The notes under the pieces: generated by a model
Told to the model about the DNA's origin: nothing
The model's input: only the letters and a program-made list of their open reading frames with translations
Databases searched by the model: none
In this document: positions 1 through 64,000 of the stretch, piece after piece
How the letters are laid out: every line of letters starts with the position of its first letter
Numbering within the stretch: the first letter of the stretch is position 1
Program-made: the position numbers and the translations under genes
Assembly (NCBI GenBank): GCA_964515035.1
Contig: CAZEUO010000006.1
Location: forward strand, 10,103-74,102
Length of the DNA: 64,000 bases
Direction: 5' to 3'
DNA from: an uncultured Planctomycetales bacterium
GTDB lineage: Bacteria; Omnitrophota; Gorgyraeia; Zapsychrales; CAZBRU01

Positions 1-59
1 AAGATCTTTCCTATTCGGATCGGGTACATATCGTCAAGCGTATACAGAATGAAGCCGGT

Positions 60-1733
60 ATGTCTGAAGGAGAACTTAGCTTTTCGTATAATCCTAAACG
101 CGACAAAATTCGTTTTATAAAGGCCCGTATTACTTCACCGGATGGTAAAAGGCAGCGGTATAAAATGATTCAGGATGTTAACCCCGTAAAGGAAGGTTAT
201 TATTCTGATTTAAGGAAAAAGATTGTGACGATGCCGAGTGTCATACCGGGCAGTGTCATCGATTTTGAATATGAAATTTTTCACAAACAGGGGCCGCTCA
301 AAGGCCACTTTTTTACGGGTATTGCCTTAAATTCTACAACACCGATAAAGCACTCATTTGTAAAGCTTACGGTGCCGAAAAGCCTGAAACTTTACTTTAA
401 GAAAATCAACACCAAATATGAACCAGTCACAACGTCTTCTGACAAAACGGCCACGTATCTTTGGGAATCGAAAGGAGATGATGATTATGATCAAAAATGG
501 GCACAAGAAGATATAACTCCGCCCTCTATAGATGTACAGCCGTATGTTTCAATTTCAACGATTCGGGATTGGAGTACATTTGCCGATATCTATGCCGCGA
601 TATATCTCAAAGCGGCTGGGATTAACCCTCAAATTAAAGAAGCAGCTCAAAATATTATCCAGGGTAACAATACCGATACAGAAAAAATCGAGGCTATCCG
701 AAAGTATCTTTTCGATAACTTTCGCTATGTCGCGGTCAATTTAAACGAACATGATTTCGTGCCGCATCCGGCTGAAGAAGTATTCCAAAATAGATTCGGG
801 GACTGCAAAGACCAGTCAATTTTATTCATTTCGATGCTAAAGGACGCCGGAATTAAGGCCTATCCCGTTCTTGTGCGGCAAGAAGGAGATGGTGACTTTA
901 AAAAATTGCTCCCGGCAACAGAATCTTTCGAGCATGTGATGGTAGGTATTCCAATGGAGGAAAAGATTATCTTTGTTGATCCGCTGATAAATGGCTACCG
1001 TATCGATGAAACACCCTATTCGTTGGAAGGCAGTTATGTTTTAGTTTTAGATGGCAAGGGCGGCAAGGCCATGCAGATTCCGTACATGCCGCTTGAGCAT
1101 AAAACACAAAGGTCAAAACTTCAGGTAACGCTAGAATCGGATGGCTCCGCAAATGTTAAGCTGGAAATAACTCCAAATTTGAGTAATGCGGTTGATTTGA
1201 GGGAGAAATTTAAGGTTGCCACGGAACAGGATAAGCAGAAAATATTGGAGATTCTTGAGAATGTTACGCGGGGAGGCAAGGTGATTTCCCATTCCATAGT
1301 TGGATTAGAAAACGCCTATGGTCCCTTGACAGTAAAGATTGAGTCTTCTGCGCCGGAGTATTTAAAACTCATGGGGCCTTATATGTTTTGGGCTGGAGAT
1401 AATACAGATCTCTTGGGCAGTTTCTCGCAGAAAACTAGAAAATATCCGATTTGGTTTAATAACGAGGCACTGGATGAGGATATTACCGAAGTACGGATTC
1501 CCGATGGTTTTCGATTCGAATATATTCCGAAAAATGTGAATCTCAAAAGCGATTGGATGGATCTGGATATTTTCTATATGAAAAAGGGTAAAATTATTGA
1601 GCAAACCCAGCGTATCCATTACAAGCGGACGCTCATTCCACCATCGAAATATCAGGAGTTCAGAGATTATTTATTGAAATGTGAGCAGGCCCTAGCCGAG
1701 GTTATTGTCTTAAGAAAGGATAAAGTTGAGTAA
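60..1733 (+). CDS. transglutaminase-like superfamily protein (N-terminal DUF3857-like region plus transglutaminase-like Cys-protease core)
   Basis: The motif FGDCKDQSILFISMLKDAGIKAYPV resembles the catalytic Cys context of transglutaminase-like domains. A D/H-containing region lies downstream. Long ORF with no overlaps. Confidence 0.55.
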   Translation: MSEGELSFSYNPKRDKIRFIKARITSPDGKRQRYKMIQDVNPVKEGYYSDLRKKIVTMPSVIPGSVIDFEYEIFHKQGPLKGHFFTGIALNSTTPIKHSFVKLTVPKSLKLYFKKINTKYEPVTTSSDKTATYLWESKGDDDYDQKWAQEDITPPSIDVQPYVSISTIRDWSTFADIYAAIYLKAAGINPQIKEAAQNIIQGNNTDTEKIEAIRKYLFDNFRYVAVNLNEHDFVPHPAEEVFQNRFGDCKDQSILFISMLKDAGIKAYPVLVRQEGDGDFKKLLPATESFEHVMVGIPMEEKIIFVDPLINGYRIDETPYSLEGSYVLVLDGKGGKAMQIPYMPLEHKTQRSKLQVTLESDGSANVKLEITPNLSNAVDLREKFKVATEQDKQKILEILENVTRGGKVISHSIVGLENAYGPLTVKIESSAPEYLKLMGPYMFWAGDNTDLLGSFSQKTRKYPIWFNNEALDEDITEVRIPDGFRFEYIPKNVNLKSDWMDLDIFYMKKGKIIEQTQRIHYKRTLIPPSKYQEFRDYLLKCEQALAEVIVLRKDKVE

Positions 1734-1816
1734 AAAGTATGTGAGTAAATTTTAGTCAGGTCAAAGTTTTCGATTGTCACTCACAGGGCGGGTGTTATAA
1801 TGTGTAACAATTTGTT

Positions 1817-2014
1817 ATGCAATATAAAATGAAAAAACTAGCCGAAACTTACACAGTCGAAGAAGTCGCGGAAGCTCTCAAGCTTCATCCCTATACCGTG
1901 CGCCGATTATGCAGAGAGGGCAAAATCCCAGGATTTAAATTCGGTGGGCAATGGAGATTTCAGAAAGAATCTATTAATAAATTTGTCAATTTATCAAAGA
2001 TGAAAAAACAATGA
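1817..2014 (+). CDS. small helix-turn-helix DNA-binding protein, excisionase/MerR-like (HTH_17) family; possible controller of the downstream Res-Mod operon
   Basis: 65 aa with the pattern TVEEVAEAL...YTVRRLCREGKIPGFKFGGQWRF, typical of excisionase-family HTH. Its stop overlaps the res start (ATGA). Palindromes lie in the upstream promoter region. Confidence 0.55.
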   Translation: MQYKMKKLAETYTVEEVAEALKLHPYTVRRLCREGKIPGFKFGGQWRFQKESINKFVNLSKMKKQ

Positions 2015-4977
2015 ATTCGCCTATACTTAATTCTCCATATAAAGAACCAAATTTTCATTTTAAATCAGACGAACGGGGACTTACTGACGAAGTTTTAGAA
2101 TTTCGTCGACCTAGTAGCTTTTACATCCCAGTTCCTCGTGCTAAATCAATGAAAAAACGTGCTGAACAGAACGTTGCTGAAGGCGCCTTTGGTAGTGAAT
2201 TACAAAAAGAAAACGAGTTTATTAATAAGGTCAGAGAGAAGATAAAAGAATGGCGAAATAAGGATTATTCAGGGCTTACTAAAACATCAAGAGACTTGCT
2301 TTTCTATTGGAAGGATGAGAGCCGTGACAATAAACTTTTCTTTTGCCAGGTCGAAGCACTAGAAACTTTGATGTACATTAATGAAGTGGCAGAAAAATCG
2401 GGCGAAGTCTGGATTATTAATGAATTGAAAAAAGCAGGCAAAGAAGCAAATCCAGGCCTATATCGAATTGCTTTGAAGATGGCTACTGGTTCTGGGAAGA
2501 CAGTAGTTATGGCAATGATCATTGCATATAACACTCTTAATAAAATTCGATATCCTTTAGACACAAGATTCACAGATGCCTTCGTAATAGTCACTCCCGG
2601 CATTACTATTCGTGATCGTTTAAACGTCTTGCTTCCGAACGATCCTAACAATTATTATCGTAAGCGCGACATTGTTTCTTATCAGGATTTTGAGTTGCTA
2701 CATTCAGCAACGATTTTTATAACAAATTATCATCAACTGGAACTTCGACAGAATCCAAGATTTCAGATTGGCGGAGTTATGAAAGCAACTGGGCTTATTA
2801 AAGAAGAAACAACTAAAGAAATATCATCCGCAATGGTGAATCGAGCCTTCAAAAGTGTTCTTCAAAAAACAAGAATTCTGGTAATTAATGATGAAGCTCA
2901 TCATTGCTATCGCGAGAAACCTCTTGAAGAAAAATTGTCTGGAGAGGATCGCAAAGAGGCTGATGAAAATAATAAAGCCGCACGAGTTTGGATTAATGGG
3001 TTAGAAGCATTGGCAAAAAAATTAAATGTTAATGCATTAATTGATTTGTCAGCGACACCATATTTCTTGCGCGGGTCTGGTTATCAAGAAGGCACTCTTT
3101 TTCCATGGGTCATTTATGATTTTTCTATTCTCGATGCGCTGGAATGTGGTGTTGTTAAGATACCACGACTCCCTGTCAAGTCAGATACCATTACATTGGA
3201 TGATGAACCAGAATTTCGTAATTTGTGGTTATACGTCCGTGATGATCTTCCGAAGAAGGGATTGAAAACAGGAGATTACGATCTTTCTTCATTCGCTTTG
3301 CCTACTAAACTTGCCGCGGCCTTACTTTCTCTCTATGGTAGTTATGAAAAATATTACAGAGAGTACGAAAAACAAAGAAAATTGGACCCGAATGTTATGC
3401 CTCCAGTCATGATAGTCGTTTGTAACAATACAACAGTTTCAGAGATTGTTTATCGTTGGATTGCTGGATATGAGCGAGAAACAGCGAGTGGAAAAATAAA
3501 AATTGAGAAAGGTAATCTTGAAATATTTCGCAATGAAGATGGCACCCAATTTTTTGATCGGCCAAATACTCTATTAATTGATAGTGCTCAACTTGAGAGT
3601 GGTGAAAAAATAAACGACGAGTTTAAAAAGATATTTTTGAAAGAGACAGAAGATTTTCACAAAGAATACAAGCGCCGGTTCCCGGGCCGTGATGATCCTA
3701 CTGATGAAGAATTACTTCGTGAAGTTATGAACACTGTTGGTAAACCTGAGAAACTGGGTGAAAATATTAAATGCGTGGTAAGCGTTTCGATGCTTACTGA
3801 AGGCTGGGATGTTAATACGGTGACCCACATTTTAGGAATACGTGCATTTTCTACACAACTTCTTTGTGAGCAGGTCGTCGGTCGGGCTCTTCGACGAATC
3901 GATTACAATATTGATGAAGATACCGGCATGATGACTCCCGAATATGCCGAAGTGTATGGGGTTCCGTTTAGTTTCCTACGAGTTGAAGGCAATGTTACTC
4001 CGCAGCCCCCTAAAGTGTTTCATCGGGTTCGGGGCCTTCCTGAGCGAGAAAAATATGAAATTACTTTTCCACGCGTGGAAGGTTATCGATATGAACTTAA
4101 TGAAACAAAATTGGCGGCTAATTTTACCGAAGAATCAAAAATTATCATTGAGAACGAGCCGATGGAGGTTGTTTCAGAAGGCGTTGTTGGCTATGGGACA
4201 ATAGAAACTTTGGAAAAAATTAAAGAGCGTCGAGAAGGTGAAGTGATTATTCGCCTGACTGAGGGACTTTTGAAGCGTTATTATGTTGATGCCGACGGTA
4301 CTGAAAAATATTGGCTTGGGCCAAAATTACGAAAAATAGTTGAGGAGTTCGTAAAGAATTATATTGTCCTTAAGGATCGTATGGTTATTGGATATTTAAG
4401 TGTTGGCACTTATTTTACAGGCGCACTGACCAAAATTCAGCAAGGAATCATTACTGAAAATATTGCCAATATAGATTCCAAGAAAATTTTACCAATATTG
4501 GTTCCTTACGATACTCTTGGATCTACTCGTTACGTGGATTTTTTGACTACACGGCCTGTGCAAGAAACAATTAAAAGTCACGTGAATTATGTAGTGGCGG
4601 ATACAAAAGAATGGGAGCAGGGAGTTGCCAAGAAACTAGAGCAGATGGAAGAGGTAATTTCTTACGTCAAAAATCAGAATTTAGGGTTTGCCATCCCTTA
4701 TGAACATGAAGGTGTGGCACGTCATTATACGCCGGATTTTGCAGCCAAGATTGAAATGCCTGATAAATCCCTTCTTAATCTTTTGATTGAGGTTACCGGA
4801 AGAAAGGATGATAAAAAAATCATGAAAATAAAAACAACTCGTGAATTTTGGATTCCTGCCGTTAATAACGATGGGCGATTTGGTCAGTGGGCACTTCTTG
4901 AAGTGCAGGATATTCATGAGACCCAAAATTTAATACGAGGTGGATTAAATAAAGGTTTTAATAATTTAGGAAAATAA
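2011..4977 (+). CDS. res: Type III restriction Res-like subunit: SF2 DEAH helicase with C-terminal PD-(D/E)xK-like nuclease region
   Basis: Motif I MATGSGKTVV; motif II VINDEAHH; motif V/VI MLTEGWDV...QVVGRALRR. C-terminal region TPDFAAKIE...LIEVTGRKD is nuclease-like. 988 aa, typical Res length. Stop is 3 nt before the mod start. Confidence 0.7.
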   Translation: MNSPILNSPYKEPNFHFKSDERGLTDEVLEFRRPSSFYIPVPRAKSMKKRAEQNVAEGAFGSELQKENEFINKVREKIKEWRNKDYSGLTKTSRDLLFYWKDESRDNKLFFCQVEALETLMYINEVAEKSGEVWIINELKKAGKEANPGLYRIALKMATGSGKTVVMAMIIAYNTLNKIRYPLDTRFTDAFVIVTPGITIRDRLNVLLPNDPNNYYRKRDIVSYQDFELLHSATIFITNYHQLELRQNPRFQIGGVMKATGLIKEETTKEISSAMVNRAFKSVLQKTRILVINDEAHHCYREKPLEEKLSGEDRKEADENNKAARVWINGLEALAKKLNVNALIDLSATPYFLRGSGYQEGTLFPWVIYDFSILDALECGVVKIPRLPVKSDTITLDDEPEFRNLWLYVRDDLPKKGLKTGDYDLSSFALPTKLAAALLSLYGSYEKYYREYEKQRKLDPNVMPPVMIVVCNNTTVSEIVYRWIAGYERETASGKIKIEKGNLEIFRNEDGTQFFDRPNTLLIDSAQLESGEKINDEFKKIFLKETEDFHKEYKRRFPGRDDPTDEELLREVMNTVGKPEKLGENIKCVVSVSMLTEGWDVNTVTHILGIRAFSTQLLCEQVVGRALRRIDYNIDEDTGMMTPEYAEVYGVPFSFLRVEGNVTPQPPKVFHRVRGLPEREKYEITFPRVEGYRYELNETKLAANFTEESKIIIENEPMEVVSEGVVGYGTIETLEKIKERREGEVIIRLTEGLLKRYYVDADGTEKYWLGPKLRKIVEEFVKNYIVLKDRMVIGYLSVGTYFTGALTKIQQGIITENIANIDSKKILPILVPYDTLGSTRYVDFLTTRPVQETIKSHVNYVVADTKEWEQGVAKKLEQMEEVISYVKNQNLGFAIPYEHEGVARHYTPDFAAKIEMPDKSLLNLLIEVTGRKDDKKIMKIKTTREFWIPAVNNDGRFGQWALLEVQDIHETQNLIRGGLNKGFNNLGK

Positions 4978-4980
4978 ATT

Positions 4981-7452
4981 ATGGGAAGAAAAAAAATAAT
5001 TACTAAAACCACTGAAGCCGCTGCAGTTACATCGTATAAGCATAAAGATAAACGTTCGCGTATTCCCACACAGGAAGAATCCGTTAAGCTTTCTGTCCGG
5101 GAAAAACAACCGGTTAAGAAAAGATACGAATATGAACCTTCACTGGATCCTCAGCTTGTTTGGTCTGGGAAGAAAGAATCCGGATCCGAACTGTCTGTTT
5201 CAACAATACCGATTTATGTTCAGGAAAAGATTGCACCAGAAGCTATCATCGCTCGTTTAAAGCAAGGATCCAAAGACGAAGCGCAATACACATTGTTTGG
5301 TGAAACAACCCAACAGCAGTTTGATAAGGCTGTAGAATTTTATAAGCACGAAGACAATTGGCAAAACCGCATGATTTTGGGAGATAGTCTTTTGGTAATG
5401 AACAGTTTGCTTGAAAAAGAAGGTATGCGTGGCAAGGTACAAACTATTTACATTGACCCGCCTTATGGAATTAAATTCGGTTCCAATTGGCAGACATCAA
5501 CTCGGAAACGTGAAGTGAAGGATAATAAAGTTGAAGATTTGGTTCGCCAGCCAGAGCAAATAAAAGCATTCCGTGATACGTGGGAGTTGGGTATTCATTC
5601 GTATCTTTCTTACTTACGTGATCGTTTAATTACCGCCAGAGAGCTCTTGACAGAAAGTGGATCATGTTTTGTACAAATTTCGGATGAAAATTTACACTTA
5701 ATTAGAAATCTAATGGATGAAGTTTTAGGGAATGAGAATTTTGTAAGTTTAATTACATTCAAAAAAACGAATCCACTAGGTGCTAGTGGATTAGGGGCAG
5801 TTTCTGATTATTTGATATGGTATGCTCGCGATATAAAACGATATAAGTTTAGAAGAATTCTTCTTGAGAAGCATCTTGGTGTTGGTGGAGTTAGTGGTTA
5901 TTCATGGATTGAGTTGCCCAATGGTAACCGACGAAGGCTTACAAGTGATGAATTTAACAATATTGATAAATTACCTAAAGATTGGCGTATTTTTGCGCCT
6001 ACAAAATTAACAGCCGCTGGGTTAACTCCTAGCTGTGTTTACCCTTTTGAATATGAAGGCGTTCGATTTACCCCAAAACAAGGATCAAGTTGGAGAACTA
6101 ATGCAGCAGGCATGGAAAAGTTAATTAGTTTGAAGAGGCTGATACGACTTGGCGATTCAATTTATCAAGTAATGTATTTTGATGATTATCCTGTTACAGA
6201 ATTGACAAATCTTTGGGACGATACTCGGGGAGAAATGGACAAGTGTTATGTTGTGCAAACTGCTACTAGAGTTATAGAGCGCTGTATACTTATGACTACT
6301 GATCCTGGCGACCTTGTTTTTGATCCAACCTGTGGTTCCGGTACAACCGCTTATGTCTCCGAGCAGTGGGGAAGGCGATGGATTACGACCGATACTTCAC
6401 GCGTTGCCCTTGCATTGGCACGTACTCGACTTATGGCCGCTAAATTTTCCTATTACACATTGAAAGATCAAAGTAATGTGCGTTCAGGATTTGAATATAA
6501 AATTGTTCCACATGTAACTTTGAAATCTTTAGCAAATGATGAGGAATCAGAACAAGAAGTCCTTTACGATCAGCCATTCGAAGATAAAGGGAAGGTTCGG
6601 GTATCCGGGCCATTTACAGTCGAGTCTCTTTCTCCCCATCGAGTTTCTGATGCGCAAGAAATGATTTCATCTGAACGATTTGCTGAAACTGTGGTTACCA
6701 ATCTTCTCAAAGCAGGGGTACAAACTGGCGAGAAAGACGCACGCTTAGAGTTCATCAACTTAGATATTTTACCTAGTGGTCCTGAAGTTCAGGCTATTGG
6801 CGAATACAAAACAAAAGATGGATTAAAAAAAATAGCTGTTGCCATTGGTCCTGAATTCGGAAGCGTTGATGATGATTTTATCCGGGATGCGGCTAAAGTA
6901 GCCAAAAAATTTGCCAATCTTTTGGTGGTCGCAGCAACGTCATTTGATGCTTCGGCATTTACCGAGCCTTCACAGATAAATGGTTTACAGATAATGAAAG
7001 TTAAAATTAATCCTGATCTTTCGATGGGTGATTTACTTAAGAAAACGGGCTCAGGCAATCTTTTCTTGGCTTTCGGCGAACCAGAAGTCAGAGTGAAACA
7101 GACAAAAGATGGATTGGTCGTTGAAATTTTGGGCGTGGATGTTTATGACCCAGTCAAAGGTCAAATCCGTTCAAGTGGAGCGGGGAATCCTGAGCATGAC
7201 ATTGCTACCTGGTTTATTGATGCCAATTACAGTGGCGAAGCATTTTTTGTAACGCATGCTTATTTTCTTGGAGAAGACAAACCCTACGAAAAATTAAAGA
7301 AAGCCCTTAAAGCAGATATAAATGAGGACGCGTGGGATACGCTGTATTCAACCGTATCTCGCCCCTTTGCCAAACCCAAAACCGGCAAAATCGCTGTTAA
7401 AGTAATTAATCATTACGGGGATGAAGTAATGAAAGTAATAGAGGTTAAATAA
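4981..7452 (+). CDS. mod: beta-class N6-adenine (or N4-C) DNA methyltransferase, Type III Mod-like, with a ~340 aa C-terminal extension
   Basis: Motif IV IYIDPPYGIKFGSNWQ precedes motif I LVFDPTCGSGTTAYV...GRRWITTD. This order is the beta-class arrangement of Type III Mod. About 290 aa of TRD-like sequence separate them. A long extra C-terminal region follows motif I. Confidence 0.75.
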   Translation: MGRKKIITKTTEAAAVTSYKHKDKRSRIPTQEESVKLSVREKQPVKKRYEYEPSLDPQLVWSGKKESGSELSVSTIPIYVQEKIAPEAIIARLKQGSKDEAQYTLFGETTQQQFDKAVEFYKHEDNWQNRMILGDSLLVMNSLLEKEGMRGKVQTIYIDPPYGIKFGSNWQTSTRKREVKDNKVEDLVRQPEQIKAFRDTWELGIHSYLSYLRDRLITARELLTESGSCFVQISDENLHLIRNLMDEVLGNENFVSLITFKKTNPLGASGLGAVSDYLIWYARDIKRYKFRRILLEKHLGVGGVSGYSWIELPNGNRRRLTSDEFNNIDKLPKDWRIFAPTKLTAAGLTPSCVYPFEYEGVRFTPKQGSSWRTNAAGMEKLISLKRLIRLGDSIYQVMYFDDYPVTELTNLWDDTRGEMDKCYVVQTATRVIERCILMTTDPGDLVFDPTCGSGTTAYVSEQWGRRWITTDTSRVALALARTRLMAAKFSYYTLKDQSNVRSGFEYKIVPHVTLKSLANDEESEQEVLYDQPFEDKGKVRVSGPFTVESLSPHRVSDAQEMISSERFAETVVTNLLKAGVQTGEKDARLEFINLDILPSGPEVQAIGEYKTKDGLKKIAVAIGPEFGSVDDDFIRDAAKVAKKFANLLVVAATSFDASAFTEPSQINGLQIMKVKINPDLSMGDLLKKTGSGNLFLAFGEPEVRVKQTKDGLVVEILGVDVYDPVKGQIRSSGAGNPEHDIATWFIDANYSGEAFFVTHAYFLGEDKPYEKLKKALKADINEDAWDTLYSTVSRPFAKPKTGKIAVKVINHYGDEVMKVIEVK

Positions 7453-7458
7453 ATAATT

Positions 7459-10400
7459 ATGAGTTCAAAATATCCAAGAGGATCCGAATGGCGCAAGTGG
7501 GATTTGCATGCACAAACCGTTCTAGATGATGGTTATATTTCGATAGGGCAATACTTAGAAGAAATAAAAGGAATCTCTCCCGAAAAATATAATGAATTGA
7601 TCAGGAGAGTTGGAACGGAAGATTTGGTGAAGAAATATGATTCCAAAGAGTATTTTTTTACAGATACTCAAGATGATGAAAAAAGAAGAGTAGAAAATTA
7701 TTCAAAATTATTTCTTAATTTTGTCGATATCTTTAATGCCCATATCGGAGTAATTGGAATTACTGATCATAATTATGAAAATCAATATTTATTAGATTGC
7801 TTGGTCCACAAGGCCAGTGATTTTAATTTTCAAGTTGTCCCCGGTGTTGAAATAAATGTTCAGGGTGTTCATATGCTTGTTTATTTTGGCGACAAACCAT
7901 ACCAGAAGACAACATATGCAGAAGGAATCAAAGCATTCTTGAGTAAAATTAATGTTACAAACAGAAAGACGAACAATATCTTAACGGTTTGCAATAAAAG
8001 CTATACGGATGTTATTAATGAAATAAAGGAACTGGAAGCAATCTTAGTTTATCCTCATTGCAATTCTTCCAATGGACTTTTCCAGGAAAGAGGCAAAACT
8101 GACCGAACACATCTCGCTGATCAATTCAATCACCAGAGTTTTAATATTTTACAGTCTAAAAATAAAGAATCCGCAGACACAGTTGTTTCCTATGTCAAAG
8201 CTAGAACAGAATTAAAATCGGGGTTGGTTTTTACTCTTGGAAGCGATGCACGCGCGTTAAAAGATATTTTAAAGCCAGATAAAGATGAGAATTATTGTTG
8301 GATTAAGGCTGATCCAACATTTGAAGGGTTAAAGCAAATCATTTATGAGCCAGATGCGAGAGTTTTTATTGGTAAAGAGCCTGAAATAGAGACTCGCGTT
8401 AGGAGCAATAGAACTAGATATATAAAATCATTATGTATCGGACAGGCTGACAAATATAACGAAGCGCATGGTATATGGTTTAAAGATGAATCCATAGAAT
8501 TTAGTAAGGAACTTGTTGCCATTATTGGGAATAAGGGAAGCGGAAAAAGTGCCATCACCGATATTATTGGGTTGCTTGGTAATAGTCATAATCAGAAATA
8601 TGGGAAACGAGATGGAAGTCGCGAAGAATTATTTTCCTTTCTAAATAAGCAAAAATTCCTAAAGCCGGGTTATGCATCGAATTTTAAGGCAGCATTGCAT
8701 TGGTATGATGGAGAGCCTGCGAAAATGGAATTAGATAAAGAAGTTGATGATAACATTCCAGAGCGCGTTGAGTATTTACCACAAAAATATCTTGAGAAAA
8801 TTTGTGCAAACATAGACGATGATGAATTTCGTGGAAGATTAAACGAGGTTATTTTTGAATATGTTAAAGAGAAATTTGATTATAAAAACCTAGAAGATTT
8901 AATTAAATATTTAACAAGTCAAGCTGATGAGGATATTAAGAATTCAAAGTTCTCTCTTCATGAAAAGAACGAAGAAATTGTTTCTGTAGAGAAAAAACTT
9001 ACAACAGATTACAAAAAGGAAATCGAAGAAAAGATTAAGATTAAAGAAGAAGAAGTTACTGCTCATAAGAAAAATAAACCTCCTCAGAAGAATGAACCAC
9101 CTCGTAACAGCGAAGCCGCAGCTACAGGAGCAGCTCAGATTGCAGATATTGAAACAAAAATCAATGACTTGATTAAGCACATTGATGGTCTTGAAGAGGA
9201 GCAAACAGCTGTTTCCAAGCAGCTTGAAGATCTTAAGCACGCAAAAGAGGCTATATCGAGGCAAGAAACAGTTTTAAAAGATTTGAAGTCTAAATATAAA
9301 TCATTTTTTGACAGTCTTGGTTTAGCGCTTGATGAGGTAATTAAGGTTTCTTTTCATTATGAGAAAATTGAAAAAATCGTAAATGGAAAAAAGACACGTT
9401 TGCAAGAAATTGAAGGTCTTTTGAGAACTGCTGAGGAAATAAATGAACTTGAAGACGATATAGTAATAAATGATGCACAAAGTAAGAGTTTAAGATTACA
9501 GTTAATCCAATTAGAAAATGGAAAGAAAAATATTATTGATCAATTAAGCAAGCCGGAACAAGAATACCAGGAATACTTGAGACAAAATTCAAAATGGGAG
9601 GCTCGCCAAAAAGAACTTGTTGGGGACGAACAGGCTCCGGTGGTTGACACGTCAAATTGGTTAAAACAAGAATTGAAAAATATTGCTGACGCGTATACTC
9701 AGAATCGGGATAGCTTAAGAAAAGAAAGAAAGAAAATCTTGAAGGACATCTTTAGTAAAAAGCAGGCATTAGTTTCGTTTTATAATTCAGTCAAAGAATC
9801 GATTGACAAAGAAATTGGAAAATATAGTGAAGATTTGGGAAGTTACAATATTGCCATTGAAGCCGGATTACGTTTTAATACGTCGTTTTATGACGAGTTC
9901 TTTAAATATATAAATCAAGGTATAAAAGGGAGTTTCTTTGGCACCGAGGATGGTAGAGGCATATTAAAAAACCTTTGTGAAGGTGTTCAGGGTTGGCAAG
10001 ATGAAAAAGATGTTGTTTCAATATTAGAAGACATAACCAATCACTTGGACAATGACCAGAGAAAAGAAGTTTTATCCGATGATCAGGCTAGGGATATTTT
10101 TAAGCAAATGAAGCAAAAGAAAGACCCTGTGGAGTTTTATGATTATCTTTTCGGGTTAGAATTTTTGCAAACAAAATATGATCTAAAAGTTGACGGTAAA
10201 GATCTTAGTCAATTATCTGCTGGAGAAAGAGGGGGATTATTGTTGATATTTTACTTAATGTTAGATAAGAAAGAGATCCCTTTGATTATCGATCAGCCAG
10301 AAGATAATCTTGATAATAAAAGTGTGTATGAAATCCTTGTTACATTTTTAAAACGAGCGAAAAAAAGACGACAAATTATTATGGTTACGCATAACCCCAA

Positions 10401-10596
10401 CTTAGCGGTTGTCGCTGATGCCGAACAAATTATTCACGTCTCAATCAATAAAAAGAATAAGAATGATTTCGATTATTATTCTGGATCAATTGAAAATTTG
10501 GAAATTAATAATCGGGTTGTCGAAATTCTTGAAGGAACTATGCCTGCTTTCAATAATCGAAGATTAAAATATCGTAAATATTCTAATGATAATTAA
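7459..10596 (+). CDS. fusion protein: N-terminal PHP (polymerase/histidinol phosphatase-like) phosphoesterase domain + Rad50/SbcC/SMC-like ABC ATPase with long internal coiled coil
   Basis: PHP-like blocks: WDLHAQT, IGITDHNYEN, VVPGVEINVQGVHM, VYPHCNSSNG, FTLGSDARA. Walker A IIGNKGSGKSAITD. A ~280 aa K/E-rich coiled coil follows. ABC signature LSAGERGG, Walker B PLIIDQPEDNLD, H-loop IMVTHNP. Starts 7 nt after the mod stop. Confidence 0.6.
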   Translation: MSSKYPRGSEWRKWDLHAQTVLDDGYISIGQYLEEIKGISPEKYNELIRRVGTEDLVKKYDSKEYFFTDTQDDEKRRVENYSKLFLNFVDIFNAHIGVIGITDHNYENQYLLDCLVHKASDFNFQVVPGVEINVQGVHMLVYFGDKPYQKTTYAEGIKAFLSKINVTNRKTNNILTVCNKSYTDVINEIKELEAILVYPHCNSSNGLFQERGKTDRTHLADQFNHQSFNILQSKNKESADTVVSYVKARTELKSGLVFTLGSDARALKDILKPDKDENYCWIKADPTFEGLKQIIYEPDARVFIGKEPEIETRVRSNRTRYIKSLCIGQADKYNEAHGIWFKDESIEFSKELVAIIGNKGSGKSAITDIIGLLGNSHNQKYGKRDGSREELFSFLNKQKFLKPGYASNFKAALHWYDGEPAKMELDKEVDDNIPERVEYLPQKYLEKICANIDDDEFRGRLNEVIFEYVKEKFDYKNLEDLIKYLTSQADEDIKNSKFSLHEKNEEIVSVEKKLTTDYKKEIEEKIKIKEEEVTAHKKNKPPQKNEPPRNSEAAATGAAQIADIETKINDLIKHIDGLEEEQTAVSKQLEDLKHAKEAISRQETVLKDLKSKYKSFFDSLGLALDEVIKVSFHYEKIEKIVNGKKTRLQEIEGLLRTAEEINELEDDIVINDAQSKSLRLQLIQLENGKKNIIDQLSKPEQEYQEYLRQNSKWEARQKELVGDEQAPVVDTSNWLKQELKNIADAYTQNRDSLRKERKKILKDIFSKKQALVSFYNSVKESIDKEIGKYSEDLGSYNIAIEAGLRFNTSFYDEFFKYINQGIKGSFFGTEDGRGILKNLCEGVQGWQDEKDVVSILEDITNHLDNDQRKEVLSDDQARDIFKQMKQKKDPVEFYDYLFGLEFLQTKYDLKVDGKDLSQLSAGERGGLLLIFYLMLDKKEIPLIIDQPEDNLDNKSVYEILVTFLKRAKKRRQIIMVTHNPNLAVVADAEQIIHVSINKKNKNDFDYYSGSIENLEINNRVVEILEGTMPAFNNRRLKYRKYSNDN

Positions 10597-10621
10597 TGTA
10601 AGCTAGTTTCTTCCCGCAATC

Positions 10622-11119
10622 GTGGAAATTGAAATGTTTTCGAGAAAAAGAATAGAAGATTATCTTAAGAAAATTGAAAAGAGGTTTTTTATCGCTCCAC
10701 GCCAAAAGTTTAGTTTCTCCGAAAATTGGTTTCAGGAAATACCCTTGGAAGCTGGTATTTACGGTATTTTTAATCAAAATAAACTCATCTATATAGGGGA
10801 AACCGGTTCTCTTCGCGGAAGGATGCGTGATTTGGGAAGAACGGTTAATCATCAATTCCGAAGAAGTGTTGGGAAAAATATGTTCTCTCGTGTAAAAGGA
10901 TTCGAGGAAGCGAGCAGTAGAAAGAAATTTCCTCTTAACATTGAAAAAAAGCTAAATAAATGGATGGAACAAAAACTTGAAATCGCTGTTTTGCCAATTT
11001 TGTTTGGAAGAAAGGAAATTGAAGAATATATCTGTAAAGAATATAAACCAAAATGCAATACACGAGTTAAAAGGGAATGTAGAAAGATAAATGAAAATCA
11101 TCGAAATTTATCACTGTAA
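10622..11119 (+). CDS. GIY-YIG nuclease domain protein (standalone, 165 aa)
   Basis: GIYGIFNQNKLIYIGETGSLRGRMRDL matches the GIY...YIG...R core. Only a 25 nt gap follows the ATPase gene, with no terminator. Start may be GTG at 10622 or ATG at 10634. Confidence 0.6.
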   Translation: MEIEMFSRKRIEDYLKKIEKRFFIAPRQKFSFSENWFQEIPLEAGIYGIFNQNKLIYIGETGSLRGRMRDLGRTVNHQFRRSVGKNMFSRVKGFEEASSRKKFPLNIEKKLNKWMEQKLEIAVLPILFGRKEIEEYICKEYKPKCNTRVKRECRKINENHRNLSL

Positions 11120-11516
11120 TGTTAAAACTAAGCGGAAGCTGCCAATGTTTCTTTCAAGAGTTCGCGCCGGGTTTCCGTCCCCCGCAGATGATTACCTCGA
11201 CAAGAAACTGGACTTAAACGAACATCTGATTAAGCATCCCGCCGCTACTTTTTTTGTCAAAGTCAAAGGCGATTCGATGATAAAGGCGGGAATTAATTCG
11301 GGAGATATTCTGGTAGTTGATCGTTCGCTTGAACCAAAAGATAAGAAAATTGTTGTGGCGATACTAAATGGAGAGTTTACGGTCAAGCGAGTGCGAAAGA
11401 TGAAGGACAAATTATATCTGGTTTCAGAAAATGACGATTATCTGCCTATTGAAATCAAAGATGACGCGGAGTTTGAGATTTGGGGAGTAGTTGCCCATGT
11501 TATCCACTCAGTCTGA
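11091..11516 (+). CDS. umuD: UmuD (S24 LexA-like self-cleaving peptidase, TLS polymerase V accessory subunit)
   Basis: RAGFPSPADDYL...KVKGDSMIKAGINSGDILVVD aligns to the E. coli UmuD cleavage site (CG/FPSP) and the catalytic Ser (GDSM). Lys is in the C-terminal part. The full-length N-terminal arm is present if the start is 11091. Confidence 0.75.
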   Translation: MKIIEIYHCNVKTKRKLPMFLSRVRAGFPSPADDYLDKKLDLNEHLIKHPAATFFVKVKGDSMIKAGINSGDILVVDRSLEPKDKKIVVAILNGEFTVKRVRKMKDKLYLVSENDDYLPIEIKDDAEFEIWGVVAHVIHSV

Positions 11517-12810
11517 CAAAAAAGTTTTTGCCTTAGTTGACTGCAATAGTTTTTACGTTTCCTGCGAAAAAGTTTTTCATCCTTCCGTAAACAACAAGCC
11601 AGTTGTTGTGCTTTCCAATAATGACGGTTGCGCTATCTCACGCTCGAATGAAGCCAAGCGGATCGGTATTGGCATGGGTGCTCCTATATTCAAATGTCAG
11701 GATATTGTTAAACAACATGATGTGAAGGTTTTCTCAGCTAATTTTGTCCTCTATGGCGATATGTCTAATCGGGTTATGGCTGTGCTTTCGAATTTTACAC
11801 CGAATCTTGAAATCTATTCGATTGATGAAGCTTTCCTTTTATTAAACGGCTTTGAACACTTGAATCTTGAGGACTATGCACGCAAGATTAAGGGAGAGGT
11901 TAAAAAACAAACCGGAATCCCTGTCTCAATTGGTGTTGCGCCGACCAAAACTTTGGCGAAAGTTGCTAATCATTATGCCAAAGACCATCCGGAAGCAAAT
12001 GGGGTATTTACCTTAATGGATGATGATAAGATTGAGCGTATCTTGTCACAAACACCGGTTAGAGAGATTTGGGGCATCGGTAAAGAAAAGGCCATATTCT
12101 TGGAACGACACGGCATAAAAACAGCGTTTGAATTACGAAATACCAGTGATGAATGGATCAAGAAACATCTGACTATCGTTACCCTACGCACGGTTTGGGA
12201 ATTAAGAGGAACCCCGTGTTTGTCTCTGGAAAAGGTGCAACCCAATAAGAAAGCCATTGCAACAACCAGAACTTTTGGTTATGAAGTTAATTGTTTGGCG
12301 GAAATGGAAGAGGCGGTCGCGGCGTATGTCAGCCGTTCGGCAGAGAAGTTAAGAAAACAAAAATCACTGGCCAGTTACATTCAAGTGTTTATTGAGACTA
12401 ATCCTTTCAAAGACACGCCTTACTATCGGAATTCAGCCGGAACGGATGTTAATCCACCAACGGCCTACACACCAAGATTGATTGAAGTTGCTAAGGAGCT
12501 TTTAAAACGTATTTACCGAGATGGCTTACGCTATAAAAGCTGTGGAGTCTTTTTAATGAATCTTTGCCCTCAAACGAACGAACAGGATTATTTGTTTGAA
12601 GAAAAATATCAAGGAAGCTCACGAGAAAGGCTCATGCAGATTATGGATCGTTATAATCGCGGTGCTAATAGCGGAAAACTTTTTATGGCCGCTGAAGGGT
12701 TGGGTAAGCCATGGTTTATGAAACAAGCGCATAAATCCAAGCGATTCACAACACGGTGGGACGAACTGTTAACAATAAACCTTGAAAGGAATAAAAATGC
12801 CACCAAGTGA
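11491..12810 (+). CDS. umuC: UmuC / Y-family translesion DNA polymerase V catalytic subunit
   Basis: N-terminus FALVDCNSFYVSCEKVFHP...PVVVLSNNDGCAI is near-canonical UmuC. Overlaps umuD as in umuDC operons. Confidence 0.85.
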   Translation: MPMLSTQSDKKVFALVDCNSFYVSCEKVFHPSVNNKPVVVLSNNDGCAISRSNEAKRIGIGMGAPIFKCQDIVKQHDVKVFSANFVLYGDMSNRVMAVLSNFTPNLEIYSIDEAFLLLNGFEHLNLEDYARKIKGEVKKQTGIPVSIGVAPTKTLAKVANHYAKDHPEANGVFTLMDDDKIERILSQTPVREIWGIGKEKAIFLERHGIKTAFELRNTSDEWIKKHLTIVTLRTVWELRGTPCLSLEKVQPNKKAIATTRTFGYEVNCLAEMEEAVAAYVSRSAEKLRKQKSLASYIQVFIETNPFKDTPYYRNSAGTDVNPPTAYTPRLIEVAKELLKRIYRDGLRYKSCGVFLMNLCPQTNEQDYLFEEKYQGSSRERLMQIMDRYNRGANSGKLFMAAEGLGKPWFMKQAHKSKRFTTRWDELLTINLERNKNATK

Positions 12811-13126
12811 GAGGTCAATGCAAATTGCTGGAAAATTCTCTGAATATGCAAAATCTGGTGACGATGCTTTAATACAAAATTTTACGGAAAATGAAATTAA
12901 GTTAACATTAATACAATATGCGCAAGATAAGAGATTTCCTCATTACAGTGCAATGGAAATGCAATTGCAAAAACTACAAGAACAAAAAAGAGAGTTATTA
13001 AGCCAGAATGAAAGAGAAGCAGAAAGGAAAGAAGGCTATAAAAATGGATTGATTACAGGCATTATTAGCGGTGTAATTGGTGGGATTATTTTAGCTGTAA
13101 TTTTGAAATTATTGGGATTAGGATAA
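12782..13126 (+). CDS. hypothetical small protein with C-terminal transmembrane helix
   Basis: 114 aa with coiled-coil-like middle and hydrophobic C-terminus GLITGIISGVIGGIILAVILKLLGLG. No recognisable family. Confidence 0.3.
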   Translation: MKGIKMPPSERSMQIAGKFSEYAKSGDDALIQNFTENEIKLTLIQYAQDKRFPHYSAMEMQLQKLQEQKRELLSQNEREAERKEGYKNGLITGIISGVIGGIILAVILKLLGLG

Positions 13127-13128
13127 TT

Positions 13129-13791
13129 ATGTGCGGACGATATTCACAAACAAAATCCAAGCAGGATATTAAAAAGCGGTTCAATCTTAAGAAAGTCCCG
13201 GATGAAATGGGACCCCTTTTTAATATTGCGCCAGATTCAAATGTGCCAGTTATCTTAAATGAATCATCAGATGAAATAACTTTGGCAAGATGGGGGCTTG
13301 TGCCTTCATGGTCAAAAGAGGAGGAGTCACCTTATAGTATGATAAACGCAAGGGCAGAGACAATCTTAGAAAAGCCTTCCTACAAAAGGCTGATTAAAAA
13401 TAAACGCTGTTTGATCATTGCCGATTCGTTCTACGAATGGAAAAAAGTAAAAGGTAAAAAATTCCCTCACAGGATCATGCTTGAAAGCGAAGACTTATTC
13501 GCTTTTGCAGGATTATGGGATCTCTGGGAAGGAAATGGCAATTCCTTAATTAGCTGTTCCATTATTACTACGACCCCCAATAAGCTTTGTGTTACGATTC
13601 ATGACAGGATGCCAGTCATTTTGCCAAGAGAAAGAGAGAAAGACTGGCTGTCTGATATTACCGTTGAGGATGCCATTAAACTTCTTCAACCCTGCGCCGA
13701 TGGCATGAAATGCTGTGAAATTTCCTTAAAAATCAACAATCCTCAAAACAATTCTCCCGACGTGATTTTACCGTTCAAAAGCCAACCTTAA
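13129..13791 (+). CDS. SOS-response-associated peptidase (SRAP/YedK family), abasic-site DNA-protein crosslinking protein
   Basis: Begins MCGRYS (invariant Cys2 nucleophile of SRAP). About 220 aa, with the WGLVPSW motif. Confidence 0.85.
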   Translation: MCGRYSQTKSKQDIKKRFNLKKVPDEMGPLFNIAPDSNVPVILNESSDEITLARWGLVPSWSKEEESPYSMINARAETILEKPSYKRLIKNKRCLIIADSFYEWKKVKGKKFPHRIMLESEDLFAFAGLWDLWEGNGNSLISCSIITTTPNKLCVTIHDRMPVILPREREKDWLSDITVEDAIKLLQPCADGMKCCEISLKINNPQNNSPDVILPFKSQP

Positions 13792-13801
13792 AAATTTCAC
13801 C

Positions 13802-13830
13802 TTGACAAAATCGATTATATTGATTATACT
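13802..13830 (+). promoter_or_regulatory. sigma70-like promoter (TTGACA-17-TATACT) upstream of the T4SS/transfer gene block
   Basis: TTGACA aaatcgattatattgat TATACT read directly. Followed by a 10-nt inverted repeat cgtaaaaatc/gatttttacg at about 13868..13910. Confidence 0.35.
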
Positions 13831-13946
13831 TCAAATGTAATTGATGAATAATCAACACTCGTTCCCCGCGTAAAAATCCCTTACCGTAGTAACCTAGCCT
13901 GATTTTTACGTTCCCTGTAGAAAAGTTCCCCCAAGGACTGCTATAC

Positions 13947-14687
13947 ATGGATCGTATCCCTCAAAAATTACTGATTCTTAAGTTTATTGTCGAACAAGGC
14001 GTTGTAACCTTAGAGGACATTAAACAATTCCTGAATATTCCCAATGATTCCGGTTCTATCCGGGTTTCTCTTTATCAGCTGGGAATCTCTCACATAAAAT
14101 ACGGAAAAATACCTCATGGTGTCTGGTATGTCAGTAATTCACAGTCTATTGAATTGCTAAGGACATATTTCAGGGAATTACCGCAATTTCCCATCCGCAG
14201 GATTCATCTCCATTTGGTCCCGCACTCTTTGGGGATGAACCGAATCCGCATTATTCTACAAAAAAGCCAAAACATAAAAGTTAGCGCGTGGTGGTCAGAA
14301 CATTATATCCGCGCCCTTACCCCGGATATGCGTTTTGGGATTTTGATGTCTAAAATCCCGGATGCTATCTTCTGGCGTGATCGTTGTAACGGAACGCAAC
14401 AAAAATTCTTTTTGGAATACGAAAGAACCTTAAAAAGTAAAGCCAGATATATGGACCTTTTTCGATATTACTCTCAACGTAACGACGTATTAAACCGTAA
14501 TGTTATTTATATTTGCGAAAACGATACGATCAAAACCGAACTGGAAAAAATTGAACAATTTTTAGTCAAGTCAGGAAGGATGGAAAGTACCGGGCTTTAT
14601 TTCCAATTTATTACTTTTGAAAAATTCTGCCTTCAATATTCAATCCAAAACCCAATTCAAAAGGAGGAAGAGGTATGCGTAAATTAA
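13947..14687 (+). CDS. hypothetical winged-helix-like protein, first gene of the transfer block; possible relaxosome/replication-relaxation-type component
   Basis: 246 aa. N-terminal region resembles wHTH. Contains the His-rich segment RRIHLHLVPH (HUH-like). No confident family assignment. Confidence 0.3.
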   Translation: MDRIPQKLLILKFIVEQGVVTLEDIKQFLNIPNDSGSIRVSLYQLGISHIKYGKIPHGVWYVSNSQSIELLRTYFRELPQFPIRRIHLHLVPHSLGMNRIRIILQKSQNIKVSAWWSEHYIRALTPDMRFGILMSKIPDAIFWRDRCNGTQQKFFLEYERTLKSKARYMDLFRYYSQRNDVLNRNVIYICENDTIKTELEKIEQFLVKSGRMESTGLYFQFITFEKFCLQYSIQNPIQKEEEVCVN

Positions 14688-14968
14688 ACAAATTGTTTAA
14701 TTCAAGGATAGGCAAGTGTTTGATGATTTTGGGTCTGTTATGTGTTTTAACCACATCTGCCTGGGCCGACCTTGAAAGCGGCATGGAAGAGCTTCAGTCA
14801 AAGATATTCAACATTTCGACGCCTTTGGCGATCATCTTCCTGATTATTGCCGCATGGCAAAAGGCAATGGGCAATGACACGCTTTTTTTCGCGTCTCTCG
14901 TGGGGACGATCATCATGTTTGCCGCGCCTCAGATTGTGCAATTCATAAGTGCGTCATTTGGAGGTTAA
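14675..14968 (+). CDS. VirB2/TrbC-like T4SS pilin
   Basis: 97 aa with signal-like N-terminus and two hydrophobic segments (LAIIFLIIAAW; LVGTIIMFAAPQIV). Sits immediately before VirB3/B4. Confidence 0.5.
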   Translation: MRKLNKLFNSRIGKCLMILGLLCVLTTSAWADLESGMEELQSKIFNISTPLAIIFLIIAAWQKAMGNDTLFFASLVGTIIMFAAPQIVQFISASFGG

Positions 14969-14971
14969 CTT

Positions 14972-17779
14972 ATGCGTAATTTCAGCGAACGATGCTTAAG
15001 GAATCTGCAAGATAGGATGATAATCCTCGGCTTTGAAGGTTGGGATATCTTTATCGTGATTGGCACAGCTTTAATTCTGCAATCCTTCCATATCCATAAT
15101 CTTGTTCTTTGGTTGACAATCGGCGCAACCGGAGGTTTCCTCTATTTTATCAAACGGGGTAAACCGCCGAATGCCACGGAACATTTTGTTGACTGGTTTT
15201 TAAAGGAAAAACGTTTTACGGCAATTCCGCAAATCATCGGCGAATCATTAAAAGGAAGGCCGTTAGATATCAAACTCAATTCATTGCAAACCTTATTGCC
15301 CTATGGGCACTTGGAAGATAACTATTTAATATTCTGCGACGATTCCCTTTCGGTCAGTTATGAAATCAGCTGTCCGCCACTGGATAATCTTTCCAATGAC
15401 GAACTAATTGCCTATTCCCAGCGTATCGAAACTTTTTTAAACAGTTTAACCGATAAGGCTACTTACCAGATTTTCTTTACTCTCGATAGCAATTATCAAA
15501 AGGAAATTGAGGAGCATAAAGCCATTAAGTCGACGCACCCCTTGATTAAGATCATGCACAGCCAAAGAATCGAGAAATTCGAAGAACTGCAAAAACAGAA
15601 AGTCTTAAGGCGAAGGCGTTGTTTTCTATTTGTTAATTACGCCGGTTCTAAGGCTAATCAGAAAAAAATAAGCCTATTAAATAAGTTTAAACAAAGCCGG
15701 AAACTGATCAATGAAGATGTCGATCTCTTGAAACGTGACCTGACCTTTATCCTTCAGCCCATCGAGGACAGCATAAAGGCGGCTGGATTTAGTTTTAAGC
15801 GGTTGTCGCAAGATGAAATCATGGCCTTGATTTACAAATATTTGAATCCGGATCGAGAGAAACAAGGTTTGCTATGCGCCAGGCTAAAGGACAGCCAAAT
15901 GTTTGGCCGGCAGGTTTGCTGTTCAGACTTATTGATAGATGAAAACAAAGGGGAATACCTGCATTTTGGCGGCTTTTACCATAAATACATTACCTTAAAA
16001 GTCCTTCCGGAAACAACCGAGCCCGGGATGTTGGCCTATCTGTCCCAACTATCTTTCTCGGAATTCGATGTGATTGTCAATTTTGAGGCACCGGCCAAAG
16101 AATGGGGGCGAAAGAAAATCGAATCCATGCGAAAGCGCGAATACGGCAACATGGTCGGCCTCTTTAATATCGTCAATAAAGACGCCCAAACAAAAGTCGC
16201 CCAGTATGAAACGCTTCTTGAGGAAACCCAACAAAATAATCAAAAACTTTTCCGTATGCAGCTGACTCTGCATGTTTACGGTGAGGAAATGGAGGATGTT
16301 AAGAAAAAGACTGTTGAAGTTATCCGTATATTTTCCAGCCTTAACGGCGCGGAAATGCATGATGAACGCTGGGGCGCGGTTAAACCGATATTTCTAGGGA
16401 CCTTGCCCGGATGGACCAAAGAATCATCGAGGTGGTTATTGTTGAAATCCCTTCATTTGGCGGATTTTTTGCCGTTTTTCTCCGAATTTAAAGGGAGCGG
16501 ATCGGCACAATGCCTATTCTTTAATACAACTCAAGGCTTGGCCTCTTATGATCCGTTTTCGGAGGAATTGACCGCTTTTAATACCGTAGTTGTAGGCGCA
16601 TCGGGGAGCGGAAAAAGCTTCACCATCAATCAAATTATCAATCAATACAGCAAAAACGACCCCGTGGAAATATTTATCGATATTGGTGGTTCATACAAGC
16701 GTCAAGTCATCTTAAAAAACGGCGAGTATATCAACTTAGGCCTAAAAGAGAAATTCACCATCAATCTTTTTGATTTATCAAAGAATAAGCGGTTTAGAGA
16801 TTTTAACGAAGAGGAACAAAACGAAATCCTTATCATTAAGACCAAAACCATTGCCCAAATGATGGGTGGGCTGGCTCGATTTAAAGAATCCGACCAAATA
16901 GTGGAAGATTTTATCTTTCGAAGCGTTGCCTTTCTGTATGAAAGAGTTGACTATCCCATCTTAAGCGATCTTAAGGAAGTTTTGAAATCCGTATCCCAAA
17001 ACAACAAACAATTACAGCCGTTTCTTGAGCCGGTTATCGGGTTGTTGGGAATCTGGTTTAAAGGCGGGCAGTATGGCAATTACACCGATGGCCCTTCGAC
17101 AATATCCTTAGATAACAGCGTTATTTGTTTTGATTTAAAAGGCCTTAGTCAATTCGAAAGGCTTCAGGCGGTCATGCTGACTATCGTAACAAACTTTATT
17201 TGGGGAAAAATCATGAGTGAGCCCGGGCGCCGCAAATTCGTTATTTTCGATGAGTGCTGGAAACTACTTAGTACCCCGGAAGCGGCCACTTTTATCGCCG
17301 AATGCTACCGAACCTTTCGAAAATACGGCGCAGGGGCCATTTCGGTCACTCAATCTTTAAGCGACTTTTTGGGATGCGGCTTGGAAGATGCCATACTGGG
17401 CAATTCCAATACGCGATTTATTCTGCGCCAAAATTCTGCTCCCACGGTTGAACAGATTATTAAATACTTCAACTTTAATGAACAGGAGAGAAGGCTTGTT
17501 GAATCTCTACAGATTAAAAAAGGTGAGTATTCGGAAGTCTTTTTCTCGCAATCCAAGGAGTTAAAAAACATCAGCGCCAAGATGGTGATCTGGCCTACGC
17601 CGATTGAATATTGGGTTGCGACAACCGATTCGAGAGATTTGGGCCATTATGAAAATACCAGACAGCGGTTTCCGAAACTGAACTTGTACGAATCATTACA
17701 AAAATGCGCAAAAGAATTTCCGCATGGTGTTGGAAATTCAACATTCATTCAAGAAGGGGGGCCAAATGCGTTCATTTAA
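14972..17779 (+). CDS. virB4: VirB3::VirB4 fusion, T4SS ATPase (TrbE/CagE family)
   Basis: N-terminal two-TM VirB3-like segment. Walker A VVVGASGSGKSF. Walker B FVIFDECWKLL. 935 aa. Confidence 0.85.
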   Translation: MRNFSERCLRNLQDRMIILGFEGWDIFIVIGTALILQSFHIHNLVLWLTIGATGGFLYFIKRGKPPNATEHFVDWFLKEKRFTAIPQIIGESLKGRPLDIKLNSLQTLLPYGHLEDNYLIFCDDSLSVSYEISCPPLDNLSNDELIAYSQRIETFLNSLTDKATYQIFFTLDSNYQKEIEEHKAIKSTHPLIKIMHSQRIEKFEELQKQKVLRRRRCFLFVNYAGSKANQKKISLLNKFKQSRKLINEDVDLLKRDLTFILQPIEDSIKAAGFSFKRLSQDEIMALIYKYLNPDREKQGLLCARLKDSQMFGRQVCCSDLLIDENKGEYLHFGGFYHKYITLKVLPETTEPGMLAYLSQLSFSEFDVIVNFEAPAKEWGRKKIESMRKREYGNMVGLFNIVNKDAQTKVAQYETLLEETQQNNQKLFRMQLTLHVYGEEMEDVKKKTVEVIRIFSSLNGAEMHDERWGAVKPIFLGTLPGWTKESSRWLLLKSLHLADFLPFFSEFKGSGSAQCLFFNTTQGLASYDPFSEELTAFNTVVVGASGSGKSFTINQIINQYSKNDPVEIFIDIGGSYKRQVILKNGEYINLGLKEKFTINLFDLSKNKRFRDFNEEEQNEILIIKTKTIAQMMGGLARFKESDQIVEDFIFRSVAFLYERVDYPILSDLKEVLKSVSQNNKQLQPFLEPVIGLLGIWFKGGQYGNYTDGPSTISLDNSVICFDLKGLSQFERLQAVMLTIVTNFIWGKIMSEPGRRKFVIFDECWKLLSTPEAATFIAECYRTFRKYGAGAISVTQSLSDFLGCGLEDAILGNSNTRFILRQNSAPTVEQIIKYFNFNEQERRLVESLQIKKGEYSEVFFSQSKELKNISAKMVIWPTPIEYWVATTDSRDLGHYENTRQRFPKLNLYESLQKCAKEFPHGVGNSTFIQEGGPNAFI

Positions 17780-18173
17780 ATATTTGTTATTAGCCTTAAT
17801 ACTTCCGGTACTTATTGGTTGTGCTAACAAACTGGCTTACGTTTCAACCGGAAGCCTCATTGGAGCCGGGGGCGGGTATGCCATTGACCGTGACAGCAAG
17901 GACGCTGCTATTGGCGGGTTAGTTGGGGGAACGACCGGAGCCATACTAGCAGACATCCATAAAAAAAGTGAAAATAAAAAGTACCAAGATGGTTACGATC
18001 AAGGGTATACCCAAGCCCAGCTTGAAATTGCTAAAAGTAACTGGGATGAAAATACCGGCAAACAAAAGAAGGATGTTACTTCAAAATCTTATGAGCGGAT
18101 TAAAATCCCTAAAAAAGAAGTCAATGATGTGCTCTATGATTCGCATTATGAAACGCTGGAGGTGTACAAATGA
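17766..18173 (+). CDS. lipoprotein with glycine-zipper motif (possible VirB7-like / T4SS-associated)
   Basis: Lipobox LIGC after signal peptide. GSLIGAGGGYAID...GGLVGGTTGAILA glycine zipper. The upstream ORF start (17724) overlaps virB4, so the 17766 ATG is preferred. Confidence 0.45.
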   Translation: MRSFKYLLLALILPVLIGCANKLAYVSTGSLIGAGGGYAIDRDSKDAAIGGLVGGTTGAILADIHKKSENKKYQDGYDQGYTQAQLEIAKSNWDENTGKQKKDVTSKSYERIKIPKKEVNDVLYDSHYETLEVYK

Positions 18174-18895
18174 AAAAACTTATGGTTTTTGCGATTATTC
18201 TCATGTTGAGCCCGCGGCCTGCGTGGGCTGATTCGACCTGGGCGGTCTTACAGCAAACCAGCATCCAGACAGCTGAGCATCTAAAAAGGGTTCAGGAAGC
18301 GATTAAGATGGTTCAGCTGCTTCAAACCCAGGTTCACGATGTCCAGGATCTTCTTAAATTGGCAGTCAGGGCCAGTGAAGGCTTGGAGGGCGTTGAGTTT
18401 ATAAGCGATTTCAGGAACCTGGCGATTGAAACCAACGACCTGATTGGAGAAATTCGAGAGTATATCGAATATGACAAACCCATTGGAGAAGAATGGCTGA
18501 ATCTCTTTGGAAAAATCGGGAACTGGATCGAAGACTCAAATGAAATCTTTAAAAATATTAAAATGTCCGATTCGGTCAATGCCAGAAGTTTTAATATTGC
18601 CGATAGCTACCATGACAAATATCAGGAAAATTCAGAATACGCTGAGCAATTAGTTGCGAATTCGAAAACAGTCAATGAAAAAGGCGCGTTAAAACAGATA
18701 GCGGAAGAGATGGGCCACCTCATGCAGATGCAAAATCAAGAAATTTATTTACTCTCCGAGATCCTCAGATCGCAAAGTGTCGAATACTCCAACGAAAATC
18801 TGAAGCGCAAGGAAGATGCCATCAAATTTGAGCAGGAAAATAAAGGGATAAAGCGTTTTATAAGCATGTCAATCGACGACCAATTCGAGTTATAG
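18170..18895 (+). CDS. secreted alpha-helical protein, VirB5/TrbJ-like candidate
   Basis: Signal peptide MKKLMVFAIILMLSPRPAWA. Coiled-coil-rich. Position matches VirB5 between B4 and B6. Confidence 0.35.
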   Translation: MKKLMVFAIILMLSPRPAWADSTWAVLQQTSIQTAEHLKRVQEAIKMVQLLQTQVHDVQDLLKLAVRASEGLEGVEFISDFRNLAIETNDLIGEIREYIEYDKPIGEEWLNLFGKIGNWIEDSNEIFKNIKMSDSVNARSFNIADSYHDKYQENSEYAEQLVANSKTVNEKGALKQIAEEMGHLMQMQNQEIYLLSEILRSQSVEYSNENLKRKEDAIKFEQENKGIKRFISMSIDDQFEL

Positions 18896-18899
18896 AGCT

Positions 18900-19913
18900 A
18901 TGGACTTTGTTATTAGCATTGTCAAAAGTGATTTATGGGGAATAATCCATACTGGACGCTATTTGTTGAGTGGCCTTTTCCTTTTTGCGGTATTTGTTCA
19001 TTTCCTGGGCATACTCGCTCATCAAACAAGCTGGTCGTCCTTACTGATGCGATTGGTGATCGGCTTTATATTGCTTCAAAACTATGTTTGGATCATGGAC
19101 ACGACCAAAGATATTGTCGTAGGCTTAGATAAAACGATTACCCCGCAACAGGACTTTTCCAAACAGTATGCCGAGATGTCTGAAAATTTAAGGGTGGAAT
19201 ATGAGCAAAATGTCCAACAGAGTATCACTGAACGAATTCTAAACTTTGGTAAAAACACGATCCACAGTTTGGTGGTAAACTTTTCGTTTATTTTTTATGC
19301 CATAGTTTCTCGTATTATGGAGGCTATTCGTTACTCGATTGCGGGTATTTTGTATAAATTGGGGCCGATTTTAATTCCTTTAATCCTATTCAATTCGACA
19401 AAGCGTGTTTTGGGCGGTTGGTTCACCAGCTATATTTGCGTGCTGTCTTGGCCGATTTTATGGCATATCACGTTGTCGATTGCCGTTGCCATAAGCGAAC
19501 GTTTTGGCATAACCGGAGATGGGATCGAATATTTCGTTGCCATTAATTTTGCGGTGGGTTTTGTCCTGATATTTTCACCGATGATTATTACGAGTTTGGC
19601 TGCCGGTATCGGCGCGGGGGCAGCGGCTTCGCTTGCTGGGGCGTTTGCGACAAAAACATTCTTAGATAGATTTCAGCAAGCCGGGCGTATAGGAGCGGCG
19701 GGAGTGACAGGCGCGGTAAGCACTGGCATAAGAACTGTTCAAAGCATTTCTCAGGCCATTCCGGTTAACGCATTGTTAAGCGAAAGGTTTAAAAATATCA
19801 TGTCCTTTGCCGGAAAGCCTAAAGCGGATACTCCGGGACACGATATTAAATCATCCGGCAAAAACCCTTTTGATTCAATCAATAAAGCAATGAAAGGAAA
19901 GAAAGATGAGTGA
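18900..19913 (+). CDS. VirB6/TrbL-like polytopic inner-membrane T4SS protein
   Basis: Multiple TM helices and a Gly/Ala-rich C-terminal segment. Correct synteny position. Confidence 0.5.
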   Translation: MDFVISIVKSDLWGIIHTGRYLLSGLFLFAVFVHFLGILAHQTSWSSLLMRLVIGFILLQNYVWIMDTTKDIVVGLDKTITPQQDFSKQYAEMSENLRVEYEQNVQQSITERILNFGKNTIHSLVVNFSFIFYAIVSRIMEAIRYSIAGILYKLGPILIPLILFNSTKRVLGGWFTSYICVLSWPILWHITLSIAVAISERFGITGDGIEYFVAINFAVGFVLIFSPMIITSLAAGIGAGAAASLAGAFATKTFLDRFQQAGRIGAAGVTGAVSTGIRTVQSISQAIPVNALLSERFKNIMSFAGKPKADTPGHDIKSSGKNPFDSINKAMKGKKDE

Positions 19914-20502
19914 GCTTGCCTTTAACCGAATTATTCTGGAAAAAAATAACTATGTTTTATCCGTCCTGGCCGTTATTTCCTTATCGATTAATTTGTTTTT
20001 AACCACGATGCTGGCTTTTTCGATCAATAAAAAGCCACTTATGGTTTATGAGGATTCGGGACAGGTGATTTCTCTTAACAATCGAGAATTTAAATTAGAC
20101 GAAAAGATTTTGGAAGGGTTCGTCCATTTGATTACCAAAGAATACTTAAGTTTTAGCCCGTCCTCATTGCCGGTGCAAATTGAGGCGATAAAGCATTATC
20201 TAACGGACAGCCCAAGAAACGCGATTCTTGATTCCTATAAAAAGAATGAGAAGAAAATTCAGGAAGAGAATGTTTTTCAACAATTTACCGTTCAAGAAAT
20301 TAAAATCACCAAAAAAAACAGTCCGTATTTAGTCGAAGTTGATGGCATAAAAACGGTTTACGCCAATGGCAACAGCAAAAATATTGCCGCGACTTATGCA
20401 TTGGAAATCGAACGGATCAAGCAGGCACAAGATAATCCTTATGGATTAATTGTTTCAAAGATTATTGAGAAACCACAACAACTAACGGAGAGCCGGAAAT
20501 GA
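19906..20502 (+). CDS. VirB8-like bitopic T4SS protein
   Basis: N-terminal TM (VLSVLAVISLSINLFLTTMLAF) followed by about 150 aa periplasmic domain. Synteny. Confidence 0.45.
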   Translation: MSELAFNRIILEKNNYVLSVLAVISLSINLFLTTMLAFSINKKPLMVYEDSGQVISLNNREFKLDEKILEGFVHLITKEYLSFSPSSLPVQIEAIKHYLTDSPRNAILDSYKKNEKKIQEENVFQQFTVQEIKITKKNSPYLVEVDGIKTVYANGNSKNIAATYALEIERIKQAQDNPYGLIVSKIIEKPQQLTESRK

Positions 20503-21311
20503 AATATATAATCATATTGTTAATTTTGCTTACCGCAGAGCCGGTTTTTGCGCTTGATGGAACAAACAGGTATTTGAGCCCTAATAAAGTCATTTATGAA
20601 GACCCTCAAGAAGATGATGTCCTCATCATCAATACAACCGTTGGTTACACAACCGTGTTGGAATTTCCCGAAAAACCCGCAATGGTATCAACCGGCGACA
20701 GCTCTCTTTTGCAAATCGAAGTGCCAAAGAATTCAAAGAGTGTCCTGTTAAAAGCCTTAAGAGACGAAGGGGAGACTAATCTCTTTGTTTTCACGCCAAG
20801 CCAGCGGTTTAATTACAAGGTCTTTATCGGCAATCAGCAGGATGTTGATTATGTCATTGATGTTCAGAAAGAATCTCTAAACAAGAAGAATCGACCTGCA
20901 CAAATTCCGATAACCCAGCTTGTAAAAATGGCACAAAACTACCGGGTTTTACGCGATTCCAAACAAATCAATGACCGGATATTCATTCAAAAGGACATAT
21001 TTACTCAATATGAGAATCCGTTCGTAAAGCTGAAAGTTATCGAAGCCTTTGCCAATAAAGCCCCTCACTATCTGGTTTTGCATTTTGTTATTTCAAATAA
21101 GCAATTAATACCTATAAACTTAAACGAGAAAATAACCAGTGTGTATGTTAACGGCCAAAAGTTTCAGCCAAATTATGTTTTGTTTGATTCCGAGAGGCTG
21201 AATGCAAAACAGGAAACGGATGCTTGGGTCATACTGGAAGGAACTCATATTTCCCTAAACAATCACTTTTCTATCGGGGTAGGTGTCTATGATAAAGAAC
21301 ATATCTTTTAA
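20499..21311 (+). CDS. VirB9/TrbG/CagX-like T4SS outer-membrane core protein
   Basis: Signal peptide and beta-rich sequence. Overlapping start/stop with neighbours (translational coupling). Confidence 0.5.
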   Translation: MKYIIILLILLTAEPVFALDGTNRYLSPNKVIYEDPQEDDVLIINTTVGYTTVLEFPEKPAMVSTGDSSLLQIEVPKNSKSVLLKALRDEGETNLFVFTPSQRFNYKVFIGNQQDVDYVIDVQKESLNKKNRPAQIPITQLVKMAQNYRVLRDSKQINDRIFIQKDIFTQYENPFVKLKVIEAFANKAPHYLVLHFVISNKQLIPINLNEKITSVYVNGQKFQPNYVLFDSERLNAKQETDAWVILEGTHISLNNHFSIGVGVYDKEHIF

Positions 21312-22206
21312 AAATTTATTTTTTAGGCAGGATCATACCGGAAGACGGCAGCCGACAATCCTGACTTGGGTATTGGTCTGCATGACAGTTTTCGGCTCAT
21401 TCTTTTTATCGAAGGGAAAAGGCAAAGTCCGGAAGAAGGAAGCAAAGCAGGACATTATCAAAGAAAAAGATATTGTTGCGGCCTCAAATACACCAACGAA
21501 AAAGGATGAAAATACGATCGATTTGTCCAAGATTTTAGAAATTGCCAGAGAAGAAGGAAAGAATAAGGCGTCGAGAATCAAAGGAAAAATAGATTCAAAA
21601 ATGATTGTTTTTGACGGGACCAACGATTACCGTTCTGATCAAATCGCCCCTCTGGGGAGCATGGTCAAATGTATTCTTGCGCATAATATCGTAACCAACA
21701 ATTTTAGTTCACCGGTCATTGTCCAGGTTTGGGAAGATTTTTATTTTAACGGAAAATTACTTTTCCCGTTTGGAACCAGAATATATGGCACCGCCAGGGC
21801 GGGCAAAGAAAGAGACCGGGTGCTTGTTACTTTTCATACGGCGGTATTTCAGGACGGTAGAGAAGTCAAGCTGAATGCCATTGGATTAAGCCAAGACGGT
21901 TCCGGCGGCTTAACCGGTCAACTTGTTAGAAAGGAAAACAAGAAAAGAATACTTCTAATGGCGATGAATTTCATAAGCGGTATAGCGCTGGGGTTGCAGG
22001 AAACAGCTACCAATGCCGTTACCGGATTATCACAAATTACGACCAATTCACGCAACGCCACATTAGAAGGAGTATCCAATACTTTTGAAAACGAAGCGCG
22101 CCGGCTTGAAAAAGAAATCGATGCCGCTGAAGGGTACGCTATTGTTTTGGCAGGGAACCAATTGATAGTTTATTTTGAGAAATCAACGGATGTAAAACCG
22201 CTTTAA
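21283..22206 (+). CDS. VirB10/TrbI-like T4SS core protein
   Basis: N-terminal TM (ILTWVLVCMTVFGSFFL), low-complexity linker and C-terminal beta domain. Synteny after VirB9. Confidence 0.5.
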   Translation: MSMIKNISFKNLFFRQDHTGRRQPTILTWVLVCMTVFGSFFLSKGKGKVRKKEAKQDIIKEKDIVAASNTPTKKDENTIDLSKILEIAREEGKNKASRIKGKIDSKMIVFDGTNDYRSDQIAPLGSMVKCILAHNIVTNNFSSPVIVQVWEDFYFNGKLLFPFGTRIYGTARAGKERDRVLVTFHTAVFQDGREVKLNAIGLSQDGSGGLTGQLVRKENKKRILLMAMNFISGIALGLQETATNAVTGLSQITTNSRNATLEGVSNTFENEARRLEKEIDAAEGYAIVLAGNQLIVYFEKSTDVKPL

Positions 22207-22220
22207 GGGAGGATAAATCA

Positions 22221-22502
22221 ATGCGAACGATAGCGCTACTAACCGCGTGTATTTTATTTTCTGGATGTGCGACTTATGGTTCATTGCCGTTTATAAAAGC
22301 AACGGATCAACAGCCGTCTGTAGAAACTGAAACCGTATGGGTAAACGCAAAAACAAAGAAGATTTGGATTAATCCGCATGTCGATGACGAAGGCAATATG
22401 GTCGAAGGGCATTATAAATTTATTGTTTTGGAGAAAGGCCATTGGGCCTTACAGGAAATTGCTCCGGAAAACACAATTACGAATAAATCGGAAGGCAAAT
22501 GA
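22221..22502 (+). CDS. small lipoprotein (possible VirB7-like)
   Basis: Lipobox LFSGC. 93 aa. Located between VirB10 and VirD4. Confidence 0.4.
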   Translation: MRTIALLTACILFSGCATYGSLPFIKATDQQPSVETETVWVNAKTKKIWINPHVDDEGNMVEGHYKFIVLEKGHWALQEIAPENTITNKSEGK

Positions 22503-24211
22503 ACGACAAGATTGTCCTTATCATCTTGGTCTTAATTTTGGGGTATTACCATTACCGGGAATTTATTTCTGAGGAGTTGAACAATCCCTTATTTTACGGG
22601 GCGCTGATTATTTTCTTTTTCCTTATATTATTTGTCGGCCACTATTTCGAGAAATTTCAAAACAAATTAAGTATGTGGCGTCAGGGAATAAGGTTTAACC
22701 CAGACTCAAATCCAATACTTTACCCATTCCGTAAATACAATATTAAAGATTTTTTGGACAGATTCTATGCCATAGAAAGCAATAAGGAGCATACCTTTAT
22801 CGGATTAAATGCTGAAAAGTCGAATAAAGAAGACGTTTTTATTCCGGACATACAGCGCAGCCAGCATTTGCAGGTTTTGGGAATGACCGGGACCGGAAAG
22901 ACTTCAGGCATATTTCTGCCTTTGATTTATCAGGATGCTCTTAAGAAACGCCCGATTATTATTTTAGACGCGAAAGGAGAGATGCACACCGTTAACCAAC
23001 TCAACTCTATTTTTCATTCAATTGGGCGCAGCGACGATTTTCTATTATTTTCGCTTTCCCATAAAGATATTTCTTGTAGTTATAACCCTTTATACGTTGG
23101 GGAATGCGATCCCCAAGTTGTCATTGATGCATTTTTTAATAATTTTAAAGATGAAAATACATTTTATCGTGAAACATCAAAAACGATTTTCACGAATACA
23201 TTTTATATTCTTCATTCGTTAGAAAAGCCATTTACCCCGATGGATGTTTACACCTATTTGACAAATCTAAAATGCCGCTTGGAAATCAATAAACAAATTA
23301 AGCAAAACGAAAAAGGGTTCATTTATTTGAAGCTTCTTAATACCCTTATCGAAAGGCTTACTGACCAATATAAGGGTTGGGAGCATGTTATAACCGGCTT
23401 TAACAATTATCTGTTAAATCATCGGGCTGATCTTTTAAACGTAGATGACAGCGATATTATTCTTACAGATGTCATCCGGGAGAGAAAAATCGTCTATTTT
23501 CAACTCCCGACGAATGCTTATCCCATCCAAGCTGTTAGCATCGCAAAAATGGTACAGGCCAATTTGCGCTACATATCATCACTGATCCAGGTAGGCTTGA
23601 TTCCTAAAGATATTTTAGTCAGCGTCATCATCGATGAATACGGCTCATTTGCCGAAGAAACATTTGTTGAGGTGTTAAATAAGGCCAGAACCAGCGGGAT
23701 GATGGTTACCCTCTCGCACCAAAGTTTGAGTGACTTAAGAATGATTTCGGAAACCTTCATGAAACGCATAGATGAGAATACCCTGAACAAATTATATCTC
23801 AAACAGACAGATCCGGAACTCTGTGAACTGATTGCCAAAAGCATGGGGACCTATATCAAAGAAGAAAAGACCTACCGGATGGTAGGCGGAAATTTTGGTA
23901 ACCAAGTCCATAACGGCGAATCATCAAATCGCCTGGTTAATGAATTCCATTTTCCACCGGACAAGATCAAGAATTTACACAAATTCGGACAAGGTTATTT
24001 TGTATACCGTGGCAATAATACTCATAAATGCGTTAATTTCGGAAAATTCGATAACATTCAAGAAATTCCCTATATCAAGAAAACAAAAAGTAACAAGCGT
24101 GAGGGGTTAAGGCTCTTTGAAAAATATTACTTGGCCAATTCGCTGGAAGAAAAGACACGCAAACCTAAAATGGCGATGGCTTCTAAAGGCCTCATCGAAT
24201 GTGATGATTAA
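22499..24211 (+). CDS. virD4: VirD4/TraG-type conjugative coupling ATPase (T4CP)
   Basis: Two N-terminal TM helices. Walker A LGMTGTGKTSG. Walker B VSVIIDEYGSF. 570 aa. Confidence 0.8.
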   Translation: MNDKIVLIILVLILGYYHYREFISEELNNPLFYGALIIFFFLILFVGHYFEKFQNKLSMWRQGIRFNPDSNPILYPFRKYNIKDFLDRFYAIESNKEHTFIGLNAEKSNKEDVFIPDIQRSQHLQVLGMTGTGKTSGIFLPLIYQDALKKRPIIILDAKGEMHTVNQLNSIFHSIGRSDDFLLFSLSHKDISCSYNPLYVGECDPQVVIDAFFNNFKDENTFYRETSKTIFTNTFYILHSLEKPFTPMDVYTYLTNLKCRLEINKQIKQNEKGFIYLKLLNTLIERLTDQYKGWEHVITGFNNYLLNHRADLLNVDDSDIILTDVIRERKIVYFQLPTNAYPIQAVSIAKMVQANLRYISSLIQVGLIPKDILVSVIIDEYGSFAEETFVEVLNKARTSGMMVTLSHQSLSDLRMISETFMKRIDENTLNKLYLKQTDPELCELIAKSMGTYIKEEKTYRMVGGNFGNQVHNGESSNRLVNEFHFPPDKIKNLHKFGQGYFVYRGNNTHKCVNFGKFDNIQEIPYIKKTKSNKREGLRLFEKYYLANSLEEKTRKPKMAMASKGLIECDD

Positions 24212-24225
24212 GGAAAGGGACTAAA

Positions 24226-24780
24226 ATGGCAAATAAAAAAGAAAAAAACAGATCGGCAGAAATCATCCCGCAAGAACGCATTGAAAATAGAATTTTACTC
24301 ATCAGAAGCAAGAAAGTCATGCTCGATAGTGACCTTGCGGAATTATATAAAGTAGCGACTGGCCAATTGAAGAGGGCTGTTAATCGCAACATAAATAGGT
24401 TTCCCGAAGACTTTATGTTTGAACTCACCAAAGAAGAAGCCCAAGCTTTGAGATGCCAATTTGGCATCTCAAAGAAAGGACGAGGCGGCCAACGATATTT
24501 ACAATATGTTTTCACCCAAGAAGGTGTCGCGATGCTTTCCAGTGTTCTTAACAGCGAGAGGGCTATTGGTGTGAATATTCAGATTATGCGTGCTTTTGTA
24601 AGGTTGCGCGAACTTATGATTTCTCATAAAGATTTAGCCCGCAAACTTGATGATTTAGAATTGAAATTTAAAGAACATGATAAGAGTATTTTGTTAATTT
24701 TTAGGGCAATAAAAGAATTGCTTCAAAAGCCGAAAGAACCGGAGAAGCCGAAGCTTGGCATTGGCTTTCATGTCAGGTAA
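24226..24780 (+). CDS. ORF6N-domain protein (KilA-N related, phage antirepressor/Rha-like DNA-binding)
   Basis: RILLIRSKKVMLDSDLAELYKVATGQLKRAVNRNINRFPEDFMFELTKEE is the typical ORF6N N-terminal domain. Confidence 0.6.
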   Translation: MANKKEKNRSAEIIPQERIENRILLIRSKKVMLDSDLAELYKVATGQLKRAVNRNINRFPEDFMFELTKEEAQALRCQFGISKKGRGGQRYLQYVFTQEGVAMLSSVLNSERAIGVNIQIMRAFVRLRELMISHKDLARKLDDLELKFKEHDKSILLIFRAIKELLQKPKEPEKPKLGIGFHVR

Positions 24781-24988
24781 ACTTATCGAATATAAGGGGA
24801 AAATAATGGAACGTCGATTTATAGGAGTTGTCGAATTGGCTGATTATCTTGGGTTGACCAAAGGAACTGTTTACGTATGGGTTTGCCGCAGAAAGATTCC
24901 CTATGTCAAGGTCGGTAGATTGGTCAAGTTCGATTTGCACAAGATTGAAAAATGGTTAGAAGAAACCTCTACAAAAGTATATAATTAG
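24755..24988 (+). CDS. xis: excisionase / AlpA-like HTH_17 DNA-binding protein
   Basis: VELADYLGLTKGTVYVWVCRRKIPYVKVGRLVKFDLHKIEKWLEE. Directly upstream of the integrase. Confidence 0.6.
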   Translation: MALAFMSGKLIEYKGKIMERRFIGVVELADYLGLTKGTVYVWVCRRKIPYVKVGRLVKFDLHKIEKWLEETSTKVYN

Positions 24989-25010
24989 TAAAATCAATTA
25001 ATGAAAAGAG

Positions 25011-26210
25011 GTGGCTATGGCTGTTTTCAATCGTGTCTATTGTCCTAATTGTAAGAAAGAGCACAACATCTATGGGGATGACATCAAAGAGTTAAATTGC
25101 GGCCGTTGTGGGTATCCTGTAAAAATAAACCCTAAAGAAGGTAATTTTTTTATTGAGTATTATGCCAAAGGAAAGCGGAAACGGGAGAAAATTGGGCCGA
25201 ACAGAACACTGGCCGAAATAGTCCTCAAAAAACGAAAGGTCGAAATCGCCGAAAAGAAATTTCTCGATATCAAAGAGGAAAAAAGAATTAAATTTGAAGA
25301 TTTTGCCGATGAATATTTGGAACTCCACGCCAAGGTCAATAACAGGTCCTGGAAAAAGGCCGATGCCGTAAACATCAGGCTTCTTAAAAAAGTTTTTTCG
25401 GGAAAGTGCCTTAACGAAATTACGCCGCTGATGATTGATCGATTTAAGGCAGAAAGGGCAAAAAGTCTAAAAGGCGAAAAGAAAACAAAAACAATTTCCC
25501 CTGCTACGGTGAATCGAAATTTAGCTTGCCTGAAAAGCATGTTTAATAAAGCGATTGCCTGGGGTCAGTTTGTCGGAGAAAACCCTGTCCGGCAGGTAAA
25601 ACTTTTTAAGGAGAATAATAAAAGGCTGCGGTTTTTGGAGAAGGAGGAGATTGTCCGGCTATTGGCCAATTGCAATAAACACCTGAAAGCGATTGTTATC
25701 CTTGCCCTGCATACAGGCATGAGGCGGGGAGAAATATTAAATCTTAAGTGGCGCGATATCGATATCAAGCGCGGGGTCATTTATTTGTACAATACCAAGA
25801 ATAGCGAGAAAAGGGAAATCCCTATTAATGAACAGGTGAAAACTGCGCTTATCAGAACACTCAAGCATCCAAAAAGCGAATATATTTTTACTAAAAAAGA
25901 CGGGTCACCCATAGGTGACATTAAGAAATCTTTCTATGCAGCTGTGAAGAAATCTGGTATAATCACGCTTCGTTTTCATGATTTGAGACATACCTTTGCC
26001 TCCCATTTGGTTATGAGTGGAGTTGATTTGAACACAGTAAGAGAATTGATGGGCCACAAGTCGTTGCAAATGACACTTAGATATTCACATTTGTCGCCTG
26101 ACCATAAGAAGCGGGCAGTGGATACCTTGGGTAAGAGAATGGACACATTTTGGACACCAGAGCTAAAAACACTTATTGCAATAAAAGACCAAGTCCCTAT
26201 AACCACTTAA
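25011..26210 (+). CDS. int: tyrosine site-specific integrase with N-terminal CxxC..CxxC zinc-ribbon
   Basis: C-terminal HDLRHTFASHLVMSGVDLNTVRELMGHKSLQMTLRYSHL gives the R..H..R..Y catalytic box. N-terminus CPNCKK..CGRCGYP. Ends 22 nt before tRNA-Met. Confidence 0.9.
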   Translation: MAMAVFNRVYCPNCKKEHNIYGDDIKELNCGRCGYPVKINPKEGNFFIEYYAKGKRKREKIGPNRTLAEIVLKKRKVEIAEKKFLDIKEEKRIKFEDFADEYLELHAKVNNRSWKKADAVNIRLLKKVFSGKCLNEITPLMIDRFKAERAKSLKGEKKTKTISPATVNRNLACLKSMFNKAIAWGQFVGENPVRQVKLFKENNKRLRFLEKEEIVRLLANCNKHLKAIVILALHTGMRRGEILNLKWRDIDIKRGVIYLYNTKNSEKREIPINEQVKTALIRTLKHPKSEYIFTKKDGSPIGDIKKSFYAAVKKSGIITLRFHDLRHTFASHLVMSGVDLNTVRELMGHKSLQMTLRYSHLSPDHKKRAVDTLGKRMDTFWTPELKTLIAIKDQVPITT

Positions 26211-26232
26211 GATTATTAGTGTTATAATTTTC

Positions 26233-26306
26233 GGGCCCATAGCTCAGGCGGTTAGAGCAACTGACTCATAATCAGTGGGTCGGAGGTTCGAGCCCTCCTG
26301 GGCCCA
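26233..26306 (+). tRNA. tRNA-Met (anticodon CAT; elongator or Ile2-type), CCA not encoded; integration target
   Basis: Cloverleaf folded by hand. Acceptor GGGCCCA/TGGGCCC. Anticodon loop CTCATAA. T-loop TTCGAGC. Confidence 0.85.
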
Positions 26307-26403
26307 GTGAACTGGTGATGAACGAGATGTTCAAAAGGTTCTCCCGCCTTTTCCACCACTAGCGTTTAGAAGAAGGGCGGGACCCCGCCGTTGTCCGGCG
26401 GGG

Positions 26404-26424
26404 GAGCCCTGGTGGGCCCAGTGA
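26404..26424 (+). repeat. 19/21-nt direct repeat of the tRNA-Met 3' end (att-core-like remnant)
   Basis: gagccctggtgggcccagtga versus gagccctcctgggcccagtga at 26290..26310. Confidence 0.45.
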
Positions 26425-26460
26425 TCGACCAATATAGATTTGTCAGTTAAGTGGGTTTTA

Positions 26461-26537
26461 GGGCGCATAGCTCAGCTGGATAGAGTGCTGCCCTCACATG
26501 GCAGAGGTCGAAGGTTCGACTCCTTCTGCGCCCACCA
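26461..26537 (+). tRNA. tRNA-Val (anticodon CAC), CCA encoded
   Basis: Acceptor GGGCGCA/TGCGCCC. Anticodon stem CTGCC/GGCAG with loop CTCACAT. T-loop TTCGACT. 3' ACCA. Confidence 0.85.
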
Positions 26538-26563
26538 AAATCGTACGATACAAAAAGGAAATT

Positions 26564-27289
26564 ATGCCCCAAGTTTCCATCAAGGATCAACTCAAGAAGC
26601 TTGTTGAGCTGCAGGCAATCGATGCCGAACGCTACCGTCATAAAGTAGAATTGGAAGAAAAACCTGCCGCACTTGAGGAGCTTAGAAAAGCGTTTGAAGA
26701 GAAAAAAGTTAATTTAAAAAGCCTTGAGGATCGCTCAAAAACGATCCAAGTTGACCGGAAGTCTAAAGAGCTTGAATTGCAGGCCAAGGAAGGGGAGATT
26801 GCGAAATCGAATGCCCAACTTTCTTTGCTGAAGACCAATAAAGAGTATCAGGCAAAGATGGCAGAAATTGAAAGTTTTAAAGCCGACAAATCCATTATCG
26901 AAGAGAAAATTCTTCTTTTGTACGATAGCGGCGACATTATCAATTCTGAGATCGCAAAAGAAAAAAGTATTTTGGCTGAAGAGGAGAAAAATTATTTAAA
27001 TCAGAAGAAAATCGTCGAAGACGCCGTCAAGGAAATTGAGGAAAAGCTGAAAGTTTTAGAAATGAAACGAAGTCAGGTTTCTCCTGAGATTGATAAGGCA
27101 AATTTAAATCGCTACGAACGGGTTTTAGAAAACAAAAAGGGCCTGGCCATCGTCCCTGTGAAAGGCAATTCGTGCGGGGGATGTTTTATGAATGTCCCCG
27201 AACAGAGCATTAACGAAATTAAAATGCATGACAAGCTGACATTTTGCGAAATGTGCGCCAGGATTCTTTATCTCGAGGATGATCTTTGA
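26564..27289 (+). CDS. COG1579-type zinc-ribbon/coiled-coil protein
   Basis: Long coiled coil then C-terminal CGGCFMNV...CEMCARILY zinc ribbon. Start moved to ATG 26564 with RBS AAAGGAA because the longer ORF overlaps tRNA-Val. Confidence 0.6.
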   Translation: MPQVSIKDQLKKLVELQAIDAERYRHKVELEEKPAALEELRKAFEEKKVNLKSLEDRSKTIQVDRKSKELELQAKEGEIAKSNAQLSLLKTNKEYQAKMAEIESFKADKSIIEEKILLLYDSGDIINSEIAKEKSILAEEEKNYLNQKKIVEDAVKEIEEKLKVLEMKRSQVSPEIDKANLNRYERVLENKKGLAIVPVKGNSCGGCFMNVPEQSINEIKMHDKLTFCEMCARILYLEDDL

Positions 27290-27744
27290 AATCGATCGAG
27301 CTCTTTGTCGATGGGGCTTGCAGCGGAAACCCCGGGGAGGCGGGAATCGGGGTCGTCGTTATCGAAAAAGGCAAAACGATTAAAAACATTTCGCTTTCCA
27401 TCGGTCAAGCGACGAATAATATTGCCGAATATACGGCGCTCATCTTTGGGCTTCAGGAAGCGCTGATTCTCAAAGCTGATAAGGTTCGAGCGAATACCGA
27501 TAGCGAGCTTTTGTACAATCAAATCAACGGTAGTTACAAGATTAAGAACCCGACTTTAAAAGTTCTCGTTGCACAAGTTGAGCATTTATTGAAAGGGTTT
27601 AAGCAGGTAGAAATGAAGCGTGTCCCGCGCGAACAAAATCGAGATGCGGACACGTTGGCAACAAAAGCTATTAAAAAGGAACAAGCCAAGGTAGTCGCCC
27701 CGCTATTCGTAGTCGGGGAGGAAAGTCCGAGCTCCGAAGGATAA
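27286..27744 (+). CDS. rnhA: ribonuclease HI-like protein
   Basis: ELFVDGACSGNPGEAGIGVVV...NNIAEYTALIFGL...NTDSELL...REQNRDADTLA gives the D-E-D-D RNase H fold motifs. Its 3' end overlaps rnpB. Confidence 0.7.
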   Translation: MKSIELFVDGACSGNPGEAGIGVVVIEKGKTIKNISLSIGQATNNIAEYTALIFGLQEALILKADKVRANTDSELLYNQINGSYKIKNPTLKVLVAQVEHLLKGFKQVEMKRVPREQNRDADTLATKAIKKEQAKVVAPLFVVGEESPSSEG

Positions 27745-28082
27745 TGCATCCCGGTAATGCGGGATACTTTTGAGGTCTGTCGCAAGACAGCTTTCGAAAG
27801 GAAGATTAGAGCTACAGTGACGATACCTGGTGCTTATCCCGCTCACGCGGGACAAGTACTGGGGGTGAAACGAGCAATCTCTGCAGGGAGCAAGGCCAAA
27901 TAGGAAAGGATCCCGTACTAATTTTGCTTCACAAAATTAGTGCTGGGACGAAGTTGATCCGCTTCGTCAGGACTTTCGGGTAGGCTGCAAGAATCCGGCG
28001 AGCAATCACCGGAGTTAGTCAAATGACTATCCATCTCGCCTTGAAAAAAATCGAGAGGAACAGAACTCGGCTTACTGGCTTG
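27682..28082 (+). ncRNA. rnpB: RNase P RNA (rnpB), bacterial type A
   Basis: GAGGAAAGTCCGAGCTCC (P4 5' strand), GGGTGAAA, GAGCAAGGCCAAATAGG, GGGTAGGCTGC, and ACAGAACTCGGCTTA (P4 3' strand) match conserved blocks of E. coli M1 RNA in the correct order. P1 pairing caagcca/tggcttg. Confidence 0.8.
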
Positions 28083-28232
28083 TTCAATGAGCACGCGACT
28101 TATGTCGTCCTACGGACGACATAAGTCGCTGTGCGAATGAATCCCAAACATTTTTTGTGAGAAAAATGTTTGGGACCTAAAGTGCAGAAAACTTTTAAAC
28201 GCAATCCAAACGAATAAGAAAGGGTCAATACT

Positions 28233-28979
28233 ATGTCAGGTCATTCAAAGTGGGCAAAAATCAAACACAAGAAGGAAGGGACAGACGCGAAAAGAGGCGC
28301 CGCCTTTTCTAAGGTTATTCGGGAAATTACGGCTGCGGCCAAAGACGGCGGTGGAAATACCGAAACAAATATTCGCTTACGTGCCGCTATTCAAAGAGCC
28401 AAAGGCATCAATATGCCTGTCAATAACGTTGAAAACGCCATTAAAAAAGGAACGGGCGAGCTTCCCGGCGTGACTTATGAGTCGACAAATTTTGAAGGAT
28501 ACGCTCCGGGAGGGGTGGCGCTGTTGATTGAAGTTTTAACAGACAATAAAAATCGTACGACGGCTGAAATCCGCAATATGCTTTCCAAGAAAAACGGCAG
28601 TATGGCCGGCGCGGGAAGTACGGCGTGGATATTTACTAAAAAAGGTTATATCTCTGTCGCTAAAGAAAAGATTCAGGAAGATCAATTGATGGATATTGTC
28701 CTGGAAGCCGGGGCAGAGGATTTAAAATCAGAAGGCGATAGTTATGAAGTGACGACTCCGCCATCCGCCCTTGAAGCCGTGAAAGCGGCGTTGGACGCCA
28801 AAAAAATTCCGATGCAAACAGCCGAAATGACAATGCTTCCCGCTTCCACCGTTAAAGTTGAAGGCGACGCGGCCAAGCAGGTTTTGAGCCTTATGGAAGA
28901 ACTTGAGGAGCATGAAGACGTTCAGGCGGTCTATGCCAATTTTGATATTCCCGATGATGTGCTCGAGAAAGTTTTGTAG
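28233..28979 (+). CDS. yebC: YebC/PmpR family DNA-binding transcriptional regulator
   Basis: MSGHSKWAKIKHKK N-terminus is diagnostic. Confidence 0.9.
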   Translation: MSGHSKWAKIKHKKEGTDAKRGAAFSKVIREITAAAKDGGGNTETNIRLRAAIQRAKGINMPVNNVENAIKKGTGELPGVTYESTNFEGYAPGGVALLIEVLTDNKNRTTAEIRNMLSKKNGSMAGAGSTAWIFTKKGYISVAKEKIQEDQLMDIVLEAGAEDLKSEGDSYEVTTPPSALEAVKAALDAKKIPMQTAEMTMLPASTVKVEGDAAKQVLSLMEELEEHEDVQAVYANFDIPDDVLEKVL

Positions 28980-28982
28980 TCC

Positions 28983-29465
28983 ATGCGAATCCTTGGAATC
29001 GATCCCGGGTTGAGGATTACCGGTTATGGATTGATCGAAAGTGTTCGCTCTAAGGTCAAATTGATTGAAGCCGGAATCATCGAACCCAAAGAAAAAGATT
29101 TGATTCAAAATCGCATCAACGCCATTTACAATAATCTCGATGAGCTGGTTACGGAATACCGGCCGGAGGTCATGGTGTTAGAAAAGCTTTTTACGCATTA
29201 TCGGCACCCCACAACGGCTTGTCTTTTGGGGCATGTTCGTGGGGTTATTTGTTTGTTATGTGCCAGGCATCAGATCAAGCTCGTTGAGCATGGTGTGCGT
29301 CGAATCAGGCAGGCCATGACGGGCCGTGGTGGTGCTTCAAAACTTCAGACGCAGGGGATGGTCGCGCACGTCTTGAATATTGATAAAAACCAATTAACGC
29401 CTGATGCCAGTGACGCGTTGGCATTAGCATTAGGATATGCTCAGCTTAACAGCAACCGATTATGA
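28983..29465 (+). CDS. ruvC: Holliday junction resolvase RuvC
   Basis: MRILGIDPGLRITGYGL. About 160 aa. Precedes ruvA. Confidence 0.9.
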   Translation: MRILGIDPGLRITGYGLIESVRSKVKLIEAGIIEPKEKDLIQNRINAIYNNLDELVTEYRPEVMVLEKLFTHYRHPTTACLLGHVRGVICLLCARHQIKLVEHGVRRIRQAMTGRGGASKLQTQGMVAHVLNIDKNQLTPDASDALALALGYAQLNSNRL

Positions 29466-30091
29466 TTGTTCGAATCCAAGGTAAATTAATTGAGCAAAAC
29501 GAAAACAATTTAGTTGTGAATGTGCAGGGCTTGTCTTACGCGATCAGCGTTCCCCAGTCGGTTTTACAGCGGCTTGACAGCCTGATTGATAAAGACGGAA
29601 ATATTAGTTTAGTTACGTATCATTATTTTCAGATTGATCCGTCGCGCGGTTTTCCGGCGATGATTGGATTTACCAATGAAATTGAGCGGGATTTTTTTGA
29701 GCGGTTTATTACGGTTTCCGGTATTGGGCCGCGGGCAGCTGTCAGGGCGATTAACAAACCGATTTCGGAAATTGCCCAAGCGATTGATTCGGGGGATGTT
29801 GAATTTTTAAGGACGCTTCCCGGAATTGGTATTCAAAGAGCAAAAGAGATTATCGCGAAACTTCAGGGGAAAGTCGGAAAGTTCGGATTGATCAAGGACC
29901 AGACGGGTTTTGTAACACCTAAAAAAGATACCCCGCAATGGCAAGACGAGGCGCTGGCGGTTTTACTGCAGCTGCAATATAAAAAGCCGGAGGCACTCGA
30001 AATGATCCAGAAGGCCCTGGAGCGGTCCAAGGAAATCCACACGACTGAAGATTTGTTAAATGAAATTTATAAACAAAAGGTGAAAAAATAA
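29462..30091 (+). CDS. ruvA: Holliday junction branch-migration protein RuvA
   Basis: MIVRIQGKL... HhH motifs LPGIGIQRAKEI. About 200 aa. Confidence 0.85.
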   Translation: MIVRIQGKLIEQNENNLVVNVQGLSYAISVPQSVLQRLDSLIDKDGNISLVTYHYFQIDPSRGFPAMIGFTNEIERDFFERFITVSGIGPRAAVRAINKPISEIAQAIDSGDVEFLRTLPGIGIQRAKEIIAKLQGKVGKFGLIKDQTGFVTPKKDTPQWQDEALAVLLQLQYKKPEALEMIQKALERSKEIHTTEDLLNEIYKQKVKK

Positions 30092-30762
30092 TGGACGAAT
30101 CGAACACAAGTTATATTCGAAGTATCGTTGAGGCCGTTTTGTTTACGACAGAAAAGCCGGTGATGCTGGATCAAATCAAAGATATCATCGATGGGGCACA
30201 GACAGCTGAAATTCGCGATGTCATCGAGACGATGAAGAAAGAATTTTCACAACAAAAGCGCGGTTTCCTTATCGTCGAGATTGCCGGCGGTTACCAGATT
30301 TTGACCAACCCCGATTTTGCGATGTACGTGAAAAAGTTTTACCGGACCAAGCATAAGGAGAAATTATCAAAGCCCGCCTTAGAAACTCTGGCGATTATTG
30401 CCTACAAACAACCAGTATCGCGTTTGGATATTGAGTTGATTCGCGGTGTGAATTCAGACGGGGTGGTTGTTCATTTGCTCAGCAAAGAATTAATCAAAAT
30501 TGCCGGACGCAAGGATGTGCCCGGGCGGCCGTATCTGTACGGCACGACAAGGCAATTTTTAGAATATTTCGGATTAAAATCGCTGGAAGATCTCCCAAAG
30601 TTAGAAGATTTTTCTTCGCTTCAGGAATTGCCGGAAAATGTGGATGGCCAATCGCAACAGCAGGAGGCATCGGCTGGTCAGGGATCACCTCAAAACAACG
30701 ATGCTCAAAAAGAAACTCAGGAGACAAAAAATGAGTCTGGCGAAACTGCGCAAAAAAATTGA
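30091..30762 (+). CDS. scpB: segregation and condensation protein B (ScpB)
   Basis: IVEAVLFTTEKPVMLDQI...IAGGYQILTNPDF. Acidic C-terminal tail. Confidence 0.8.
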   Translation: MDESNTSYIRSIVEAVLFTTEKPVMLDQIKDIIDGAQTAEIRDVIETMKKEFSQQKRGFLIVEIAGGYQILTNPDFAMYVKKFYRTKHKEKLSKPALETLAIIAYKQPVSRLDIELIRGVNSDGVVVHLLSKELIKIAGRKDVPGRPYLYGTTRQFLEYFGLKSLEDLPKLEDFSSLQELPENVDGQSQQQEASAGQGSPQNNDAQKETQETKNESGETAQKN

Positions 30763-31792
30763 CGCCCTTGATTCAAAAATTATTTCATTGCTGAATGCTC
30801 GTGCCGATTTGAGTTCAAAAATCGGCAAGGAAAAGCTGGCACACAATAAAAGCATTTATTCTCCCGACCGGGAGAAAATGGTTTTGGATCGCGTTAAATC
30901 TTTGAGCAAAGGTTTGCTGTCGAGTGCCGCCGTTGAGTCGATTTATCGCGAGATTATGTCGAGCTCTTTGTCGCTAGAGAAATCTCTCGAGATTGCCTAT
31001 ATGGGGCCCGAAGCGTCTTTCTCAAACCTTGCGGCGCTTAAAAAATTCGGATCACAAGTTCAATACAAACCATGCGGCAGCATTTCGGAAGTATTCCATA
31101 GAGTTGAAAAGGAAGAATGTGATTACGGCGTTGTCCCGATTGAAAATTCAATCGAAGGGGCCGTGACTCACACCTTTGATCTTCTGGTGGATTCGGAATT
31201 GAAGATTTGTTCCCAAGTTTTGCTGGAAATATCGCACAATCTTTTGTCGCGAACGACGATAGATAAGATTAATGCGATTTATTCCAATCCGCAGGTGTTC
31301 GGCCAATGTCGCCAGTGGCTTTTAGCGCATTTGCCTCGCGCGGAACAGGTGGAAGTGTCTTCAACGACCCGCGCGGCTCAAATTGCCTCCGAACGCAAGA
31401 ACTCGGCGTGTATCGCTTCAACCTTGGCGGCGAAGGTATATAAACTCAAGATTGTTAAAAAAGATATCGAAGACAGCCTGCATAACATCACCCGGTTTTT
31501 GGTCATTTCCAAAACCGATGTGGTGCAAACCGGCAAGGACAGGACATCGATTGTATTTTCCATTAAGGATCGGGTCGGCGCCCTGCAGGACATGCTTTCG
31601 CCGTTTCGTAAAAATGGAATTAACCTAACCAAGATTGAATCCCGCCCCTCTAAGCGTAAAGCCTGGGATTATTACTTCTTCGTTGATTTCGAAGGCCACC
31701 GCTTGGATAAAAAGGCGACCCGGGCGTTGTCGCAGCTCGAAGGCAAGTGCAACACTTTGAAGATTCTTGGGTCGTATCCTGTCGTGGAGTAA
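30731..31792 (+). CDS. pheA: bifunctional chorismate mutase / prephenate dehydratase (P-protein) with ACT domain
   Basis: CM helix LRKKIDALDSKIISLLNARADL, then a PDT domain, then C-terminal ACT (TSIVFSIKDRVGALQDML). Start chosen at ATG 30731. Confidence 0.85.
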   Translation: MSLAKLRKKIDALDSKIISLLNARADLSSKIGKEKLAHNKSIYSPDREKMVLDRVKSLSKGLLSSAAVESIYREIMSSSLSLEKSLEIAYMGPEASFSNLAALKKFGSQVQYKPCGSISEVFHRVEKEECDYGVVPIENSIEGAVTHTFDLLVDSELKICSQVLLEISHNLLSRTTIDKINAIYSNPQVFGQCRQWLLAHLPRAEQVEVSSTTRAAQIASERKNSACIASTLAAKVYKLKIVKKDIEDSLHNITRFLVISKTDVVQTGKDRTSIVFSIKDRVGALQDMLSPFRKNGINLTKIESRPSKRKAWDYYFFVDFEGHRLDKKATRALSQLEGKCNTLKILGSYPVVE

Positions 31793-31800
31793 ATCCATTC

Positions 31801-32886
31801 ATGAGAGAAATTGCTAGAAAAAATATTCTTTCGGTCAAACCGTATGTGCCAGGAAAGCCGATTGACGAAGTCAAGCGGGAATTGGGATTGCGCGATGTGA
31901 TCAAGCTCGCGTCGAATGAGAATCCTTTCGGGCCGTCGCCTAAAGTTTTAAAGGCAATCCAGGAATCTGCAGAAACGGTTAACCGTTATCCTGATGGCAA
32001 TTGCCATTATTTGCGCCGGGAATTGGCAAAACAGTTAAGAGTAAATCCGGACCAATTAATTTTTGGAAACGGTTCGGATGAGGTCATTGTCATGGCCACA
32101 CGCGTGTTTGCCGGAGTCGGCGATGAAGTCGTTATGGCAACACCGTCATTTTTGATTTATGAAATCGCCTCCAAAATTTCCGGGGCGACAATTAAAATGG
32201 TGCCGCTAAAGAATTTTCGCTACGATCTGGACGGCATCAAACGTGCGGTGACCCGGAAAACAAAAATCATTTTTATCGGCAATCCCGATAATCCGGCCGG
32301 GACTTACTTGACCCAGAAACAGGTTGAAAATTTATTAAAAAATATCCGCCCCAACATCCTTGTCTTTATCGACGAAGCCTACTTTGAGTTTGTGGACGAA
32401 AAGGATTATCCGGACACGATTCGACTTATCAAAACCTACAAAAATGTTATTACGACGCGAACATTTTCAAAGATGTATGGATTAGCGGGGCTGCGCGTCG
32501 GTTATGGAGTGGCGAATCGGGACGTTATTTCGCTTTTGGATCGCGTCCGAGAACCGTTTAACATCAATTCCGCGGCGCAGGCGGCGGCATTGGCATGCCT
32601 GCGGGACAAAAAATATTATCAAAAGTTATTGAAGGTTATTAATGCACAGCGAAAATACCTGTACCGGCAATTGGAAAGTTTGGACTTATCATTTGTCGAT
32701 AGCGTAACAAATTTTATTCTGGTTGATGTCGCAGGAAATGGTTCAGGCGTTTCAAGATCGTTATTAAAAAAGGGTGTTATCGTGCGGGACATGGGGTATT
32801 GGGGATTGAAAACCTATATCCGCGTAACAATAGGGACGCCGCAGGAAAATCAAAAATTCATTAAAGCTTTAAGGGAGGTATTATGA
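31801..32886 (+). CDS. hisC: histidinol-phosphate / aromatic aminotransferase (class II PLP)
   Basis: KLASNENPFGPSP...TFSKMYGLAGLRVGY (PLP Lys context). Start at ATG 31801. Confidence 0.8.
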   Translation: MREIARKNILSVKPYVPGKPIDEVKRELGLRDVIKLASNENPFGPSPKVLKAIQESAETVNRYPDGNCHYLRRELAKQLRVNPDQLIFGNGSDEVIVMATRVFAGVGDEVVMATPSFLIYEIASKISGATIKMVPLKNFRYDLDGIKRAVTRKTKIIFIGNPDNPAGTYLTQKQVENLLKNIRPNILVFIDEAYFEFVDEKDYPDTIRLIKTYKNVITTRTFSKMYGLAGLRVGYGVANRDVISLLDRVREPFNINSAAQAAALACLRDKKYYQKLLKVINAQRKYLYRQLESLDLSFVDSVTNFILVDVAGNGSGVSRSLLKKGVIVRDMGYWGLKTYIRVTIGTPQENQKFIKALREVL

Positions 32887-33899
32887 TTGTCATTTTGCGT
32901 CACGACGCAACGGAAGAACAGATTAAGCATATCGTTGAAAAAGCAGAAAAGTTAGGATTAAAGGCTCATATTTCACGCGGGGTGGAGAGGACAATTATCG
33001 GCTTTATCGGGCCGGAGGATGTCTTGCGGGTGACGCCCTTGGAGGTTTTTCCCGGCGTTGAAAGTGTCATGCCGGTTTTATCTCCCTACCGACTTGTTTC
33101 GAGGGAATTTAAAAAAGAAAATTCCATTGTTGATTTGGGTAAGGGTGTCAAGATTGGCGGGAATAAGATTATTATAATGGGCGGTCCGTGTTCGATTGAA
33201 GGGAAAGAAAAATTCCATTCGGTTGCCAAAAAGATTAAATCCTCCGGGGCCAACGTACTGCGTGGCGGGGCATTCAAACCCCGCACTTCTCCGTATGATT
33301 TCCAGGGTTTGGGAGAGGAGGGGCTGAAATATTTAAAAGAAGCCGGCGATCAGCTCGGAGTTGTTACCGTAACAGAAGTCATGGACCCGCGGCAGGTCGC
33401 TTTGGTGGCGAAGTATGCCGATGTCTTTCAAATTGGCGCCCGCAATATGCAAAACTTTTCGCTTTTAAAAGAAGTTGGGATGACTAAGAAACCAATCTTA
33501 CTGAAACGCGGCATGAGCGCAACAGTCAAAGATTTGTTGATGTCGGCGGAATATATTCTTTCCGAGGGGAATTTCAGCGTTATGCTTTGCGAACGCGGTA
33601 TCAGGACATTTGAAACAGCAACGAGAAATACGTTAGATATCAATGCCGTCGCGGTCATCAAGGAATTATCACATTTACCCGTTGTCGTTGATCCAAGCCA
33701 TGCGACAGGCAAGTGGGGCTATGTCCCCAGCGCGGCCAAGGCGGCTGTTGCCGCCGGATGCGACGGGCTCATCATTGAAGTTCATGAAAATCCCGAAGAA
33801 GCATTATCGGATGGCGCCCAATCTTTAATTCCAAGCAATTTCAGCCAGCTGCTTCAGGAATTAAAAAGGGTTGCCGTCGCTGTAGACAGGGACATCTAA
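32883..33899 (+). CDS. aroF: 3-deoxy-7-phosphoheptulonate (DAHP) synthase, type I-beta with N-terminal regulatory domain
   Basis: IIMGGPCSIEG...LRGGAFKPRTSPY...GARNMQNF...DPSHATG are KDO8P/DAHP synthase family motifs. Confidence 0.8.
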   Translation: MIVILRHDATEEQIKHIVEKAEKLGLKAHISRGVERTIIGFIGPEDVLRVTPLEVFPGVESVMPVLSPYRLVSREFKKENSIVDLGKGVKIGGNKIIIMGGPCSIEGKEKFHSVAKKIKSSGANVLRGGAFKPRTSPYDFQGLGEEGLKYLKEAGDQLGVVTVTEVMDPRQVALVAKYADVFQIGARNMQNFSLLKEVGMTKKPILLKRGMSATVKDLLMSAEYILSEGNFSVMLCERGIRTFETATRNTLDINAVAVIKELSHLPVVVDPSHATGKWGYVPSAAKAAVAAGCDGLIIEVHENPEEALSDGAQSLIPSNFSQLLQELKRVAVAVDRDI

Positions 33900-33915
33900 G
33901 GAATAGGATAATCAC

Positions 33916-34758
33916 ATGTTTCGTAAAGTTACAATTATTGGAGTTGGACTGATCGGCGGTTCGGTTGGATTGGCCATTAAGAAATACCGCCTGGCCAGGG
34001 AAGTTATTGGTGTTTCTCGTCAACAATCATCATTGACGCAGGCCTTGAAAAGTAAAGCCATTGACAGAGCATCGCATGATATCAAAAGATCCGCGCAGGA
34101 TGCCGATTTTGTTGTCCTGGCAACGCCGGTCAAAGCGACTATTCATTTTCTTTCGACAATCGGAAGGGATTTGCGTCGTGGTGCGTTGGTTACGGATGTC
34201 GGCAGCACCAAATCAGCGATCGTGGAAGCGGCGCAAAAGAATTTGCCGCCGCATGTGCATTTTGTTGGGTCGCATCCTTTAGCGGGTTCTGAAAAAAAAG
34301 GCGCAGCTTTTTCCAGTGCCGAACTTTTTGAACGTGCCGTCTGTCTTATGACGCCGACCGAGAAATCCCAAAAATTTGCCGTTGATAGAATCAAAACCTT
34401 TTGGACGAAAATAGGCGCCAACGTCAAAATTTTATCACCAAGTGAACATGACAAGGCCCTGGCGTATATCAGCCACTTACCGCATTTATTGGCTTATGGC
34501 TTGATCGGGACCGTTCCGCAAGAACACTTGAACTTGGCCTCACAGGGGCTTAAAGATACGACACGCATTGCGGCCTCGGACCCGGAGATATGGCGAGACA
34601 TTTGTTTGACCAACGCCTCACACCTGGTTAAATCTCTCGATGAATTTATCAAGATTCTCTCGATTTATCGTAAGGCCATTGTTTCGCGAGATGAACAAAT
34701 CCTCCTCGAAAATTTCCGGAAATCAAAGAACAAAAGAGATTCCATTGAGCACGGTTAA
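33916..34758 (+). CDS. tyrA: prephenate dehydrogenase
   Basis: Rossmann N-terminus VTIIGVGLIGGSVG. HPLAGSE motif. Confidence 0.75.
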   Translation: MFRKVTIIGVGLIGGSVGLAIKKYRLAREVIGVSRQQSSLTQALKSKAIDRASHDIKRSAQDADFVVLATPVKATIHFLSTIGRDLRRGALVTDVGSTKSAIVEAAQKNLPPHVHFVGSHPLAGSEKKGAAFSSAELFERAVCLMTPTEKSQKFAVDRIKTFWTKIGANVKILSPSEHDKALAYISHLPHLLAYGLIGTVPQEHLNLASQGLKDTTRIAASDPEIWRDICLTNASHLVKSLDEFIKILSIYRKAIVSRDEQILLENFRKSKNKRDSIEHG

Positions 34759-34777
34759 CGCTTCGCGTTCGACGGTT

Positions 34778-35437
34778 GTGATCACAATTGACGGGCCGGC
34801 GGGAGCAGGGAAAAGTACTGTTGCCAGGGCGCTGGCCAAACGTTTGGGTTTTTCTTATCTGGACACGGGTGCAATGTACCGCGCACTGACCTTAAAGGCC
34901 TTGCGGGAAAAAATTAATTTAGAAGATGAAAGCCAATTGGTTGCCTTGGCGAAAAGAACCACTGTTGATATTACAATGGATTCCGCCGGGGTGTTAAAGG
35001 TTCTATTAGATCGTGCGGATGTCAGCGAGGCGATTCGGACTTTGGAAGTTACCAATAGCACTTTTTATATCGCCAGAACTCCGGGGGTTCGTGAGCTGAT
35101 GGTCCAAAGGCAGCGTGAGATTGGCAGTGCAAAAAACGTTGTTGTTGAAGGGCGTGATATCGGAACGGTCGTTTTTCCGAACGCGACGAAAAAGTTTTAT
35201 TTGGATGCGGATTTTACGGAACGGTCAAAACGGCGCATCGATGAATTAAAGGCCAAAGGAAAAGCCGTCGATGAAACGGCACTCGCAAAGGAGCTTCAGG
35301 AGCGCGACACCAAAGACATGACGCGCAATGTCGGAGCGTTAAAAGTTGCCGATGGTGCGATTGTTATTGACTCAACGCATTTAACGGTTGATCAGGTTGT
35401 CGAAAAAATTTTAAGCCACATCAAACACAATGGATAA
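34778..35437 (+). CDS. cmk: cytidylate kinase
   Basis: ITIDGPAGAGKSTVARALAKRLGFSYLDTGAMYRA. Start inferred at in-frame GTG 34778. The annotated ORF extends upstream into tyrA. Confidence 0.8.
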   Translation: MITIDGPAGAGKSTVARALAKRLGFSYLDTGAMYRALTLKALREKINLEDESQLVALAKRTTVDITMDSAGVLKVLLDRADVSEAIRTLEVTNSTFYIARTPGVRELMVQRQREIGSAKNVVVEGRDIGTVVFPNATKKFYLDADFTERSKRRIDELKAKGKAVDETALAKELQERDTKDMTRNVGALKVADGAIVIDSTHLTVDQVVEKILSHIKHNG

Positions 35438-37220
35438 ATCCCTCATTCGCAATTTCTCTATCATTGCCCATATCGATCATGGCAAATCCACCTTAGCCGA
35501 CAGGTTATTGCTATTTACCGGAGCTATTGACGAAAGAAAATTCCATAACCAGCTTCTGGATGATATGGACTTAGAACAAGAGCGCGGGATTACCATCAAA
35601 GCCTCGGCCGTGCGAATCAATTACAAAGCGAGCGATGGAGAAAGTTATGTTTTAAACCTCATTGATACACCGGGGCATGTTGATTTTACCTATGAAGTTG
35701 AAAAATCCTTGCGCGCCTGTGAAGGGGCGCTGTTGGTCGTTGACGCGTCCCAAGGGGTCGAGTCTCAAACCGTTGCCAATTTTCATTTGGCTATTCATAA
35801 CAACCTTGAAATCCTTCCTCTGATTAACAAAATCGATATCGCTGGTATTGATATTGAAAATGTTAAAAAAGAATTAAAAGAAATTTTCGGCTTTAAAGAA
35901 CAGGACATGCTCTTGGTTTCGGCCAAAGAGGGGATTGGCATTCAAGAGGCACTGGAGAAAGTTATTGAATTTATCCCCGCGCCCGATGGCGATGAGGCGG
36001 CACCTTTACAAGCTTTCATTTTTGATTTGAAATACGATATCTACAAAGGCGTGATTATTTATATCCGGGTGATCAACGGACGGATTGCGCCACAAATGCC
36101 GATTCGGATGATTCATGCCGGCAAGGAATTTAATGTCGAGGAAATCGGGATTTTTAAGCCTGAAGCGGCCCAGATTTCAGAATTGACATGCGGGGAAGTC
36201 GGGTACATCACCTGCAATCTTCACGATACCCAACAGGTGAAAGTTGGTGATACCGTGACTGAAGTCGCCAGGCCGTGCCTTCAACCGCTTGAAGGATATC
36301 GCCAACTTAAGCCTTTGGTTTTTTGCGGGGTGTATCCGGTCAATTCCAAAGATTTTATGTCGCTACGTGAGGCCATTGCCAAATTAAAACTCAATGACCC
36401 CAGTTTTGTTTATGAACCGGAAACGTCGCAATCATTTGGCCACGGTTTTCGCTGCGGGTTTTTGGGACTCTTGCACATGGAAATTGTTCAGGAACGGTTG
36501 CAGCGGGAATATGATTTAAATTTGATTCTCACAACGCCCAACGTCAGTTACCGGGTGGTCAAAAGAAACGACGAAACCTATGAAATCGAAAGCCCATCGG
36601 AATTACCCAGCGGCTCCGAAATCAAACGCATGGAAGAGCCGTGTCTGGCCGTCGCTATCATTACTCCCGTCTTTGCCATGGATAGCGTCATGGAACTGGC
36701 AAAAAAGAAAAGGGGAACGTTTCAAAAAAGTGAATTTGTTTCTGACCGCATGAAGATTTCATTTGATATTCCTTTGTCGGAGGTCATTGTTGATTTTAAT
36801 GATCTCATCAAATCAGCCACAAAAGGTTACGGCTCGATCGATTATGAATTTAAGGGCTACATTCCGGCGGATATTACCAAGATGGACATCTTGATTAATG
36901 ATAAAATTTGCGACGCCTTTTCCTGTCTCGTCAATAAAGAGCGGGCCTATGAAAAAAGCAAGGCGTTGGTCGACAAATTAAAGGAAATAATTCCACAGCA
37001 GCTTTTTGAAGTGCGCATTCAAGCAACTTGTGACGGCCGGATTATTGCCAGCGCCAGAGTGAAATCTGCAGGCAAAAATGTTACGGCCAAATGTTATGGC
37101 GGAGATATTACCCGCAAACGCAAACTTTGGGAAAAGCAAAAAGAAGGAAAAAAGCGACTAAAGCAATTTGGCCAGGTTGAAATTCCCCAGGAGGCCTTTT
37201 TAGCGGCATTGAAAATATGA
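35430..37220 (+). CDS. lepA: elongation factor 4 (LepA)
   Basis: IIAHIDHGKSTLADRL...DTPGHVDF...NKID. 596 aa. Confidence 0.95.
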   Translation: MDKSLIRNFSIIAHIDHGKSTLADRLLLFTGAIDERKFHNQLLDDMDLEQERGITIKASAVRINYKASDGESYVLNLIDTPGHVDFTYEVEKSLRACEGALLVVDASQGVESQTVANFHLAIHNNLEILPLINKIDIAGIDIENVKKELKEIFGFKEQDMLLVSAKEGIGIQEALEKVIEFIPAPDGDEAAPLQAFIFDLKYDIYKGVIIYIRVINGRIAPQMPIRMIHAGKEFNVEEIGIFKPEAAQISELTCGEVGYITCNLHDTQQVKVGDTVTEVARPCLQPLEGYRQLKPLVFCGVYPVNSKDFMSLREAIAKLKLNDPSFVYEPETSQSFGHGFRCGFLGLLHMEIVQERLQREYDLNLILTTPNVSYRVVKRNDETYEIESPSELPSGSEIKRMEEPCLAVAIITPVFAMDSVMELAKKKRGTFQKSEFVSDRMKISFDIPLSEVIVDFNDLIKSATKGYGSIDYEFKGYIPADITKMDILINDKICDAFSCLVNKERAYEKSKALVDKLKEIIPQQLFEVRIQATCDGRIIASARVKSAGKNVTAKCYGGDITRKRKLWEKQKEGKKRLKQFGQVEIPQEAFLAALKI

Positions 37221-37804
37221 TGACACCCAAGCAGCATAAACATAAATCAAATTTGCGAGAATGGATTGAGTCGATTGTTATCGCCGTTATCCTGGCGTTG
37301 TTTATCCGCACTTTTTTTATTCAGGCTTTTAAAATTCCGACCGGATCCATGCGGACAACGCTTTTAGAGGGCGACAGGATTCTCGTCAATAAGCTGCGCT
37401 ACGGGGCGAAAGTCCCCTTTACGGCATTGCGTTTGCCCGGTTATGGTAAACCTCAGCGCGGGGATGTCATTGTTTTTATTTATCCGGAGGATCCAAAGAG
37501 GGATTTTATTAAGCGATTGATTGCCTTAGGCGGAGATACCGTTGAGATCAATAACGGGAATATTTACGTCAACAATCAGGAAGTGGTGGATTCGCCGATA
37601 AAAAATATTTATTATTACAACCGCGGTGATTACGGAAAAGTCGGGCAGACAATTAAAGTTCCGGAGGATTCCTATTTTGTCCTTGGGGATAACAGCGCTT
37701 CAAGCAAGGACAGCCGTTATTGGGGATTTGTCCCGCAAAAAGATCTCATCGGTCGGGCGGAATTTATTTATTGGCCGTTAACGCGTCTTCGGGTCATTAA
37801 ATGA
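37217..37804 (+). CDS. lepB: signal peptidase I
   Basis: GSMRTTLLEGDRILVNK (Ser box), KRLIALGGD (Lys box), GDNSASSKDSRYWG. Confidence 0.85.
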   Translation: MMTPKQHKHKSNLREWIESIVIAVILALFIRTFFIQAFKIPTGSMRTTLLEGDRILVNKLRYGAKVPFTALRLPGYGKPQRGDVIVFIYPEDPKRDFIKRLIALGGDTVEINNGNIYVNNQEVVDSPIKNIYYYNRGDYGKVGQTIKVPEDSYFVLGDNSASSKDSRYWGFVPQKDLIGRAEFIYWPLTRLRVIK

Positions 37805-38058
37805 TGAAGTGCGCGAGATTCTTGCTGTTATTTTGTGTAATAATCCTATCGGGGTGCAATACCGTAACGCCAAAGACTGAGGATTCTCAGATCAAAGAAA
37901 CTTCCAAGGAAGTTCAAGCGGCCGTCACAACGGTGGTTGATTCGGTGAGCGGAAAAAAAAGAATTGTCCGTTATTGCCCGGTGTGCGGTAAGCATTATAG
38001 CGCTAGCGTGTCCCAATGTTCCATTGATGGCGCAACCTTGCAGGAAATCGAAGAGTAG
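37801..38058 (+). CDS. small lipoprotein with C-terminal CxxC zinc-ribbon-like motif
   Basis: Signal plus lipobox LSGC. CPVCGKHY...C. Confidence 0.35.
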   Translation: MMKCARFLLLFCVIILSGCNTVTPKTEDSQIKETSKEVQAAVTTVVDSVSGKKRIVRYCPVCGKHYSASVSQCSIDGATLQEIEE

Positions 38059-38060
38059 TC

Positions 38061-38618
38061 ATGGGTTTAAGTTTTGCCAACAAAGTCACCATCTGCCGCA
38101 TTCTCGCCGTTCCGGTTTTTATCCTCGCGTTAGCCTATTCGTCTCAACGACAATACTTTCGAGAGATTGCCATCGGTGTTTTTTTGTTGGCGGTCATTTC
38201 GGATGTGGTCGATGGTTATATCGCCCGGCGATGGTATCAAAAAACAACAGCCGGCGCTATTCTTGACCCTTTGGCGGACAAATTGCTTTTGATAAGTGCG
38301 TTTGTTTGCCTTTTCATTTTAGGAAAAACATTCGGGGAGGTATATTTTCCGCTTTGGTTTGTTTTGATTGTTATCAGCCGTGACGTGATTTTGTTGGTCG
38401 GCTCGTTAATCATCTATCAGGTCCACGGTCAATTGGAGATATCACCGACCAAGTGGGGCAAGACGACGGCATTTTTTCAAATTCTCTGCATTCTGGGAGT
38501 TTTATTTCAAATCGAAATTTCTCAGGTTGTCTGGTATTTGACGGTTGTGTTAACGTTTATTTCGGGGGTCGGGTATCTTCGCAAGGGGATTAAGGTTCTC
38601 AATGCTTCTTCTCGTTAA
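38061..38618 (+). CDS. CDP-alcohol phosphatidyltransferase family protein
   Basis: DGYIARR...GAILDPLADKLL motif. Multiple TM helices. Confidence 0.7.
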   Translation: MGLSFANKVTICRILAVPVFILALAYSSQRQYFREIAIGVFLLAVISDVVDGYIARRWYQKTTAGAILDPLADKLLLISAFVCLFILGKTFGEVYFPLWFVLIVISRDVILLVGSLIIYQVHGQLEISPTKWGKTTAFFQILCILGVLFQIEISQVVWYLTVVLTFISGVGYLRKGIKVLNASSR

Positions 38619-39240
38619 AATATTTTTTGGTGTCATCGCGGCGTATCTGATCGGCTCGATTCCGACGGCTTATATTTTTGGAAAACTCTATCGCGGCATC
38701 GATATCCGTCAGTATGGTTCGGGCAACATCGGCGCGACCAATGTCTTTCGTGTCTTGGGAAAGGCCCCCGGAATTGTTGTTCTGGTTTTGGATGTTGCCA
38801 AAGGCGTTATCGCAACGGCCTTGATTCCAAGAATTTTCGGGCTTGAACAAATGCTTATTTATGTCCTTTTGGGGCTTGCGGCTGTTTCCGGTCACAACTG
38901 GACAGTTTTTCTTAACTTTAAAGGCGGTAAAGGTATGGCCACAAGCCTCGGGGTGTTGATTGGCCTGACCATCAGCATTGCCGCGATCCGCCCGGTTTTG
39001 GCTTGGTCCGTTGCCATTTGGTTGGCGGTTTTTTTGTTCACCGGTTTTGTGTCGTTGGCATCAGTTGTTGCTGCGGTTGTATTGCCTGTTTTAATGGTGA
39101 TGCTGACGACTTCTTTTGAGTTAATTTTTCTTGGAATTATTTTCTGCATTTTTATCGTTCTGCGTCATCGTCCTAATATCAAGCGGCTTCTCGCCCGAGA
39201 AGAACACAGGTTTTCCTTCCCGTACCAAAAAAGAAAGTAA
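38602..39240 (+). CDS. plsY: glycerol-3-phosphate acyltransferase PlsY
   Basis: GSGNIGATNVFRVLG...HNWTVFLNFKGGKG. Confidence 0.85.
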   Translation: MLLLVKIFFGVIAAYLIGSIPTAYIFGKLYRGIDIRQYGSGNIGATNVFRVLGKAPGIVVLVLDVAKGVIATALIPRIFGLEQMLIYVLLGLAAVSGHNWTVFLNFKGGKGMATSLGVLIGLTISIAAIRPVLAWSVAIWLAVFLFTGFVSLASVVAAVVLPVLMVMLTTSFELIFLGIIFCIFIVLRHRPNIKRLLAREEHRFSFPYQKRK

Positions 39241-39531
39241 ACTTTTTACGGCAATTCTCAGATTCCGCATCCTCGTTTTCCTCGGATGCGGAATTGATTC
39301 GTCCGCCTTGCGTCCTGCGTTCCGCAGGACGGCGGACGAATCAAGAAACCGCTTTCTTATTTTTCAAATTATTTGAAAACGCTTTCCTAAAACGCCTTTC
39401 AAAGCCTTGTTTCGATGGTAGGCGATGTTATACTTCGAGTAAGAAAACGAAAGAAAGGCTATGAGCTAACTTATTTCCGAAAACGCGAACGCAAAACCCA
39501 TTTTGATCCCCCACCAGCCATGGATGGGATA

Positions 39532-39592
39532 GCCGGGTTACCGAAGAAATAAGTCTTTTAAAAGGCACTATTTTGAGGTAACCCGGTTTTTT
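39532..39592 (+). terminator. intrinsic-terminator-like hairpin plus T7 tract inside the leader of ORF 39609 (candidate attenuator)
   Basis: ccgggttacc ... ggtaacccgg ttttttt. The 5' arm overlaps an alternative pairing ggctat/atagcc. Confidence 0.4.
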
Positions 39593-39608
39593 TGTTGAAA
39601 GGTGACGC

Positions 39609-39959
39609 ATGAAGGGGGCAAAAACAATGAGGGAAATTCTTTTTAAAAACCAGACATCGCTAAAAAATAGGCGCCGGGTTATTTGCGTCTGTGAGAAGGC
39701 GGAAAGCAAAGAGGTCACAACCCGCGTTCATAAGGTTTTTATTTATGTGGTCGGCCGGGAAGTGGAGGCGGTCGAAGATATTCCTGCTCCGGTCTTTTCC
39801 ATCATCAAACACTTCAATACCAAAACCAAAGAGGAAAAGTTTGCCTTTCGCGTTAAAGGCATGTTTTATGTTGTCAAAGACAACGGCTATTTGATGGTCC
39901 ATTTCTGCCACTCCCTTCGCATTGATGTTGCCCGCAAGAGCAAAGTCTCCGCTTCCTAA
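39609..39959 (+). CDS. hypothetical protein (116 aa)
   Basis: ORF with RBS gaaagg preceded by a structured leader. No family recognised. Confidence 0.4.
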   Translation: MKGAKTMREILFKNQTSLKNRRRVICVCEKAESKEVTTRVHKVFIYVVGREVEAVEDIPAPVFSIIKHFNTKTKEEKFAFRVKGMFYVVKDNGYLMVHFCHSLRIDVARKSKVSAS

Positions 39960-40038
39960 TTGTTTTATCCTTGTTTTGAAAAAATACCCCTTCAACCCTG
40001 ATGAATTATTTGACTATCCCTAGCTTTTGTGATACTTT

Positions 40039-40734
40039 ATGGCAATGATCAAGGACAATATTTTTCGTCTTAAAAAGGATATTTCTTTGGTCTGCCGGCG
40101 TCTGGGGCGGGATCCGCAACAGATTGCCCTGGTAGGTGTTACAAAATATGCGCAATCAATAGGGATTATTGAAGCCTTACAAATCGGCCTGACGCATATT
40201 GCAGAAAACAAGATTCAGGAAGCCAAAGAAAAATTTGCGGCAATTGATTTTTCAAAATATCCCGTGACACGTCATATGATCGGGCATCTGCAAACCAACA
40301 AGGTTAAAGATGCCCTGAAACTTTTTGACATGATTCAATCTCTCGATAGCATGAATTTAGCCGAGGCCATCGAACGTCAAGCCGGAGTACTGGGCCGAAC
40401 AGTGGATGTTTTGGTTCAAATCAATATTTCCAAAGAAGTTCAAAAATTTGGCGTCGATCCTCAGGAAGCATCGCCATTTATTGAGCGTTTGGCCACCTTT
40501 AAATACCTTAATGTTTTAGGCGTTATGGGTATGGCTCCAACGACAGATGATGAAGAAATCATTCGCAATTGTTTTCGAGGCTTAAGAGAATTTCGTGATA
40601 ATATTGAGGCGAAGTTCAAAGGAAGTGGTAATATCCAAATGAAGTTTCTCTCCATGGGCATGTCCCGCGATTATCGGATCGCTCTCGAGGAAGGCTCAAA
40701 CATGTTGCGCATAGGGAGTTTGATATTTAAATGA
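40039..40734 (+). CDS. yggS: YggS-family PLP-binding homeostasis protein
   Basis: IALVGVTKY (PLP Lys)...HMIGHLQTNK. About 230 aa TIM barrel. Confidence 0.85.
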   Translation: MAMIKDNIFRLKKDISLVCRRLGRDPQQIALVGVTKYAQSIGIIEALQIGLTHIAENKIQEAKEKFAAIDFSKYPVTRHMIGHLQTNKVKDALKLFDMIQSLDSMNLAEAIERQAGVLGRTVDVLVQINISKEVQKFGVDPQEASPFIERLATFKYLNVLGVMGMAPTTDDEEIIRNCFRGLREFRDNIEAKFKGSGNIQMKFLSMGMSRDYRIALEEGSNMLRIGSLIFK

Positions 40735-40837
40735 TGACACAACTTACGGAACGTTAGTGACGCAAGCTGTTGTAGGAATTTACCCCGCCTCTTGCATTCT
40801 GCAAGAATGCGGCGGGGTGATTTGGAGAAACAAAATC

Positions 40838-41626
40838 ATGCATAAAATCGGAATTATCGGCGGCGGAAATATGGGGGAGGCAATTATCGCCAGTTGCCTG
40901 AAACGTTTCTTTATTCATGTTTGCGAAAAAGATACGGCCCGCCAGCAGGCTCTTCATCAGGCTTATCGGCTGAATTTCTTTGACATCAAGGGCTTGGCAC
41001 AAAATTCCGACATTATCATTATTGCGGTCAAGCCGCAGGATATTGAAGGGGCTTTGAGGGAATTGGGCGAAGTTTTAAAAGACGGAACGCTCGTTGTTTC
41101 CATTGCCGCCGGCATTACGACTGGTTATATCGAACGCGTTCTTGGCAAAAAAAGACGAGTGGTGCGTACGATGCCTAACATGCCGGCGTTAATCGGCCAG
41201 GGAGTGACGGCGGTTTGTCAGGGAAATTTTGCCACTTTGGCTGATGTGGATTCGGTCTGCAAGGTTTTTAACAATTTGGGATCAACGATCGTTGTTGAGG
41301 AAAAATTCATTGATGCAGTTACGGCGGTTTCGGGAAGCGGGCCGGCGTATGTGTTTCTTTTTATTGAGCATTTGATGAAAGCGGCCGAAACGTTGGGTCT
41401 ACCGAAAGAAATGGCCAAGGAACTCGTGGAAAAAACTTTCTTGGGCAGCGTCAATCTTTTGCTGAAGCAAAAGATTGACGCTGGCGTTTTACGCGCCAAG
41501 GTGACCTCTAAAGGCGGAACGACTCAGGCTGCACTTAAAGTCTTCGAACGAAAAAATTTAGAAAAGATTTTTGAACTTGCCCTCAAAGCAGCCAAAAAAC
41601 GATCAAAAGAATTATCAAAAGCTTAA
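40838..41626 (+). CDS. proC: pyrroline-5-carboxylate reductase
   Basis: MHKIGIIGGGNMGEAI...AVSGSGPAYVF. Start set at ATG 40838. Confidence 0.8.
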   Translation: MHKIGIIGGGNMGEAIIASCLKRFFIHVCEKDTARQQALHQAYRLNFFDIKGLAQNSDIIIIAVKPQDIEGALRELGEVLKDGTLVVSIAAGITTGYIERVLGKKRRVVRTMPNMPALIGQGVTAVCQGNFATLADVDSVCKVFNNLGSTIVVEEKFIDAVTAVSGSGPAYVFLFIEHLMKAAETLGLPKEMAKELVEKTFLGSVNLLLKQKIDAGVLRAKVTSKGGTTQAALKVFERKNLEKIFELALKAAKKRSKELSKA

Positions 41627-41635
41627 GAGGCAATC

Positions 41636-42496
41636 ATGGCAAAAGTCGGGATTATCGGCGGTAGCGGTCTTTACGATATCGAGGGCATAAAGAATTTAAA
41701 GGAAATTAAAGTCAAAACGCCTTTCGGTTCCCCGTCTGACAGTCTGATGACAGGGAAACTGGAAGGAGTTGAGGTGGCTTTCCTGCCGCGTCACGGTCGT
41801 GGCCATCGCATTTCCCCCAGTGAAATTAATTATCGCGCCAATATTTTTGCCATGAAAACTTTTGGCGTTCAGGCGATTCTTTCGGTTTCGGCTTGCGGAA
41901 GTCTAAAAGAGGAATTAAAGCCTCTCGATTTTGTCATTCCCGATCAATTTCTCGACAGGACAAACCGTTCTCGCCAAGCGACATTTTTTACCGGTGGCAT
42001 TGTCGCTCATGTCGCATTTGCTGATCCTGTAAGCCCTGAACTTGCGGATATTCTTTTTAATGCAGTCAAAGAAATCGGCGCGACCGTTCACAAGGGCGGA
42101 ACCTATGTCAATATGGAAGGCCCGCAATTTTCCACAAAAGCGGAGTCGCATCTTTACCGCAGCTGGGGCATGGATATTATCGGAATGACAAATTTAACCG
42201 AGGCCAAGCTTGCGCGCGAGGCAGAGATTTCCTACGCAACTCTCGCCGCCGTTACCGATTATGACTGCTGGCATGAGTCTCATGAAAGTGTCACACTCGA
42301 AATGATTATCGGTAACCTTAACAAAAACATCGACAACGCTAAGAAAATCTTAAAAGTGGCCATTCCCAGAGTCGGAAAGCTGAAAAAATTCAGCGCCGAA
42401 GGCGCAATCCAGTTCTCCATTGTCACAAACCCCAAGCTCATTCCCGCAAAAGTCAAAAAAGACCTCAAGGTACTCATTGGAAAATACATCAAATAG
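41636..42496 (+). CDS. mtnP: S-methyl-5'-thioadenosine (purine nucleoside) phosphorylase
   Basis: KVGIIGGSGLY...LPRHGRGH...GMT. PNP family. Confidence 0.8.
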   Translation: MAKVGIIGGSGLYDIEGIKNLKEIKVKTPFGSPSDSLMTGKLEGVEVAFLPRHGRGHRISPSEINYRANIFAMKTFGVQAILSVSACGSLKEELKPLDFVIPDQFLDRTNRSRQATFFTGGIVAHVAFADPVSPELADILFNAVKEIGATVHKGGTYVNMEGPQFSTKAESHLYRSWGMDIIGMTNLTEAKLAREAEISYATLAAVTDYDCWHESHESVTLEMIIGNLNKNIDNAKKILKVAIPRVGKLKKFSAEGAIQFSIVTNPKLIPAKVKKDLKVLIGKYIK

Positions 42497-45323
42497 CAAA
42501 ATAGATTACAGGCCGACGCTTAATCTGCCTCAAACGGATTTTTCCATGAAGGCGAATCTGACTCAGCGCGAGCCTGCAATGTTAGAGAAGTGGGCGAAGG
42601 ATAATATCTATCGCGCGATCCGGGAAAAATCCAAAGGCAAAAAAAAGTTTATTCTTCACGATGGTCCGCCATACGCCAACGGCAATATCCATATCGGCCA
42701 CGCCTTAAATAAAATCTTGAAAGACATTATCGTGAAGTTTCGCACCATGGAAGGGCATGACAGCGCTTATGTTCCGGGTTGGGATTGCCACGGGCTTCCG
42801 ATCGAACATCAGCTATTAAAAGAATTAAAATTGGAGAAATCCAAAGTCGAACGTGTTGAATTTCGCCGCAAAGCCCACGACTATGCCATGAAATACGTCG
42901 GCATTCAGCGCGAGCAGTTTCAACGTCTGGGAGTTTTTGGGGATTGGGATAACCCTTATTTAACTTTAACCCCTGATTATGAATATTGGATTTTAAAATC
43001 TCTCGCGGATTTAAATAAAAATGGTTACATCTATCGCGGATTAAAACCCGTCAATTGGTGTTTTAGCTGCGAAACCGCTTTAGCCGAGGCCGAAGTCGAA
43101 TACAAAGATCACCCCTCGCCTTCGGTTTATGTGAAATTTAAAGTCAACAATCCCGACGCAATTAAAGGATTGCCCAAAGGAAAAAAACTTTCCCTTTTGG
43201 TGTGGACGACGACACCGTGGACACTTTTAGCCAATGTAGCGGTCGCTGTCCACGCGACTTACAAATATTCCTTTGTCGATGTTGAAGATGAGATTTTAGT
43301 TATCGAAAGTACTTTAATCAATTCTGTTTTAGCCGAAAAAATTACCGGTGAACATAAAGCGGTCAAGGAAGTCGATGGGGCAGGGTTAACCAAATTGACT
43401 TATACTCATCCTTTCGGCGTCAAAGAAAATTGCCCGGTTGTTAGCGTTGATTATGTAACCAAAGAAGAGGGCACCGGATTGGTGCATACCGCGCCCGGGC
43501 ATGGGCAGGAAGATTTTGAGACGGGTCAAAAATACAAATTAGACGTGCTGATGCCAGTTGATCAGCGGGGAATTTTTGACGAAAAAGGCGGTGCCTTCAA
43601 AGGCCAGCACGTTTTTAAGGCCAACGCGCATATCATAGAAGATTTATCGAAACGCAGCCTTTTGTTTGCGGCAAAAGATAAACCTCACTCCTATCCGCAT
43701 TGCTGGCGCTGCAAAAATCCGGTCATCTTTCGCGCAACCGAACAATGGTTTTTGAAAATTGATCATAAGAATTTAAGGGGAAAGCTCGTTGAGGCGATTA
43801 AAAACGACGTTCAATGGGTTCCCGAAGGCGGGCGGGAAAGAATTTTAGGAATGGTGGCAACGCGGCCCGATTGGTGTCTTTCACGTCAGCGCTATTGGGG
43901 CGTTCCGATTCCGGCGGTTGTCTGCAAGCACTGCAAAGAAGAACATTTGCTTTTGACAGAAACAATTGAAAAATTTGCCGATATCACGAAAAAAGAAGGA
44001 AGCGACGCGTGGTTTATCCGTGATGTGAAGGATTTTCTTCCGGCTAAAACCGTTTGCAAAAAATGCGGCCGAAGCGATTTTGAAAAAACAAATGACATTT
44101 TGGATGTTTGGTTTGATTCGGGGGTCAGTCATCAAGCGGTTTGCAAGGCAATGATGAACGAAAAGCTTCCCGTTTCGCTTTATCTCGAAGGGTCCGATCA
44201 ACATCGCGGCTGGTTTCAATCGTCCTTGATACCCGGCGTTGCCATTGAAGGTAAAGCGCCCTATCAGGCGGTCTTGACGCATGGCTTTGTCGTTGACGGC
44301 CAAGGGCGAAAGATGTCAAAGTCTCTCGGAAATGTCGTTTCACCCCAAGATATCATTAAAAGTCACGGCGCCGATATTTTACGGCTTTGGGTTGCCTCCA
44401 GTAACTACAATGACGATATTCGAATTTCAAAGGAAATTCTCGATCGCTTGATTGACGCGTATCGTAAAATCAGAAACACCTTTCGTTTTATTTTAAGTAA
44501 TCTCTATGATTTTCATCCTGACAAAGATCGCGTTGAATATGGCGAGCTTATGGATATTGATAGATGGGCGCTTTACCATTTAGGCGGGGCGTTAGACGCC
44601 GTAACCGGCCATTATAATGCGTATGACTTTGATAGGGCGTATAAGGCGATTTATTCGTTTTGTAATGACGATCTCTCCAGCATTTATCTTGACATCCTAA
44701 AAGACAGATTGTATACTGCCCCCTCGCAATCAACCGCCAGGCGTGCAGCGCAAACTGTTCTTTATGATATACTTGATACGCTTGTAAGGATCACGGCACC
44801 GATTTTAAGCTTTACCTGCCAGGAAGTTTTTGAGGTCATGGCGAAAACGGAGTTTTCAGGTCCCGTGGCTGGTGTTCATCTCCTAGATTGGCCAAAAGCC
44901 AAAGATGAATGGAAAGATGCCAGAGGTGTCGCCAACGAAGAAAAATTGAAAATTCCTTTGGCACTACGGCCCTTTGTACTAAAATCCTTGGAGGAAAAAC
45001 GGCAGGCCGGTGTTATCGGCAGTTCGCTTGAGGCTAAGGTCATTTTCGAGACTGCGAGCGATCGGGACCGTCAAGCTTTGGAAGTACAAAGAGCGGTTTT
45101 AGCATCGATCTATATCGTTTCACAAGCTGAAGTTAGGAAAGCCGAAAACGTTACTCAAGGCGTAAACCAGGATTTCTCGAAAACGCACATTGTGATTGAA
45201 AAGGCTGATGGTCAGAAGTGCGCACGTTGTTGGAATTACAGCGTTCGTGTCGGAGAAGATCAGGAACATTCCGGTTTGTGTGAACGATGTGTTGAAACAA
45301 TAAGGAGCTTAAAGGATGCCTAA
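42420..45323 (+). CDS. ileS: isoleucyl-tRNA synthetase
   Basis: PPYANGNIHIGHALNKILKD (HIGH), KMSKSLGN (KMSKS), C-terminal CxxC zinc motifs. Start ambiguous: ATG 42420 overlaps mtnP, or in-frame TTG 42477. Confidence 0.9.
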   Translation: MSQTPSSFPQKSKKTSRYSLENTSNSKIDYRPTLNLPQTDFSMKANLTQREPAMLEKWAKDNIYRAIREKSKGKKKFILHDGPPYANGNIHIGHALNKILKDIIVKFRTMEGHDSAYVPGWDCHGLPIEHQLLKELKLEKSKVERVEFRRKAHDYAMKYVGIQREQFQRLGVFGDWDNPYLTLTPDYEYWILKSLADLNKNGYIYRGLKPVNWCFSCETALAEAEVEYKDHPSPSVYVKFKVNNPDAIKGLPKGKKLSLLVWTTTPWTLLANVAVAVHATYKYSFVDVEDEILVIESTLINSVLAEKITGEHKAVKEVDGAGLTKLTYTHPFGVKENCPVVSVDYVTKEEGTGLVHTAPGHGQEDFETGQKYKLDVLMPVDQRGIFDEKGGAFKGQHVFKANAHIIEDLSKRSLLFAAKDKPHSYPHCWRCKNPVIFRATEQWFLKIDHKNLRGKLVEAIKNDVQWVPEGGRERILGMVATRPDWCLSRQRYWGVPIPAVVCKHCKEEHLLLTETIEKFADITKKEGSDAWFIRDVKDFLPAKTVCKKCGRSDFEKTNDILDVWFDSGVSHQAVCKAMMNEKLPVSLYLEGSDQHRGWFQSSLIPGVAIEGKAPYQAVLTHGFVVDGQGRKMSKSLGNVVSPQDIIKSHGADILRLWVASSNYNDDIRISKEILDRLIDAYRKIRNTFRFILSNLYDFHPDKDRVEYGELMDIDRWALYHLGGALDAVTGHYNAYDFDRAYKAIYSFCNDDLSSIYLDILKDRLYTAPSQSTARRAAQTVLYDILDTLVRITAPILSFTCQEVFEVMAKTEFSGPVAGVHLLDWPKAKDEWKDARGVANEEKLKIPLALRPFVLKSLEEKRQAGVIGSSLEAKVIFETASDRDRQALEVQRAVLASIYIVSQAEVRKAENVTQGVNQDFSKTHIVIEKADGQKCARCWNYSVRVGEDQEHSGLCERCVETIRSLKDA

Positions 45324-45699
45324 CAGCAAAAAGTTAGACAAGAAGACATTAGTCAATTACAAAAAAGTTTTACTCGATATCAAAGAGAAAATTGTCGGTG
45401 AAATCAAACAGATGGCCAGTGACGCCTCGACGTCTCACAAAGATTCGAGCGGAGACTCTGGGCACGCGTTGCATATGGCAGATGTGGCGACCGACATGTA
45501 TGACCGCGAATTTTCTTTGAACCTTGCCTCCAACGACCGTGAACTTCTCCAAAAAGTTGAAACAGCCCTTAAGCGGATTGCGGACGCTTCCTTCGGGAAT
45601 TGCGTCGAGTGTCAAAAACCCATCGCCACGGCACGCCTTAAAGCCATTCCTTACGCGCCAACCTGCCTCAAATGCCAAGAAAAAATTGAATTGCGGTAA
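45316..45699 (+). CDS. DksA/TraR-family C4 zinc-finger protein
   Basis: CVECQKPI...CLKCQ C4 finger and preceding coiled-coil. Confidence 0.7.
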   Translation: MPNSKKLDKKTLVNYKKVLLDIKEKIVGEIKQMASDASTSHKDSSGDSGHALHMADVATDMYDREFSLNLASNDRELLQKVETALKRIADASFGNCVECQKPIATARLKAIPYAPTCLKCQEKIELR

Positions 45700-46178
45700 T
45701 GATACGCCATCAACGATCTTGGGTTGATGTCTTCATTTCTATATGTATTGTTTTCAGTGTTGTCCTGCTCGATCGGGTCACGAAGATTTTCTTTTCGAAC
45801 GCGCTGTCTTTGGGCGAGTCCATCCCCGTTGTGCGCAATATTTTTCACTTTACCCTCGTCCAAAACACCGGAATCGCTTTTGGTTTATTTAAAAACCAAG
45901 GGATTGTTTTTATCATTGTTCCGGTTATTGCCATCGCTTTAATTGCGTTTAACATTTATTATTATCGCAATAACGAATACGTTGGCCGGGCGTACCTGAT
46001 CGGATTTTCCCTGATATTGGCGGGGGCGATCGGAAACTTAATCGATCGGATTGCCTTCGGGCATGTGATTGATTTTATTGACTTCAGGGTTTGGCCGGTG
46101 TTTAATATTGCCGATAGCGCCATTACAATCGGAACTATCATTATCCTTTTAAAATGTATCCCGTCATTTGCCAAATAG
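45699..46178 (+). CDS. lspA: lipoprotein signal peptidase II
   Basis: VQNTGIAFGLF...FNIADSAI. 4 TM. Canonical position after ileS. Confidence 0.8.
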   Translation: MIRHQRSWVDVFISICIVFSVVLLDRVTKIFFSNALSLGESIPVVRNIFHFTLVQNTGIAFGLFKNQGIVFIIVPVIAIALIAFNIYYYRNNEYVGRAYLIGFSLILAGAIGNLIDRIAFGHVIDFIDFRVWPVFNIADSAITIGTIIILLKCIPSFAK

Positions 46179-46879
46179 GATCGCTCACCGTTTTTTCCTA
46201 CGGATTGACGCTCGCTGTTGCGGTTTTTATTTGCACATTTTTTTTGCAAAAGGAAGCCAGACAGATCGGGATGGACGTAAATTTTGTTTTTGATTTTTGT
46301 TTTTGGGTTGTCGTCAGCGGAATTATCGGAAGTCGCGTTTTTTTTATTATCCTTAACCTTTCTTTTTTTATCGAAAACCCAACGGAGGCCATCATGTTAC
46401 AGCGCGGCGGCCTGGCCTGGCAGGGCGGGCTGATATTTGGGACCGCAACGGCTGCATGGCTTATCCGCAAACACCGCCTTTCGCTTTGGAAGACAATCGA
46501 TTTTTTTATTCCTTATGCCGCGTTAGGCCAGTCGATCGGAAGGATTGGGTGCTTTCTCAATGGATGTTGTTACGGGCGGGAGGTTGATTGGGGAATTTAT
46601 TTTCCCGTCCATCAGGCCCATCTTCACCCGACTCAATTGTACGATGCGTTGGGGTTGTTTTTGATTTTTTGGATTCTTAAAAGATATACAGTCATCAGAA
46701 AAAAAGACGGCGAGGTTTTTGTTCTTTATCTTTTGCTGGCATCGGCTCAGCGCTTTACAATTGAATTCTTCCGCGCCGATCATACGATTGTGTTTTGGGG
46801 CTTAAGCATTTTTCAAGTTGTAAGTTTGGCGGTTATCAGTTGCGCAGTCTATGCATACTTATTCCTTAAAAGTCGATGA
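46154..46879 (+). CDS. lgt: prolipoprotein diacylglyceryl transferase
   Basis: IGSLTVFSYGL...GGLIFG...HPTQLYDALG signature. Confidence 0.8.
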   Translation: MYPVICQIGSLTVFSYGLTLAVAVFICTFFLQKEARQIGMDVNFVFDFCFWVVVSGIIGSRVFFIILNLSFFIENPTEAIMLQRGGLAWQGGLIFGTATAAWLIRKHRLSLWKTIDFFIPYAALGQSIGRIGCFLNGCCYGREVDWGIYFPVHQAHLHPTQLYDALGLFLIFWILKRYTVIRKKDGEVFVLYLLLASAQRFTIEFFRADHTIVFWGLSIFQVVSLAVISCAVYAYLFLKSR

Positions 46880-47744
46880 CGACAATAATGGCATACGGTT
46901 AGATATTTTTCTTACCAAAAGTCTCCCCGATATTCCCTCGAGAAGCTTTATCCAGAAGACTATTCTTGCCGAAGGCGTTACCGTCAACGGCAAGATCGTT
47001 AAATCAAACTATAAAGTCGAATCCGGAGATCAGGTTCAGGTCGTCATCAAGGTTTTGAACACGGATTCGTTGGAACCAGAAAACATTCCGTTGGAAATTT
47101 TTTATGAAGATGACGAGCTTGTGGTGGTTAACAAGCCCATCGGGATGATGGTGCATCCCGCAACCGGGCAATACACGGGAACTCTGGTCAACGCGTTATT
47201 GTATCATTGCCGGAACCTTTCCAATATTAACGAACCTCCGCGCCCGGGCATTGTCCATCGGCTTGACAAGGAAACGTCTGGTCTCATGTTGGTGGCCAAG
47301 ACAAATCAGGCCCACGCGCGTCTGGCCCGGCTTTTTGAAAAACGCAAGATATTCAAACGTTATGTTGCCTTGGTGGAGGGGAGCGTGGAATTTGATGAAG
47401 GGTTGATTGACGCTCCTTTGGGCCGCCATCCGCGTCACCCGGAAAAAAAGGCCGTTGTCTACGGCGGGTCAAAAACGGCTCAAACCGCATACCGCGTTCT
47501 TAAGCATTACGAACACTCAACTTTGATCGCTCTTTTTCCCCGCACAGGCAGGACTCATCAACTGAGGGTTCATATGGCGCACTTAGGGCACCCGGTTTTA
47601 GGAGATGAAAAATACGGACATCAAGAATCCTTTTTTCGCCTGGCCTTGCACGCTCAGGCCATTGGTTTTGAACACCCGCAAAACAAACAATACATTGAAT
47701 TTTTTTCCCGCATTCCCGAGGAGTTCCTCAAAGACCCCAAGTAA
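46851..47744 (+). CDS. rluD: RluA-family 23S rRNA pseudouridine synthase (RluD-like) with S4 domain
   Basis: VHRLDKETSGLMLVAKT catalytic Asp motif. N-terminal S4-like. Confidence 0.8.
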   Translation: MHTYSLKVDDDNNGIRLDIFLTKSLPDIPSRSFIQKTILAEGVTVNGKIVKSNYKVESGDQVQVVIKVLNTDSLEPENIPLEIFYEDDELVVVNKPIGMMVHPATGQYTGTLVNALLYHCRNLSNINEPPRPGIVHRLDKETSGLMLVAKTNQAHARLARLFEKRKIFKRYVALVEGSVEFDEGLIDAPLGRHPRHPEKKAVVYGGSKTAQTAYRVLKHYEHSTLIALFPRTGRTHQLRVHMAHLGHPVLGDEKYGHQESFFRLALHAQAIGFEHPQNKQYIEFFSRIPEEFLKDPK

Positions 47745-47835
47745 TACAAAATTTTCCAGAATAATCTTTACTTCCCGACTTCATTGCCTATAATACACTT
47801 GGTAGTAGAAAGTTGCAGAAAGGAGTTTCGTTGTC

Positions 47836-48591
47836 ATGAAAATGAACCGGGTCGGAAAAACAACCACGATATTCTTGGGCGTTGTCATCGTGCTATTAAT
47901 CTCATTCACGGCCATTGCCAGCTTTTTCTTTTTGAAGGAAAGTGAGTTGCGAAAAACGACTGAGGAGAAATTGACCCAAACCGAGACTGCATCTGCACAG
48001 TTAAAATCCGAATTGGAAGAAAAAAATAAGCTTGTCTCTGTATTAGAGCAAAAAGTTCAAGAATATGACGATAAAATCAATGATCTCGTTGAGGAAGTAG
48101 ACCTGAAGTCTGCCGCCAAAGATCAGATGAAGGCCGAAAACGACTCTTTGCGCGAGGCCCTCAAAAAGGAAAGCGCTGATAAAGAAAGCCTGCAAAGTGA
48201 AGTGGTTGCGACCCGTGAAAAGATTGCGACTTTAGAATCCAGGTTGCAGTCTACCGAGTCATCTCGCAGTGAACTCGAGGTAAAATTAAAGACCGTTGAG
48301 CAAAGCCAGCAGCAATCCGATGTCTATCTCGAGAAGATTGTTGTTAGCCCCGGTGAAGTCCCCGAAGGAAAGGTGATCAGCACCAATGTTGAAAACAATT
48401 TTGTTGTGGTTAATCTTGGCCAGGAACACGGCATGAAGCAGGACCTCGTTTTGTCTGTCTATCGCAAAGATCAACCGCTTGGCGAAATTAAAGTTGCCCG
48501 CGCTCAAAGCGGTGTTTCGGTTGCGGATGTGATTTCTCCCTTAACAAGCAAGGAAATCAGAAAAGACGACCGGGTCATGGTTAAAAAATGA
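47836..48591 (+). CDS. hypothetical membrane-anchored coiled-coil protein
   Basis: N-terminal TM, about 130 aa coiled coil, C-terminal beta-rich domain. Confidence 0.3.
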   Translation: MKMNRVGKTTTIFLGVVIVLLISFTAIASFFFLKESELRKTTEEKLTQTETASAQLKSELEEKNKLVSVLEQKVQEYDDKINDLVEEVDLKSAAKDQMKAENDSLREALKKESADKESLQSEVVATREKIATLESRLQSTESSRSELEVKLKTVEQSQQQSDVYLEKIVVSPGEVPEGKVISTNVENNFVVVNLGQEHGMKQDLVLSVYRKDQPLGEIKVARAQSGVSVADVISPLTSKEIRKDDRVMVKK

Positions 48592-49886
48592 TTTTAAAGG
48601 TGAAACCGGCGTGCTTTTTACGCGGCGCCGTTGACCTTCCTTCCTCCAAATCCTACAGTATTCGCGCGTTTCTCATTGCCTCCCTTGGGGGGTCCTCAAG
48701 AATAGTTAATCCTTCTGATTGCGATGACGCCAAGATGGCTATCGCTGTTGCCAAAAAACTGGGTTCTCGCGTCGTTTGTTTGAAAAAAAATATTTTTCAA
48801 CTCGTTTCATCAAAAACTTCCCGGATTACAACTCCGATTAACGTCGGAGAATCCGGAACGGTCCTGCGCCTTATCCTTCCTCTCTTGGCTCTTCGCGGCC
48901 AAAAGGTTAAAGTCGATGGTTACGGAACCTTAAGAGGGCGCCCGAATACTTTTTTAATTCGTGTTTTGCGTCGGATGGGTGTGCAGATCAAAGGGCACGG
49001 TTCAAAGGACAGTATTCCCATAGTATTAAAGGGTGGTCGTTTGCGAGGCGGGAGAGTTTCTATTGATGGGTCTTTAAGTTCACAGTTTATTTCCGCTCTT
49101 TTGACGGCATGTCCGAACTTGCCGGAGGACACGTCGTTAAAGATTACGGGCAGAAAAATTGTTTCGCAAACTTACATCACCATGACTCGTCAGATTTTGC
49201 GCCAGGCCGGTATCCGCATCATTCAAAAAGACATGCGGCATTTTTTTATCAAAGGCCGGCAATCGTTTTGCGGATTGAGAACTTTTCGTGTTCCCTCCGA
49301 TTATGGCCTGGCGGCATTTTTTCTCGCTGCTGCGGCCTTGGTCGATTCCCGGATAACCTTAAAAGGGTTTCTCACGAAAGATTTTATACAATCCGATGGG
49401 CAGATTTTAAAATTTTTGCGGGCCATGGGCGTTCGGTTTCGTCTGACGGAGCGTTCGATTGATATTCAAGGCTCATTTCCTCTCAAGGGCGGGGAGTTTT
49501 CGCTAAAAGACTCTCCGGACTTGGTTCCCATCATGTCCATTTTGGCATTGTTTGCAAAGGGCAGAACGAGAATTTATGATATCGGCCATGCGCGCGCTAA
49601 AGAATCGGATCGTATTAGTGATTTAAGAAAAGAATTATTGAAGATCGGCGCCAATATTTCCGAGAGTCAGAATGAAATCGTGATTTATCCGCAGGGCCAA
49701 TACAAAATGAATCAACACCTTGATCCGCATCGGGATCATCGTCTGGCCATGTCGTTTGCTGTCCTGGGCCTTAAGGTCGGGTGTACTGTCAAGGATATAG
49801 AATGTGTCAGTAAATCCTATCCAAATTTTGTGCAAGACTTTGTGAAAATTGGCGCGAATGTTATGAAATATCGAAAAATCGTTTGA
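48588..49886 (+). CDS. aroA: 3-phosphoshikimate 1-carboxyvinyltransferase (EPSP synthase)
   Basis: LPSSKSYSIRAFL...GESGTVLRLILPL...DHRLAMSFAV. Confidence 0.85.
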   Translation: MILKVKPACFLRGAVDLPSSKSYSIRAFLIASLGGSSRIVNPSDCDDAKMAIAVAKKLGSRVVCLKKNIFQLVSSKTSRITTPINVGESGTVLRLILPLLALRGQKVKVDGYGTLRGRPNTFLIRVLRRMGVQIKGHGSKDSIPIVLKGGRLRGGRVSIDGSLSSQFISALLTACPNLPEDTSLKITGRKIVSQTYITMTRQILRQAGIRIIQKDMRHFFIKGRQSFCGLRTFRVPSDYGLAAFFLAAAALVDSRITLKGFLTKDFIQSDGQILKFLRAMGVRFRLTERSIDIQGSFPLKGGEFSLKDSPDLVPIMSILALFAKGRTRIYDIGHARAKESDRISDLRKELLKIGANISESQNEIVIYPQGQYKMNQHLDPHRDHRLAMSFAVLGLKVGCTVKDIECVSKSYPNFVQDFVKIGANVMKYRKIV

Positions 49887-49931
49887 CACTGTATTTTGTT
49901 TCGGATATTATGTTGTTACTGAAAGAGGCTC

Positions 49932-51008
49932 ATGATGTTACAAAAAATCCTTAAATTTTTTAAGGACGCTGTCAATTATGTTCTTGGCCTATTCTCGAAT
50001 GACATCGGAATAGACTTAGGGACCTGCACGACCCTGGTTTACGTCAAAGGGGAAGGTGTGGTTCTTTGTGAGCCGTCAGTTGTTGCCATTCATAAGGGTA
50101 CTGGTAAAGTCATTGCAGTTGGTGAGGAAGCCAAAAGGATGTTAGGCCGAACTCCCGGAAATATTGTTGCCATCCGTCCGATGAAAGACGGCGTCATTTC
50201 TGATTTTGAGATCACCGAAGAAATGATCCGTCGTTTTATTTTAAAAGTTCACCGCCGCCGTGTCCTCGTAAGGCCAGCCATTGTTATCGCCATTCCATCA
50301 GGGATTACCGAGGTTGAAAAACGTGCGGTGAGAGACTCTGCGGAGCGGGCGGGGGCCCGATCGGTTGATTTGATTGAAGAACCAAAAGCGGCCGCTGTCG
50401 GTGTTGGTCTGCCGGTTGAAGAACCCGCTGGGAACATGATCATCGACATCGGGGGTGGAACGACAGAATTGGCCGTCATTTCTTTGGGCGGCATTGTTTA
50501 TGCGCTGTCAATCCGTGTGGCCGGCGATGAAATGGACCAGGCCATTGTTGAATATATGCGCAAGACCTATAATCTTATGATTGGAGAAAGAACCTCTGAG
50601 GAGATTAAGATTAGAATTGGTTCCGCTTATCCTCTGGAAGAAGAATTGAGCATGGATGTCCGGGGCCGTGATTTAATTGCCGGGTTGCCTAAAACCGTGA
50701 CTATTACCTCCGTTGAGATTCGGGAAGCTCTCCAGGAACCTATTCGCGCCATTGTTGATGCGACCAAAACGACTCTCGAACATACGCCTCCGGAATTAGC
50801 ATCGGATCTTATTGACAGGGGGATTGTCATGGCGGGCGGAGGATCGCTGTTACGCGGAATTGATAAGTTGATCGCCGAGGAAACGGGTTTACCGGTGCAT
50901 ATTGCCGATGACCCTTTAACGGCGGTTGTTTTGGGAACGGGACAAACGCTGAATATGCCTTTGCGTTTGCGTCGCCAGCTCGTCGTCCCAACCAGGGCAG
51001 ATTTTTAA
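49932..51008 (+). CDS. mreB: rod shape-determining protein MreB
   Basis: [33 protein letters not shown] is near-identical to E. coli MreB. Confidence 0.9.
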
Positions 51009-51023
51009 TCACTTTTTAAACGT

Positions 51024-51809
51024 GTGCCGAAAAAAACAAAAAAGCTTTTAGTTTACCTGCTGTTGCTTCTCTTGCCTTTCTTTTTTCTTTCCCTAAAGCA
51101 AAATAATTTTCAACCCTTTAAAATGTCGCTTGTCGATGCGTCGTCATTTGTGCTGCATGTCGTGTTATTTCCCTTTGAGGAATTAAAAAAGGCTTCATTG
51201 TTTCATGTTACCTATGACCAGTACATGAAACTCAAAAAAGAAACCGGAATGATACAAGCCCGATTGATCCAACAAACGGAATTTATCGAAGAGAACAAAC
51301 GTTTAAGGGCGATTTTGGATTTAAAGTCGAAGACGGCTTATTCGACGATCGTTGCCAACGTTATCGGGCGTGATCCGTCCAATTGGAACGCCATCATTAT
51401 CGTTGACCGAGGAGAAAAAGACGGAATAAGCCAGGGGATGGCTGTCGTTGATACATCCAACGTGGTTGGGAAGGTGTTGGAAGTCGGGCGCAATACCTCT
51501 AAGGTTATGCTATTGAGCGATCCAAGTTTTAGCGTGGCGGCTATTTTACAAAGAAGCCGCGAGTCGGGAGTTGTTTCGGGAAGTTTACAAGGGGCCTGCC
51601 GCATGCGTTACCTATCTGCACAGGCCGATATTCGCGCCGGTGACCAAGTCATTACCTCGAATTTGAGTTCTTCTTTTCCGGAGGGGCTTTTGATCGGAGA
51701 AGTTATCTCAATTGAAGAAAGCCAAACGAATCCGACCATAGAGTGCCTTGTCAAAACTGCAGCCTCACTGTCCCAGCTCGAAGAAGTCATTGTGATTAAA
51801 CGAAAGTAA
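51024..51809 (+). CDS. mreC: rod shape-determining protein MreC
   Basis: TM, coiled coil (ENKRLRAILDLK), beta-domains. Synteny. Confidence 0.7.
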   Translation: MPKKTKKLLVYLLLLLLPFFFLSLKQNNFQPFKMSLVDASSFVLHVVLFPFEELKKASLFHVTYDQYMKLKKETGMIQARLIQQTEFIEENKRLRAILDLKSKTAYSTIVANVIGRDPSNWNAIIIVDRGEKDGISQGMAVVDTSNVVGKVLEVGRNTSKVMLLSDPSFSVAAILQRSRESGVVSGSLQGACRMRYLSAQADIRAGDQVITSNLSSSFPEGLLIGEVISIEESQTNPTIECLVKTAASLSQLEEVIVIKRK

Positions 51810-51816
51810 TAACGAC

Positions 51817-52305
51817 ATGAAACGCGCCTATCTTTTGCTTGGCATGACTCTTGCTTTTTTTCTTTTGGAATTCGTCATTGCGAATTTTCTGGGGCGGTGG
51901 TTGAAGCCGAATTTGCTCATCTTACTGGTTATCTTTGTCGATTTACATCTGGGTAGCCGGTGGGGGATTTATACGGCGTTGATGGCAGGAATTTTAAGGG
52001 ACAGTTTTACGACGGGTGTCTTTGGCGTACACATCTTTGCATTTGTTTTTTGCGTTTACGTGATTACGTTGATACGGAAGTACTTGTTGTTTGATACTGA
52101 ATTTGGATTTTTAAGGATTTTGATGGCACTCGTAATGAGTATTTTAAATGTCTCTGTCGTTTACATCTTACTTTCGTTATTTAAGACCATTGACTTCCGG
52201 CAGATGATGGCATTTGTAATGTTGCCGGAAGTGGTGATGACGACCCTTGTTGCCTCCATTGTATTTAAGGAATTGAAAAAATGCGTCTTAAAGCTTTCCG
52301 TTTAA
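51817..52305 (+). CDS. mreD: rod shape-determining protein MreD
   Basis: 162 aa polytopic membrane protein directly after mreC. Confidence 0.55.
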   Translation: MKRAYLLLGMTLAFFLLEFVIANFLGRWLKPNLLILLVIFVDLHLGSRWGIYTALMAGILRDSFTTGVFGVHIFAFVFCVYVITLIRKYLLFDTEFGFLRILMALVMSILNVSVVYILLSLFKTIDFRQMMAFVMLPEVVMTTLVASIVFKELKKCVLKLSV

Positions 52306-53978
52306 TTGTTTATAGTATGTTTTTATTTGTCGCCGGAGGCCTGATTTATACCCAGGTTATTCGCGGACAGCATTATTATAATTTAAGCGTTGATAATAGC
52401 ATCCGTGTTGTTCCCATAGACGGGCGCCGAGGCATTATTTTCGATCGTAACGGAACCGTCATTGCGGAAAATCGCGTTTCTTTTGACGTCATGATTATTC
52501 CGCAAGGGGCGAGAAATAAAGAGGAATTGTTTAGGTTCTTAAGCGGTGTATTGGGAATTGAAAAAGAAAAGCTGGCCAAAACATTTCGCACGAGAATCTT
52601 AGCGCCGTTTGCGCCGGTTTTGGTTGCCAAGGATATCAAAAAAGAAGCTGCCATTGTCATCGAAGAAAATAGATTTCGATTTCCGGGCCTCATTGTCCAA
52701 CCCAATATTGTCCGGTATTATCCGTTTGCAGAAATTAACGCCCATATCCTGGGCTATGTCGGAAAGATCAGTCGTTCCCGCATTACCCAATTACAAGACT
52801 ACGGCTACAACATTCAGGATATCGTCGGGTATTCCGGTGTTGAAGAATACTATGACCGGAATTTAAAGGGCGAAGACGGCGGTCTGCAAGTTGAGGTGAA
52901 TAATCGCGGCGAGCAAGTGAGGATGCTGGGTTATCGCGGTGCCCAAAATGGCCAGGACATTACGCTGACAATTGATAACCGAATCCAGCAGATGGCCTTC
53001 GAGGCACTGGAAGGCCGTAAGGGTTCGGTCACCGTTATGGATTTGGAAACGGGAGAAATTTTGGGGATGGTCAATCTCCCATCCTATGACCCCAACGCTT
53101 TTGTGGAGGGCAGGTCAATCATTTCAGAGTATTTCAATGACTCTTCTGCTCCGCTTTTAAATCGCGCTATTAGCGGCCAGTATCCGCCGGGGTCAACGTT
53201 TAAAATCCCCATTTCCATAGGGGCGCTAGAGAATCAAAAGATTACCCCGTCAACGTCTTTTACCTGCCCGGGATATTATTCATTGGGGCGCAGGCAATTT
53301 AAATGTTCGCATACTCATGGTGTACAAAATTTGCATGAAGGTATTGCCCATTCCTGTAACGTTTATTTTTTTAATACCGGCTTATTATTGGGCCCAGAAC
53401 TTATTGTTAAATATGCGAGAATGTTTGGGTTGGGAAGTCCAACTTCTGTTGACCTTCCTTACGAGGCCAAGGGATTGATATCCGATCGGCCTCTGGTCAA
53501 TAAGACCTGGCATAAAGGCGATATTTTGAATGTTTCCATTGGTCAAGGCGATGTTTTGGTTACGCCGATTCAATTGGTTCGCATGATATCGGCTGTTGCC
53601 GGAGATGGCCAAGGCGTCACGCCGTATGTCTTAAAATCTATCGGCTTAGAATCCGAACATAAAAGCATTCCGCCAGAAAAAGTTGATGTAAAATCGAAAA
53701 CCTTTGAAATTGTCAAAAGGGGTCTCAGGGGGGCCGTTGCGGAGGCGGGGGGGACGGCGCGTGCCATTGATATTCCCGATGTTCCCGTTTTTGGAAAAAC
53801 GGGGACGGCTCAAACATCCGGCAATAAGGCCCATCATGCTTGGTTTATCGGTTTTTGCCCAACTACAAAAACAAAGATTGTGTTTTGTATTTTCCTGGAG
53901 CACGGTGGATCCAGTTATGTCGCTTGCCAGGTAGGGCGCAAACTGCTTGTCGGCATGAAAGAAGCACAAATCTTGTAA
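52281..53978 (+). CDS. mrdA: penicillin-binding protein 2 (elongasome transpeptidase)
   Basis: STFK (PPGSTFKI), SCN (HSCNVYF), KTG (GKTGTA) active-site motifs. Confidence 0.85.
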   Translation: MRLKAFRLIVYSMFLFVAGGLIYTQVIRGQHYYNLSVDNSIRVVPIDGRRGIIFDRNGTVIAENRVSFDVMIIPQGARNKEELFRFLSGVLGIEKEKLAKTFRTRILAPFAPVLVAKDIKKEAAIVIEENRFRFPGLIVQPNIVRYYPFAEINAHILGYVGKISRSRITQLQDYGYNIQDIVGYSGVEEYYDRNLKGEDGGLQVEVNNRGEQVRMLGYRGAQNGQDITLTIDNRIQQMAFEALEGRKGSVTVMDLETGEILGMVNLPSYDPNAFVEGRSIISEYFNDSSAPLLNRAISGQYPPGSTFKIPISIGALENQKITPSTSFTCPGYYSLGRRQFKCSHTHGVQNLHEGIAHSCNVYFFNTGLLLGPELIVKYARMFGLGSPTSVDLPYEAKGLISDRPLVNKTWHKGDILNVSIGQGDVLVTPIQLVRMISAVAGDGQGVTPYVLKSIGLESEHKSIPPEKVDVKSKTFEIVKRGLRGAVAEAGGTARAIDIPDVPVFGKTGTAQTSGNKAHHAWFIGFCPTTKTKIVFCIFLEHGGSSYVACQVGRKLLVGMKEAQIL

Positions 53979-53983
53979 TTACG

Positions 53984-55093
53984 ATGACTCAAAACACAGG
54001 ACGAACGATTTGGATTGTAACAACGGCTATCATGGCGATTGGGCTGATGGCTATTTACAGCGCCTCATCGCAAAGTACCCGGGTTACGCAGGAAATTTTT
54101 TATGATCAATTATGGTGCGCCGCGATCGGACTGACGTTCATGAATTTTCTAAGCCGTTTTGATTACCGCCGGTTTTTTGATTTTGCGTATATCTTGTATG
54201 TGATCAATGTCATTTTGCTGTTTGTCGTTCTCGTGATAGGACGGCATATCTTAGGGGCCAGGCGGTGGCTTGAAATCGGGAGTATTAATTTTCAACCATC
54301 GGAAATGGCGAAGCTGGTTATGATCTTAGTTTTGAGCCGTTACATGAGCCAACAACGCTCAGCCCATTTGTTTCGAGGCCGAGACAAAACACAGGCTTTA
54401 CAAAACGAATTGCTCATTCCGTTTTTGTTGACGGTTGTCCCGATGCTTTTGATTTTTAAGCAACCCGACTTGGGGACAGCGATAATGATTTTTGGAATAT
54501 TTATTGCCATGATGTTTATTAACGGGCTTCGGCTTTCTTATTTTCTTTCTTTTTTAGCATGCGGTTTGGCTGCGGCACCACTGATGTGGCACATCTTGAA
54601 GCCTTATCAAAAAGACAGGCTCCTGGTCTTTTTAAATCCCAATATCGATCCTTTGGGGGCGGGTTATACAATCATCCAGTCAAAAATTGCAGTCGGATCC
54701 GGCCGGCTAATAGGCAAGGGGTGGCTGGAAGGAACGCAAAGCCAATTGAACTTCTTGCCGGAGCGGCACACGGACTTTATTTTTGGAGTTATCGGGGAGG
54801 AATGGGGTTTATTTGGATCCATGCTCTTGGTACTTTGTTTTGTGGTCCTGGTCGATTGCGGTATTAAAATTGCCGCGCGCACAAAAGACAGATTCGGCCA
54901 TTCCTTGGCTTTGGGGGTCGTTGCCATTATTTCTTTGCAGGCGGTTATAAATATCGGAATGGTTTTGGGATTGTTTCCTGTTGTTGGATTGACGTTACCT
55001 TTGGTAAGCTACGGCCGGTCTTCCTTTCTCATGTTTGCCATTATGATCGGTATTTTACTGAACCTTAATCGAAAACTGGCCAAGCAGAAGTAG
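53984..55093 (+). CDS. rodA: peptidoglycan glycosyltransferase RodA (SEDS family)
   Basis: About 370 aa polytopic. FQPSEMAKL, DFIF..GEEWG motifs. Start set at ATG 53984 after the mrdA stop. Confidence 0.85.
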   Translation: MTQNTGRTIWIVTTAIMAIGLMAIYSASSQSTRVTQEIFYDQLWCAAIGLTFMNFLSRFDYRRFFDFAYILYVINVILLFVVLVIGRHILGARRWLEIGSINFQPSEMAKLVMILVLSRYMSQQRSAHLFRGRDKTQALQNELLIPFLLTVVPMLLIFKQPDLGTAIMIFGIFIAMMFINGLRLSYFLSFLACGLAAAPLMWHILKPYQKDRLLVFLNPNIDPLGAGYTIIQSKIAVGSGRLIGKGWLEGTQSQLNFLPERHTDFIFGVIGEEWGLFGSMLLVLCFVVLVDCGIKIAARTKDRFGHSLALGVVAIISLQAVINIGMVLGLFPVVGLTLPLVSYGRSSFLMFAIMIGILLNLNRKLAKQK

Positions 55094-55223
55094 TGGGGTC
55101 AAAATTGCTAAAGGATTTTGTCAAAGCCCCACTCGTCCGCTTTGAAAAGCATTCGAAGGATTGACAAGTTGATAAAAGACACGCTACAATGTAACGGGTT
55201 GTTGTCCTGTCGGGAGGAATTTT

Positions 55224-56651
55224 ATGAAAAATAATTTTACATGGATCTTTGTGAGGCTAAAAGGGTTAAGGCATGAATTGGCTTTTGCTTTTGGCCTTGT
55301 CATGTTGGCAACTCTGGTTTTTTTAGGTTATCTTTTCCCCGGAATTTCCTCCGCTTTCTCCGTTCAGACGCATTTGCCTTATGCTGTTTTTCTGGCGGTA
55401 TTAATTGTTGTCCTGGCCTTCTTGTGGATTCGTCAGGTTTTGATTAATCCGGTAATCAACATTAGCCAAAGAATTGCGGCCGGGGATTATAACCGGCAGA
55501 TTGTACTCACCAGAGAAGATGAGATCGGCGAATTAGGAGATGCCTTAAACCGCATGACATCCCGAATCCGCACGGACATGGAGGAATTAAAGAATTTTGG
55601 CCAGAAAACCGAGGCCATTAATGCGGATATTAATAAAAGGATTCTTTCTCTTTCCGGCCTTCTGCAAATCAGTAATCTGATTTCCCAAAATACCCAGCTT
55701 GACAAAATTGTTGACGTCGGTGTTGAGCGCTGTTTGTCCAGCGGTGAAATGTCTTTGGGCTGTTTAATTCTTAAGGATGAAAGGACAAATGATTTTACCG
55801 TCAAAACTATTCAGGGGGCCTTGAAGGATCTTTTGCTAAGTCAGGATTTGGATCAACTGCGGATCAAATTAGGAGAGGGGTTGTTGGGTTTGATTATTTT
55901 AAAGCGGGAAACGCTTTTAATCGATAGAAATTCCAAAGAGACCGCGGAAATCAGGGATTTCAGGAAACAGTTTTCCATCGTCAATTGTTTAGGGTTGCCC
56001 ATCAGTTGCCGCGGAAAAACCCACGGAATACTTTTAGTCGGGAACCAAAAAAGCGATTACATTTTCTCTTCATCTGACAAAGAATGGCTGGATCTGTTTG
56101 TAAAACAGATCGCTATTGCCATTGAAAATATCCTCTTAGCCAACCAGGTTGAAAAGTTAGAAGTGATCGACAGCTTAACGGGGCTGTATAACCATACGTA
56201 CATTCAGGAAAGGCTCGATGAAGAAATTAAACGGGCGATTAGTTTTCAACGTCCGTGTGCCTTTGTATTATTCACCATTGATGCGTTCCAGGAATTCCAT
56301 TCCTCTTTTGGGCACTTGGCCGCTGAAAATATACTGGTTAAAATCGGAACGGCCCTTAAGGAGAATATTAATGACGTCGATAAGGCTGCACGGTTTGGAG
56401 ACCATGAATTTGCCCTGATTTTGCCGGAGCGAAACAAGCGTCAGGCTATTGATATTGCCGATTCGATTCGAAGGAAGATTGAATACCTTTTTGCTGAGGA
56501 AGAAAATCAGCAGAAACGGCTCACCTGTACGGGGGCCGTAGCCGAAAACCCCGTCGACGGAGTGCGGGCGGAAGAGTTAGTATCGAAGGCCCGGGCCATT
56601 CTTACGTCCGCTATAAAGCAAGGCGGGAACAGGATTTGCTATAAGGTTTAA
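55224..56651 (+). CDS. membrane HAMP-GAF-GGDEF domain protein with degenerate active-site motif (GDHEF)
   Basis: TM helices. HAMP-like SQRIAAGDYN...IGELGDALNRM. GGDEF-domain context LTGLYNHTYIQ...RFGDHEFALIL. Confidence 0.75.
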   Translation: MKNNFTWIFVRLKGLRHELAFAFGLVMLATLVFLGYLFPGISSAFSVQTHLPYAVFLAVLIVVLAFLWIRQVLINPVINISQRIAAGDYNRQIVLTREDEIGELGDALNRMTSRIRTDMEELKNFGQKTEAINADINKRILSLSGLLQISNLISQNTQLDKIVDVGVERCLSSGEMSLGCLILKDERTNDFTVKTIQGALKDLLLSQDLDQLRIKLGEGLLGLIILKRETLLIDRNSKETAEIRDFRKQFSIVNCLGLPISCRGKTHGILLVGNQKSDYIFSSSDKEWLDLFVKQIAIAIENILLANQVEKLEVIDSLTGLYNHTYIQERLDEEIKRAISFQRPCAFVLFTIDAFQEFHSSFGHLAAENILVKIGTALKENINDVDKAARFGDHEFALILPERNKRQAIDIADSIRRKIEYLFAEEENQQKRLTCTGAVAENPVDGVRAEELVSKARAILTSAIKQGGNRICYKV

Positions 56652-56669
56652 ACGGATTACCCAACAAAA

Positions 56670-57119
56670 ATGTCAAGCTATAAGAAAATTACAAACAAAC
56701 ACTTAGGCGAACTTTTGATTGAGCGGGGCGTCATCAATCACGAGCAACTGAATTTAGCCATCAATTTCCAGCAGCAAAAAGGCGGTTTGATTGGAGAAGT
56801 TCTTGTCGAATTAAAATTCGCAACTGAGGAAAACATTGCCCAGGCCTTGACCTGCCAATATGGGTTTCCTTATCTTCCTTTGTCAAATTATGAAATCGAC
56901 TTGGAAGTCGTCAAGTCAATTCCCGAGAACGTCTGCCGGCAATTTTGTTTAATTCCGATCGATAAAATCGGAAAGAGTTTGACCTTGGCTATGGCCAATC
57001 CGCTGAACGTTCAGGCGATTGAGGATGTGGAGCTCATCACAGGCTGTGCCGTCCAGACCTTTGTCAGTACATCGAGCGATATCCGCAATTCTATTGATAA
57101 ATATTTTAGAGGAAAATAA
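56670..57119 (+). CDS. standalone MshEN / T2SSE_N domain protein (putative c-di-GMP receptor)
   Basis: HLGELLIERGVINHEQLNLAINFQ fits the LGxxLLxxGhhxxxxLxxxLxxQ c-di-GMP-binding motif of MshEN domains. Confidence 0.65.
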   Translation: MSSYKKITNKHLGELLIERGVINHEQLNLAINFQQQKGGLIGEVLVELKFATEENIAQALTCQYGFPYLPLSNYEIDLEVVKSIPENVCRQFCLIPIDKIGKSLTLAMANPLNVQAIEDVELITGCAVQTFVSTSSDIRNSIDKYFRGK

Positions 57120-57122
57120 AAC

Positions 57123-58850
57123 GTGTTTTCACTGAAAGAGCGCCTTAAAGAAATTTTAATTCGTGACAATATCATCAAGCAGGAAGATCTTGACCGGGCG
57201 CTTGAGGTTCAAAAAAAAGAGGGCGGCGACCTAAGCAAAATCCTCGTTAAGATGAATCTCATTAGCGAGGATGACTTGACGATGTTGTTGAGTCAGGGTT
57301 TGGGAATGCCCCCCATTGATATCGGCCGACTCAAAATTGATCCGGCAGTTGTCAGAATGATTCCCCAGGAAGTGGCGATCAATTTTAGGATTATCCCGGT
57401 TTCTAAGATTGGTGGGAGCCTGACGTTGGCCATGGCTGATCCGCTTAATATTTTTGCTATCGATAATGTCAAGGCGTTGACCGGTCTTGAAATCAACCCC
57501 ATTATCGGGCGTTCCAAGGATATTTTGCAGGCCATCAACACCTACTATAATGAGGATGCAACATCAAAGTTTGCCCAAATTATGAAGCAGATGGACGATG
57601 CGGAAAATCTCGAATTGATCAAAGACGCCGCAGCGGGGATGGATCAGCAGGATATCGAGAATTTAACCAAAGAAGCGCCTATCATCCGGTTGACGGATGC
57701 GATTGTCAAGCAAGGGGTTATCGCCAAGGCGAGCGATATTTTTATTGAGCCGCTGGAAAAAGCATTACGCGTCCGTTATCGCGTCGATGGTATTATCCGG
57801 GAAGTCGACCAACTGTCCAAATCGCTGCATTTTCCGATTGTCTCCAGGATTAAAATTCTTTCCAGTCTTGATATTTCCGAACATCGGCTTCCCCAAGATG
57901 GGCGATTTAAAGTCGTCATGGATAGTTCCAAAGAGGTTGACTTGCGTGTCAGCGTTCTTCCTGCGGCATACGGGGAAAAGGTTGTGTTGAGAATTCTGGA
58001 CAAGACGGCAGCCATGCTGGATATTGCCAAATTAGGATTCACCGATAAATCACTCGAAACGTTAAAACAGTGTTCTTTGAAACCTCACGGAATGATTTTA
58101 ACTTGCGGGCCAACGGGAAGCGGAAAAACAACCACCCTTTATTCCATCTTAAAATTTATTGATACGCCGGAGAGAAATATTATTACCGTTGAAGACCCGG
58201 TCGAATATCAAATGAAGGGTATTAGCCAGGTCAATGTGCGTTCAGAGGTGGGCCTGACATTTGCGTCCAGTTTGCGTTCCATTTTGCGCCAGGACCCCGA
58301 TATTATTTTTGTTGGAGAAATCCGTGATTTCGAAACCCTTGATATTGCCATTAAATCTGCTTTGACCGGCCACTTGGTTTTGAGTTCATTGCATACTACG
58401 ACCGCATCGGGATCGGTTGTCCGTATGATGAATATGGGGATTGAGCCGTTTTTGATTTGTGCGTCTGTCATCGCGATCGTCGCTCAGAGACTTTTAAGAA
58501 AAGTGTGTGTCAATTGCAAGGAAACTTATATACCTCCTGATGTTTTGATTAAGAAAATTGGTTTGGATAAGGCGGCAGGCGGAAAGGATGTAAAATTGTT
58601 CCGCGGAAAAGGTTGCAAGGTTTGCGGAAATTTGGGTTATAGCGGAAGAATTGGAATTACGGAGATCTTAGTTTTGACGCCGAAGGTCAAGGATCTGATC
58701 ATGCGTCGGGCCGGGGAATATAAAATCAAAGAGGCCGGCCGTGAGGACGGTATGGTGACGATGCGCGAAGACGGATTGAAAAAAGCCCTTTTGGGGCTGA
58801 CCTCGCTTGAAGAAGTGCTGCGAGTTACGGCTGCGGACGAGGCAAAGTAA
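57123..58850 (+). CDS. pilB: type IV pilus / T2SS assembly ATPase (PilB/GspE family), paralog 1
   Basis: N-terminal T2SSE_N domain. Walker A GPTGSGKTTTL. Asp/His boxes. Tetracysteine CVNCKE...CKVCG. Confidence 0.85.
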   Translation: MFSLKERLKEILIRDNIIKQEDLDRALEVQKKEGGDLSKILVKMNLISEDDLTMLLSQGLGMPPIDIGRLKIDPAVVRMIPQEVAINFRIIPVSKIGGSLTLAMADPLNIFAIDNVKALTGLEINPIIGRSKDILQAINTYYNEDATSKFAQIMKQMDDAENLELIKDAAAGMDQQDIENLTKEAPIIRLTDAIVKQGVIAKASDIFIEPLEKALRVRYRVDGIIREVDQLSKSLHFPIVSRIKILSSLDISEHRLPQDGRFKVVMDSSKEVDLRVSVLPAAYGEKVVLRILDKTAAMLDIAKLGFTDKSLETLKQCSLKPHGMILTCGPTGSGKTTTLYSILKFIDTPERNIITVEDPVEYQMKGISQVNVRSEVGLTFASSLRSILRQDPDIIFVGEIRDFETLDIAIKSALTGHLVLSSLHTTTASGSVVRMMNMGIEPFLICASVIAIVAQRLLRKVCVNCKETYIPPDVLIKKIGLDKAAGGKDVKLFRGKGCKVCGNLGYSGRIGITEILVLTPKVKDLIMRRAGEYKIKEAGREDGMVTMREDGLKKALLGLTSLEEVLRVTAADEAK

Positions 58851-58852
58851 TC

Positions 58853-60562
58853 ATGGCAAAAACGTTAAAAGAAAAAATTTTAGAAACTCTCATCGAGTTA
58901 AAAAAGGTTAAGAAAGAAGACCTTGAATCTGCCGTTTCGCTTCAGAAATCGAAAGGGATTAGCCTTGATAAGGCATTAATTGAAAGGGGGCTCATTAATG
59001 AACAGGAACTGCTCATCTTATTTGTCAAGGAATTGAACATCCCACCGATCAATCTCTCCAAATACAAAATCGATCCTGGTTTGCGGGAGATTATCCCGGA
59101 AAGAACCGCAAGGCAATACCATATCATTCCCATTTCCGAGCTTGGGCACACGATAACGATTGCTCTTTCCGATCCGTTCAATATTTTTGCTATTGATGAT
59201 TTAAAGAATATCACCGGCCGCGACGTCGATATCGCCATTAGCACGGAAACAGAAATCCTTCAGGCCATTGATAATTATTATGGAACGAAAAGCGGTATGA
59301 GCGTTTCCGATGTTACGCGGGACATCAACACCGGAGAATTTGAAATTATTCAAGGGCAGGATACGAGTGGAGTCAGCGACATCGTGGTCGCCGAGAGCGA
59401 AGAAGCGCCCATTATCAAAATGGTTGATCTCGTTATCGGGGAGGCTTTAAAACAGAGGGCATCGGACATTCACGTCGAACCGGCGCTAGAAAATCTTCGA
59501 GTTCGTTATCGCATTGACGGGTCATTGCTCGATTTTTTGAATATTCCTAAGGCCAATCAAAATGCCGTTATCGTCAGAATTAAAATTATGTCAGGCCTGG
59601 ACATTACAGAATCGCGTATTCCCCAGGACGGGCGCTTTAAGATGCGGTTTTCGTCCAAAGAGGTCGACTTTCGTGTCTCTTCTTTACCAACGACGTTTGG
59701 AGAAAAAATCGTTATGCGAATTTTGGATCGGGGAGGCCTGTCAATTGGCCTCGAAGGTCTCGGATTTTTCCCGGAAGATATTGAGTTATTTAAGGAAGCT
59801 GTGGCTAAGCCGTTTGGCATGATTTTGGTCACCGGCCCAACGGGAAGCGGAAAATCGACCACGCTTTATTCGGTCATCAATAAATTAAACACGATTGACA
59901 AAAATATCATTACGGTTGAGGATCCCGTTGAATATCTTATTGAGGGTTTAACGCAGATTCAAGTGAAATCCGAAATTGGCCTGACCTTTGCATCCGGGTT
60001 GAGATCCATTTTACGACAAAGTCCCGATATTGTCATGGTTGGGGAGATCCGCGACTCAGAAACCGCAGATATCGCCATTAAGGCCTCACTCACTGGACAG
60101 CTTGTCTTTGCGACCCTTCACACCAACGATGCGGCAGGGTCTTTAACCCGTTTGGTTGATATGGGTGTTGAGCCGTTTTTAGTTGCCTCCAGTTTGGTCA
60201 TGGTGTGCGCCCAACGGCTTTGCCGGAAAATTTGTACAAAGTGCAAAGAACCGATCAAAATTCCCGACCAGGTTTTTAAGGAAATTAAATTTAAGCCGCC
60301 CAGTGGCGCGGTTTTTTATCAGGGCAAGGGTTGCGAATATTGCCGCCAGACCGGATATCGGGGGCGCATGGGAATCCTTGAAATCATGATGATCAACGAC
60401 GAGGTTCGGGAAATGCTCATCAAGGGCGCTTCTTCTCACGAAATAAAAGAATATGCTGTCAAAGAGAATGGTATGAAAACGCTTTGGGACGATGCGCTCA
60501 GGAAGTTGACGGAAGGCATGACGACCTTGGAAGAAGTCTTGCGCGTAACAACATCAGATTGA
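58853..60562 (+). CDS. type IV pilus / T2SS assembly ATPase (PilB/GspE family), paralog 2
   Basis: N-terminal T2SSE_N domain. Walker A GPTGSGKSTTL. Tetracysteine CTKCKE...CEYCR. Confidence 0.85.
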   Translation: MAKTLKEKILETLIELKKVKKEDLESAVSLQKSKGISLDKALIERGLINEQELLILFVKELNIPPINLSKYKIDPGLREIIPERTARQYHIIPISELGHTITIALSDPFNIFAIDDLKNITGRDVDIAISTETEILQAIDNYYGTKSGMSVSDVTRDINTGEFEIIQGQDTSGVSDIVVAESEEAPIIKMVDLVIGEALKQRASDIHVEPALENLRVRYRIDGSLLDFLNIPKANQNAVIVRIKIMSGLDITESRIPQDGRFKMRFSSKEVDFRVSSLPTTFGEKIVMRILDRGGLSIGLEGLGFFPEDIELFKEAVAKPFGMILVTGPTGSGKSTTLYSVINKLNTIDKNIITVEDPVEYLIEGLTQIQVKSEIGLTFASGLRSILRQSPDIVMVGEIRDSETADIAIKASLTGQLVFATLHTNDAAGSLTRLVDMGVEPFLVASSLVMVCAQRLCRKICTKCKEPIKIPDQVFKEIKFKPPSGAVFYQGKGCEYCRQTGYRGRMGILEIMMINDEVREMLIKGASSHEIKEYAVKENGMKTLWDDALRKLTEGMTTLEEVLRVTTSD

Positions 60563-60695
60563 GTTTAGCCTATTAATTTATCGAAAGTACGTCTTGATAT
60601 TGGTAGGCTTTAAGGTAAAATAACTACAGTGGTTTTAGAATTTAGAGTGCGTTGGCAGTCCGCTGGACGGCATGAGAAAATTTAAAGGGGATTGA

Positions 60696-61151
60696 ATGGC
60701 TTTCTCAAGAAGAGATTTGATTACAAAAAAGCAGCTCATGGGTCAGATATTGCTCAAGCGGAATTTTATCACCCAGGAGCAGCTCAAAGAGGCGCTCGAG
60801 ACTCAGAAAAAGAACGGGGGGGTCCTGGGGGAAATTCTCGTCAAACTTGGCTTTATTACGGAAAAGGATATCGTCGTTGCGTTGATTGTTCAATGCGGAT
60901 TTCCTTACATTGCTGTTAACAAGTACGAAATTGATCCGAAAGTTATATTGCTGGTTTCTGAGGAAATGGCACGAAAATATCACGCCATTCCTTTGGATCG
61001 CGTCGGGGATGTCTTAAGCGTTGTCATGGCCAATCCTTTGGATATTGCGATCATTGAGGATCTTGAAAAGATAACGCATTGTAAAATTGCCACATTCATC
61101 GCCACAAAAGCGGAAATTGATGAGGCGATTAATCATCGTTACAGAAAATAA
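60696..61151 (+). CDS. standalone MshEN / T2SSE_N domain protein, second copy
   Basis: LMGQILLKRNFITQEQLKEALETQ matches the same motif with G to N at one position. Confidence 0.65.
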   Translation: MAFSRRDLITKKQLMGQILLKRNFITQEQLKEALETQKKNGGVLGEILVKLGFITEKDIVVALIVQCGFPYIAVNKYEIDPKVILLVSEEMARKYHAIPLDRVGDVLSVVMANPLDIAIIEDLEKITHCKIATFIATKAEIDEAINHRYRK

Positions 61152-61220
61152 ACTGCCTGAACAATTGGCGGGTTTTTGAGATTAACCATTTTTAAAGTTC
61201 GAAAACGGGAGGCTTGATGC

Positions 61221-62429
61221 ATGGCCACATTTAAATACGTTGCAAAAGATGCCAATGCGCATACCGTCAACGGAAAAATTATGGCTGATAACCAGACAGC
61301 GGTTATCGAAGAATTACGCAAGAGAAAACTCGTCATTATTTCTGTAACCGAAATCAAAGAGTCGAGTTTTAAGATGGGGTCTTTCGGCGGGAAAAGAGTC
61401 AAGCCCGATGACTTGGTTATTTTTTCCAGGCAGCTGGCGACCATGGTGGAAGCGGGGATTCCGTTGCTTCAAGGTTTGGATGCTCTTCAGGAACAAATAA
61501 CCCACCCCTATTTTAAAAGCGTTATAGCGGCGATTCGTGACGATATCGAAGTCGGCAACAGCCTTTCGGCGGCGTTTTCAAAATACCCGCATATTTTTGA
61601 CGTTCTTTTTATCAGTATGGTCAAGGTTGGGGAATCCGGTGGTATGCTTAACGTCATTTTAGACCGCGTGGCCCAATATATGGAAAAATCAATTAAACTA
61701 AAGCGAAAAATTGCTTCCGCACTTGTCTATCCACAAGTTGTCATTGGTATGGCGCTTGTCATTACTTTGTTTTTGTTGGTAAAGGTTGTTCCAACTTTTA
61801 GCGGAATTTTTGAGTCGCTGGGTGCTGAATTGCCCGCACCGACACAATTTTTGATCAATGTCAGCAATGTATTGCGCCATGGATTGCTTTGGGTTATTGG
61901 AAGCATCGTTTTAGTTGTTGTGGCTGTGTCTTATTATGGAAAGACAGAAGGGGGCCGGTTGCAGCTGGATCGTTTAAAACTTAAACTTCCTGTTTTTGGC
62001 GATCTGATTCGGAAGGTTTCGATCAGTCGATTTAGTCGTACTCTGGCAACTTTGACGCAAAGCGGCGTTCCTATTTTAATTTCACTTGATATTGTTTCAA
62101 AAACTTGCGGTAACAAGGTTCTTGAGATTGCCGTTAACAATGTTAAAAATAACGTCCGGGAGGGAGAAAACATTGCCCCGCCTCTCATCAAGAGCGGCGT
62201 TTTTCCTCCGATGGTGACGAGAATGATTTCTGTCGGAGAAAAAACCGGTGAGATGGAGAAAATGCTTGTTAAAATTGCGGAGTTCTATGACGATCAGGTG
62301 GATACGGCTGTTTCGGGCTTGACCAGCATGATCGAGCCTTTGATTATCGGATTTTTGGGTGTTGTCGTCGGCGGGATAGTGGTTGCGTTGTTCTTGCCTA
62401 TTATCAAGATGACAACTTTGATTCATTAA
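61221..62429 (+). CDS. pilC: type IV pilus inner-membrane platform protein PilC/GspF
   Basis: Two GspF repeats with 3 TM. About 400 aa. Confidence 0.85.
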   Translation: MATFKYVAKDANAHTVNGKIMADNQTAVIEELRKRKLVIISVTEIKESSFKMGSFGGKRVKPDDLVIFSRQLATMVEAGIPLLQGLDALQEQITHPYFKSVIAAIRDDIEVGNSLSAAFSKYPHIFDVLFISMVKVGESGGMLNVILDRVAQYMEKSIKLKRKIASALVYPQVVIGMALVITLFLLVKVVPTFSGIFESLGAELPAPTQFLINVSNVLRHGLLWVIGSIVLVVVAVSYYGKTEGGRLQLDRLKLKLPVFGDLIRKVSISRFSRTLATLTQSGVPILISLDIVSKTCGNKVLEIAVNNVKNNVREGENIAPPLIKSGVFPPMVTRMISVGEKTGEMEKMLVKIAEFYDDQVDTAVSGLTSMIEPLIIGFLGVVVGGIVVALFLPIIKMTTLIH

Positions 62430-62465
62430 GGTATACTTAAGAGTAAGCAAAACCGAGGGGACAAC

Positions 62466-62936
62466 ATGAAAAGAAATCTGAAAGGTCAGCGTTCCTTTAC
62501 ACTCATTGAACTTTTAATTACCATGGTTGTTTCGGCCTTGGTCATTAACGGTGTGATTATGTCGATTGTCAATTCCATGGTCTTAAATCAATATAACCAG
62601 GAATTTTCCATCGCCATGAATATTGCCCGCGCGGAAATTGAAGAGTCGATTAGTCAAAAAACAAATTTTACCGGCATCGTAAGCGAAAGCGGAGCAACCT
62701 CGGAATTAACCTTAGCGAATGATGGGCTTAGAGGGTGTAAGAGAAAAGTTGTGACCAATGTTGTTTTAAACGAATTGAGAAACGTCCGGGTGTTTGTTTG
62801 TTGGGTCGGAAGGGGCGGAAGACTCATTGGGAATTGTGTCGATTTAGAAACCCAAGTAAATCCAGTGTGTACTACTCCTCTAGCAGCTTTAGTACAATCA
62901 CCTGTGATGCTGGAAACGGCGGTGGCTCGAAGATAG
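62466..62936 (+). CDS. type IV pilin / pseudopilin with prepilin N-terminal methylation motif
   Basis: KGQRSFTLIELLITMVVSALV gives the class III signal (G/F cleavage, E+5). Two Cys near C-terminus. Confidence 0.7.
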   Translation: MKRNLKGQRSFTLIELLITMVVSALVINGVIMSIVNSMVLNQYNQEFSIAMNIARAEIEESISQKTNFTGIVSESGATSELTLANDGLRGCKRKVVTNVVLNELRNVRVFVCWVGRGGRLIGNCVDLETQVNPVCTTPLAALVQSPVMLETAVARR

Positions 62937-62975
62937 TCCATTTCATATTCCTTCTAAAAAAATCATAAAATCATT

Positions 62976-63022
62976 ACCCTTTTTAGTTTCTTTTATACTA
63001 GAATACTAAAAAGGGTTTTTTG
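62976..63022 (+). terminator. rho-independent terminator after the pilin gene
   Basis: accctttttagt (loop) actaaaaagggt followed by TTTTTTG. Confidence 0.6.
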
Positions 63023-63084
63023 TTTCATGAAAGAGATGAAATAATTCATTTTTTGCCTTTTTTAAATGCAAAGGTTTAGTTCTT

Positions 63085-63726
63085 ATGCCCCAGATTAATT
63101 TATTATCTCCAACCTCACGAAAAAAAGTTACCAATGCCATTCTCTCCGGTGACCCCAAAACCGAACTGGCCCGCGTTTTACCATCAACCATAAAGCGTTC
63201 CGGCATTTGCCTTGTCTTGATTGTGATTATTTGGATTGTTTTAGCTGTTAACGTTTCTGGCAAGGAAAAGGTTCACCACGAAATTGACGAAAAGGTTAAA
63301 GTGCTCGTCGTCAACCCGCAAGAAATTGAAGATTTGAAGAAGGAAAGGGCTGCGCTTGAGAAAAAAGTAAAATTAATTGATGAACTTTCCTCCCGAAAAT
63401 TTTATTGGTATCAGAAACTTGAACTTTTGTCTAAAATTCTTCCCGATGGTATATGGTTTGAAGAAATATCGTTTAAACCCAGAAAAGCAACCTTCGTCAA
63501 GAAATCAACAACGGTCGAAAAAGAGCAGATGGAGCTCTCCTTGAAAGCCGTTGCGGTGGCCTTTAGCCTTGATGATGCCATTAGCCTAATCGGCGGTTTT
63601 GTTGGAAAAATAGAAAAGAACCCTGAGTTTGCCGAGGCTTTTGAAGACATCGATTATAATACGACCAAGGGGACAATCGGCGGTCTTGATGTCATGAAAT
63701 TTGATTTTACCTGCAGGTCAAAATAA
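63085..63726 (+). CDS. pilN: PilN-like pilus assembly protein
   Basis: N-terminal INLL motif (PQINLLSP), single TM, then coiled coil. Confidence 0.5.
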   Translation: MPQINLLSPTSRKKVTNAILSGDPKTELARVLPSTIKRSGICLVLIVIIWIVLAVNVSGKEKVHHEIDEKVKVLVVNPQEIEDLKKERAALEKKVKLIDELSSRKFYWYQKLELLSKILPDGIWFEEISFKPRKATFVKKSTTVEKEQMELSLKAVAVAFSLDDAISLIGGFVGKIEKNPEFAEAFEDIDYNTTKGTIGGLDVMKFDFTCRSK

Positions 63727-63728
63727 TT

Positions 63729-64000
63729 ATGGCTCAAAAACCAAAAGATCCAACATTTAAAATGGATGCTTATGTGGCCCTGGCGGTTCGGTATCTGCCG
63801 CTGTGGTTGCCTGTATTGCTTCTGATCGTATTTATTTCCGCCGTAGGCTGGCCCTTGAGCCTGAAACTGATATCACTTTCCCAGGGGATCATTCGTAAGC
63901 AAAACGAAATAACAACGGCCGTGCGCAACAAATCCGATACGGCAAAAATGAACGATGATTTGGCTATTTTTCGAAAAAAAGTTGATGAATTTGAAAATAA
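63729..64000 (+). CDS. PilO-like protein, 5' partial (runs off window)
   Basis: TM LPLWLPVLLLIVFISAV then coiled-coil. Position after pilN. Confidence 0.35.
   Translation, partial: MAQKPKDPTFKMDAYVALAVRYLPLWLPVLLLIVFISAVGWPLSLKLISLSQGIIRKQNEITTAVRNKSDTAKMNDDLAIFRKKVDEFEN

Follow-up and report, generated by a model that had tools for sequence, protein, structure and literature searches.

Several described systems resemble parts of the locus analysed here. Type III restriction-modification (R-M) enzymes such as EcoP1I and EcoP15I are encoded mod then res, and combine a specificity-bearing, beta-class N6-adenine Mod with a Res made of a helicase-like ATPase and a C-terminal PD-(D/E)xK nuclease. 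In SbcCD/Mre11-Rad50, a long antiparallel coiled coil divides the ABC head, which is coupled to a metal-dependent phosphoesterase of the Mre11, calcineurin-like type. Ppl, which Gao and colleagues are said to have described in 2020, is reportedly a single-gene anti-phage protein joining a PHP domain to an ATPase. In Lamassu (LmuB with the effector LmuA) and Wadjet (JetC), SMC-like ATPases sense DNA and license a nuclease. Moreover, R-M, BREX and Hma loci can contain embedded ABC-ATPase defences ("guilt-by-embedding"), an arrangement which may come about by co-transfer or a "genomic sink" without functional interaction (bioRxiv 10.1101/2024.01.29.577857).

The window, i.e. the whole stretch of 64,000 nucleotides that was analysed, contains a tight gene string in which relatives of several of these systems adjoin each other (Table 1). 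We consider it moderately probable that this string is a modular defence cluster of an integrative conjugative element (ICE), led by an HTH gene, in which a Type III-like R-M system is joined by TrlF, an autonomous Ppl-like protein, and by an orphan GIY-YIG nuclease. As the sequence-only reading had described, the five genes are co-directional and nearly abut: the HTH gene and res overlap by 4 nt (ATGA), and gaps of 3, 6 and 25 nt separate res from mod, mod from the TrlF gene and the latter from the GIY-YIG gene. Terminator-like sites were looked for between the five genes and none was seen, which agrees with that reading, and intragenic ones were not enriched (15 versus 12.0 +/- 3.6 in shuffles). 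Judged solely by spacing and lack of terminators, the cluster is probably co-transcribed. The string does not end at 11119, where it was first delimited, but runs on tightly into umuD and umuC; the GIY-YIG ORF and umuD share 29 nt, and umuD in turn overlaps umuC.

Table 1. Features of the gene cluster and its surroundings (positions in the window).
Feature	Position	Strand	Evidence or remarks
Sigma-70-like promoter	1774..1801	+	TTGTCA-16-TATAAT, extended -10; 5' of HTH gene
Imperfect inverted repeat	1795..1827		16-nt arms, 81% complementary
HTH_17 / excisionase-family DNA-binding protein, small	1817..2014	+	Pfam HTH_17, 61 bits
Res	2011..4977 (988 aa)	+	NCBIfam NF046055, ResIII, motifs
Mod, N6/N4 DNA methyltransferase	4981..7452 (823 aa)	+	Pfam, PADLOC, DPPY159
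TrlF-family protein	7459..10596 (1045 aa)	+	NCBIfam NF045780, motifs, fold matches
GIY-YIG (GIY_YIG_2) nuclease, small	10622..11119	+	Above Pfam cut-offs
umuD-umuC, translesion polymerase V	11091..12810	+	Contiguous/overlapping with end of gene string

Res matches the BPTD_3080 family model over its full length (1086 bits, cut-off 800) and by this match is a restriction endonuclease of that family, already named in NCBIfam. It possesses the SF2 DEAH helicase motifs (GSGKT160, DEAH294, SAT347, QxxGRxxR621) and the C-terminal PD-(D/E)xK-like segment (PDF908...EVT) that had been recognised at first sight. Mod scores 103.8 bits against Pfam N6_N4_Mtase and 732.7 bits against PADLOC MTase_III PDLC03632, and its assignment to the beta class also stands, because DPPY159 precedes the AdoMet motif. 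The variable target-recognition region (TRD) of Mod, at ~5746-6247, shows up as a break in the DNA homology with relatives. The order res then mod had been regarded as inverted; in fact it is the norm of the BPTD_3080 family, since among 84 sampled loci both genes were found at 71, and 70 of these have res first (the exception is L148). The Res/Mod of the window shows no essential difference from the other R-M systems of this family, which share the same Res architecture, the gene order, a large beta-class Mod and a central TRD. Many relatives hold inserts of 0.4-3.8 kb between res and mod, whereas the window has none. The genes 3' of the pair vary (a UvrD-like helicase annotated as 3'-5' exonuclease, CBASS genes, hypotheticals), and TrlF plus GIY-YIG after mod is unique to the window among the sampled members. 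The pair also has the composition of EcoP1I and EcoP15I in both subunits, but the opposite gene order, and the Type III REase models of PADLOC hit no more than a 45-residue stretch (26 bits). By these likenesses it is a two-gene Type III-like R-M system, a term which does not imply two-site ATP-dependent cleavage.

The ATPase scores 578.8 bits against the TrlF family model (cut-off 350) and, on this evidence, is a TrlF-family AAA-like ATPase; the two largest proteins of the cluster therefore both fall into families already named in NCBIfam. Its ABC/SMC-type head (Walker A 357-364, LSAGE 919, Walker B 942-949, H-loop 976-978) is interrupted by ~310 aa of inserted helical coiled coil (residues 478-790), and the top fold matches are SMC, Rad50, MukB, JetC and LmuB, in line with the SMC/Rad50-like architecture first suggested. 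It shares with SbcCD/Mre11-Rad50 the split head and the coupling to a metal-dependent phosphoesterase, but the latter is a PHP-fold domain fused in cis, a motif check found no CxxC zinc hook, and the Rad50 model gives 19 bits against a cut-off of 700. Weak PADLOC matches also include LmuB and JetC, but sequence similarity is confined to the ATPase motifs, and TrlF, with its effector domain fused, lacks a kleisin-like or separate effector subunit. Like PrrC/RloC, it is an ABC-type ATPase encoded within or next to R-M operons and on their strand; unlike them, it lacks an anticodon-nuclease domain, guard-type activation is only putative, and its R-M partners are not confined to Type I. The proposed likeness to Ppl holds as relatedness, not as membership. 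Both combine, in one chain, a PHP-type domain at the N-terminus with an ABC-type ATPase, and the Ppl HMM matches the window TrlF partially, in its PHP region and its C-terminal head; however, NCBIfam keeps TrlF as a family of its own, the window copy has altered PHP ligands, and its score of 114.5 bits, where the cut-off is 1000, excludes it from the Ppl family. Our literature search returned no paper on TrlF or BPTD_3080 and no TrlF phage-defence experiment; the TrlF family is uncharacterised, and we infer both its defence activity and its DNA-sensing mechanism.

We then compared the parts of the cluster with their relatives, and the five-gene combination had no second instance among the sampled loci. 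TrlF or GIY-YIG genes are present at none of the 84 BPTD_3080 loci, and Res-Mod-TrlF is shared by merely one of 80 TrlF loci (L003), which has neither the HTH nor the GIY-YIG gene. The closest Res loci (L086-L090, 74-80% identity) are without TrlF, and their DNA homology is limited to 2005-7451; the locus of the closest TrlF (L001, 82% identity) is without a Res gene or GIY-YIG homologue, and its DNA homology is limited to 7468-10597. Because partners are unshared and the homology of the closest relatives breaks off at ORF/module boundaries, the parts are independently mobile modules. The sequence-only reading had seen here a candidate composite, possibly undescribed system. The locus is not a conserved, undescribed composite, but the view of it as defence genes on a mobile element that share one direction and probably one transcript is supported.

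In such a modular cluster, a single transcript would start at the upstream promoter under the control of the small HTH regulator. Mod would methylate host DNA at a target site set by the variable TRD, and Res, which pairs a DEAH translocase and a PD-(D/E)xK nuclease, would cleave unmodified incoming DNA. The analogy of Rad50, Lamassu and Wadjet suggests that TrlF would most likely bind DNA that is foreign or broken, in a manner dependent on ATP, and act on it through its PHP domain or a recruited nuclease. TrlF would be an autonomous module that repeatedly lands inside or beside R-M operons of many types, not a subunit of this R-M enzyme, and the orphan GIY-YIG gene would be a third, independent module. 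Embedding of this kind would bring co-regulation, co-transfer and possibly layered defence.

At the family level, TrlF is linked non-randomly to R-M genes. An R-M or methyltransferase homologue lies within 6 kb in 21 of 70 loci, every one co-oriented, so the suggested check for co-localisation of PHP::ATPase homologues with Res/Mod genes came out positive at this level. By distance, R-M genes were found in 16 loci at less than 3 kb, in 7 at 3-6 kb and in none at 6-10 kb, with a comparable amount of sequence available per band. The partners include Type I systems (hsdM-hsdS-[TrlF]-hsdR, with TrlF between hsdS and hsdR in at least seven loci of differing taxa), Type ISP, one Type II pair, MmeI-like Type IIG and Type III-like systems. 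A linkage so sharp, strand-consistent and distance-dependent would also be expected if TrlF cooperated, non-obligately, with whichever R-M system adjoins it, a reading that we consider rather unlikely but the best of the alternatives. Either its Rad50/SMC-like head would recognise double-strand ends made by restriction and destroy or sequester them, or TrlF would be a PrrC/RloC-style back-up triggered when the R-M enzyme is inhibited. The partners are unrelated and have cleaved unmodified DNA as their sole shared output, PrrC offers a precedent (bioRxiv 10.1101/2024.01.29.577857), and the top fold matches include end-binding Rad50 and DNA-bound Lamassu LmuB. The short intergenic gaps, the recurrence of Res-Mod-TrlF in L003 and the DNA homology of that locus across the mod-trlF junction would suit real coupling as well. 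However, about two thirds of the sampled TrlF loci have no R-M gene within 6 kb, and embedding is explicable by co-transfer or a genomic sink; moreover, we regard TrlF as autonomous because it occurs alone amid housekeeping genes (L172) and on plasmids. The parts of the cluster may be functionally coupled.

The N-terminal region of TrlF (about aa 1-305) had been read as a PHP phosphoesterase. A search for a Pfam PHP domain did not detect one in the window TrlF, and the fold is supported only indirectly: a relative (P0045) matches PF02811, and the best 16 Foldseek matches are all PHP proteins, but at a TM of ~0.35. Two canonical PHP metal-ligand positions are altered (HxH to HAQ, DxH to DAR), which makes autonomous nuclease activity uncertain, and the activity may depend on a partner. 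The window TrlF belongs to a Q/R-variant sub-clade of 22 of 120 homologues, in which HxH is replaced by QxQ or HxQ and DxH by DxR. In E. coli Pol III alpha, the PHP domain is degenerate and serves to dock the epsilon exonuclease. Q/R-variant TrlF and GIY-YIG could likewise form a two-gene sensor-effector pair, with a non-catalytic docking or regulatory PHP domain and GIY-YIG as the nuclease, but we find this doubtful. The coordinated, conserved ligand change is consistent with it, and so are a top fold match to 4gx8, a chimera of Pol III alpha and epsilon, the intact catalytic residues of the GIY-YIG protein, whose domain call was confirmed, and a tightly spaced co-directional gene 3' of TrlF in five of the seven Q/R-variant loci examined. 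However, this gene varies (GIY-YIG, DUF2130, unknown 171-aa and 357-aa proteins, Type II methyltransferase) and is absent from L003 and L172, and the closest TrlF, that of L001, has no GIY-YIG gene beside it. The window TrlF may also still be active, with 6 of 9 canonical ligand positions retained. We found 12 homologues of the GIY-YIG gene, and in the three contexts examined no TrlF or Res/Mod gene lies close by; the family is a rare orphan without a conserved partner. The gene of the window probably starts at the ATG at 10634 rather than at 10622, and would then encode 161 aa. In some relatives, a separate Metallophos gene is located 3' of TrlF.

T4SS genes, an integrase and an adjoining tRNA-Met bear out the proposed mobile-element location, and the cluster is carried by an ICE. 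The umuD-umuC genes are outside the defence module but may share its transcript; a search for a LexA box near umuD gave no match. That TrlF and GIY-YIG are cargo for DNA repair or maintenance on the conjugative element, acting SbcCD-like on ends and hairpins and not against phage, is very unlikely: they are contiguous with umuD-umuC and an SRAP (peptidase) gene, and TrlF has a Rad50/SMC-like architecture, but the family is linked to R-M genes and defence islands, not repair genes, umuDC is not a recurrent neighbour, and TrlF is homologous to anti-phage Ppl. The weakest reading, which takes the originally proposed composite as an obligate machine requiring HTH, Res, Mod, TrlF and GIY-YIG together, could appeal to the overlapping or near-abutting genes, the one strong upstream promoter and the lack of internal terminators, but is scarcely credible given the single occurrence of the combination, the counts at the Res and TrlF loci and the module-precise breakpoints, which suggest independent assembly.

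Within the preferred modular cluster, the HTH protein is the likely regulator, and its gene may start at the ATG at 1829 instead of 1817. The promoter in front of it (11 of 12 matches) is the top sigma-70-like candidate within the first 15 kb and likely the operon promoter, and the inverted repeat, spanning the -10 box and the HTH gene start, is a candidate operator. The HTH protein scores 48.7 bits against the MAD1 model, under its cut-off of 80, and is 66% identical to the HTH protein encoded immediately 5' of TrlF in L001. MADS is excluded. A second repeat, TGTGAGT/ACTCACA, lies at 1740-1746 and 1779-1785, on either side of the -35 box.

The cluster lies on an integrative conjugative element (ICE) and was found to combine new members of kinds already known, namely a BPTD_3080 restriction-modification (R-M) system, a gene of the TrlF family and an orphan gene for a GIY-YIG protein. 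The sequence-only reading had proposed a possibly undescribed composite defence system, and its observations on the gene string were confirmed. All five ORFs lie on the forward strand exactly where it had placed them, the first two overlap by 4 nt, and the following gaps are 3 nt (Res-Mod), 6 nt (Mod-TrlF) and 25 nt (TrlF-GIY-YIG). No terminator-like site was found between genes of the cluster, and the intragenic ones are no commoner than in shuffled sequence. The interpretation was only partly supported: TrlF proteins are linked to R-M genes at the family level, but the composite is not conserved and its largest proteins belong to families already named.

Features of the gene cluster and the adjoining ICE stretch (positions in the window)
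Feature	Position	Strand	Assignment or remark
DUF3857 / transglutaminase-core / DUF3858 protein	60-1733	+	557 aa; directly upstream of the cluster
Inverted and direct repeats	1740-1827		around the promoter
Promoter	1774-1801		sigma-70-like
HTH	1817-2014	+	Pfam HTH_17, excisionase family
Res	2011-4977	+	ResIII; NCBIfam NF046055
Mod	4981-7452	+	beta-class N6_N4 methyltransferase
TrlF	7459-10596	+	1045 aa; NCBIfam NF045780
GIY-YIG ORF	10622-11119	+	GIY-YIG / GIY_YIG_2
umuD, umuC, SRAP	11091-13791		SRAP, SOS-response-associated peptidase; ends overlap
ICE backbone stretch	13947-26306		includes a MobC-like gene
VirB4/TraC-like ATPase	14972-17779		ICE backbone
TrbL/VirB6-like gene	between 14.9 and 24.2 kb		ICE backbone
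Coupling protein	22499-24211		ICE backbone
Tyrosine integrase	25011-26210		abuts tRNA-Met
tRNA-Met	26233-26306		immediately after the integrase; tRNA-Val also there

Res matches the BPTD_3080 model NF046055 with 1086.1 bits (curated cut-off 800), its residues 2–975 aligning with positions 2–966 of the 970-position profile. The SF2 DEAH motifs and the C-terminal PD-(D/E)xK-like segment that had been noticed in it were all located (GSGKT160, DEAH294, SAT347, QxxGRxxR621 and PDF908...EVT, in a PD...EVT...K segment), and with the partner methyltransferase directly downstream they give the protein the features of the BPTD_3080 family; its match to Pfam RE_endonuc (16.3 bits) is below the threshold of 23.4. 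Mod is of the beta class, as had been read: DPPY159 precedes the AdoMet motif. It scores 732.7 bits against PADLOC MTase_III, and its central target-recognition region (TRD) varies among relatives. In having an N6-adenine Mod of the beta class whose TRD is central, the pair resembles classical Type III R-M systems, but the Type III restriction enzyme models match Res only at residues 584–628 (PADLOC REase_III, 26 bits). Moreover, the classical order is mod then res, whereas here res comes first. The description of the pair as inverted is thus accurate for the order, but this order is the normal one for the BPTD_3080 family. Our sample of the family comprised 84 loci (80 metagenomic and 4 on plasmids), and res precedes mod in 70 of the 71 in which Mod was detectable. 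Classical Type III enzymes perform ATP-dependent cleavage that requires two unmodified sites in inverse orientation. Res and Mod would together form a Type III-like R-M system, in which the variable TRD would determine the methylated site. Our literature search found no paper on BPTD_3080, nor the origin of that name. Many of the sampled pairs (L082-L165) carry 0.4–3.8 kb of unrelated genes between res and mod, for example on plasmid pAQ5 of Picosynechococcus PCC 7002, where the insert is a UPF0175/DUF3368 pair; since such inserts are common, this R-M family itself often hosts embedded genes. What comes after mod also differs among the loci, examples being hypothetical proteins, CBASS genes and a UvrD-like helicase that carries the annotation 3'-5' exonuclease.

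TrlF reaches 578.8 bits with NF045780 (TrlF family AAA-like ATPase; cut-off 350), over residues 87–1039 and positions 33–944 of the 944-position profile, and the family has more than 6,000 hits; the trl names found in the literature concern only tropolone biosynthesis or spectroscopy acronyms, and no paper on TrlF was found. The ATPase half of the proposed architecture stood: Walker A (357–364), the ABC signature LSAGE (919), Walker B (942–949) and the H-loop (976–978) are present. In the full-length AlphaFold model (mean pLDDT 66.9), a helical insertion at about 478–790, with pLDDT of about 80–90, separates two ATPase lobes. The best PDB matches of this model are an SMC head with coiled coil, Rad50, MukB, JetC, RecN and LmuB, and its N-terminus is matched by PHP proteins. 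Unlike Rad50/SbcC, which has a CxxC hook, the protein has no CxxC zinc hook, and it scores only 19 bits against the Rad50 model (cut-off 700); the Mre11/SbcD nuclease is a calcineurin-like Metallophos, whereas the nuclease domain of TrlF is predicted to have a PHP fold. In four TrlF relatives of Mesorhizobium and Geobacter (L034, L038, L041, L049), a separate calcineurin-like Metallophos gene of Mre11/SbcD type lies downstream. The architecture had also been likened to Ppl, a single-gene PHP plus ATPase anti-phage protein. The Ppl models do match in part, but 114.5 bits against the cut-off of 1000 for NF042955 and 79.9 bits for PADLOC PDLC02208 place the protein outside that family.

The PHP half of the claim fared less well. 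Even with E-values of up to 10 allowed, Pfam gave no PHP match in this TrlF; profile searching of the PDB with the N-terminal domain also returned nothing meaningful. When this domain was modelled alone (pTM 0.74), all 16 best Foldseek matches were PHP proteins (TM about 0.35, E = 3e-4), and PF02811 was matched above threshold by the TrlF relative P0045; because of these two results, a PHP fold is tentatively predicted. The canonical metal-ligand set (HxH, D/H, E, H, H, DxH) is incomplete, with HAQ for HxH and DAR for DxH (DAH in the family), and TDH104, E131, H138, H200 and D263 are kept. After inspection of homologue motifs, a clearly canonical set was seen only in P0045. The same kind of change defines a coherent sub-clade comprising 22 of the 120 best homologues, here referred to as the Q/R variant, in which HxH is changed to QxQ or HxQ and DxH to DxR, mostly as QxQ...DxR. 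Its members retain the TDH, E, H, H and D residues, and PHP motifs 1 and 2 are separated in them by a helical insert of about 65 aa that was modelled with confidence; in the window, the region concerned is 7459–8370 (TrlF residues 1–304). These alignments and models suggest that the PHP site of the Q/R variant has been repurposed and not decayed.

The last ORF is predicted to encode a GIY-YIG nuclease, as had been proposed, scoring 30.0 and 25.4 bits against the gathering cut-offs of 22.6 and 22.4 (PF01541 / PF20815). The GIY...YIG, Arg, Glu and Asn catalytic residues are all intact, and Y47, Y57, G59, R65, R67, H77, E132, E134 and N146 are invariant in an alignment of 12 sequences. The true start is probably the ATG at 10634. 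Only 12 homologues were present in 5.8 billion sequences, and the three homologue contexts examined are unrelated to TrlF or Res/Mod. Neither these contexts nor the TrlF neighbourhoods revealed GIY-YIG as a conserved partner downstream of TrlF, and the gene is an orphan.

We then considered the conservation of the composite as a whole. In 80 TrlF loci from species-representative genomes, Res, Mod and TrlF occur in the same order only in L003, a locus of an uncultured gammaproteobacterium (identity to the window's proteins of 71%, 66.5% and 44%, respectively); both the HTH and the GIY-YIG gene are missing there. The flanks of the 84 BPTD_3080 loci contain no homologue of TrlF or of the GIY-YIG protein. 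At the DNA level, homology to the closest Res relatives (74–80% amino acid identity) covers only 2005–7451, excepting the variable TRD, and that to the closest TrlF (L001, 82% identity) only 7468–10597. In L001 an HTH gene with 66% identity is directly upstream of TrlF, an unrelated methyltransferase is nearby and there is no Res gene. Since the composite is not conserved and the homology is limited to single modules, the comparison indicates that the cluster is an assembly of independently mobile modules. Thus the apparent new composite resolves into separable modules of named families, and this result mostly clarifies the locus. No near-identical DNA was matched in annotated plasmids or E. 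coli genomes. The methylation-associated defence system (MADS), suggested by weak mad1 and mad3 matches from PADLOC and NCBIfam, was excluded: the published detection model requires MAD6, MAD7 and MAD8 (bioRxiv 10.1101/2023.03.30.534895), of which MAD6 and MAD7 have no match and mad8 only a weak, incidental one. The mad1 and mad3 matches are below cut-off (48.7 bits for the MAD1 model, which requires 80) or generic to ABC ATPases.

The region is part of an ICE, in agreement with the mobile element that had been proposed, as T4SS-type genes, an integrase and tRNA-Met occur on the same stretch. The G+C content is about 0.39 before the integrase/tRNA end and increases there to about 0.45; beyond it there are housekeeping genes of higher G+C. 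No direct repeat of the tRNA-Met att site was found in 1–25000, so the left end of the element lies outside the window. The sigma-70-like promoter ahead of the HTH gene matches at 11 of 12 positions, has an extended -10 box and is the strongest within the first 15 kb. An imperfect 16-nt inverted repeat overlaps the start codon of the HTH gene as well as the -10 box of this promoter, a second one (TGTGAGT/ACTCACA) flanks the -35 box, and two copies of the direct repeat TGAGTAAA lie around it; these repeats are possible operators for the HTH protein. The gene string continues past 11119, the GIY-YIG ORF overlapping umuD by 29 nt and umuD overlapping umuC. No match to the E. coli-type LexA box, which would have set umuDC apart from the cluster, was found near or upstream of umuD, and therefore the damage-tolerance genes umuD, umuC and SRAP may be transcribed by read-through from the defence cluster.

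At the family level, TrlF is clearly linked to R-M genes, as the neighbourhood comparison suggested by the sequence-only reading showed. We counted 70 TrlF loci, using as seeds genes already annotated by Pfam and leaving out four further D12 methyltransferases, and in 21 of them a homologue of an R-M or methyltransferase gene lies no more than 6 kb from TrlF. By distance, 16 loci have one at less than 3 kb, 7 at 3–6 kb and none at 6–10 kb, with similar sequence available per band, and all counted genes are on the strand of TrlF. Among the recurrent neighbours are Type I operons of the form hsdM-hsdS-[TrlF]-(SLFN/AlbA_2)-hsdR, and MmeI-like Type IIG enzymes accompanied by a DEAD helicase and by a T5orf172 protein. 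Others are methyltransferases (N6_N4 and D12), GmrSD, a Type ISP enzyme and a Type II pair. The same pattern has been published for ABC-ATPase defences embedded in R-M, BREX and Hma loci, with PrrC as the classic case (bioRxiv 10.1101/2024.01.29.577857). This repeated, directional embedding in R-M operons of unrelated types, together with the Q/R sub-clade, is a more interesting lead than the locus itself. TrlF, with its Q/R sub-clade, is a good candidate for testing the cooperation of an SMC/Rad50-like sensor with restriction, and the results suggest that defence-annotation tools are without a dedicated TrlF model.

By analogy with Rad50, SMC, LmuB and JetC, TrlF would most likely engage DNA by ATP-driven head dimerisation and then act via its PHP domain or a recruited nuclease. 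That its partners span unrelated R-M types argues against TrlF being a subunit of any one enzyme. This breadth is compatible with simple co-regulation and co-transfer as well as with a generic synergy via DNA ends, the shared product of restriction. Given the altered PHP ligands, it is possible that this TrlF needs a partner nuclease such as GIY-YIG. A structural precedent is E. coli Pol III alpha, in which a degenerate PHP domain docks the epsilon exonuclease, and 4gx8 is the third Foldseek match of the TrlF N-terminal domain; against this, the genes downstream of Q/R-variant TrlFs are heterogeneous or absent. We regard as unlikely the furthest extension, in which TrlF would be a general restriction-linked sensor of a product or state that R-M systems have in common (for instance an inhibited R-M enzyme, or unmodified DNA with double-strand ends), its Q/R PHP domain a non-catalytic dock recruiting GIY-YIG, and the cluster a three-layer system; if true, such coupling of restriction, SMC-like sensor and nuclease would be of a kind not yet described.

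Several TrlF loci deserve mention in their own right. Solitary TrlF genes occur among housekeeping genes (L172) and on Staphylococcus and Vibrio plasmids, and phage genomes yielded one C-terminal fragment only. The gene lies between hsdS and hsdR in L018, L021, L029, L037, L040, L047 and L064, from Bacteroidota and other taxa; a Schlafen/AlbA_2 gene often follows it there, and this embedded arrangement recurs. In L166 and L167, a Q/R-variant TrlF is flanked by a Type ISP R-M enzyme of 1599 aa on one side and, on the other, by an overlapping DUF2130 gene, with T4SS genes adjoining, which is another defence cluster on a conjugative element with the same logic as the one in the window; DUF2130 follows TrlF in 3 sampled loci. 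In three distant genomes (L028, L062, L068), an MmeI-like Type IIG enzyme, a DEAD/ResIII helicase and a T5orf172/MUG113 protein are followed by TrlF, and this four-gene cassette may be an uncharacterised system of its own.

What the first reader, a model, noticed from the sequence alone, without database searches (positions are those of the whole stretch)
7459..10596. PHP phosphoesterase fused to an SMC/Rad50-type ATPase; PHP metal-site motifs look partly substituted
Read directly from the translation:
- The first PHP motif is DLHAQT, where canonical PHP domains have HxH.
- The last is GSDARA, where many PHP domains have GSDAH.
- The TDH and GvE blocks are present.

This suggests either a variant metal site or a catalytically altered PHP domain that may serve a structural or sensor role. 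The ATPase half has an intact Walker A, signature LSAGERGG, Walker B IIDQPED and H-loop THNP, so it is predicted ATP-binding and dimerising. The nuclease function may instead be supplied by the adjacent GIY-YIG or by the Res PD-(D/E)xK region.
Basis: partly seen in the sequence, partly recalled or inferred. Interest (0 to 1): 0.7.

Follow-up and report, generated by a model that had tools for sequence, protein, structure and literature searches.

The report
Defence ATPase with altered PHP domain
This gene encodes a known but uncharacterised type of bacterial defence protein (TrlF, a relative of the anti-phage protein Ppl) that sits beside restriction-modification genes on a mobile element. Its nuclease-like PHP domain belongs to a widespread sub-group in which two or three of the nine metal-binding residues have been replaced by glutamine and arginine and then kept by selection.

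Summary

Against the nine-ligand PHP set (H H D H E H H D H) it reads H17 Q19 D23 H104 E131 H138 H200 D263 R265.

The changes are not private decay:
- Among 112 cluster representatives, 33 have QxQ...DxR, 26 HxH...DxR, 7 QxQ...DxH and 3 HxQ...DxR (the window). Only 2 are canonical.
- E. coli Ppl and the plasmid TrlFs examined are canonical.
- The domain is under purifying selection (pN 0.10 against pS 0.68).
- It has been swapped as a cassette onto a different ATPase body.

TrlF genes lie directly downstream of restriction-modification systems of many types. Here the partner is a Type III-like Res-Mod pair on an integrative conjugative element.

Whether the variant pocket still catalyses or only binds a ligand cannot be decided computationally.

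The Walker B catalytic Glu is naturally Gln (DQPE) across the family.

Verdict: a new variant of a known kind, of moderate interest.

The parts
2011..4977 (+). Res-like gene: BPTD_3080-family restriction endonuclease with a ResIII helicase domain. First gene of the operon.
   Evidence: NCBIfam NF046055 scores 1086 bits against a cut-off of 800. Pfam ResIII matches. The C-terminus gives only a weak RE_endonuc/TnsA-like hit below cut-off. A 71%-identical homologue sits upstream of a type-B TrlF in L001.
4981..7452 (+). Mod-like gene: Type III-like N6/N4 DNA methyltransferase. It starts 3 nt after the Res stop.
   Evidence: Pfam N6_N4_Mtase matches at E 1.7e-29. PADLOC MTase_III scores 733 bits.
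7459..10596 (+). TrlF-family protein (1045 aa): PHP domain plus ABC ATPase with a coiled-coil insert. It starts 6 nt after the Mod stop.
   Evidence: NF045780 scores 578.8 bits against a cut-off of 350. The Ppl model scores 114.5 bits against a cut-off of 1000. More than 6000 homologues were found.
7459..8280 (+). PHP domain cassette (aa 1-274), a seven-stranded beta/alpha barrel of the 'type B' clade.
7498..7518 (+). PHP motif I, WDLHAQT: ligand 1 is H17 and ligand 2 is replaced by Q19. It is followed by D23/D24 (ligand 3).
   Evidence: Alignment with canonical Ppl/TrlF. Position 19 is Gln in all 22 type-B proteins among the 120 listed hits. Position 17 is Gln in 19 of them and His in 3.
7537..7743 (+). 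Helical insert of roughly 70 aa (aa 27-95) between strand 1 and strand 2. It is specific to the type-B clade and contains the conserved KKYDSKxYFFTD.
   Evidence: The model shows helices 33-39, 41-51, 54-60, 63-68 and 74-92. The TrlF HMM aligns only from aa 87. More distant relatives match only from query residues about 64-97 onward, at target residues about 24-57.
7759..7776 (+). PHP motif II, ITDHNY: ligand 4 is H104.
   Evidence: H104 is invariant in the 102-sequence alignment A2.
7840..7881 (+). PHP motif III, PGVEINVQGVHMLV: ligand 5 is E131 (bridging) and ligand 6 is H138.
   Evidence: E131 is invariant and H138 is at least 90% conserved.
8050..8109 (+). PHP motif IV plus a clade-specific loop, YPHCNSSNGLFQERGKTDRT. 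Ligand 7 is H200. N202 replaces the Asp found in Ppl and the HxH clades.
   Evidence: H200 is invariant. G206-G212, D215, R216 and T217 are invariant and N205 and T214 nearly so within type B.
8236..8256 (+). PHP motif V, LGSDARA: ligand 8 is D263 and ligand 9 is replaced by R265.
   Evidence: D263 is invariant. Position 265 is Arg in 22 of 22 type-B proteins among the 120 listed hits. Among 112 representatives it is Arg in 64 and Lys in 6.
8296..8352 (+). Junction segment CWIKADPTFEGLKQIIYEP. It is conserved in all TrlF types and is the apparent boundary of the swapped PHP cassette.
   Evidence: P0003 and similar proteins match the N-domain query only from aa 275 onward, at about 66% identity. 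The block is conserved.
8527..8550 (+). Walker A, GNKGSGKS (aa 357-364).
   Evidence: Position. The identical motif occurs in 101 of 218 relatives, and other GxxGxGK[ST] forms in further relatives.
8773..8790 (+). Probable Q-loop, YLPQKY (Q442).
   Evidence: Position. A Gln at least 90% conserved (column 813) occurs in alignment A2. The assignment to the Q-loop is by position and is inferred.
8791..10203 (+). Insert of about 470 aa between the two halves of the ATPase head, probably an antiparallel coiled coil. It has no CxxC zinc hook.
   Evidence: It gives weak coiled-coil-type Pfam hits and an SMC_prok_B alignment over aa 490-794. The only Cys residues are at 449 and 840. No structure was predicted for this part.
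10213..10236 (+). ABC signature motif, LSAGERGG (aa 919-926).
   Evidence: It aligns to the Rad50 signature LSGGER. The commonest family forms are LSPGER (99) and LSPGEK (26) of 218.
10279..10314 (+). Walker B and D-loop, PLIIDQPEDNLD. D945 is the Walker B Asp, Q946 sits at the catalytic-Glu position, and E948 is conserved.
   Evidence: HMMER aligns 'iidqped' to Rad50 'LILDEPT'. DQPE occurs in 204 of 218 relatives (Gln at that position in 206) and in E. coli Ppl.
10381..10401 (+). H-loop, MVTHNPN (H978).
   Evidence: It aligns to Rad50 'VSHD'. VTHN occurs in 161 of 218 relatives.
10622..11119 (+). Small GIY-YIG protein (165 aa), 25 nt downstream of TrlF. It is probably co-transcribed here but is not a conserved TrlF partner.
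   Evidence: Pfam GIY-YIG scores 30 bits. No homologue is detected (tblastn, E <= 1e-5) in any of the other loci fetched by then, and the gene downstream of the closest relative is unrelated.

Best explanation
**What is shown**

The ORF is a TrlF-family protein. It has the same architecture as the anti-phage protein Ppl: an N-terminal PHP barrel, then a Rad50/SMC-like ABC ATPase head split by a long coiled-coil insert. It is the third, tightly spaced gene of a Type III-like Res-Mod operon carried on an integrative conjugative element.

Its PHP domain belongs to a phylogenetically widespread clade ('type B'). In this clade ligand positions 1 and 2 (HxH) have become Gln, and position 9 (the His of DxH) has become Arg. 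The window is a rare intermediate that keeps His at position 1. Ligands 3-8, a further set of pocket residues and the fold are strictly conserved. The domain is under purifying selection and has moved as a cassette between TrlF bodies.

**What is inferred**

The pocket is a remodelled but functional site rather than a dead one.
- The inner metal site (E131, H138, H200) is intact.
- The Arg265 guanidinium probably fills the outermost metal position.
- Gln19 weakens or re-tunes the middle site.
- The domain would therefore bind one or two metal ions rather than three.

By analogy with Ppl, a 3'-5' ssDNA exonuclease gated by NTPs and 3'-OH ends, the protein most likely dimerises through ATP-bound heads. 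It would then engage DNA ends and process or sense them through the PHP pocket. The ends could be those made by the neighbouring restriction enzyme. The result is a second-line or cooperating effector of the restriction-modification system.
For: **Family and architecture**
- NF045780 scores 579 bits against a cut-off of 350. Homology to the Ppl model extends over the N-domain and the C-terminal head.
- The closest PDB sequence matches for the C-terminal head are Rad50 and SMC.

**PHP fold**
- The AlphaFold2 model has pLDDT 95.
- The top 22 Foldseek hits are all PHP domains.
- Relatives pass the Pfam PHP threshold: P0266 46.7 bits, P0045 37.8 bits, P0169 29.6 bits.

**Ligand map**
- The nine-position scheme comes from PMC3666897 Table 1.

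**Clade-wide, non-random substitutions**
- Q19 and R265 are present in 22 of 22 type-B proteins among the 120 listed hits.

**Pocket conservation**
- The invariant residues lie at the C-terminal ends of strands 1-7.

**Purifying selection**
- In the PHP domain pN is 0.10 and pS is 0.68, giving dN/dS of about 0.06.

**Cassette swap**
- Shown: **Linkage to restriction-modification systems**
- A Res+Mod pair sits upstream in the window, L001 and L010. Other loci have MmeI (L006), an Eco57I-type enzyme (L008, L016), Type ISP (L015, L022, L031), HsdR (L018), Type I (L003) and helicase+MTase+TrlF on E. coli pVE769 (L036).

**Ppl mechanism**
- Taken from the review PMC12904381, and from Xu et al., Mol Cell 2026, as cited in PMC13434339.
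Against: - By the published rule for C-family polymerases, any deviation from HHDHEH[C/H]DH marks a PHP domain as 'inactive' (PMC12926913). The window deviates at 2 of 9 positions and most of its clade at 3 of 9.
- E. coli Pol III alpha has Arg at the same position 9. That Arg occupies a metal site, and the domain is catalytically inactive and structural (PMC3666897).
- No TrlF protein has been characterised experimentally in the literature I could search.
- Some TrlF genes stand alone on plasmids (L033, L034). The link to restriction-modification systems is therefore frequent but not obligatory. Cooperation with the restriction enzyme is inferred only from gene neighbourhood.
- The Res protein probably has its own nuclease (weak hit), so a TrlF nuclease is not needed for restriction itself.
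Confidence: 0.5

Rival explanations
1. The variant PHP domain has lost catalysis. It serves instead as a structural or ligand-sensing module, for example binding NTPs or a DNA 3' end to gate the ATPase. DNA cleavage is left to the Res subunit or to host nucleases.
For: - Two of nine ligands are replaced in the window and three of nine in most of the clade.
- The replacements are Gln, Gln and Arg, plus Asp->Asn at position 202. This 'amidated' pocket suits hydrogen bonding to phosphates or bases.
- E. coli Pol III alpha has Arg at position 9 filling a metal site in an inactive, structural PHP domain (PMC3666897).
- In Ppl, NTPs bind the PHP domain as inhibitors (PMC12904381). A purely sensing derivative is therefore a small evolutionary step.
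- Res carries a weak endonuclease-domain signal.
Against: - The whole inner site (E131, H138, H200) plus D263, H104 and D15 stay invariant across sequences that are only 27-82% identical. In inactive polymerase PHP domains the substitutions are described as non-conserved (PMC12926913).
- The combinations HxH/DxR, QxQ/DxH and QxQ/DxR all exist. This pattern looks like tuning of a working site.
- TrlF proteins of this clade also occur without an adjacent nuclease gene, for example L032 and L021.
Confidence: 0.38
2. The adjacent GIY-YIG protein (10622-11119) is the dedicated nuclease partner that compensates for a defective PHP domain.
For: The GIY-YIG domain is real: Pfam scores 30 bits at E 6e-7. 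The gene starts 25 nt after the trlF stop, on the same strand.
Against: - No homologue of it is detected (tblastn, E <= 1e-5) in any of the other TrlF loci fetched by then, including the type-B loci L001 and L006-L022.
- The gene downstream of the 82%-identical relative is unrelated.
- Its 3' end overlaps umuD by 29 nt, so it could equally belong to the umuDC cargo.
Confidence: 0.05
3. The substitutions are private decay of a degenerating gene, or an artefact of misplacing the motifs, or the N-terminus is not a PHP fold at all.
For: Pfam PHP does not hit the window protein itself. A PDB profile search with the N-domain finds no PHP protein by sequence.
Against: - The reading frame is intact, and pN is far below pS.
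- The same residues are fixed in dozens of cluster representatives from many phyla.
- The motifs align column for column with canonical Ppl and TrlF.
- The fold search returns PHP domains.
Confidence: 0.02

Closest known systems
TrlF family AAA-like ATPase (NCBIfam NF045780), e.g. WP_053320759.1 on E. coli plasmid pVE769 and WP_145389874.1 on S. aureus pSALNBL75
   Same: - The window protein scores above the family cut-off.
- The domain order is the same, with the shared junction motif WIKADPTFEGLKQ, the DQPE Walker B and the VTHN H-loop.
- The pVE769 copy likewise follows a helicase gene and a methylase gene.
   Different: - Those plasmid members have all nine canonical PHP ligands. The window has Gln at position 2 and Arg at position 9, plus a helical insert of roughly 70 aa after strand 1.
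- I found no experimental work on any TrlF protein.
Ppl anti-phage protein (E. coli, NF042955; Xu et al., Mol Cell 2026, cited in PMC13434339)
   Same: - It has the same PHP domain plus NTPase with a long insert, and the same DQPE Walker B.
- Homology extends over the N-domain and the C-terminal head.
- It is a defence-associated gene on mobile elements.
- Its PHP domain is a 3'-5' ssDNA exonuclease inhibited by NTPs (PMC12904381), which provides the working model used here.
   Different: - The window scores 114.5 bits against Ppl's cut-off of 1000, so it is not a Ppl orthologue.
- Ppl has the canonical HHDHEHHDH set.
- Ppl acts as a single gene, whereas this gene is embedded in a restriction-modification operon.
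Variant (metal-free) PHP domain of E. coli DNA polymerase III alpha (PDB 2hnh; Barros et al. 2013, PMC3666897)
   Same: [quoted passage not shown]
- Arg replaces the His at ligand position 9 and occupies a metal position.
- It shows that a PHP scaffold can survive ligand loss.
   Different: - Pol III alpha has lost 5 of 9 ligands, including the bridging Glu. The window has lost 2 and keeps the whole inner site.
- The context is different: a replicase compared with a defence ATPase.
Endonuclease Q (PfuEndoQ, PDB 5zb8)
   Different: - Sequence identity is only 15%.
- EndoQ is a lesion-specific repair endonuclease and has no ATPase.
- From my own knowledge, EndoQ has a canonical zinc site and extra Zn-finger and helical domains. 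This was not tested here.
Rad50/SbcC and SMC ABC ATPases
   Same: - The C-terminal head aligns to Rad50 and SMC.
- The head is split by a long insert, with Walker A, Q-loop, signature, Walker B Asp, D-loop and H-loop in the same order.
   Different: - Gln sits at the catalytic Glu position.
- There is no CxxC zinc hook.
- The nuclease-like domain is fused in cis instead of being a separate Mre11/SbcD subunit.
PrrC/RloC anticodon nucleases and PARIS (AriA/AriB): ABC-ATPase-based defence modules that back up restriction systems
   Same: - They are ABC ATPases combined with a nuclease-type effector.
- AriA appears among the PADLOC and PDB hits.
- From my own knowledge, PrrC and RloC are encoded inside Type I restriction-modification loci and fire when restriction is blocked. 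This is a possible logic for a TrlF linked to such systems.
   Different: - The effector domains are different: an anticodon nuclease or Toprim rather than PHP.
- Similarity is confined to the generic ABC head.
- The guard logic is only an analogy for TrlF and was not tested.

Membership tests
TrlF family AAA-like ATPase (NF045780) | Whole-protein HMM score at or above the curated cut-off of 350 bits | tested here: met
   The score is 578.8 bits at E 3.3e-173. The alignment covers aa 87-1039 and profile positions 33-944. The first 86 aa do not align, because of the type-B motif I and helical insert.
TrlF family AAA-like ATPase (NF045780) | Architecture: N-terminal PHP-like domain, WIKADPTFEGLKQ junction, then an ABC ATPase head split by a long insert | tested here: met
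   Supported. All PHP variants tested (QxQ/DxR, HxH/DxR, QxQ/DxH, canonical, type A) score above the TrlF cut-off.
PHP domain superfamily | Seven-stranded distorted beta/alpha barrel fold | tested here: met
PHP domain superfamily | Match to Pfam PF02811 above the gathering score | tested here: not met
   The window protein gives no PHP hit at E <= 0.1. Relatives within the same NCBIfam family do pass: P0266 46.7 bits, P0045 37.8 bits, P0169 29.6 bits, against a gathering score of 26.4.
Catalytically competent ('active') PHP domain as defined for polymerases | All nine metal ligands present: HHDHEH[C/H]DH (PMC12926913; PMC3666897 Table 1) | tested here: not met
   The window reads H17 Q19 D23 H104 E131 H138 H200 D263 R265, which is 7 of 9. 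Most of the clade has 6 of 9.
Catalytically competent ('active') PHP domain as defined for polymerases | Metal binding and phosphoesterase or nuclease activity | not testable with these tools
   This needs biochemistry or a metal-bound structure.
Ppl anti-phage protein (NF042955) | Whole-protein HMM score at or above 1000 bits | tested here: not met
   The score is 114.5 bits. The PADLOC Ppl model scores 79.9 bits. The window protein is a homologue, not an orthologue.
Ppl anti-phage protein (NF042955) | Protects against phage as a single gene; 3'-5' ssDNA exonuclease relieved by NTP depletion | not testable with these tools
   The mechanism is known only from the literature (PMC12904381; Xu et al. 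2026, cited in PMC13434339).
Rad50/SMC-type ABC ATPase | Walker A, Q-loop, signature motif, Walker B Asp, D-loop and H-loop in order, with the head split by an insert | tested here: met
   The motifs are GNKGSGKS 357-364, Q442, LSAGERGG 919-926, D945, D952 and H978.
Rad50/SMC-type ABC ATPase | Catalytic Glu immediately after the Walker B Asp | tested here: not met
   Gln946 aligns to the Glu of Rad50 'LILDEPT'. The engineered EttA E->Q mutants (reading 'LLLDQPT'; that they are E->Q mutants is my own knowledge) are among the best PDB sequence hits. Gln occupies this position in 206 of 218 relatives. A conserved Glu lies two residues later (E948) and its role is unknown.
Rad50/SMC-type ABC ATPase | Zinc hook (CxxC) or hinge at the coiled-coil apex | tested here: not met
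   There is no CxxC motif. The only Cys residues in the insert are at 449 and 840. The structure of the insert was not predicted.
Type III restriction-modification system (operon context) | Res with a superfamily-2 helicase domain plus an N6/N4 Mod methyltransferase, adjacent and co-oriented | tested here: met
   Res matches ResIII and NF046055. Mod matches N6_N4_Mtase and PADLOC MTase_III at 733 bits. The gap between the two genes is 3 nt.
Type III restriction-modification system (operon context) | PD-(D/E)xK endonuclease domain at the Res C-terminus | tested here: inconclusive
   RE_endonuc scores 18.5 bits against a cut-off of 23.4. A TnsA-like N-terminal domain scores 17.6 bits. No PDB homologue is found by sequence.

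The most novel reading that the evidence does not exclude
The Gln-Gln-Arg ('QxQ...DxR') PHP pocket may be a distinct, functional active-site configuration not yet described for the PHP superfamily. It would be a one- or two-metal centre in which an arginine stands in for the third metal ion. It would give restriction-linked TrlF proteins a different substrate or metal specificity from Ppl, for example Mg2+-dependent end processing or nucleotide sensing. TrlF proteins as a class would then be exchangeable 'end-effector' modules that plug into restriction-modification systems of any type.
Probability: 0.3. Interest if true: 0.7.

Novelty: new variant of a known kind. Interest (0 to 1): 0.45.

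Why it matters
- PHP domains are usually scored as active or dead by whether all nine metal ligands are present. Here a large, horizontally spread clade of defence proteins keeps a specific non-canonical set (Gln, Gln, Arg) under purifying selection. It even swaps the set as a cassette between proteins. The clade is therefore a natural test of whether PHP chemistry can run with fewer metals, or whether the scaffold has been re-used as a sensor.
- TrlF is common. More than 6000 homologues were scored. A PHP N-domain query matched 823 plasmid records whose listed hits are annotated TrlF or Ppl, and 634 of those records are predicted conjugative. Yet the family has no published function.
- Its repeated position directly downstream of Type I, IIG/IIL, ISP and III-like restriction-modification systems suggests a general accessory role in restriction-based immunity.
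- Working out that role would extend the recently solved Ppl mechanism to a much larger family.

Tried and rejected
1. Pfam scan of the window protein found no PHP hit. A PDB sequence-profile search with the N-domain returned only a spurious BlaI-type repressor hit. Sequence methods alone therefore fail for this clade. Fold search, and transitive homology through canonical relatives, were needed.
2. The first AlphaFold2 run used a 17-sequence alignment and was poor: pLDDT 64, with residues 200-315 unreliable. I spent one fold search on it. A 102-sequence alignment fixed the problem.
3. Literature searches for 'TrlF' and 'BPTD_3080' found nothing relevant. I guessed that the name derives from the H. 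pylori 'trl' locus, but that led nowhere.
4. Exact look-up of the window protein in the contig index found no record. Its cluster carries no name or accession. The source organism therefore remains unknown. The ICE gene content and a GC content near 40% only suggest Bacteroidota, and that is my own impression.
5. GIY-YIG as a conserved partner was rejected.
6. No Ppl structure was found in the PDB copy, either by fold or by sequence.
7. Profile-profile alignment of type B against type A N-domains shows homology at 98.6% probability. However, it disagrees with MAFFT about which type-A segment is strand 2. I therefore treat the type-A ligand map (HxH, DY, E, N, DxH) as tentative.
8. Model coordinates are not exposed to the scripting tool, so distances around Gln19 and Arg265 could not be measured.

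Full report
**1. The observation**

The ORF at 7459-10596 (+) is intact and encodes 1045 aa.
- WDLHAQT (aa 14-20)
- ITDHNY (101-106)
- PGVEINVQGVH (128-138)
- LGSDARA (260-266)
- Walker A GNKGSGKS (357-364)
- signature LSAGERGG (919-926)
- IIDQPED (943-949)
- THNP (977-980)

**2. Identity**

NCBIfam places the protein in the 'TrlF family AAA-like ATPase' (NF045780) at 578.8 bits against a cut-off of 350. It gives much weaker, sub-threshold matches to the sister families Spaf_1101 and Ppl; Ppl scores 114.5 bits against a cut-off of 1000. Pfam sees only the ABC head (SMC_N, AAA_21) and no PHP domain. The C-terminal head aligns best to Rad50 and SMC chains in the PDB. A word-indexed search found more than 6000 homologues.

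**3. Is the N-terminus a PHP domain?**

Sequence profiles alone do not show it.
- An AlphaFold2 model of residues 1-315, built on a 102-sequence alignment, is confident (pLDDT 95.2, pTM 0.92).
- The 22 best Foldseek PDB hits are all PHP domains.
- Relatives inside the same NCBIfam family pass the Pfam PHP threshold.
- One relative, P0266, aligns by sequence to RNase AM and Cv1693 through motifs I to III.

The fold is therefore established.

**4. The ligand map**

Barros et al. (PMC3666897, Table 1) number the nine PHP metal ligands 1-9, with the consensus H H D/H H E H C/H D/N H.
- An L-INS-i alignment with E. coli Ppl (WP_015059139.1), E. coli pVE769 TrlF, S. aureus plasmid TrlF and other canonical members gives H17, Q19, D23 (or D24), H104, E131, H138, H200, D263 and R265 for the window.
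Position 2 is Gln and position 9 is Arg.
- The metal-to-ligand assignment rests on my own knowledge of YcdX and HPP. It is consistent with Table 1 of PMC3666897, where R203 (position 9) replaces the outermost metal and R10 (position 1) the second.
- On that assignment the inner site (E131, H138, H200) is complete. The middle site (H17, Q19, E131, D263) lacks one His. The outer site (D23, H104, R265) lacks one His and gains a cation-mimicking Arg.

**5. The substitutions define a clade**

Among the 120 listed hits (the best of more than 6000):
- 22 share the window's N-domain type. Of these, 19 read QxQ...DxR and 3 read HxQ...DxR.
- Most of the others read HxH...DxH.

An exhaustive phmmer search with the N-domain against 1.84 billion cluster representatives gave 1521 hits at E <= 1e-3, 275 at E <= 1e-10 and 42 at E <= 1e-30. 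Of the 150 best hits listed, the 111 of at least 560 aa, plus the window protein, give these ligand patterns:

| Pattern | Count |
|---|---|
| QxQ...DxR | 33 |
| HxH...DxR | 26 |
| 'Type A' pattern (HxH, DY, E, N, DxH) | 25 |
| QxQ...DxH | 7 |
| HxH...DxK | 4 |
| HxQ...DxR (the window's rare intermediate) | 3 |
| Fully canonical | 2 |

- All these variants still score as TrlF.
- Across the 102-sequence alignment (27-82% identity to the window), W11, D15, H104, E131, H200, D263 and K283 are invariant, and H138 is at least 90% conserved.
- Within the window's clade the invariant residues cluster at the C-terminal ends of the seven strands. They include clade-specific polar residues N105, Y106, N133, C201, N202, N229 and Q232.
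- Asp at the 202 position in Ppl and the HxH clades is Asn here. The pocket has therefore been 'amidated' at three places.
- Against the gene of the 82%-identical relative, pN is 0.10 and pS is 0.68 in the PHP domain. This gives dN/dS of about 0.06, with dS near saturation.
- The clade occurs in candidate-phyla-radiation (CPR) bacteria, Bacteroidota, Gammaproteobacteria, Spirochaetota, Ignavibacteria, Armatimonadota and archaea.

This is a maintained variant, not decay.

**6. Cassette swapping**

- Residues 1-270 of the window protein are 54-72% identical to other type-B proteins, but only 16-36% identical to P0003 and P0004.
- Residues 300-1045 are 50-96% identical to P0003 and P0004, but only 16-66% identical to the other type-B proteins, apart from the last two 50-residue windows, which are conserved in every comparison.
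- The boundary is the universally conserved segment CWIKADPTFEGLKQIIYEP (aa 280-298).
- The PHP module has therefore been exchanged between TrlF bodies, as effector modules often are in defence genes.

**7. Genomic context**

In the window, Res (2011-4977, BPTD_3080 family, ResIII helicase), Mod (4981-7452, N6_N4 methylase), TrlF and a small GIY-YIG gene are separated by 3, 6 and 25 nt. The same Res-Mod-TrlF trio occurs in L001, at 71%, 67% and 56%/39% identity.

Other type-B TrlF genes lie directly downstream of:
- an MmeI-family enzyme (L006)
- Eco57I/MmeI-like enzymes (L008, L016)
- a helicase+MTase+Res set (L010)
- Type ISP enzymes (L015, L022, L031)
- HsdR (L018)
- an SNF2 helicase plus a PLD nuclease (L007)

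Type-A or canonical members follow a Type I system (L003), an MTase plus a T5orf172 protein (L005), and a helicase plus methylase on E. coli pVE769 (L036). Some members are solitary on plasmids (L033, L034).

The GIY-YIG gene recurs (tblastn, E <= 1e-5) in none of the other loci fetched by then. Res itself shows only a weak endonuclease-domain signal.

The first 26 kb of the window is an integrative conjugative element:
- VirB4/TraC, VirB6, VirB8, VirB9 and VirB10 homologues
- a coupling protein
- a tyrosine integrase at 25011-26210, abutting tRNA-Met at 26233-26306
- lower GC content than the flanking DNA

**8. The ATPase**

- Walker A, the probable Q-loop, the signature motif, the Walker B Asp, the D-loop and the H-loop are all present.
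- HMMER aligns 'IIDQPED' to Rad50 'LILDEPT'. Gln946 therefore occupies the catalytic-Glu position.
- The engineered EttA E->Q mutants (reading 'LLLDQPT'; that they are E->Q mutants is my own knowledge) are among the best PDB sequence hits.
- DQPE is found in 204 of 218 relatives (Gln at that position in 206) and in Ppl. A conserved Glu lies two residues later.
- ATP binding and head engagement are plausible. The hydrolysis rate is an open question.
- The insert of about 470 aa has no CxxC hook.

**9. How it most likely works**

Shown: the protein is a Ppl-like PHP/ABC-ATPase with a conserved non-canonical pocket, linked to a restriction-modification system and carried on a mobile element.

Inferred, by analogy with Ppl:
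- Ppl is a 3'-5' ssDNA exonuclease that needs 3'-OH ends and relief from NTP inhibition at both its PHP and NTPase domains (PMC12904381; Xu et al. 2026, cited in PMC13434339).
- TrlF probably dimerises on nucleotide binding and engages DNA ends. Its PHP pocket then either processes those ends with a reduced metal complement, with Arg265 standing in for the outer metal, or only senses an end or a nucleotide.
- Its position after restriction-modification systems of every type suggests two possible roles. It may act on restriction-generated ends, or it may back up restriction when that is blocked.

I put about 0.5 on a still-catalytic remodelled site and about 0.38 on a non-catalytic sensor or structural role. 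The main evidence for the second reading is that E. coli Pol III alpha has Arg at position 9 in a metal site of an inactive domain (PMC3666897), together with the 'any deviation means inactive' rule (PMC12926913).

**10. Novelty**

- The family is already named by NCBI, and Ppl is characterised, so the kind is known.
- I found no description of the QxQ/DxR PHP clade, of the cassette swapping, or of the general linkage of TrlF to restriction-modification systems.
- I rate this a new variant of a known kind, with moderate interest (0.45).

Noticed in passing
window 10279-10314 (aa 941-952): The Walker B motif reads D-Q-P-E. Gln946 aligns with the catalytic Glu of Rad50. This is the same change as the engineered E->Q trap mutants of ABC ATPases. 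It is family-wide (Gln at this position in 206 of 218 relatives) and shared with E. coli Ppl, and a conserved Glu lies two residues later.
   Followed up: partly
window 7459-8352; junction at 8296-8352: The protein is a mosaic. The PHP cassette (aa 1-270) resembles one set of relatives, and the ATPase body (aa 300-1045) resembles another set that carries a different PHP type. The break is at the universally conserved WIKADPTFEGLKQ segment.
   Followed up: yes
window 1-26537: The restriction-modification/TrlF operon is cargo of an integrative conjugative element. T4SS genes span 14972-24211, and a tyrosine integrase at 25011-26210 is followed directly by tRNA-Met (26233-26306) and tRNA-Val (26461-26537). 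GC content is 35-43% here and about 45% beyond 26 kb. The trlF region has the lowest GC content (34.6%).
   Followed up: partly
window 11091-13791: Immediately after the defence genes lie umuD (11091-11516), umuC (11491-12810) and an SRAP (SOS-response-associated peptidase) gene (13129-13791). This is a DNA-damage-tolerance cargo block on the same element.
   Followed up: no
window 10622-11119: A small GIY-YIG protein with a GTG start lies 25 nt after trlF, and its 3' end overlaps umuD by 29 nt. No homologue was detected next to any other TrlF gene examined.
   Followed up: partly
L001 13198-14421; L031 11129-12313; L016 13950-15233: A DUF2130 gene recurs next to type-B TrlF genes. In L031 its start overlaps the TrlF stop. 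L016 carries a downstream gene homologous to the L031 copy (its Pfam family was not scanned). The window itself has none.
   Followed up: partly
plasmid collection (e.g. L035 NZ_MT621569.1 10213-12888; L036 NZ_AP018353.1 84312-87167): A PHP N-domain query from a relative (P0173) matched 823 plasmid records. The hits listed are annotated TrlF or Ppl, they are mostly from Enterobacteriaceae, and 634 of the records are predicted conjugative. The Ppl and TrlF proteins I translated and aligned (E. coli Ppl, E. coli pVE769 TrlF, S. aureus TrlF) have canonical PHP ligands.
   Followed up: partly
type-A relatives such as P0003 and P0005 compared with window aa 58-106: The majority 'type A' TrlF N-domain also seems non-canonical (HxH, TDY, E, N-x-H, DxH). 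However, hhalign pairs its 'ITDYF' with the window's insert motif 'YDSKEYFF', whereas MAFFT pairs it with 'ITDHNY'. The ligand map of type A is therefore unresolved.
   Followed up: partly
L016 6093-9848: An MmeI/Eco57I-like restriction-modification gene upstream of a type-B TrlF carries a Pfam Y1_Tnp (IS200-like transposase) match inside it, at aa 604-665.
   Followed up: no
window 14972-64000: Every ORF of at least 200 aa listed from 14972 onward is on the + strand, and cumulative GC skew rises monotonically across the whole window.
   Followed up: no

Follow-up and report, generated by a model that had tools for sequence, protein, structure and literature searches.

A divergent MOBC-family protein as the very probable relaxase of a tRNA-integrated ICE in Omnitrophota, and the conserved region upstream of its gene

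A T4SS island on a Candidatus Omnitrophota chromosome raises the question of which protein acts as its relaxase and where its oriT lies. The 64-kb window, by which we mean the whole stretch of DNA analyzed here, carries a tRNA-integrated ICE with T4SS genes. The initial annotation held that no MOB-family relaxase was recognizable in the 26 kb of the island that is visible, and suggested that a 246-aa protein encoded just upstream might be a small, atypical relaxase. Domain matches confirm the T4SS block (VirB4/TraC, VirB6, VirB8/TraE, VirB9, VirB10, and a T4CP), and the genes of the module are arranged as follows.

13947-14687, + strand: mobC-like gene for a 246-aa MOBC/Replic_Relax-type putative relaxase (profile, alignment, and fold evidence)
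14675-24211, + strand: T4SS operon (domain matches; order kept in at least 20 loci)
22221-22502, + strand: TraV-like lipoprotein gene, after VirB10 in the T4SS operon
22499-24211, + strand: TraD/VirD4-type coupling protein (T4CP) gene, last gene of the T4SS operon
24226-24780, + strand: ORF6N protein gene
24806-24988, + strand: HTH_17 excisionase-like protein gene
25011-26210, + strand: tyrosine integrase gene
26233-26306, + strand: tRNA-Met, at the right end of the island (24226-26306 block)

The operon encodes a VirB2/TrbC-like pilin, VirB3-B4/TraC, a lipoprotein, orf241, VirB6, TraE/VirB8, VirB9, and VirB10 ahead of the last two genes listed. Its first gene, in the window and in at least 20 Omnitrophota loci, is the mobC-like gene, whose stop is overlapped by 13 nt by the virB2-like pilin ORF. 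These loci, at least 20 in number, keep the order mobC-virB2-virB4-...-T4CP-(ORF6N)-Xis-Int but differ in the cargo upstream of it. The 5′ half of the tRNA-Met reads GGGCCCATAGCTCAGGCGGTTAGAGCAACTGACTCATAA, and near 26 kb the GC content of the window steps from ~0.39 to ~0.456. The left end of the ICE lies outside the 64-kb window: no copy of the tRNA-Met region that would mark a left attachment site occurs in positions 1-25000 or in the 925 nt to the left of the window (L001). Those 925 nt contain no relaxase, and domain searches found no further relaxase domain in window ORFs from 60 to 30762.

MobC-Xis-Int-tRNA modules that lack a T4SS also exist among the Omnitrophota loci. The window’s integrase-then-tRNA layout recurs in L028, L057, and L060. 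The L028 module spans 8.8 kb, is bounded by a 39-nt repeat of the tRNA 5′ half, and encodes a MobC-like protein, an excisionase, and an integrase; no second relaxase domain was found within it. In small integrase-only elements of this kind, the MobC-like protein is the sole relaxase candidate.

The initial annotation had named PF13814 as a family to compare, and this is the right one: the 246-aa protein matches Pfam PF13814 over residues 89-176 (E 3.2e-5) and the NCBIfam model NF041423, “MobC family replication-relaxation protein”, over residues 79-202 (E 1.1e-10). In CONJscan nomenclature, PF13814 is the MOBC superfamily of relaxases (PMC5357655). MOBC counts among the six classical MOB families, and TraX, an experimentally characterized member, is a relaxase (PMC12857230). 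Both scores miss the curated cut-offs (24.5 versus a gathering score of 25.3 bits for Pfam; 41.2 versus 200 bits for NCBIfam), which marks the protein as a divergent outlier that goes unnamed in automatic annotation. The majority of its homologs likewise carry no assigned name. PF13814 is matched by 12 of 34 close homologs and by seven of ten sampled next-tier relatives, five of which exceed the gathering score. Because the PLSDB record of CloDF13 (NC_002119) contains neither an intact mobC ORF nor a mobC annotation, we used TraX of pTEF1 and an annotated Acinetobacter plasmid MobC as comparators in place of CloDF13 MobC. Alignment with hhalign against the pTEF1/pAD1 TraX family covers the full length and is collinear over 214 columns at 87% probability, which is not above 95% (E 3.8e-6); against the Acinetobacter MobC, the probability is 94% (E 9e-8). 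By these profiles, the 246-aa protein is a divergent member of the MOBC relaxase superfamily (Replic_Relax/MobC), and the statement that the window lacks a MOB relaxase was therefore wrong. The accompanying suggestion of a small, atypical relaxase fared better, since the PF13814, NF041423, and TraX matches make the protein very probably the putative relaxase of the element.

The initial annotation also proposed a winged-helix-like N-terminus, which the AlphaFold model bears out. In the model (pLDDT 90.8), an alpha-beta-beta-beta-alpha-beta core comes after the winged helix, so that an N-terminal HTH-type domain and a nuclease are joined in one chain, as in MOBC relaxases.

Residues 1-74 (13947-14168), + strand: winged helix (AlphaFold model)
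Residues ~85-230, + strand: PD-(D/E)XK nuclease (H93, E118, P138-D139, E157, E159, K163)

E118, D139, E157, E159, and K163 are invariant in 34 homologs. In the hhalign alignment, these residues together with H93, N98, and R167-Y168 fall on invariant columns of the TraX family, with H93 matching the invariant His in the first helix of the nuclease domain. A sequence search of solved structures returned no MOBC structure for comparison, and Foldseek against the PDB gave nothing below E 0.04, with winged-helix and low-probability restriction-enzyme matches only. Homology, fold, active-site conservation, and synteny are the grounds on which we infer relaxase activity.

Two other readings of the protein have to be weighed against these data. 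The initial annotation likened the sequence IHLHLVPH to HUH motifs, and the sequence is indeed present, with H-x-H-x3-H at residues 87-93 (H87, H89, and H93). The likeness to HUH did not hold, however: H93 alone is invariant in the 34 homologs, while the positions of H87 and H89 are taken by P, L, Y, G, or T. Since H87 and H89 vary freely and the catalytic domain has a PD-(D/E)XK fold instead of the HUH beta-sheet, the reading fails; with neither a conserved motif nor any Pfam or NCBIfam match to an HUH relaxase family, we dropped it as having practically no chance of being right. It is also improbable, if less extremely so, that the protein regulates transcription through its winged helix, or serves the excised element as a replication or maintenance nuclease, with a canonical relaxase to the left of the window. 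PF13814 proteins were first named “replication-relaxation” and predicted to be regulators fused to an HTH domain (PMC3424549), palindromes over the promoter described below would suit a repressor, and, as the left end of the island is outside the window, a second relaxase or oriT could lie further left. A pure regulator, however, would have no need of nuclease residues that are invariant in 34 of 34 homologs. The strict linkage to T4SS and T4CP genes in at least 20 loci with differing cargo, the bounded 8.8-kb mobilizable element that has the protein, an excisionase, and an integrase but no second relaxase domain, and the relaxase function of TraX likewise speak against this reading and for a MOBC relaxase.

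The MOBC prototype, TraX (with oriT2) of Enterococcus faecalis pAD1/pTEF1, resembles the 246-aa protein in length (~250-260 aa), in the order of an N-terminal winged helix and a PD-(D/E)XK nuclease, and in the invariants H, E, (P)D, E-x-E, K, and R-Y, although the homology is profile-to-profile only (87% probability, 19% identity). Both genes adjoin a gene for a VirD4-type coupling protein and have a repeat-rich non-coding region directly 5′. In pTEF1, the oriT-type region just 5′ of traX holds a 140-bp nested inverted repeat and about six direct repeats with a 12-bp period, whereas the window has a 10-nt inverted repeat, two palindromes, a 21-nt direct repeat, and C-rich boxes instead. TraX binds repeats 70-120 bp from nic (PMC12857230). 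The host elements differ as well: pAD1, a pheromone plasmid of Gram-positive bacteria, has a T4SS of the FATA type, while the window carries a tRNA-integrated ICE with a diderm-type T4SS (VirB6/8/9/10, TraV). The best family-level sequence match is to CloDF13 MobC/NF041423 proteins such as that of Acinetobacter p10SAAs470, which share the size and the motifs H..L, vPDAv, and ELERTvK with the 246-aa protein; the Acinetobacter mobC gene also adjoins a T4CP gene. The two proteins are nonetheless only 25% identical, the score lies far below the subfamily cut-off (41 versus 200 bits), and MobC/NF041423 proteins reside on small mobilizable plasmids with MobB/T4CP only, whereas in the ICE of the window the gene is the first of a complete T4SS operon. 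Streptococcal IME_Class_8 elements (Rel_PF13814/MobC, VirD4, and integrase; PMC5357655) offer a parallel for a PF13814 relaxase in an integrated element, and their compact relaxase-excisionase-integrase arrangement is like that of L028, L057, and L060. They carry a T4CP and serine integrases, in contrast to the tyrosine integrases at the tRNA 5′ half in Omnitrophota elements and the absence of a T4CP from the small ones. With the HUH relaxases (MOBF/P/Q/V), the protein would share its expected role, a site- and strand-specific nick at oriT, and it shares the position at the head of the transfer genes.

The region upstream of the mobC-like gene contains the following elements.

13802-13830, + strand: sigma-70-type promoter TTGACA-17-TATACT of the mobC-T4SS operon (11/12 matches)
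13820-13834, no strand: palindrome O1, TTGATtatacTTCAA, one mismatch to TTGAT-N5-ATCAA, overlapping the -10 hexamer
13841-13855, no strand: palindrome O2, TTGATgaataATCAA, perfect TTGAT-N5-ATCAA
13860-13880, + strand: direct-repeat copy 1, CGTTCCCCGCGTAAAAATCCC (family D3, 71% identity to copy 2)
13862-13867, + strand: C-box 1, TTCCCC
13869-13878 and 13901-13910, + strand: inverted repeat CGTAAAAATC-N22-GATTTTTACG, perfect 10-nt arms, 22-nt spacer
13876-13880, + strand: C-box 2, ATCCC
13909-13929, + strand: direct-repeat copy 2, CGTTCCCTGTAGAAAAGTTCC, 21 nt, containing C-box 3
13911-13916, + strand: C-box 3, TTCCCT
13926-13932, + strand: C-box 4, TTCCCCC, followed by the Shine-Dalgarno sequence (13926-13939 block)
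13933-13937, + strand: Shine-Dalgarno AAGGA

The promoter, the inverted repeat, and the ORF that the initial annotation described are all present. The O1/O2 pair, the 21-nt direct repeat, and the four C-boxes are features beyond that first reading. The whole 155-nt region (13792-13946) is more conserved than neighboring coding sequence, as would suit the cis-acting role first ascribed to it: in the three closest relatives, identity over the 145-nt promoter-leader is 89, 78, and 77%, versus 81, 70, and 68% in the adjacent coding sequence.

The promoter is the best sigma-70-like site within 12500-15500, and 34 of 38 related leaders have a promoter of the form TTGAC[AT]-N16-18-TAnnnT, in many cases with the -10 extended by TG. 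It probably serves the whole transfer operon, because no sizeable intergenic gap other than that before the mobC-like gene occurs from 13792 to 26232. O1 is a candidate operator or relaxase-binding site. O2 lies 21 bp from O1, spans about +4 to +18 relative to a transcription start predicted near 13837, and is the sole perfect TTGAT-N5-ATCAA in the 64 kb, yet at least one such site appeared in 24 of 100 shuffles. Perfect copies also stand 5′ of the gene in L005, L006, L007, L008, L038, L039, L041, L048, L059, L062, L063, and L067, and sites with at most one mismatch occur at 3.4 per kb upstream of the gene versus 0.75 per kb in all loci.

The inverted repeat at 13869-13910 is a candidate hairpin or protein-binding palindrome. 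When the 155-nt region was dinucleotide-shuffled 5000 times, only 22 shuffles gave such a repeat, and inverted repeats of this kind occur at ~17 loci across the 64 kb. As ssDNA, it folds with -6.3 kcal/mol (z -3.1). The sequence is kept in the three closest relatives (L063, L041, and L059); across these four sequences, compensatory changes are lacking, and in one relative a one-sided change disrupts a pair. Copy 1 of the direct repeat includes C-box 1, the left arm of the inverted repeat, and C-box 2, and copy 2 is included in the near-invariant stretch CCTGATTTTTACGTTCC.GT..AAAAGTTCCCCC. In the RNA fold, AGUUC (13924-13928) pairs with GGACU (13935-13939).

In relatives, the strand-specific TCCCC-type C-boxes are placed in loops of covarying hairpins, and such hairpins occur at 3.3 per kb in leaders versus 0.03 per kb elsewhere; the window’s own leader lacks these clear C-loop hairpins. 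Stems flank 56 of 109 C-boxes, compared to 25.7 ± 4.5 with shuffled flanks. One related subclade shares a hairpin with 96.8% pairing, in which U.G/U.A alternations are frequent and three pairs have changed on both sides. Searches for known elements gave little: Rfam 15 on 13600-14100 returned two chance-level matches (E 1.2 and 5.7), both on the - strand, and no nic site was identifiable in 13792-13946. The MOBP nic consensus is YATCCTG|Y. We rejected GTTCC(C)TG|T as a MOBP-type nic; because no MOBP relaxase is present, we judged this 5-6-nt likeness a coincidence. Sixteen exact matches of a conserved-leader 16-mer in viral contigs were likewise set aside as chance, since none accompanies any island gene.

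We consider it likely that the ORF at 13947-14687 encodes the divergent MOBC relaxase of the ICE and that 13792-13946 is a control region in which oriT probably lies. The N-terminal winged helix would bind DNA, and the C-terminal PD-(D/E)XK nuclease (E118, PD139, E157-x-E159, K163) would nick one oriT strand without HUH chemistry, after the manner of pAD1 TraX and CloDF13 MobC. The mobC-like gene would be translationally coupled to virB2 and head the whole T4SS operon, whose control region would combine the strong sigma-70 promoter with a conserved ~110-nt leader of C-rich boxes and hairpins predicted to fold on the + strand only. The placement of O1 and O2 over -10 and +1 is that of repressor operators, for which the relaxase’s own winged helix is a candidate binder; autoregulation may follow. 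An oriT within 13792-13946 is plausible because this is the sole sizeable non-coding stretch of the conserved module and lies 5′ of the relaxase gene, as in pAD1.

Promoter, operator, and leader functions account for the comparative signal in this region no less well, and it is quite possible, though we would not call it probable, that the protein is a MOBC relaxase while 13792-13946 is only promoter, operator, and 5′ leader, with oriT in the cargo or to the left of the window. The C-boxes and hairpins might then act in mRNA, for example as a signal for Rho loading or attenuation, by binding a protein or an antisense RNA, or as hairpins that stabilize the 5′ end. All C-boxes are downstream of the conserved -10 element, and the pairing is confined to the + strand, where G.U but not A.C is tolerated (G.T 12 times and A.C once at non-Watson-Crick positions of C-box stems). 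Compared to shuffled sequences, RNA of the + strand is better folded (z -2.9), unlike that of the - strand (z -0.7), C exceeds G with a skew in about the top 1% of the window, and a more distant clade has a terminator-like hairpin at the same place. Against a purely regulatory leader, no Rfam family matches it, and occlusion of the Shine-Dalgarno sequence is not above shuffled controls (mean pairing 0.59 versus 0.62; higher in 13 of 38 leaders), a comparison that keeps the last 20 nt of the leader fixed and is thus insensitive to a local hairpin. G.T pairs are also tolerated in ssDNA, so the transferred strand could fold likewise. No other sizeable non-coding segment exists in the module, the MOBC oriT of pAD1/pTEF1 lies directly 5′ of traX, and a regulatory role is compatible with an oriT at the same place. 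A more speculative and rather unlikely idea is that the C-loops (TCCCC(C)A), + strand hairpins, and TTGAT-N5-ATCAA palindromes together form an undescribed MOBC oriT architecture or a new RNA leader of Omnitrophota conjugation operons. In such an oriT, the winged helix would dock on the palindromes, and the nuclease would cut the + strand at single-stranded C-rich loops or at conserved sequence 3′ of the inverted repeat. If true, MOBC elements of diderm bacteria would gain their first oriT class defined by sequence, and there would be a handle on DNA processing by relaxases without a known covalent intermediate.

With a very probable MOBC relaxase at the head of the operon, the apparent anomaly of a relaxase-less T4SS island disappears. 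Omnitrophota ICEs and small mobilizable elements appear to use a divergent MOBC relaxase that scores just below curated thresholds, and automatic pipelines will score such elements as relaxase-less or non-mobilizable. PLSDB types two Acinetobacter mobC plasmids and CloDF13 itself as “non-mobilizable”. To our knowledge, MOBC is the least understood of the classical relaxase families, with no solved structure and no covalent intermediate seen. A compact protein of 246 aa that is modeled with confidence, together with its short, well-conserved upstream region, offers a tractable pair for nicking and binding studies.

The initial annotation recognized no canonical relaxase in the window and suggested comparing the 246-aa protein with PF13814. 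That protein, encoded by the first gene of the T4SS operon, in fact matches the MOBC family: Pfam Replic_Relax (PF13814) aligns to it with an E-value of 3.2e-5, 0.8 bit under the gathering score, and the NCBIfam model ‘MobC family replication-relaxation protein’ with 1.1e-10. The small ribbon-helix-helix accessory protein likewise named MobC (PF05713) is unrelated to this family. PF13814 represents the MobC relaxase superfamily in CONJscan (PMC5357655) and is a PD-(D/E)XK family consisting mostly of HTH-domain fusions (PMC3424549); its studied prototype, pAD1 TraX, has a restriction-enzyme-type active site (PMC12857230, PMC5714925). pTEF1, a plasmid typed as MOBC, encodes a TraX homologue that carries the annotation ‘replication-relaxation family protein’. 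Alignments of the TraX and Omnitrophota families match over their full length (hhalign 87%, E 3.8e-6), with the invariant residues of both sharing alignment columns. When 1.84 billion representative proteins were searched with a profile, 23 formed a tight clade at E <= 1e-30, followed after a gap by a tail of ~250-aa proteins (448 in total at E <= 1e-3); seven of ten proteins sampled from this tail match PF13814. The putative relaxase of the island is a member of the known, non-HUH MOBC family, from a divergent Omnitrophota clade that the curated thresholds narrowly miss.

Across 34 aligned homologues (38–73% identical), H93, N98, R101, E118, D139 (in the context I-P-D-A-I-F), E157, E159, R160, K163, and R167-Y168 are invariant. 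The AlphaFold model, which is confident (pLDDT 90.8, pTM 0.86), displays a winged helix at aa 1–74, bearing out the predicted wHTH-like N-terminus, and then the alpha-beta-beta-beta-alpha-beta core typical of PD-(D/E)XK nucleases, with D139 at the beginning of strand two and E157 and E159 in strand three. The motif IHLHLVPH is present at aa 86–93 as described, but its interpretation as an HUH relaxase motif is refuted by this core and by H87 and H89, which are freely substituted across the homologues.

The island has a GC content of ~0.39 versus 0.456 to its right, and its right end lies at ~26.2 kb. The region from 13.9 to 24.2 kb is one unbroken + strand operon.

Features of the island (window positions)
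1817-2014, +: second HTH_17 gene, preceding that of the restriction subunit
2011-13791, +: cargo upstream of the transfer operon (Type III restriction-modification pair, GIY-YIG protein, UmuD, UmuC, SRAP protein)
13947-14687, +: operon gene 1, 246-aa ORF
Start overlapping the end of the 246-aa ORF by 13 nt, +: gene 2, VirB2/TrbC-like pilin
After the pilin, +: gene 3, VirB3-B4/TraC
After VirB3-B4/TraC, +: gene 4, glycine-zipper lipoprotein
Next, +: gene 5, 241-aa protein without family match
Next, +: genes 6-9, VirB6, TraE/VirB8, VirB9, and VirB10, in order
22221-22502, +: gene 10, TraV-like lipoprotein, flanked by VirB10 and the coupling protein
Last in operon, +: gene 11, TraD/VirD4-type coupling protein
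Upstream of the integrase, +: ORF6N protein
24806-24988, +: HTH_17 excisionase-like protein, just before the integrase
25011-26210, +: tyrosine integrase, tRNA-Met directly after
26233-26306, +: tRNA-Met, same strand as the integrase

The TraV-like and both HTH_17 genes are small, under the 100-aa limit for ORF listing. The cargo also includes a 1045-aa protein whose C-terminal ATPase region is a PADLOC Ppl match (E 3e-23). All cargo genes read towards the candidate oriT, resembling a plasmid leading region, but this orientation argument is weak because every gene of the window lies on the + strand. Named relatives of the chromosomal YebC beside the island at 76–82% identity occur only in Candidatus Omnitrophota, and relatives of the 246-aa protein are nearly all in Omnitrophota genome bins; the host is an Omnitrophota bacterium.

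The gene order MobC-like, VirB2, VirB4 through coupling protein, then integrase recurs in at least 20 loci, with protein identities from 28% to 77%; none of the window’s upstream cargo genes recur among the compared loci. Several loci (L028, L057/L058, and L060/L061) hold only the MobC-like gene, excisionase, integrase, and tRNA, without a T4SS. In L028, an 8.8-kb element is bounded by a perfect 39-nt repeat that matches the 5′ half of tRNA-Ala as far as the anticodon loop (3445-3483 and 12202-12276), and no relaxase domain was found in the element’s other two large proteins, nor in window ORFs from 60 to 30762 besides the 246-aa protein. These are the layouts expected of ICEs and of mobilizable elements with their own relaxase, and the gene context supports this role for the 246-aa protein. 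A second relaxase further left is possible because the island’s left end lies outside the window: neither 1-25000 nor the 925 nt further left yielded a copy of the tRNA-Met region. In the window (integrase and tRNA, 25011-26306), L028, L057, and L060, the integrase gene directly precedes an intact tRNA gene in the same orientation. Since a 5′-half copy marks the far end of the element in L028, integration exchanges the 5′ portion of the tRNA gene; the usual target is its 3′ end. The tRNA-Met 3′ end plus 4 nt (GAGCCCTCCTGGGCCCAGTGA, 26290-26310) has a second copy 114 nt downstream, differing at three positions (GAGCCCTGGTGGGCCCAGTGA, 26404-26424) and preceded by a GC-rich hairpin; another integration at tRNA-Met may have left this copy behind.

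The upstream region (13792-13946) is the only sizeable non-coding stretch within 13792-26232. Its TTGACA-17-TATACT promoter lies at 13802-13830, as the initial annotation reported, and is the best promoter-like site within 3 kb; of 38 related leaders, 34 keep it, frequently with a TG-extended -10. Identity to the three closest relatives, whose proteins are 60–79% identical, is 89, 78, and 77% over the 145 nt preceding the start codon, compared with 81, 70, and 68% for adjacent coding DNA. The strongest C>G skew of the 64-kb window falls just upstream of the leader, at 13711-13830 (SRAP gene end and promoter region).

Repeats of the leader (window positions)
13820-13834: TTGAT-N5-ATCAA palindrome 1, over the -10
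13841-13855: TTGAT-N5-ATCAA palindrome 2, just past the predicted transcription start, 21 bp from palindrome 1
13860-13880 / 13909-13929, +: 21-nt direct repeat

Palindrome 2 is the sole perfect copy in 64 kb, and a dozen relatives have perfect copies in front of the gene. The placement of the pair matches repressor-operator geometry, with the relaxase’s own ArsR/MarR-like winged helix a candidate binder. The 10-nt inverted repeat of the initial annotation is perfect (13869-13878 / 13901-13910; shuffling the 155-nt region gives such a repeat in 0.4% of cases) and interlocks with the direct repeat as [TTCCCC-GC-GTAAAAATC] ... [GATTTTTAC]-[GTTCCCT-GTAGAAAAG-TTCCCCC]. To the right of the inverted repeat, the stretch CCTGATTTTTACGTTCC.GT..AAAAGTTCCCCC is near-invariant. 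The sequence of the inverted repeat is kept in the related loci L063, L041, and L059; no pair shows a compensatory change among these and the window, and L059 breaks one pair, so that the repeat stays a candidate hairpin.

Each leader carries two to four (T/C)CCC(C) boxes on the + strand, with G-runs almost absent. In relatives, boxes occupy loops of short hairpins with differing stems (ACCGAT/ATCGGT, CTGATT/AATCAG, GCTGAC/GTCGGC, AGCTGG/CCGGCT). Leaders upstream of the mobC-like gene in L005-L072 hold two to three TCCCC(C)A-loop hairpins with covarying variable stems, on the + strand only (for example, L010 9857-9875, L024 ~9855-9885, and L013 ~9925-9945), and such C-loop hairpins are ~100-fold enriched in leaders. 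Stems of at least 4 bp surround 56 of 109 boxes, versus 25.7 +/- 4.5 with shuffled flanks; non-Watson-Crick positions are G.T twelve times and A.C once. Members of one subclade share a third hairpin that is 96.8% paired; U.G/U.A alternation is frequent in it, and three of its pairs have changed at both positions. From these patterns, the + strand pairs in single-stranded form (mRNA or + strand DNA) and not as a duplex cruciform. The window’s leader is a variant that has four boxes (13862-13932) but lacks any clear C-loop hairpin of 5 bp or more; as RNA, its + strand folds better than shuffles (z -2.9; - strand, z -0.7). No Rfam family matches this leader or the C-loop hairpins, and a test for ribosome-binding-site occlusion by the leaders was negative.

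The region 13792-13946 very probably serves the transfer operon as its regulated promoter and leader, and regulation alone could explain its conserved features, every one of which lies in or on the promoter and transcribed leader. That role and an oriT are not exclusive. An oriT has to move together with its relaxase, and the upstream region is favoured as its site because it is the sole conserved non-coding DNA of the conserved module; mobilizable relatives retain the same leader features. In pTEF1/pAD1, an oriT-type region lies directly upstream of traX. In pTEF1 it comprises a 140-bp nested inverted repeat and ~6 direct repeats of 12-bp period, and TraX-bound repeats lie 70–120 bp from nic (PMC12857230). 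The window’s leader repeats, however, are unlike those of pAD1, and no nic site could be proposed from the sequence of the upstream region. We judge an oriT within 13792-13946 somewhat probable, and its proposal in the initial annotation appears reasonable. Candidate roles of the C-loop hairpins are those of an RNA leader, a binding site for Rho or an RNA-binding protein, or oriT hairpins in single-stranded form.

A distant clade at 43–48% identity (L012, L014, L017, L018, L019, L022, L025, L026, and L027) is without the promoter, palindrome, and C-loop layout upstream of its mobC-like gene. In their place stand a 17–24-nt inverted repeat (GTTCAAGACCACCCTCTCTC...GAGAGATGGTGGTCTTGAAC), a terminator-like hairpin (AAAGCCATCCC...GGGGTGGCTTTTT) enclosed by an outer stem, or both; they may act as an attenuator or as another kind of oriT.

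In PLSDB/MOB-suite, CloDF13 (L032, NC_002119) and two Acinetobacter plasmids (L033 is NZ_CP127895) are typed ‘non-mobilizable’; the two Acinetobacter plasmids carry mobC and a T4CP gene, and record NC_002119 holds no intact mobC ORF.

The finding is real, but the surprise is mostly gone, as the island very probably has a relaxase. What is left of it is the + strand C-loop hairpin array and the TTGAT-N5-ATCAA palindromes that accompany the Omnitrophota relaxase clade. Automatic typing easily overlooks MOBC elements.
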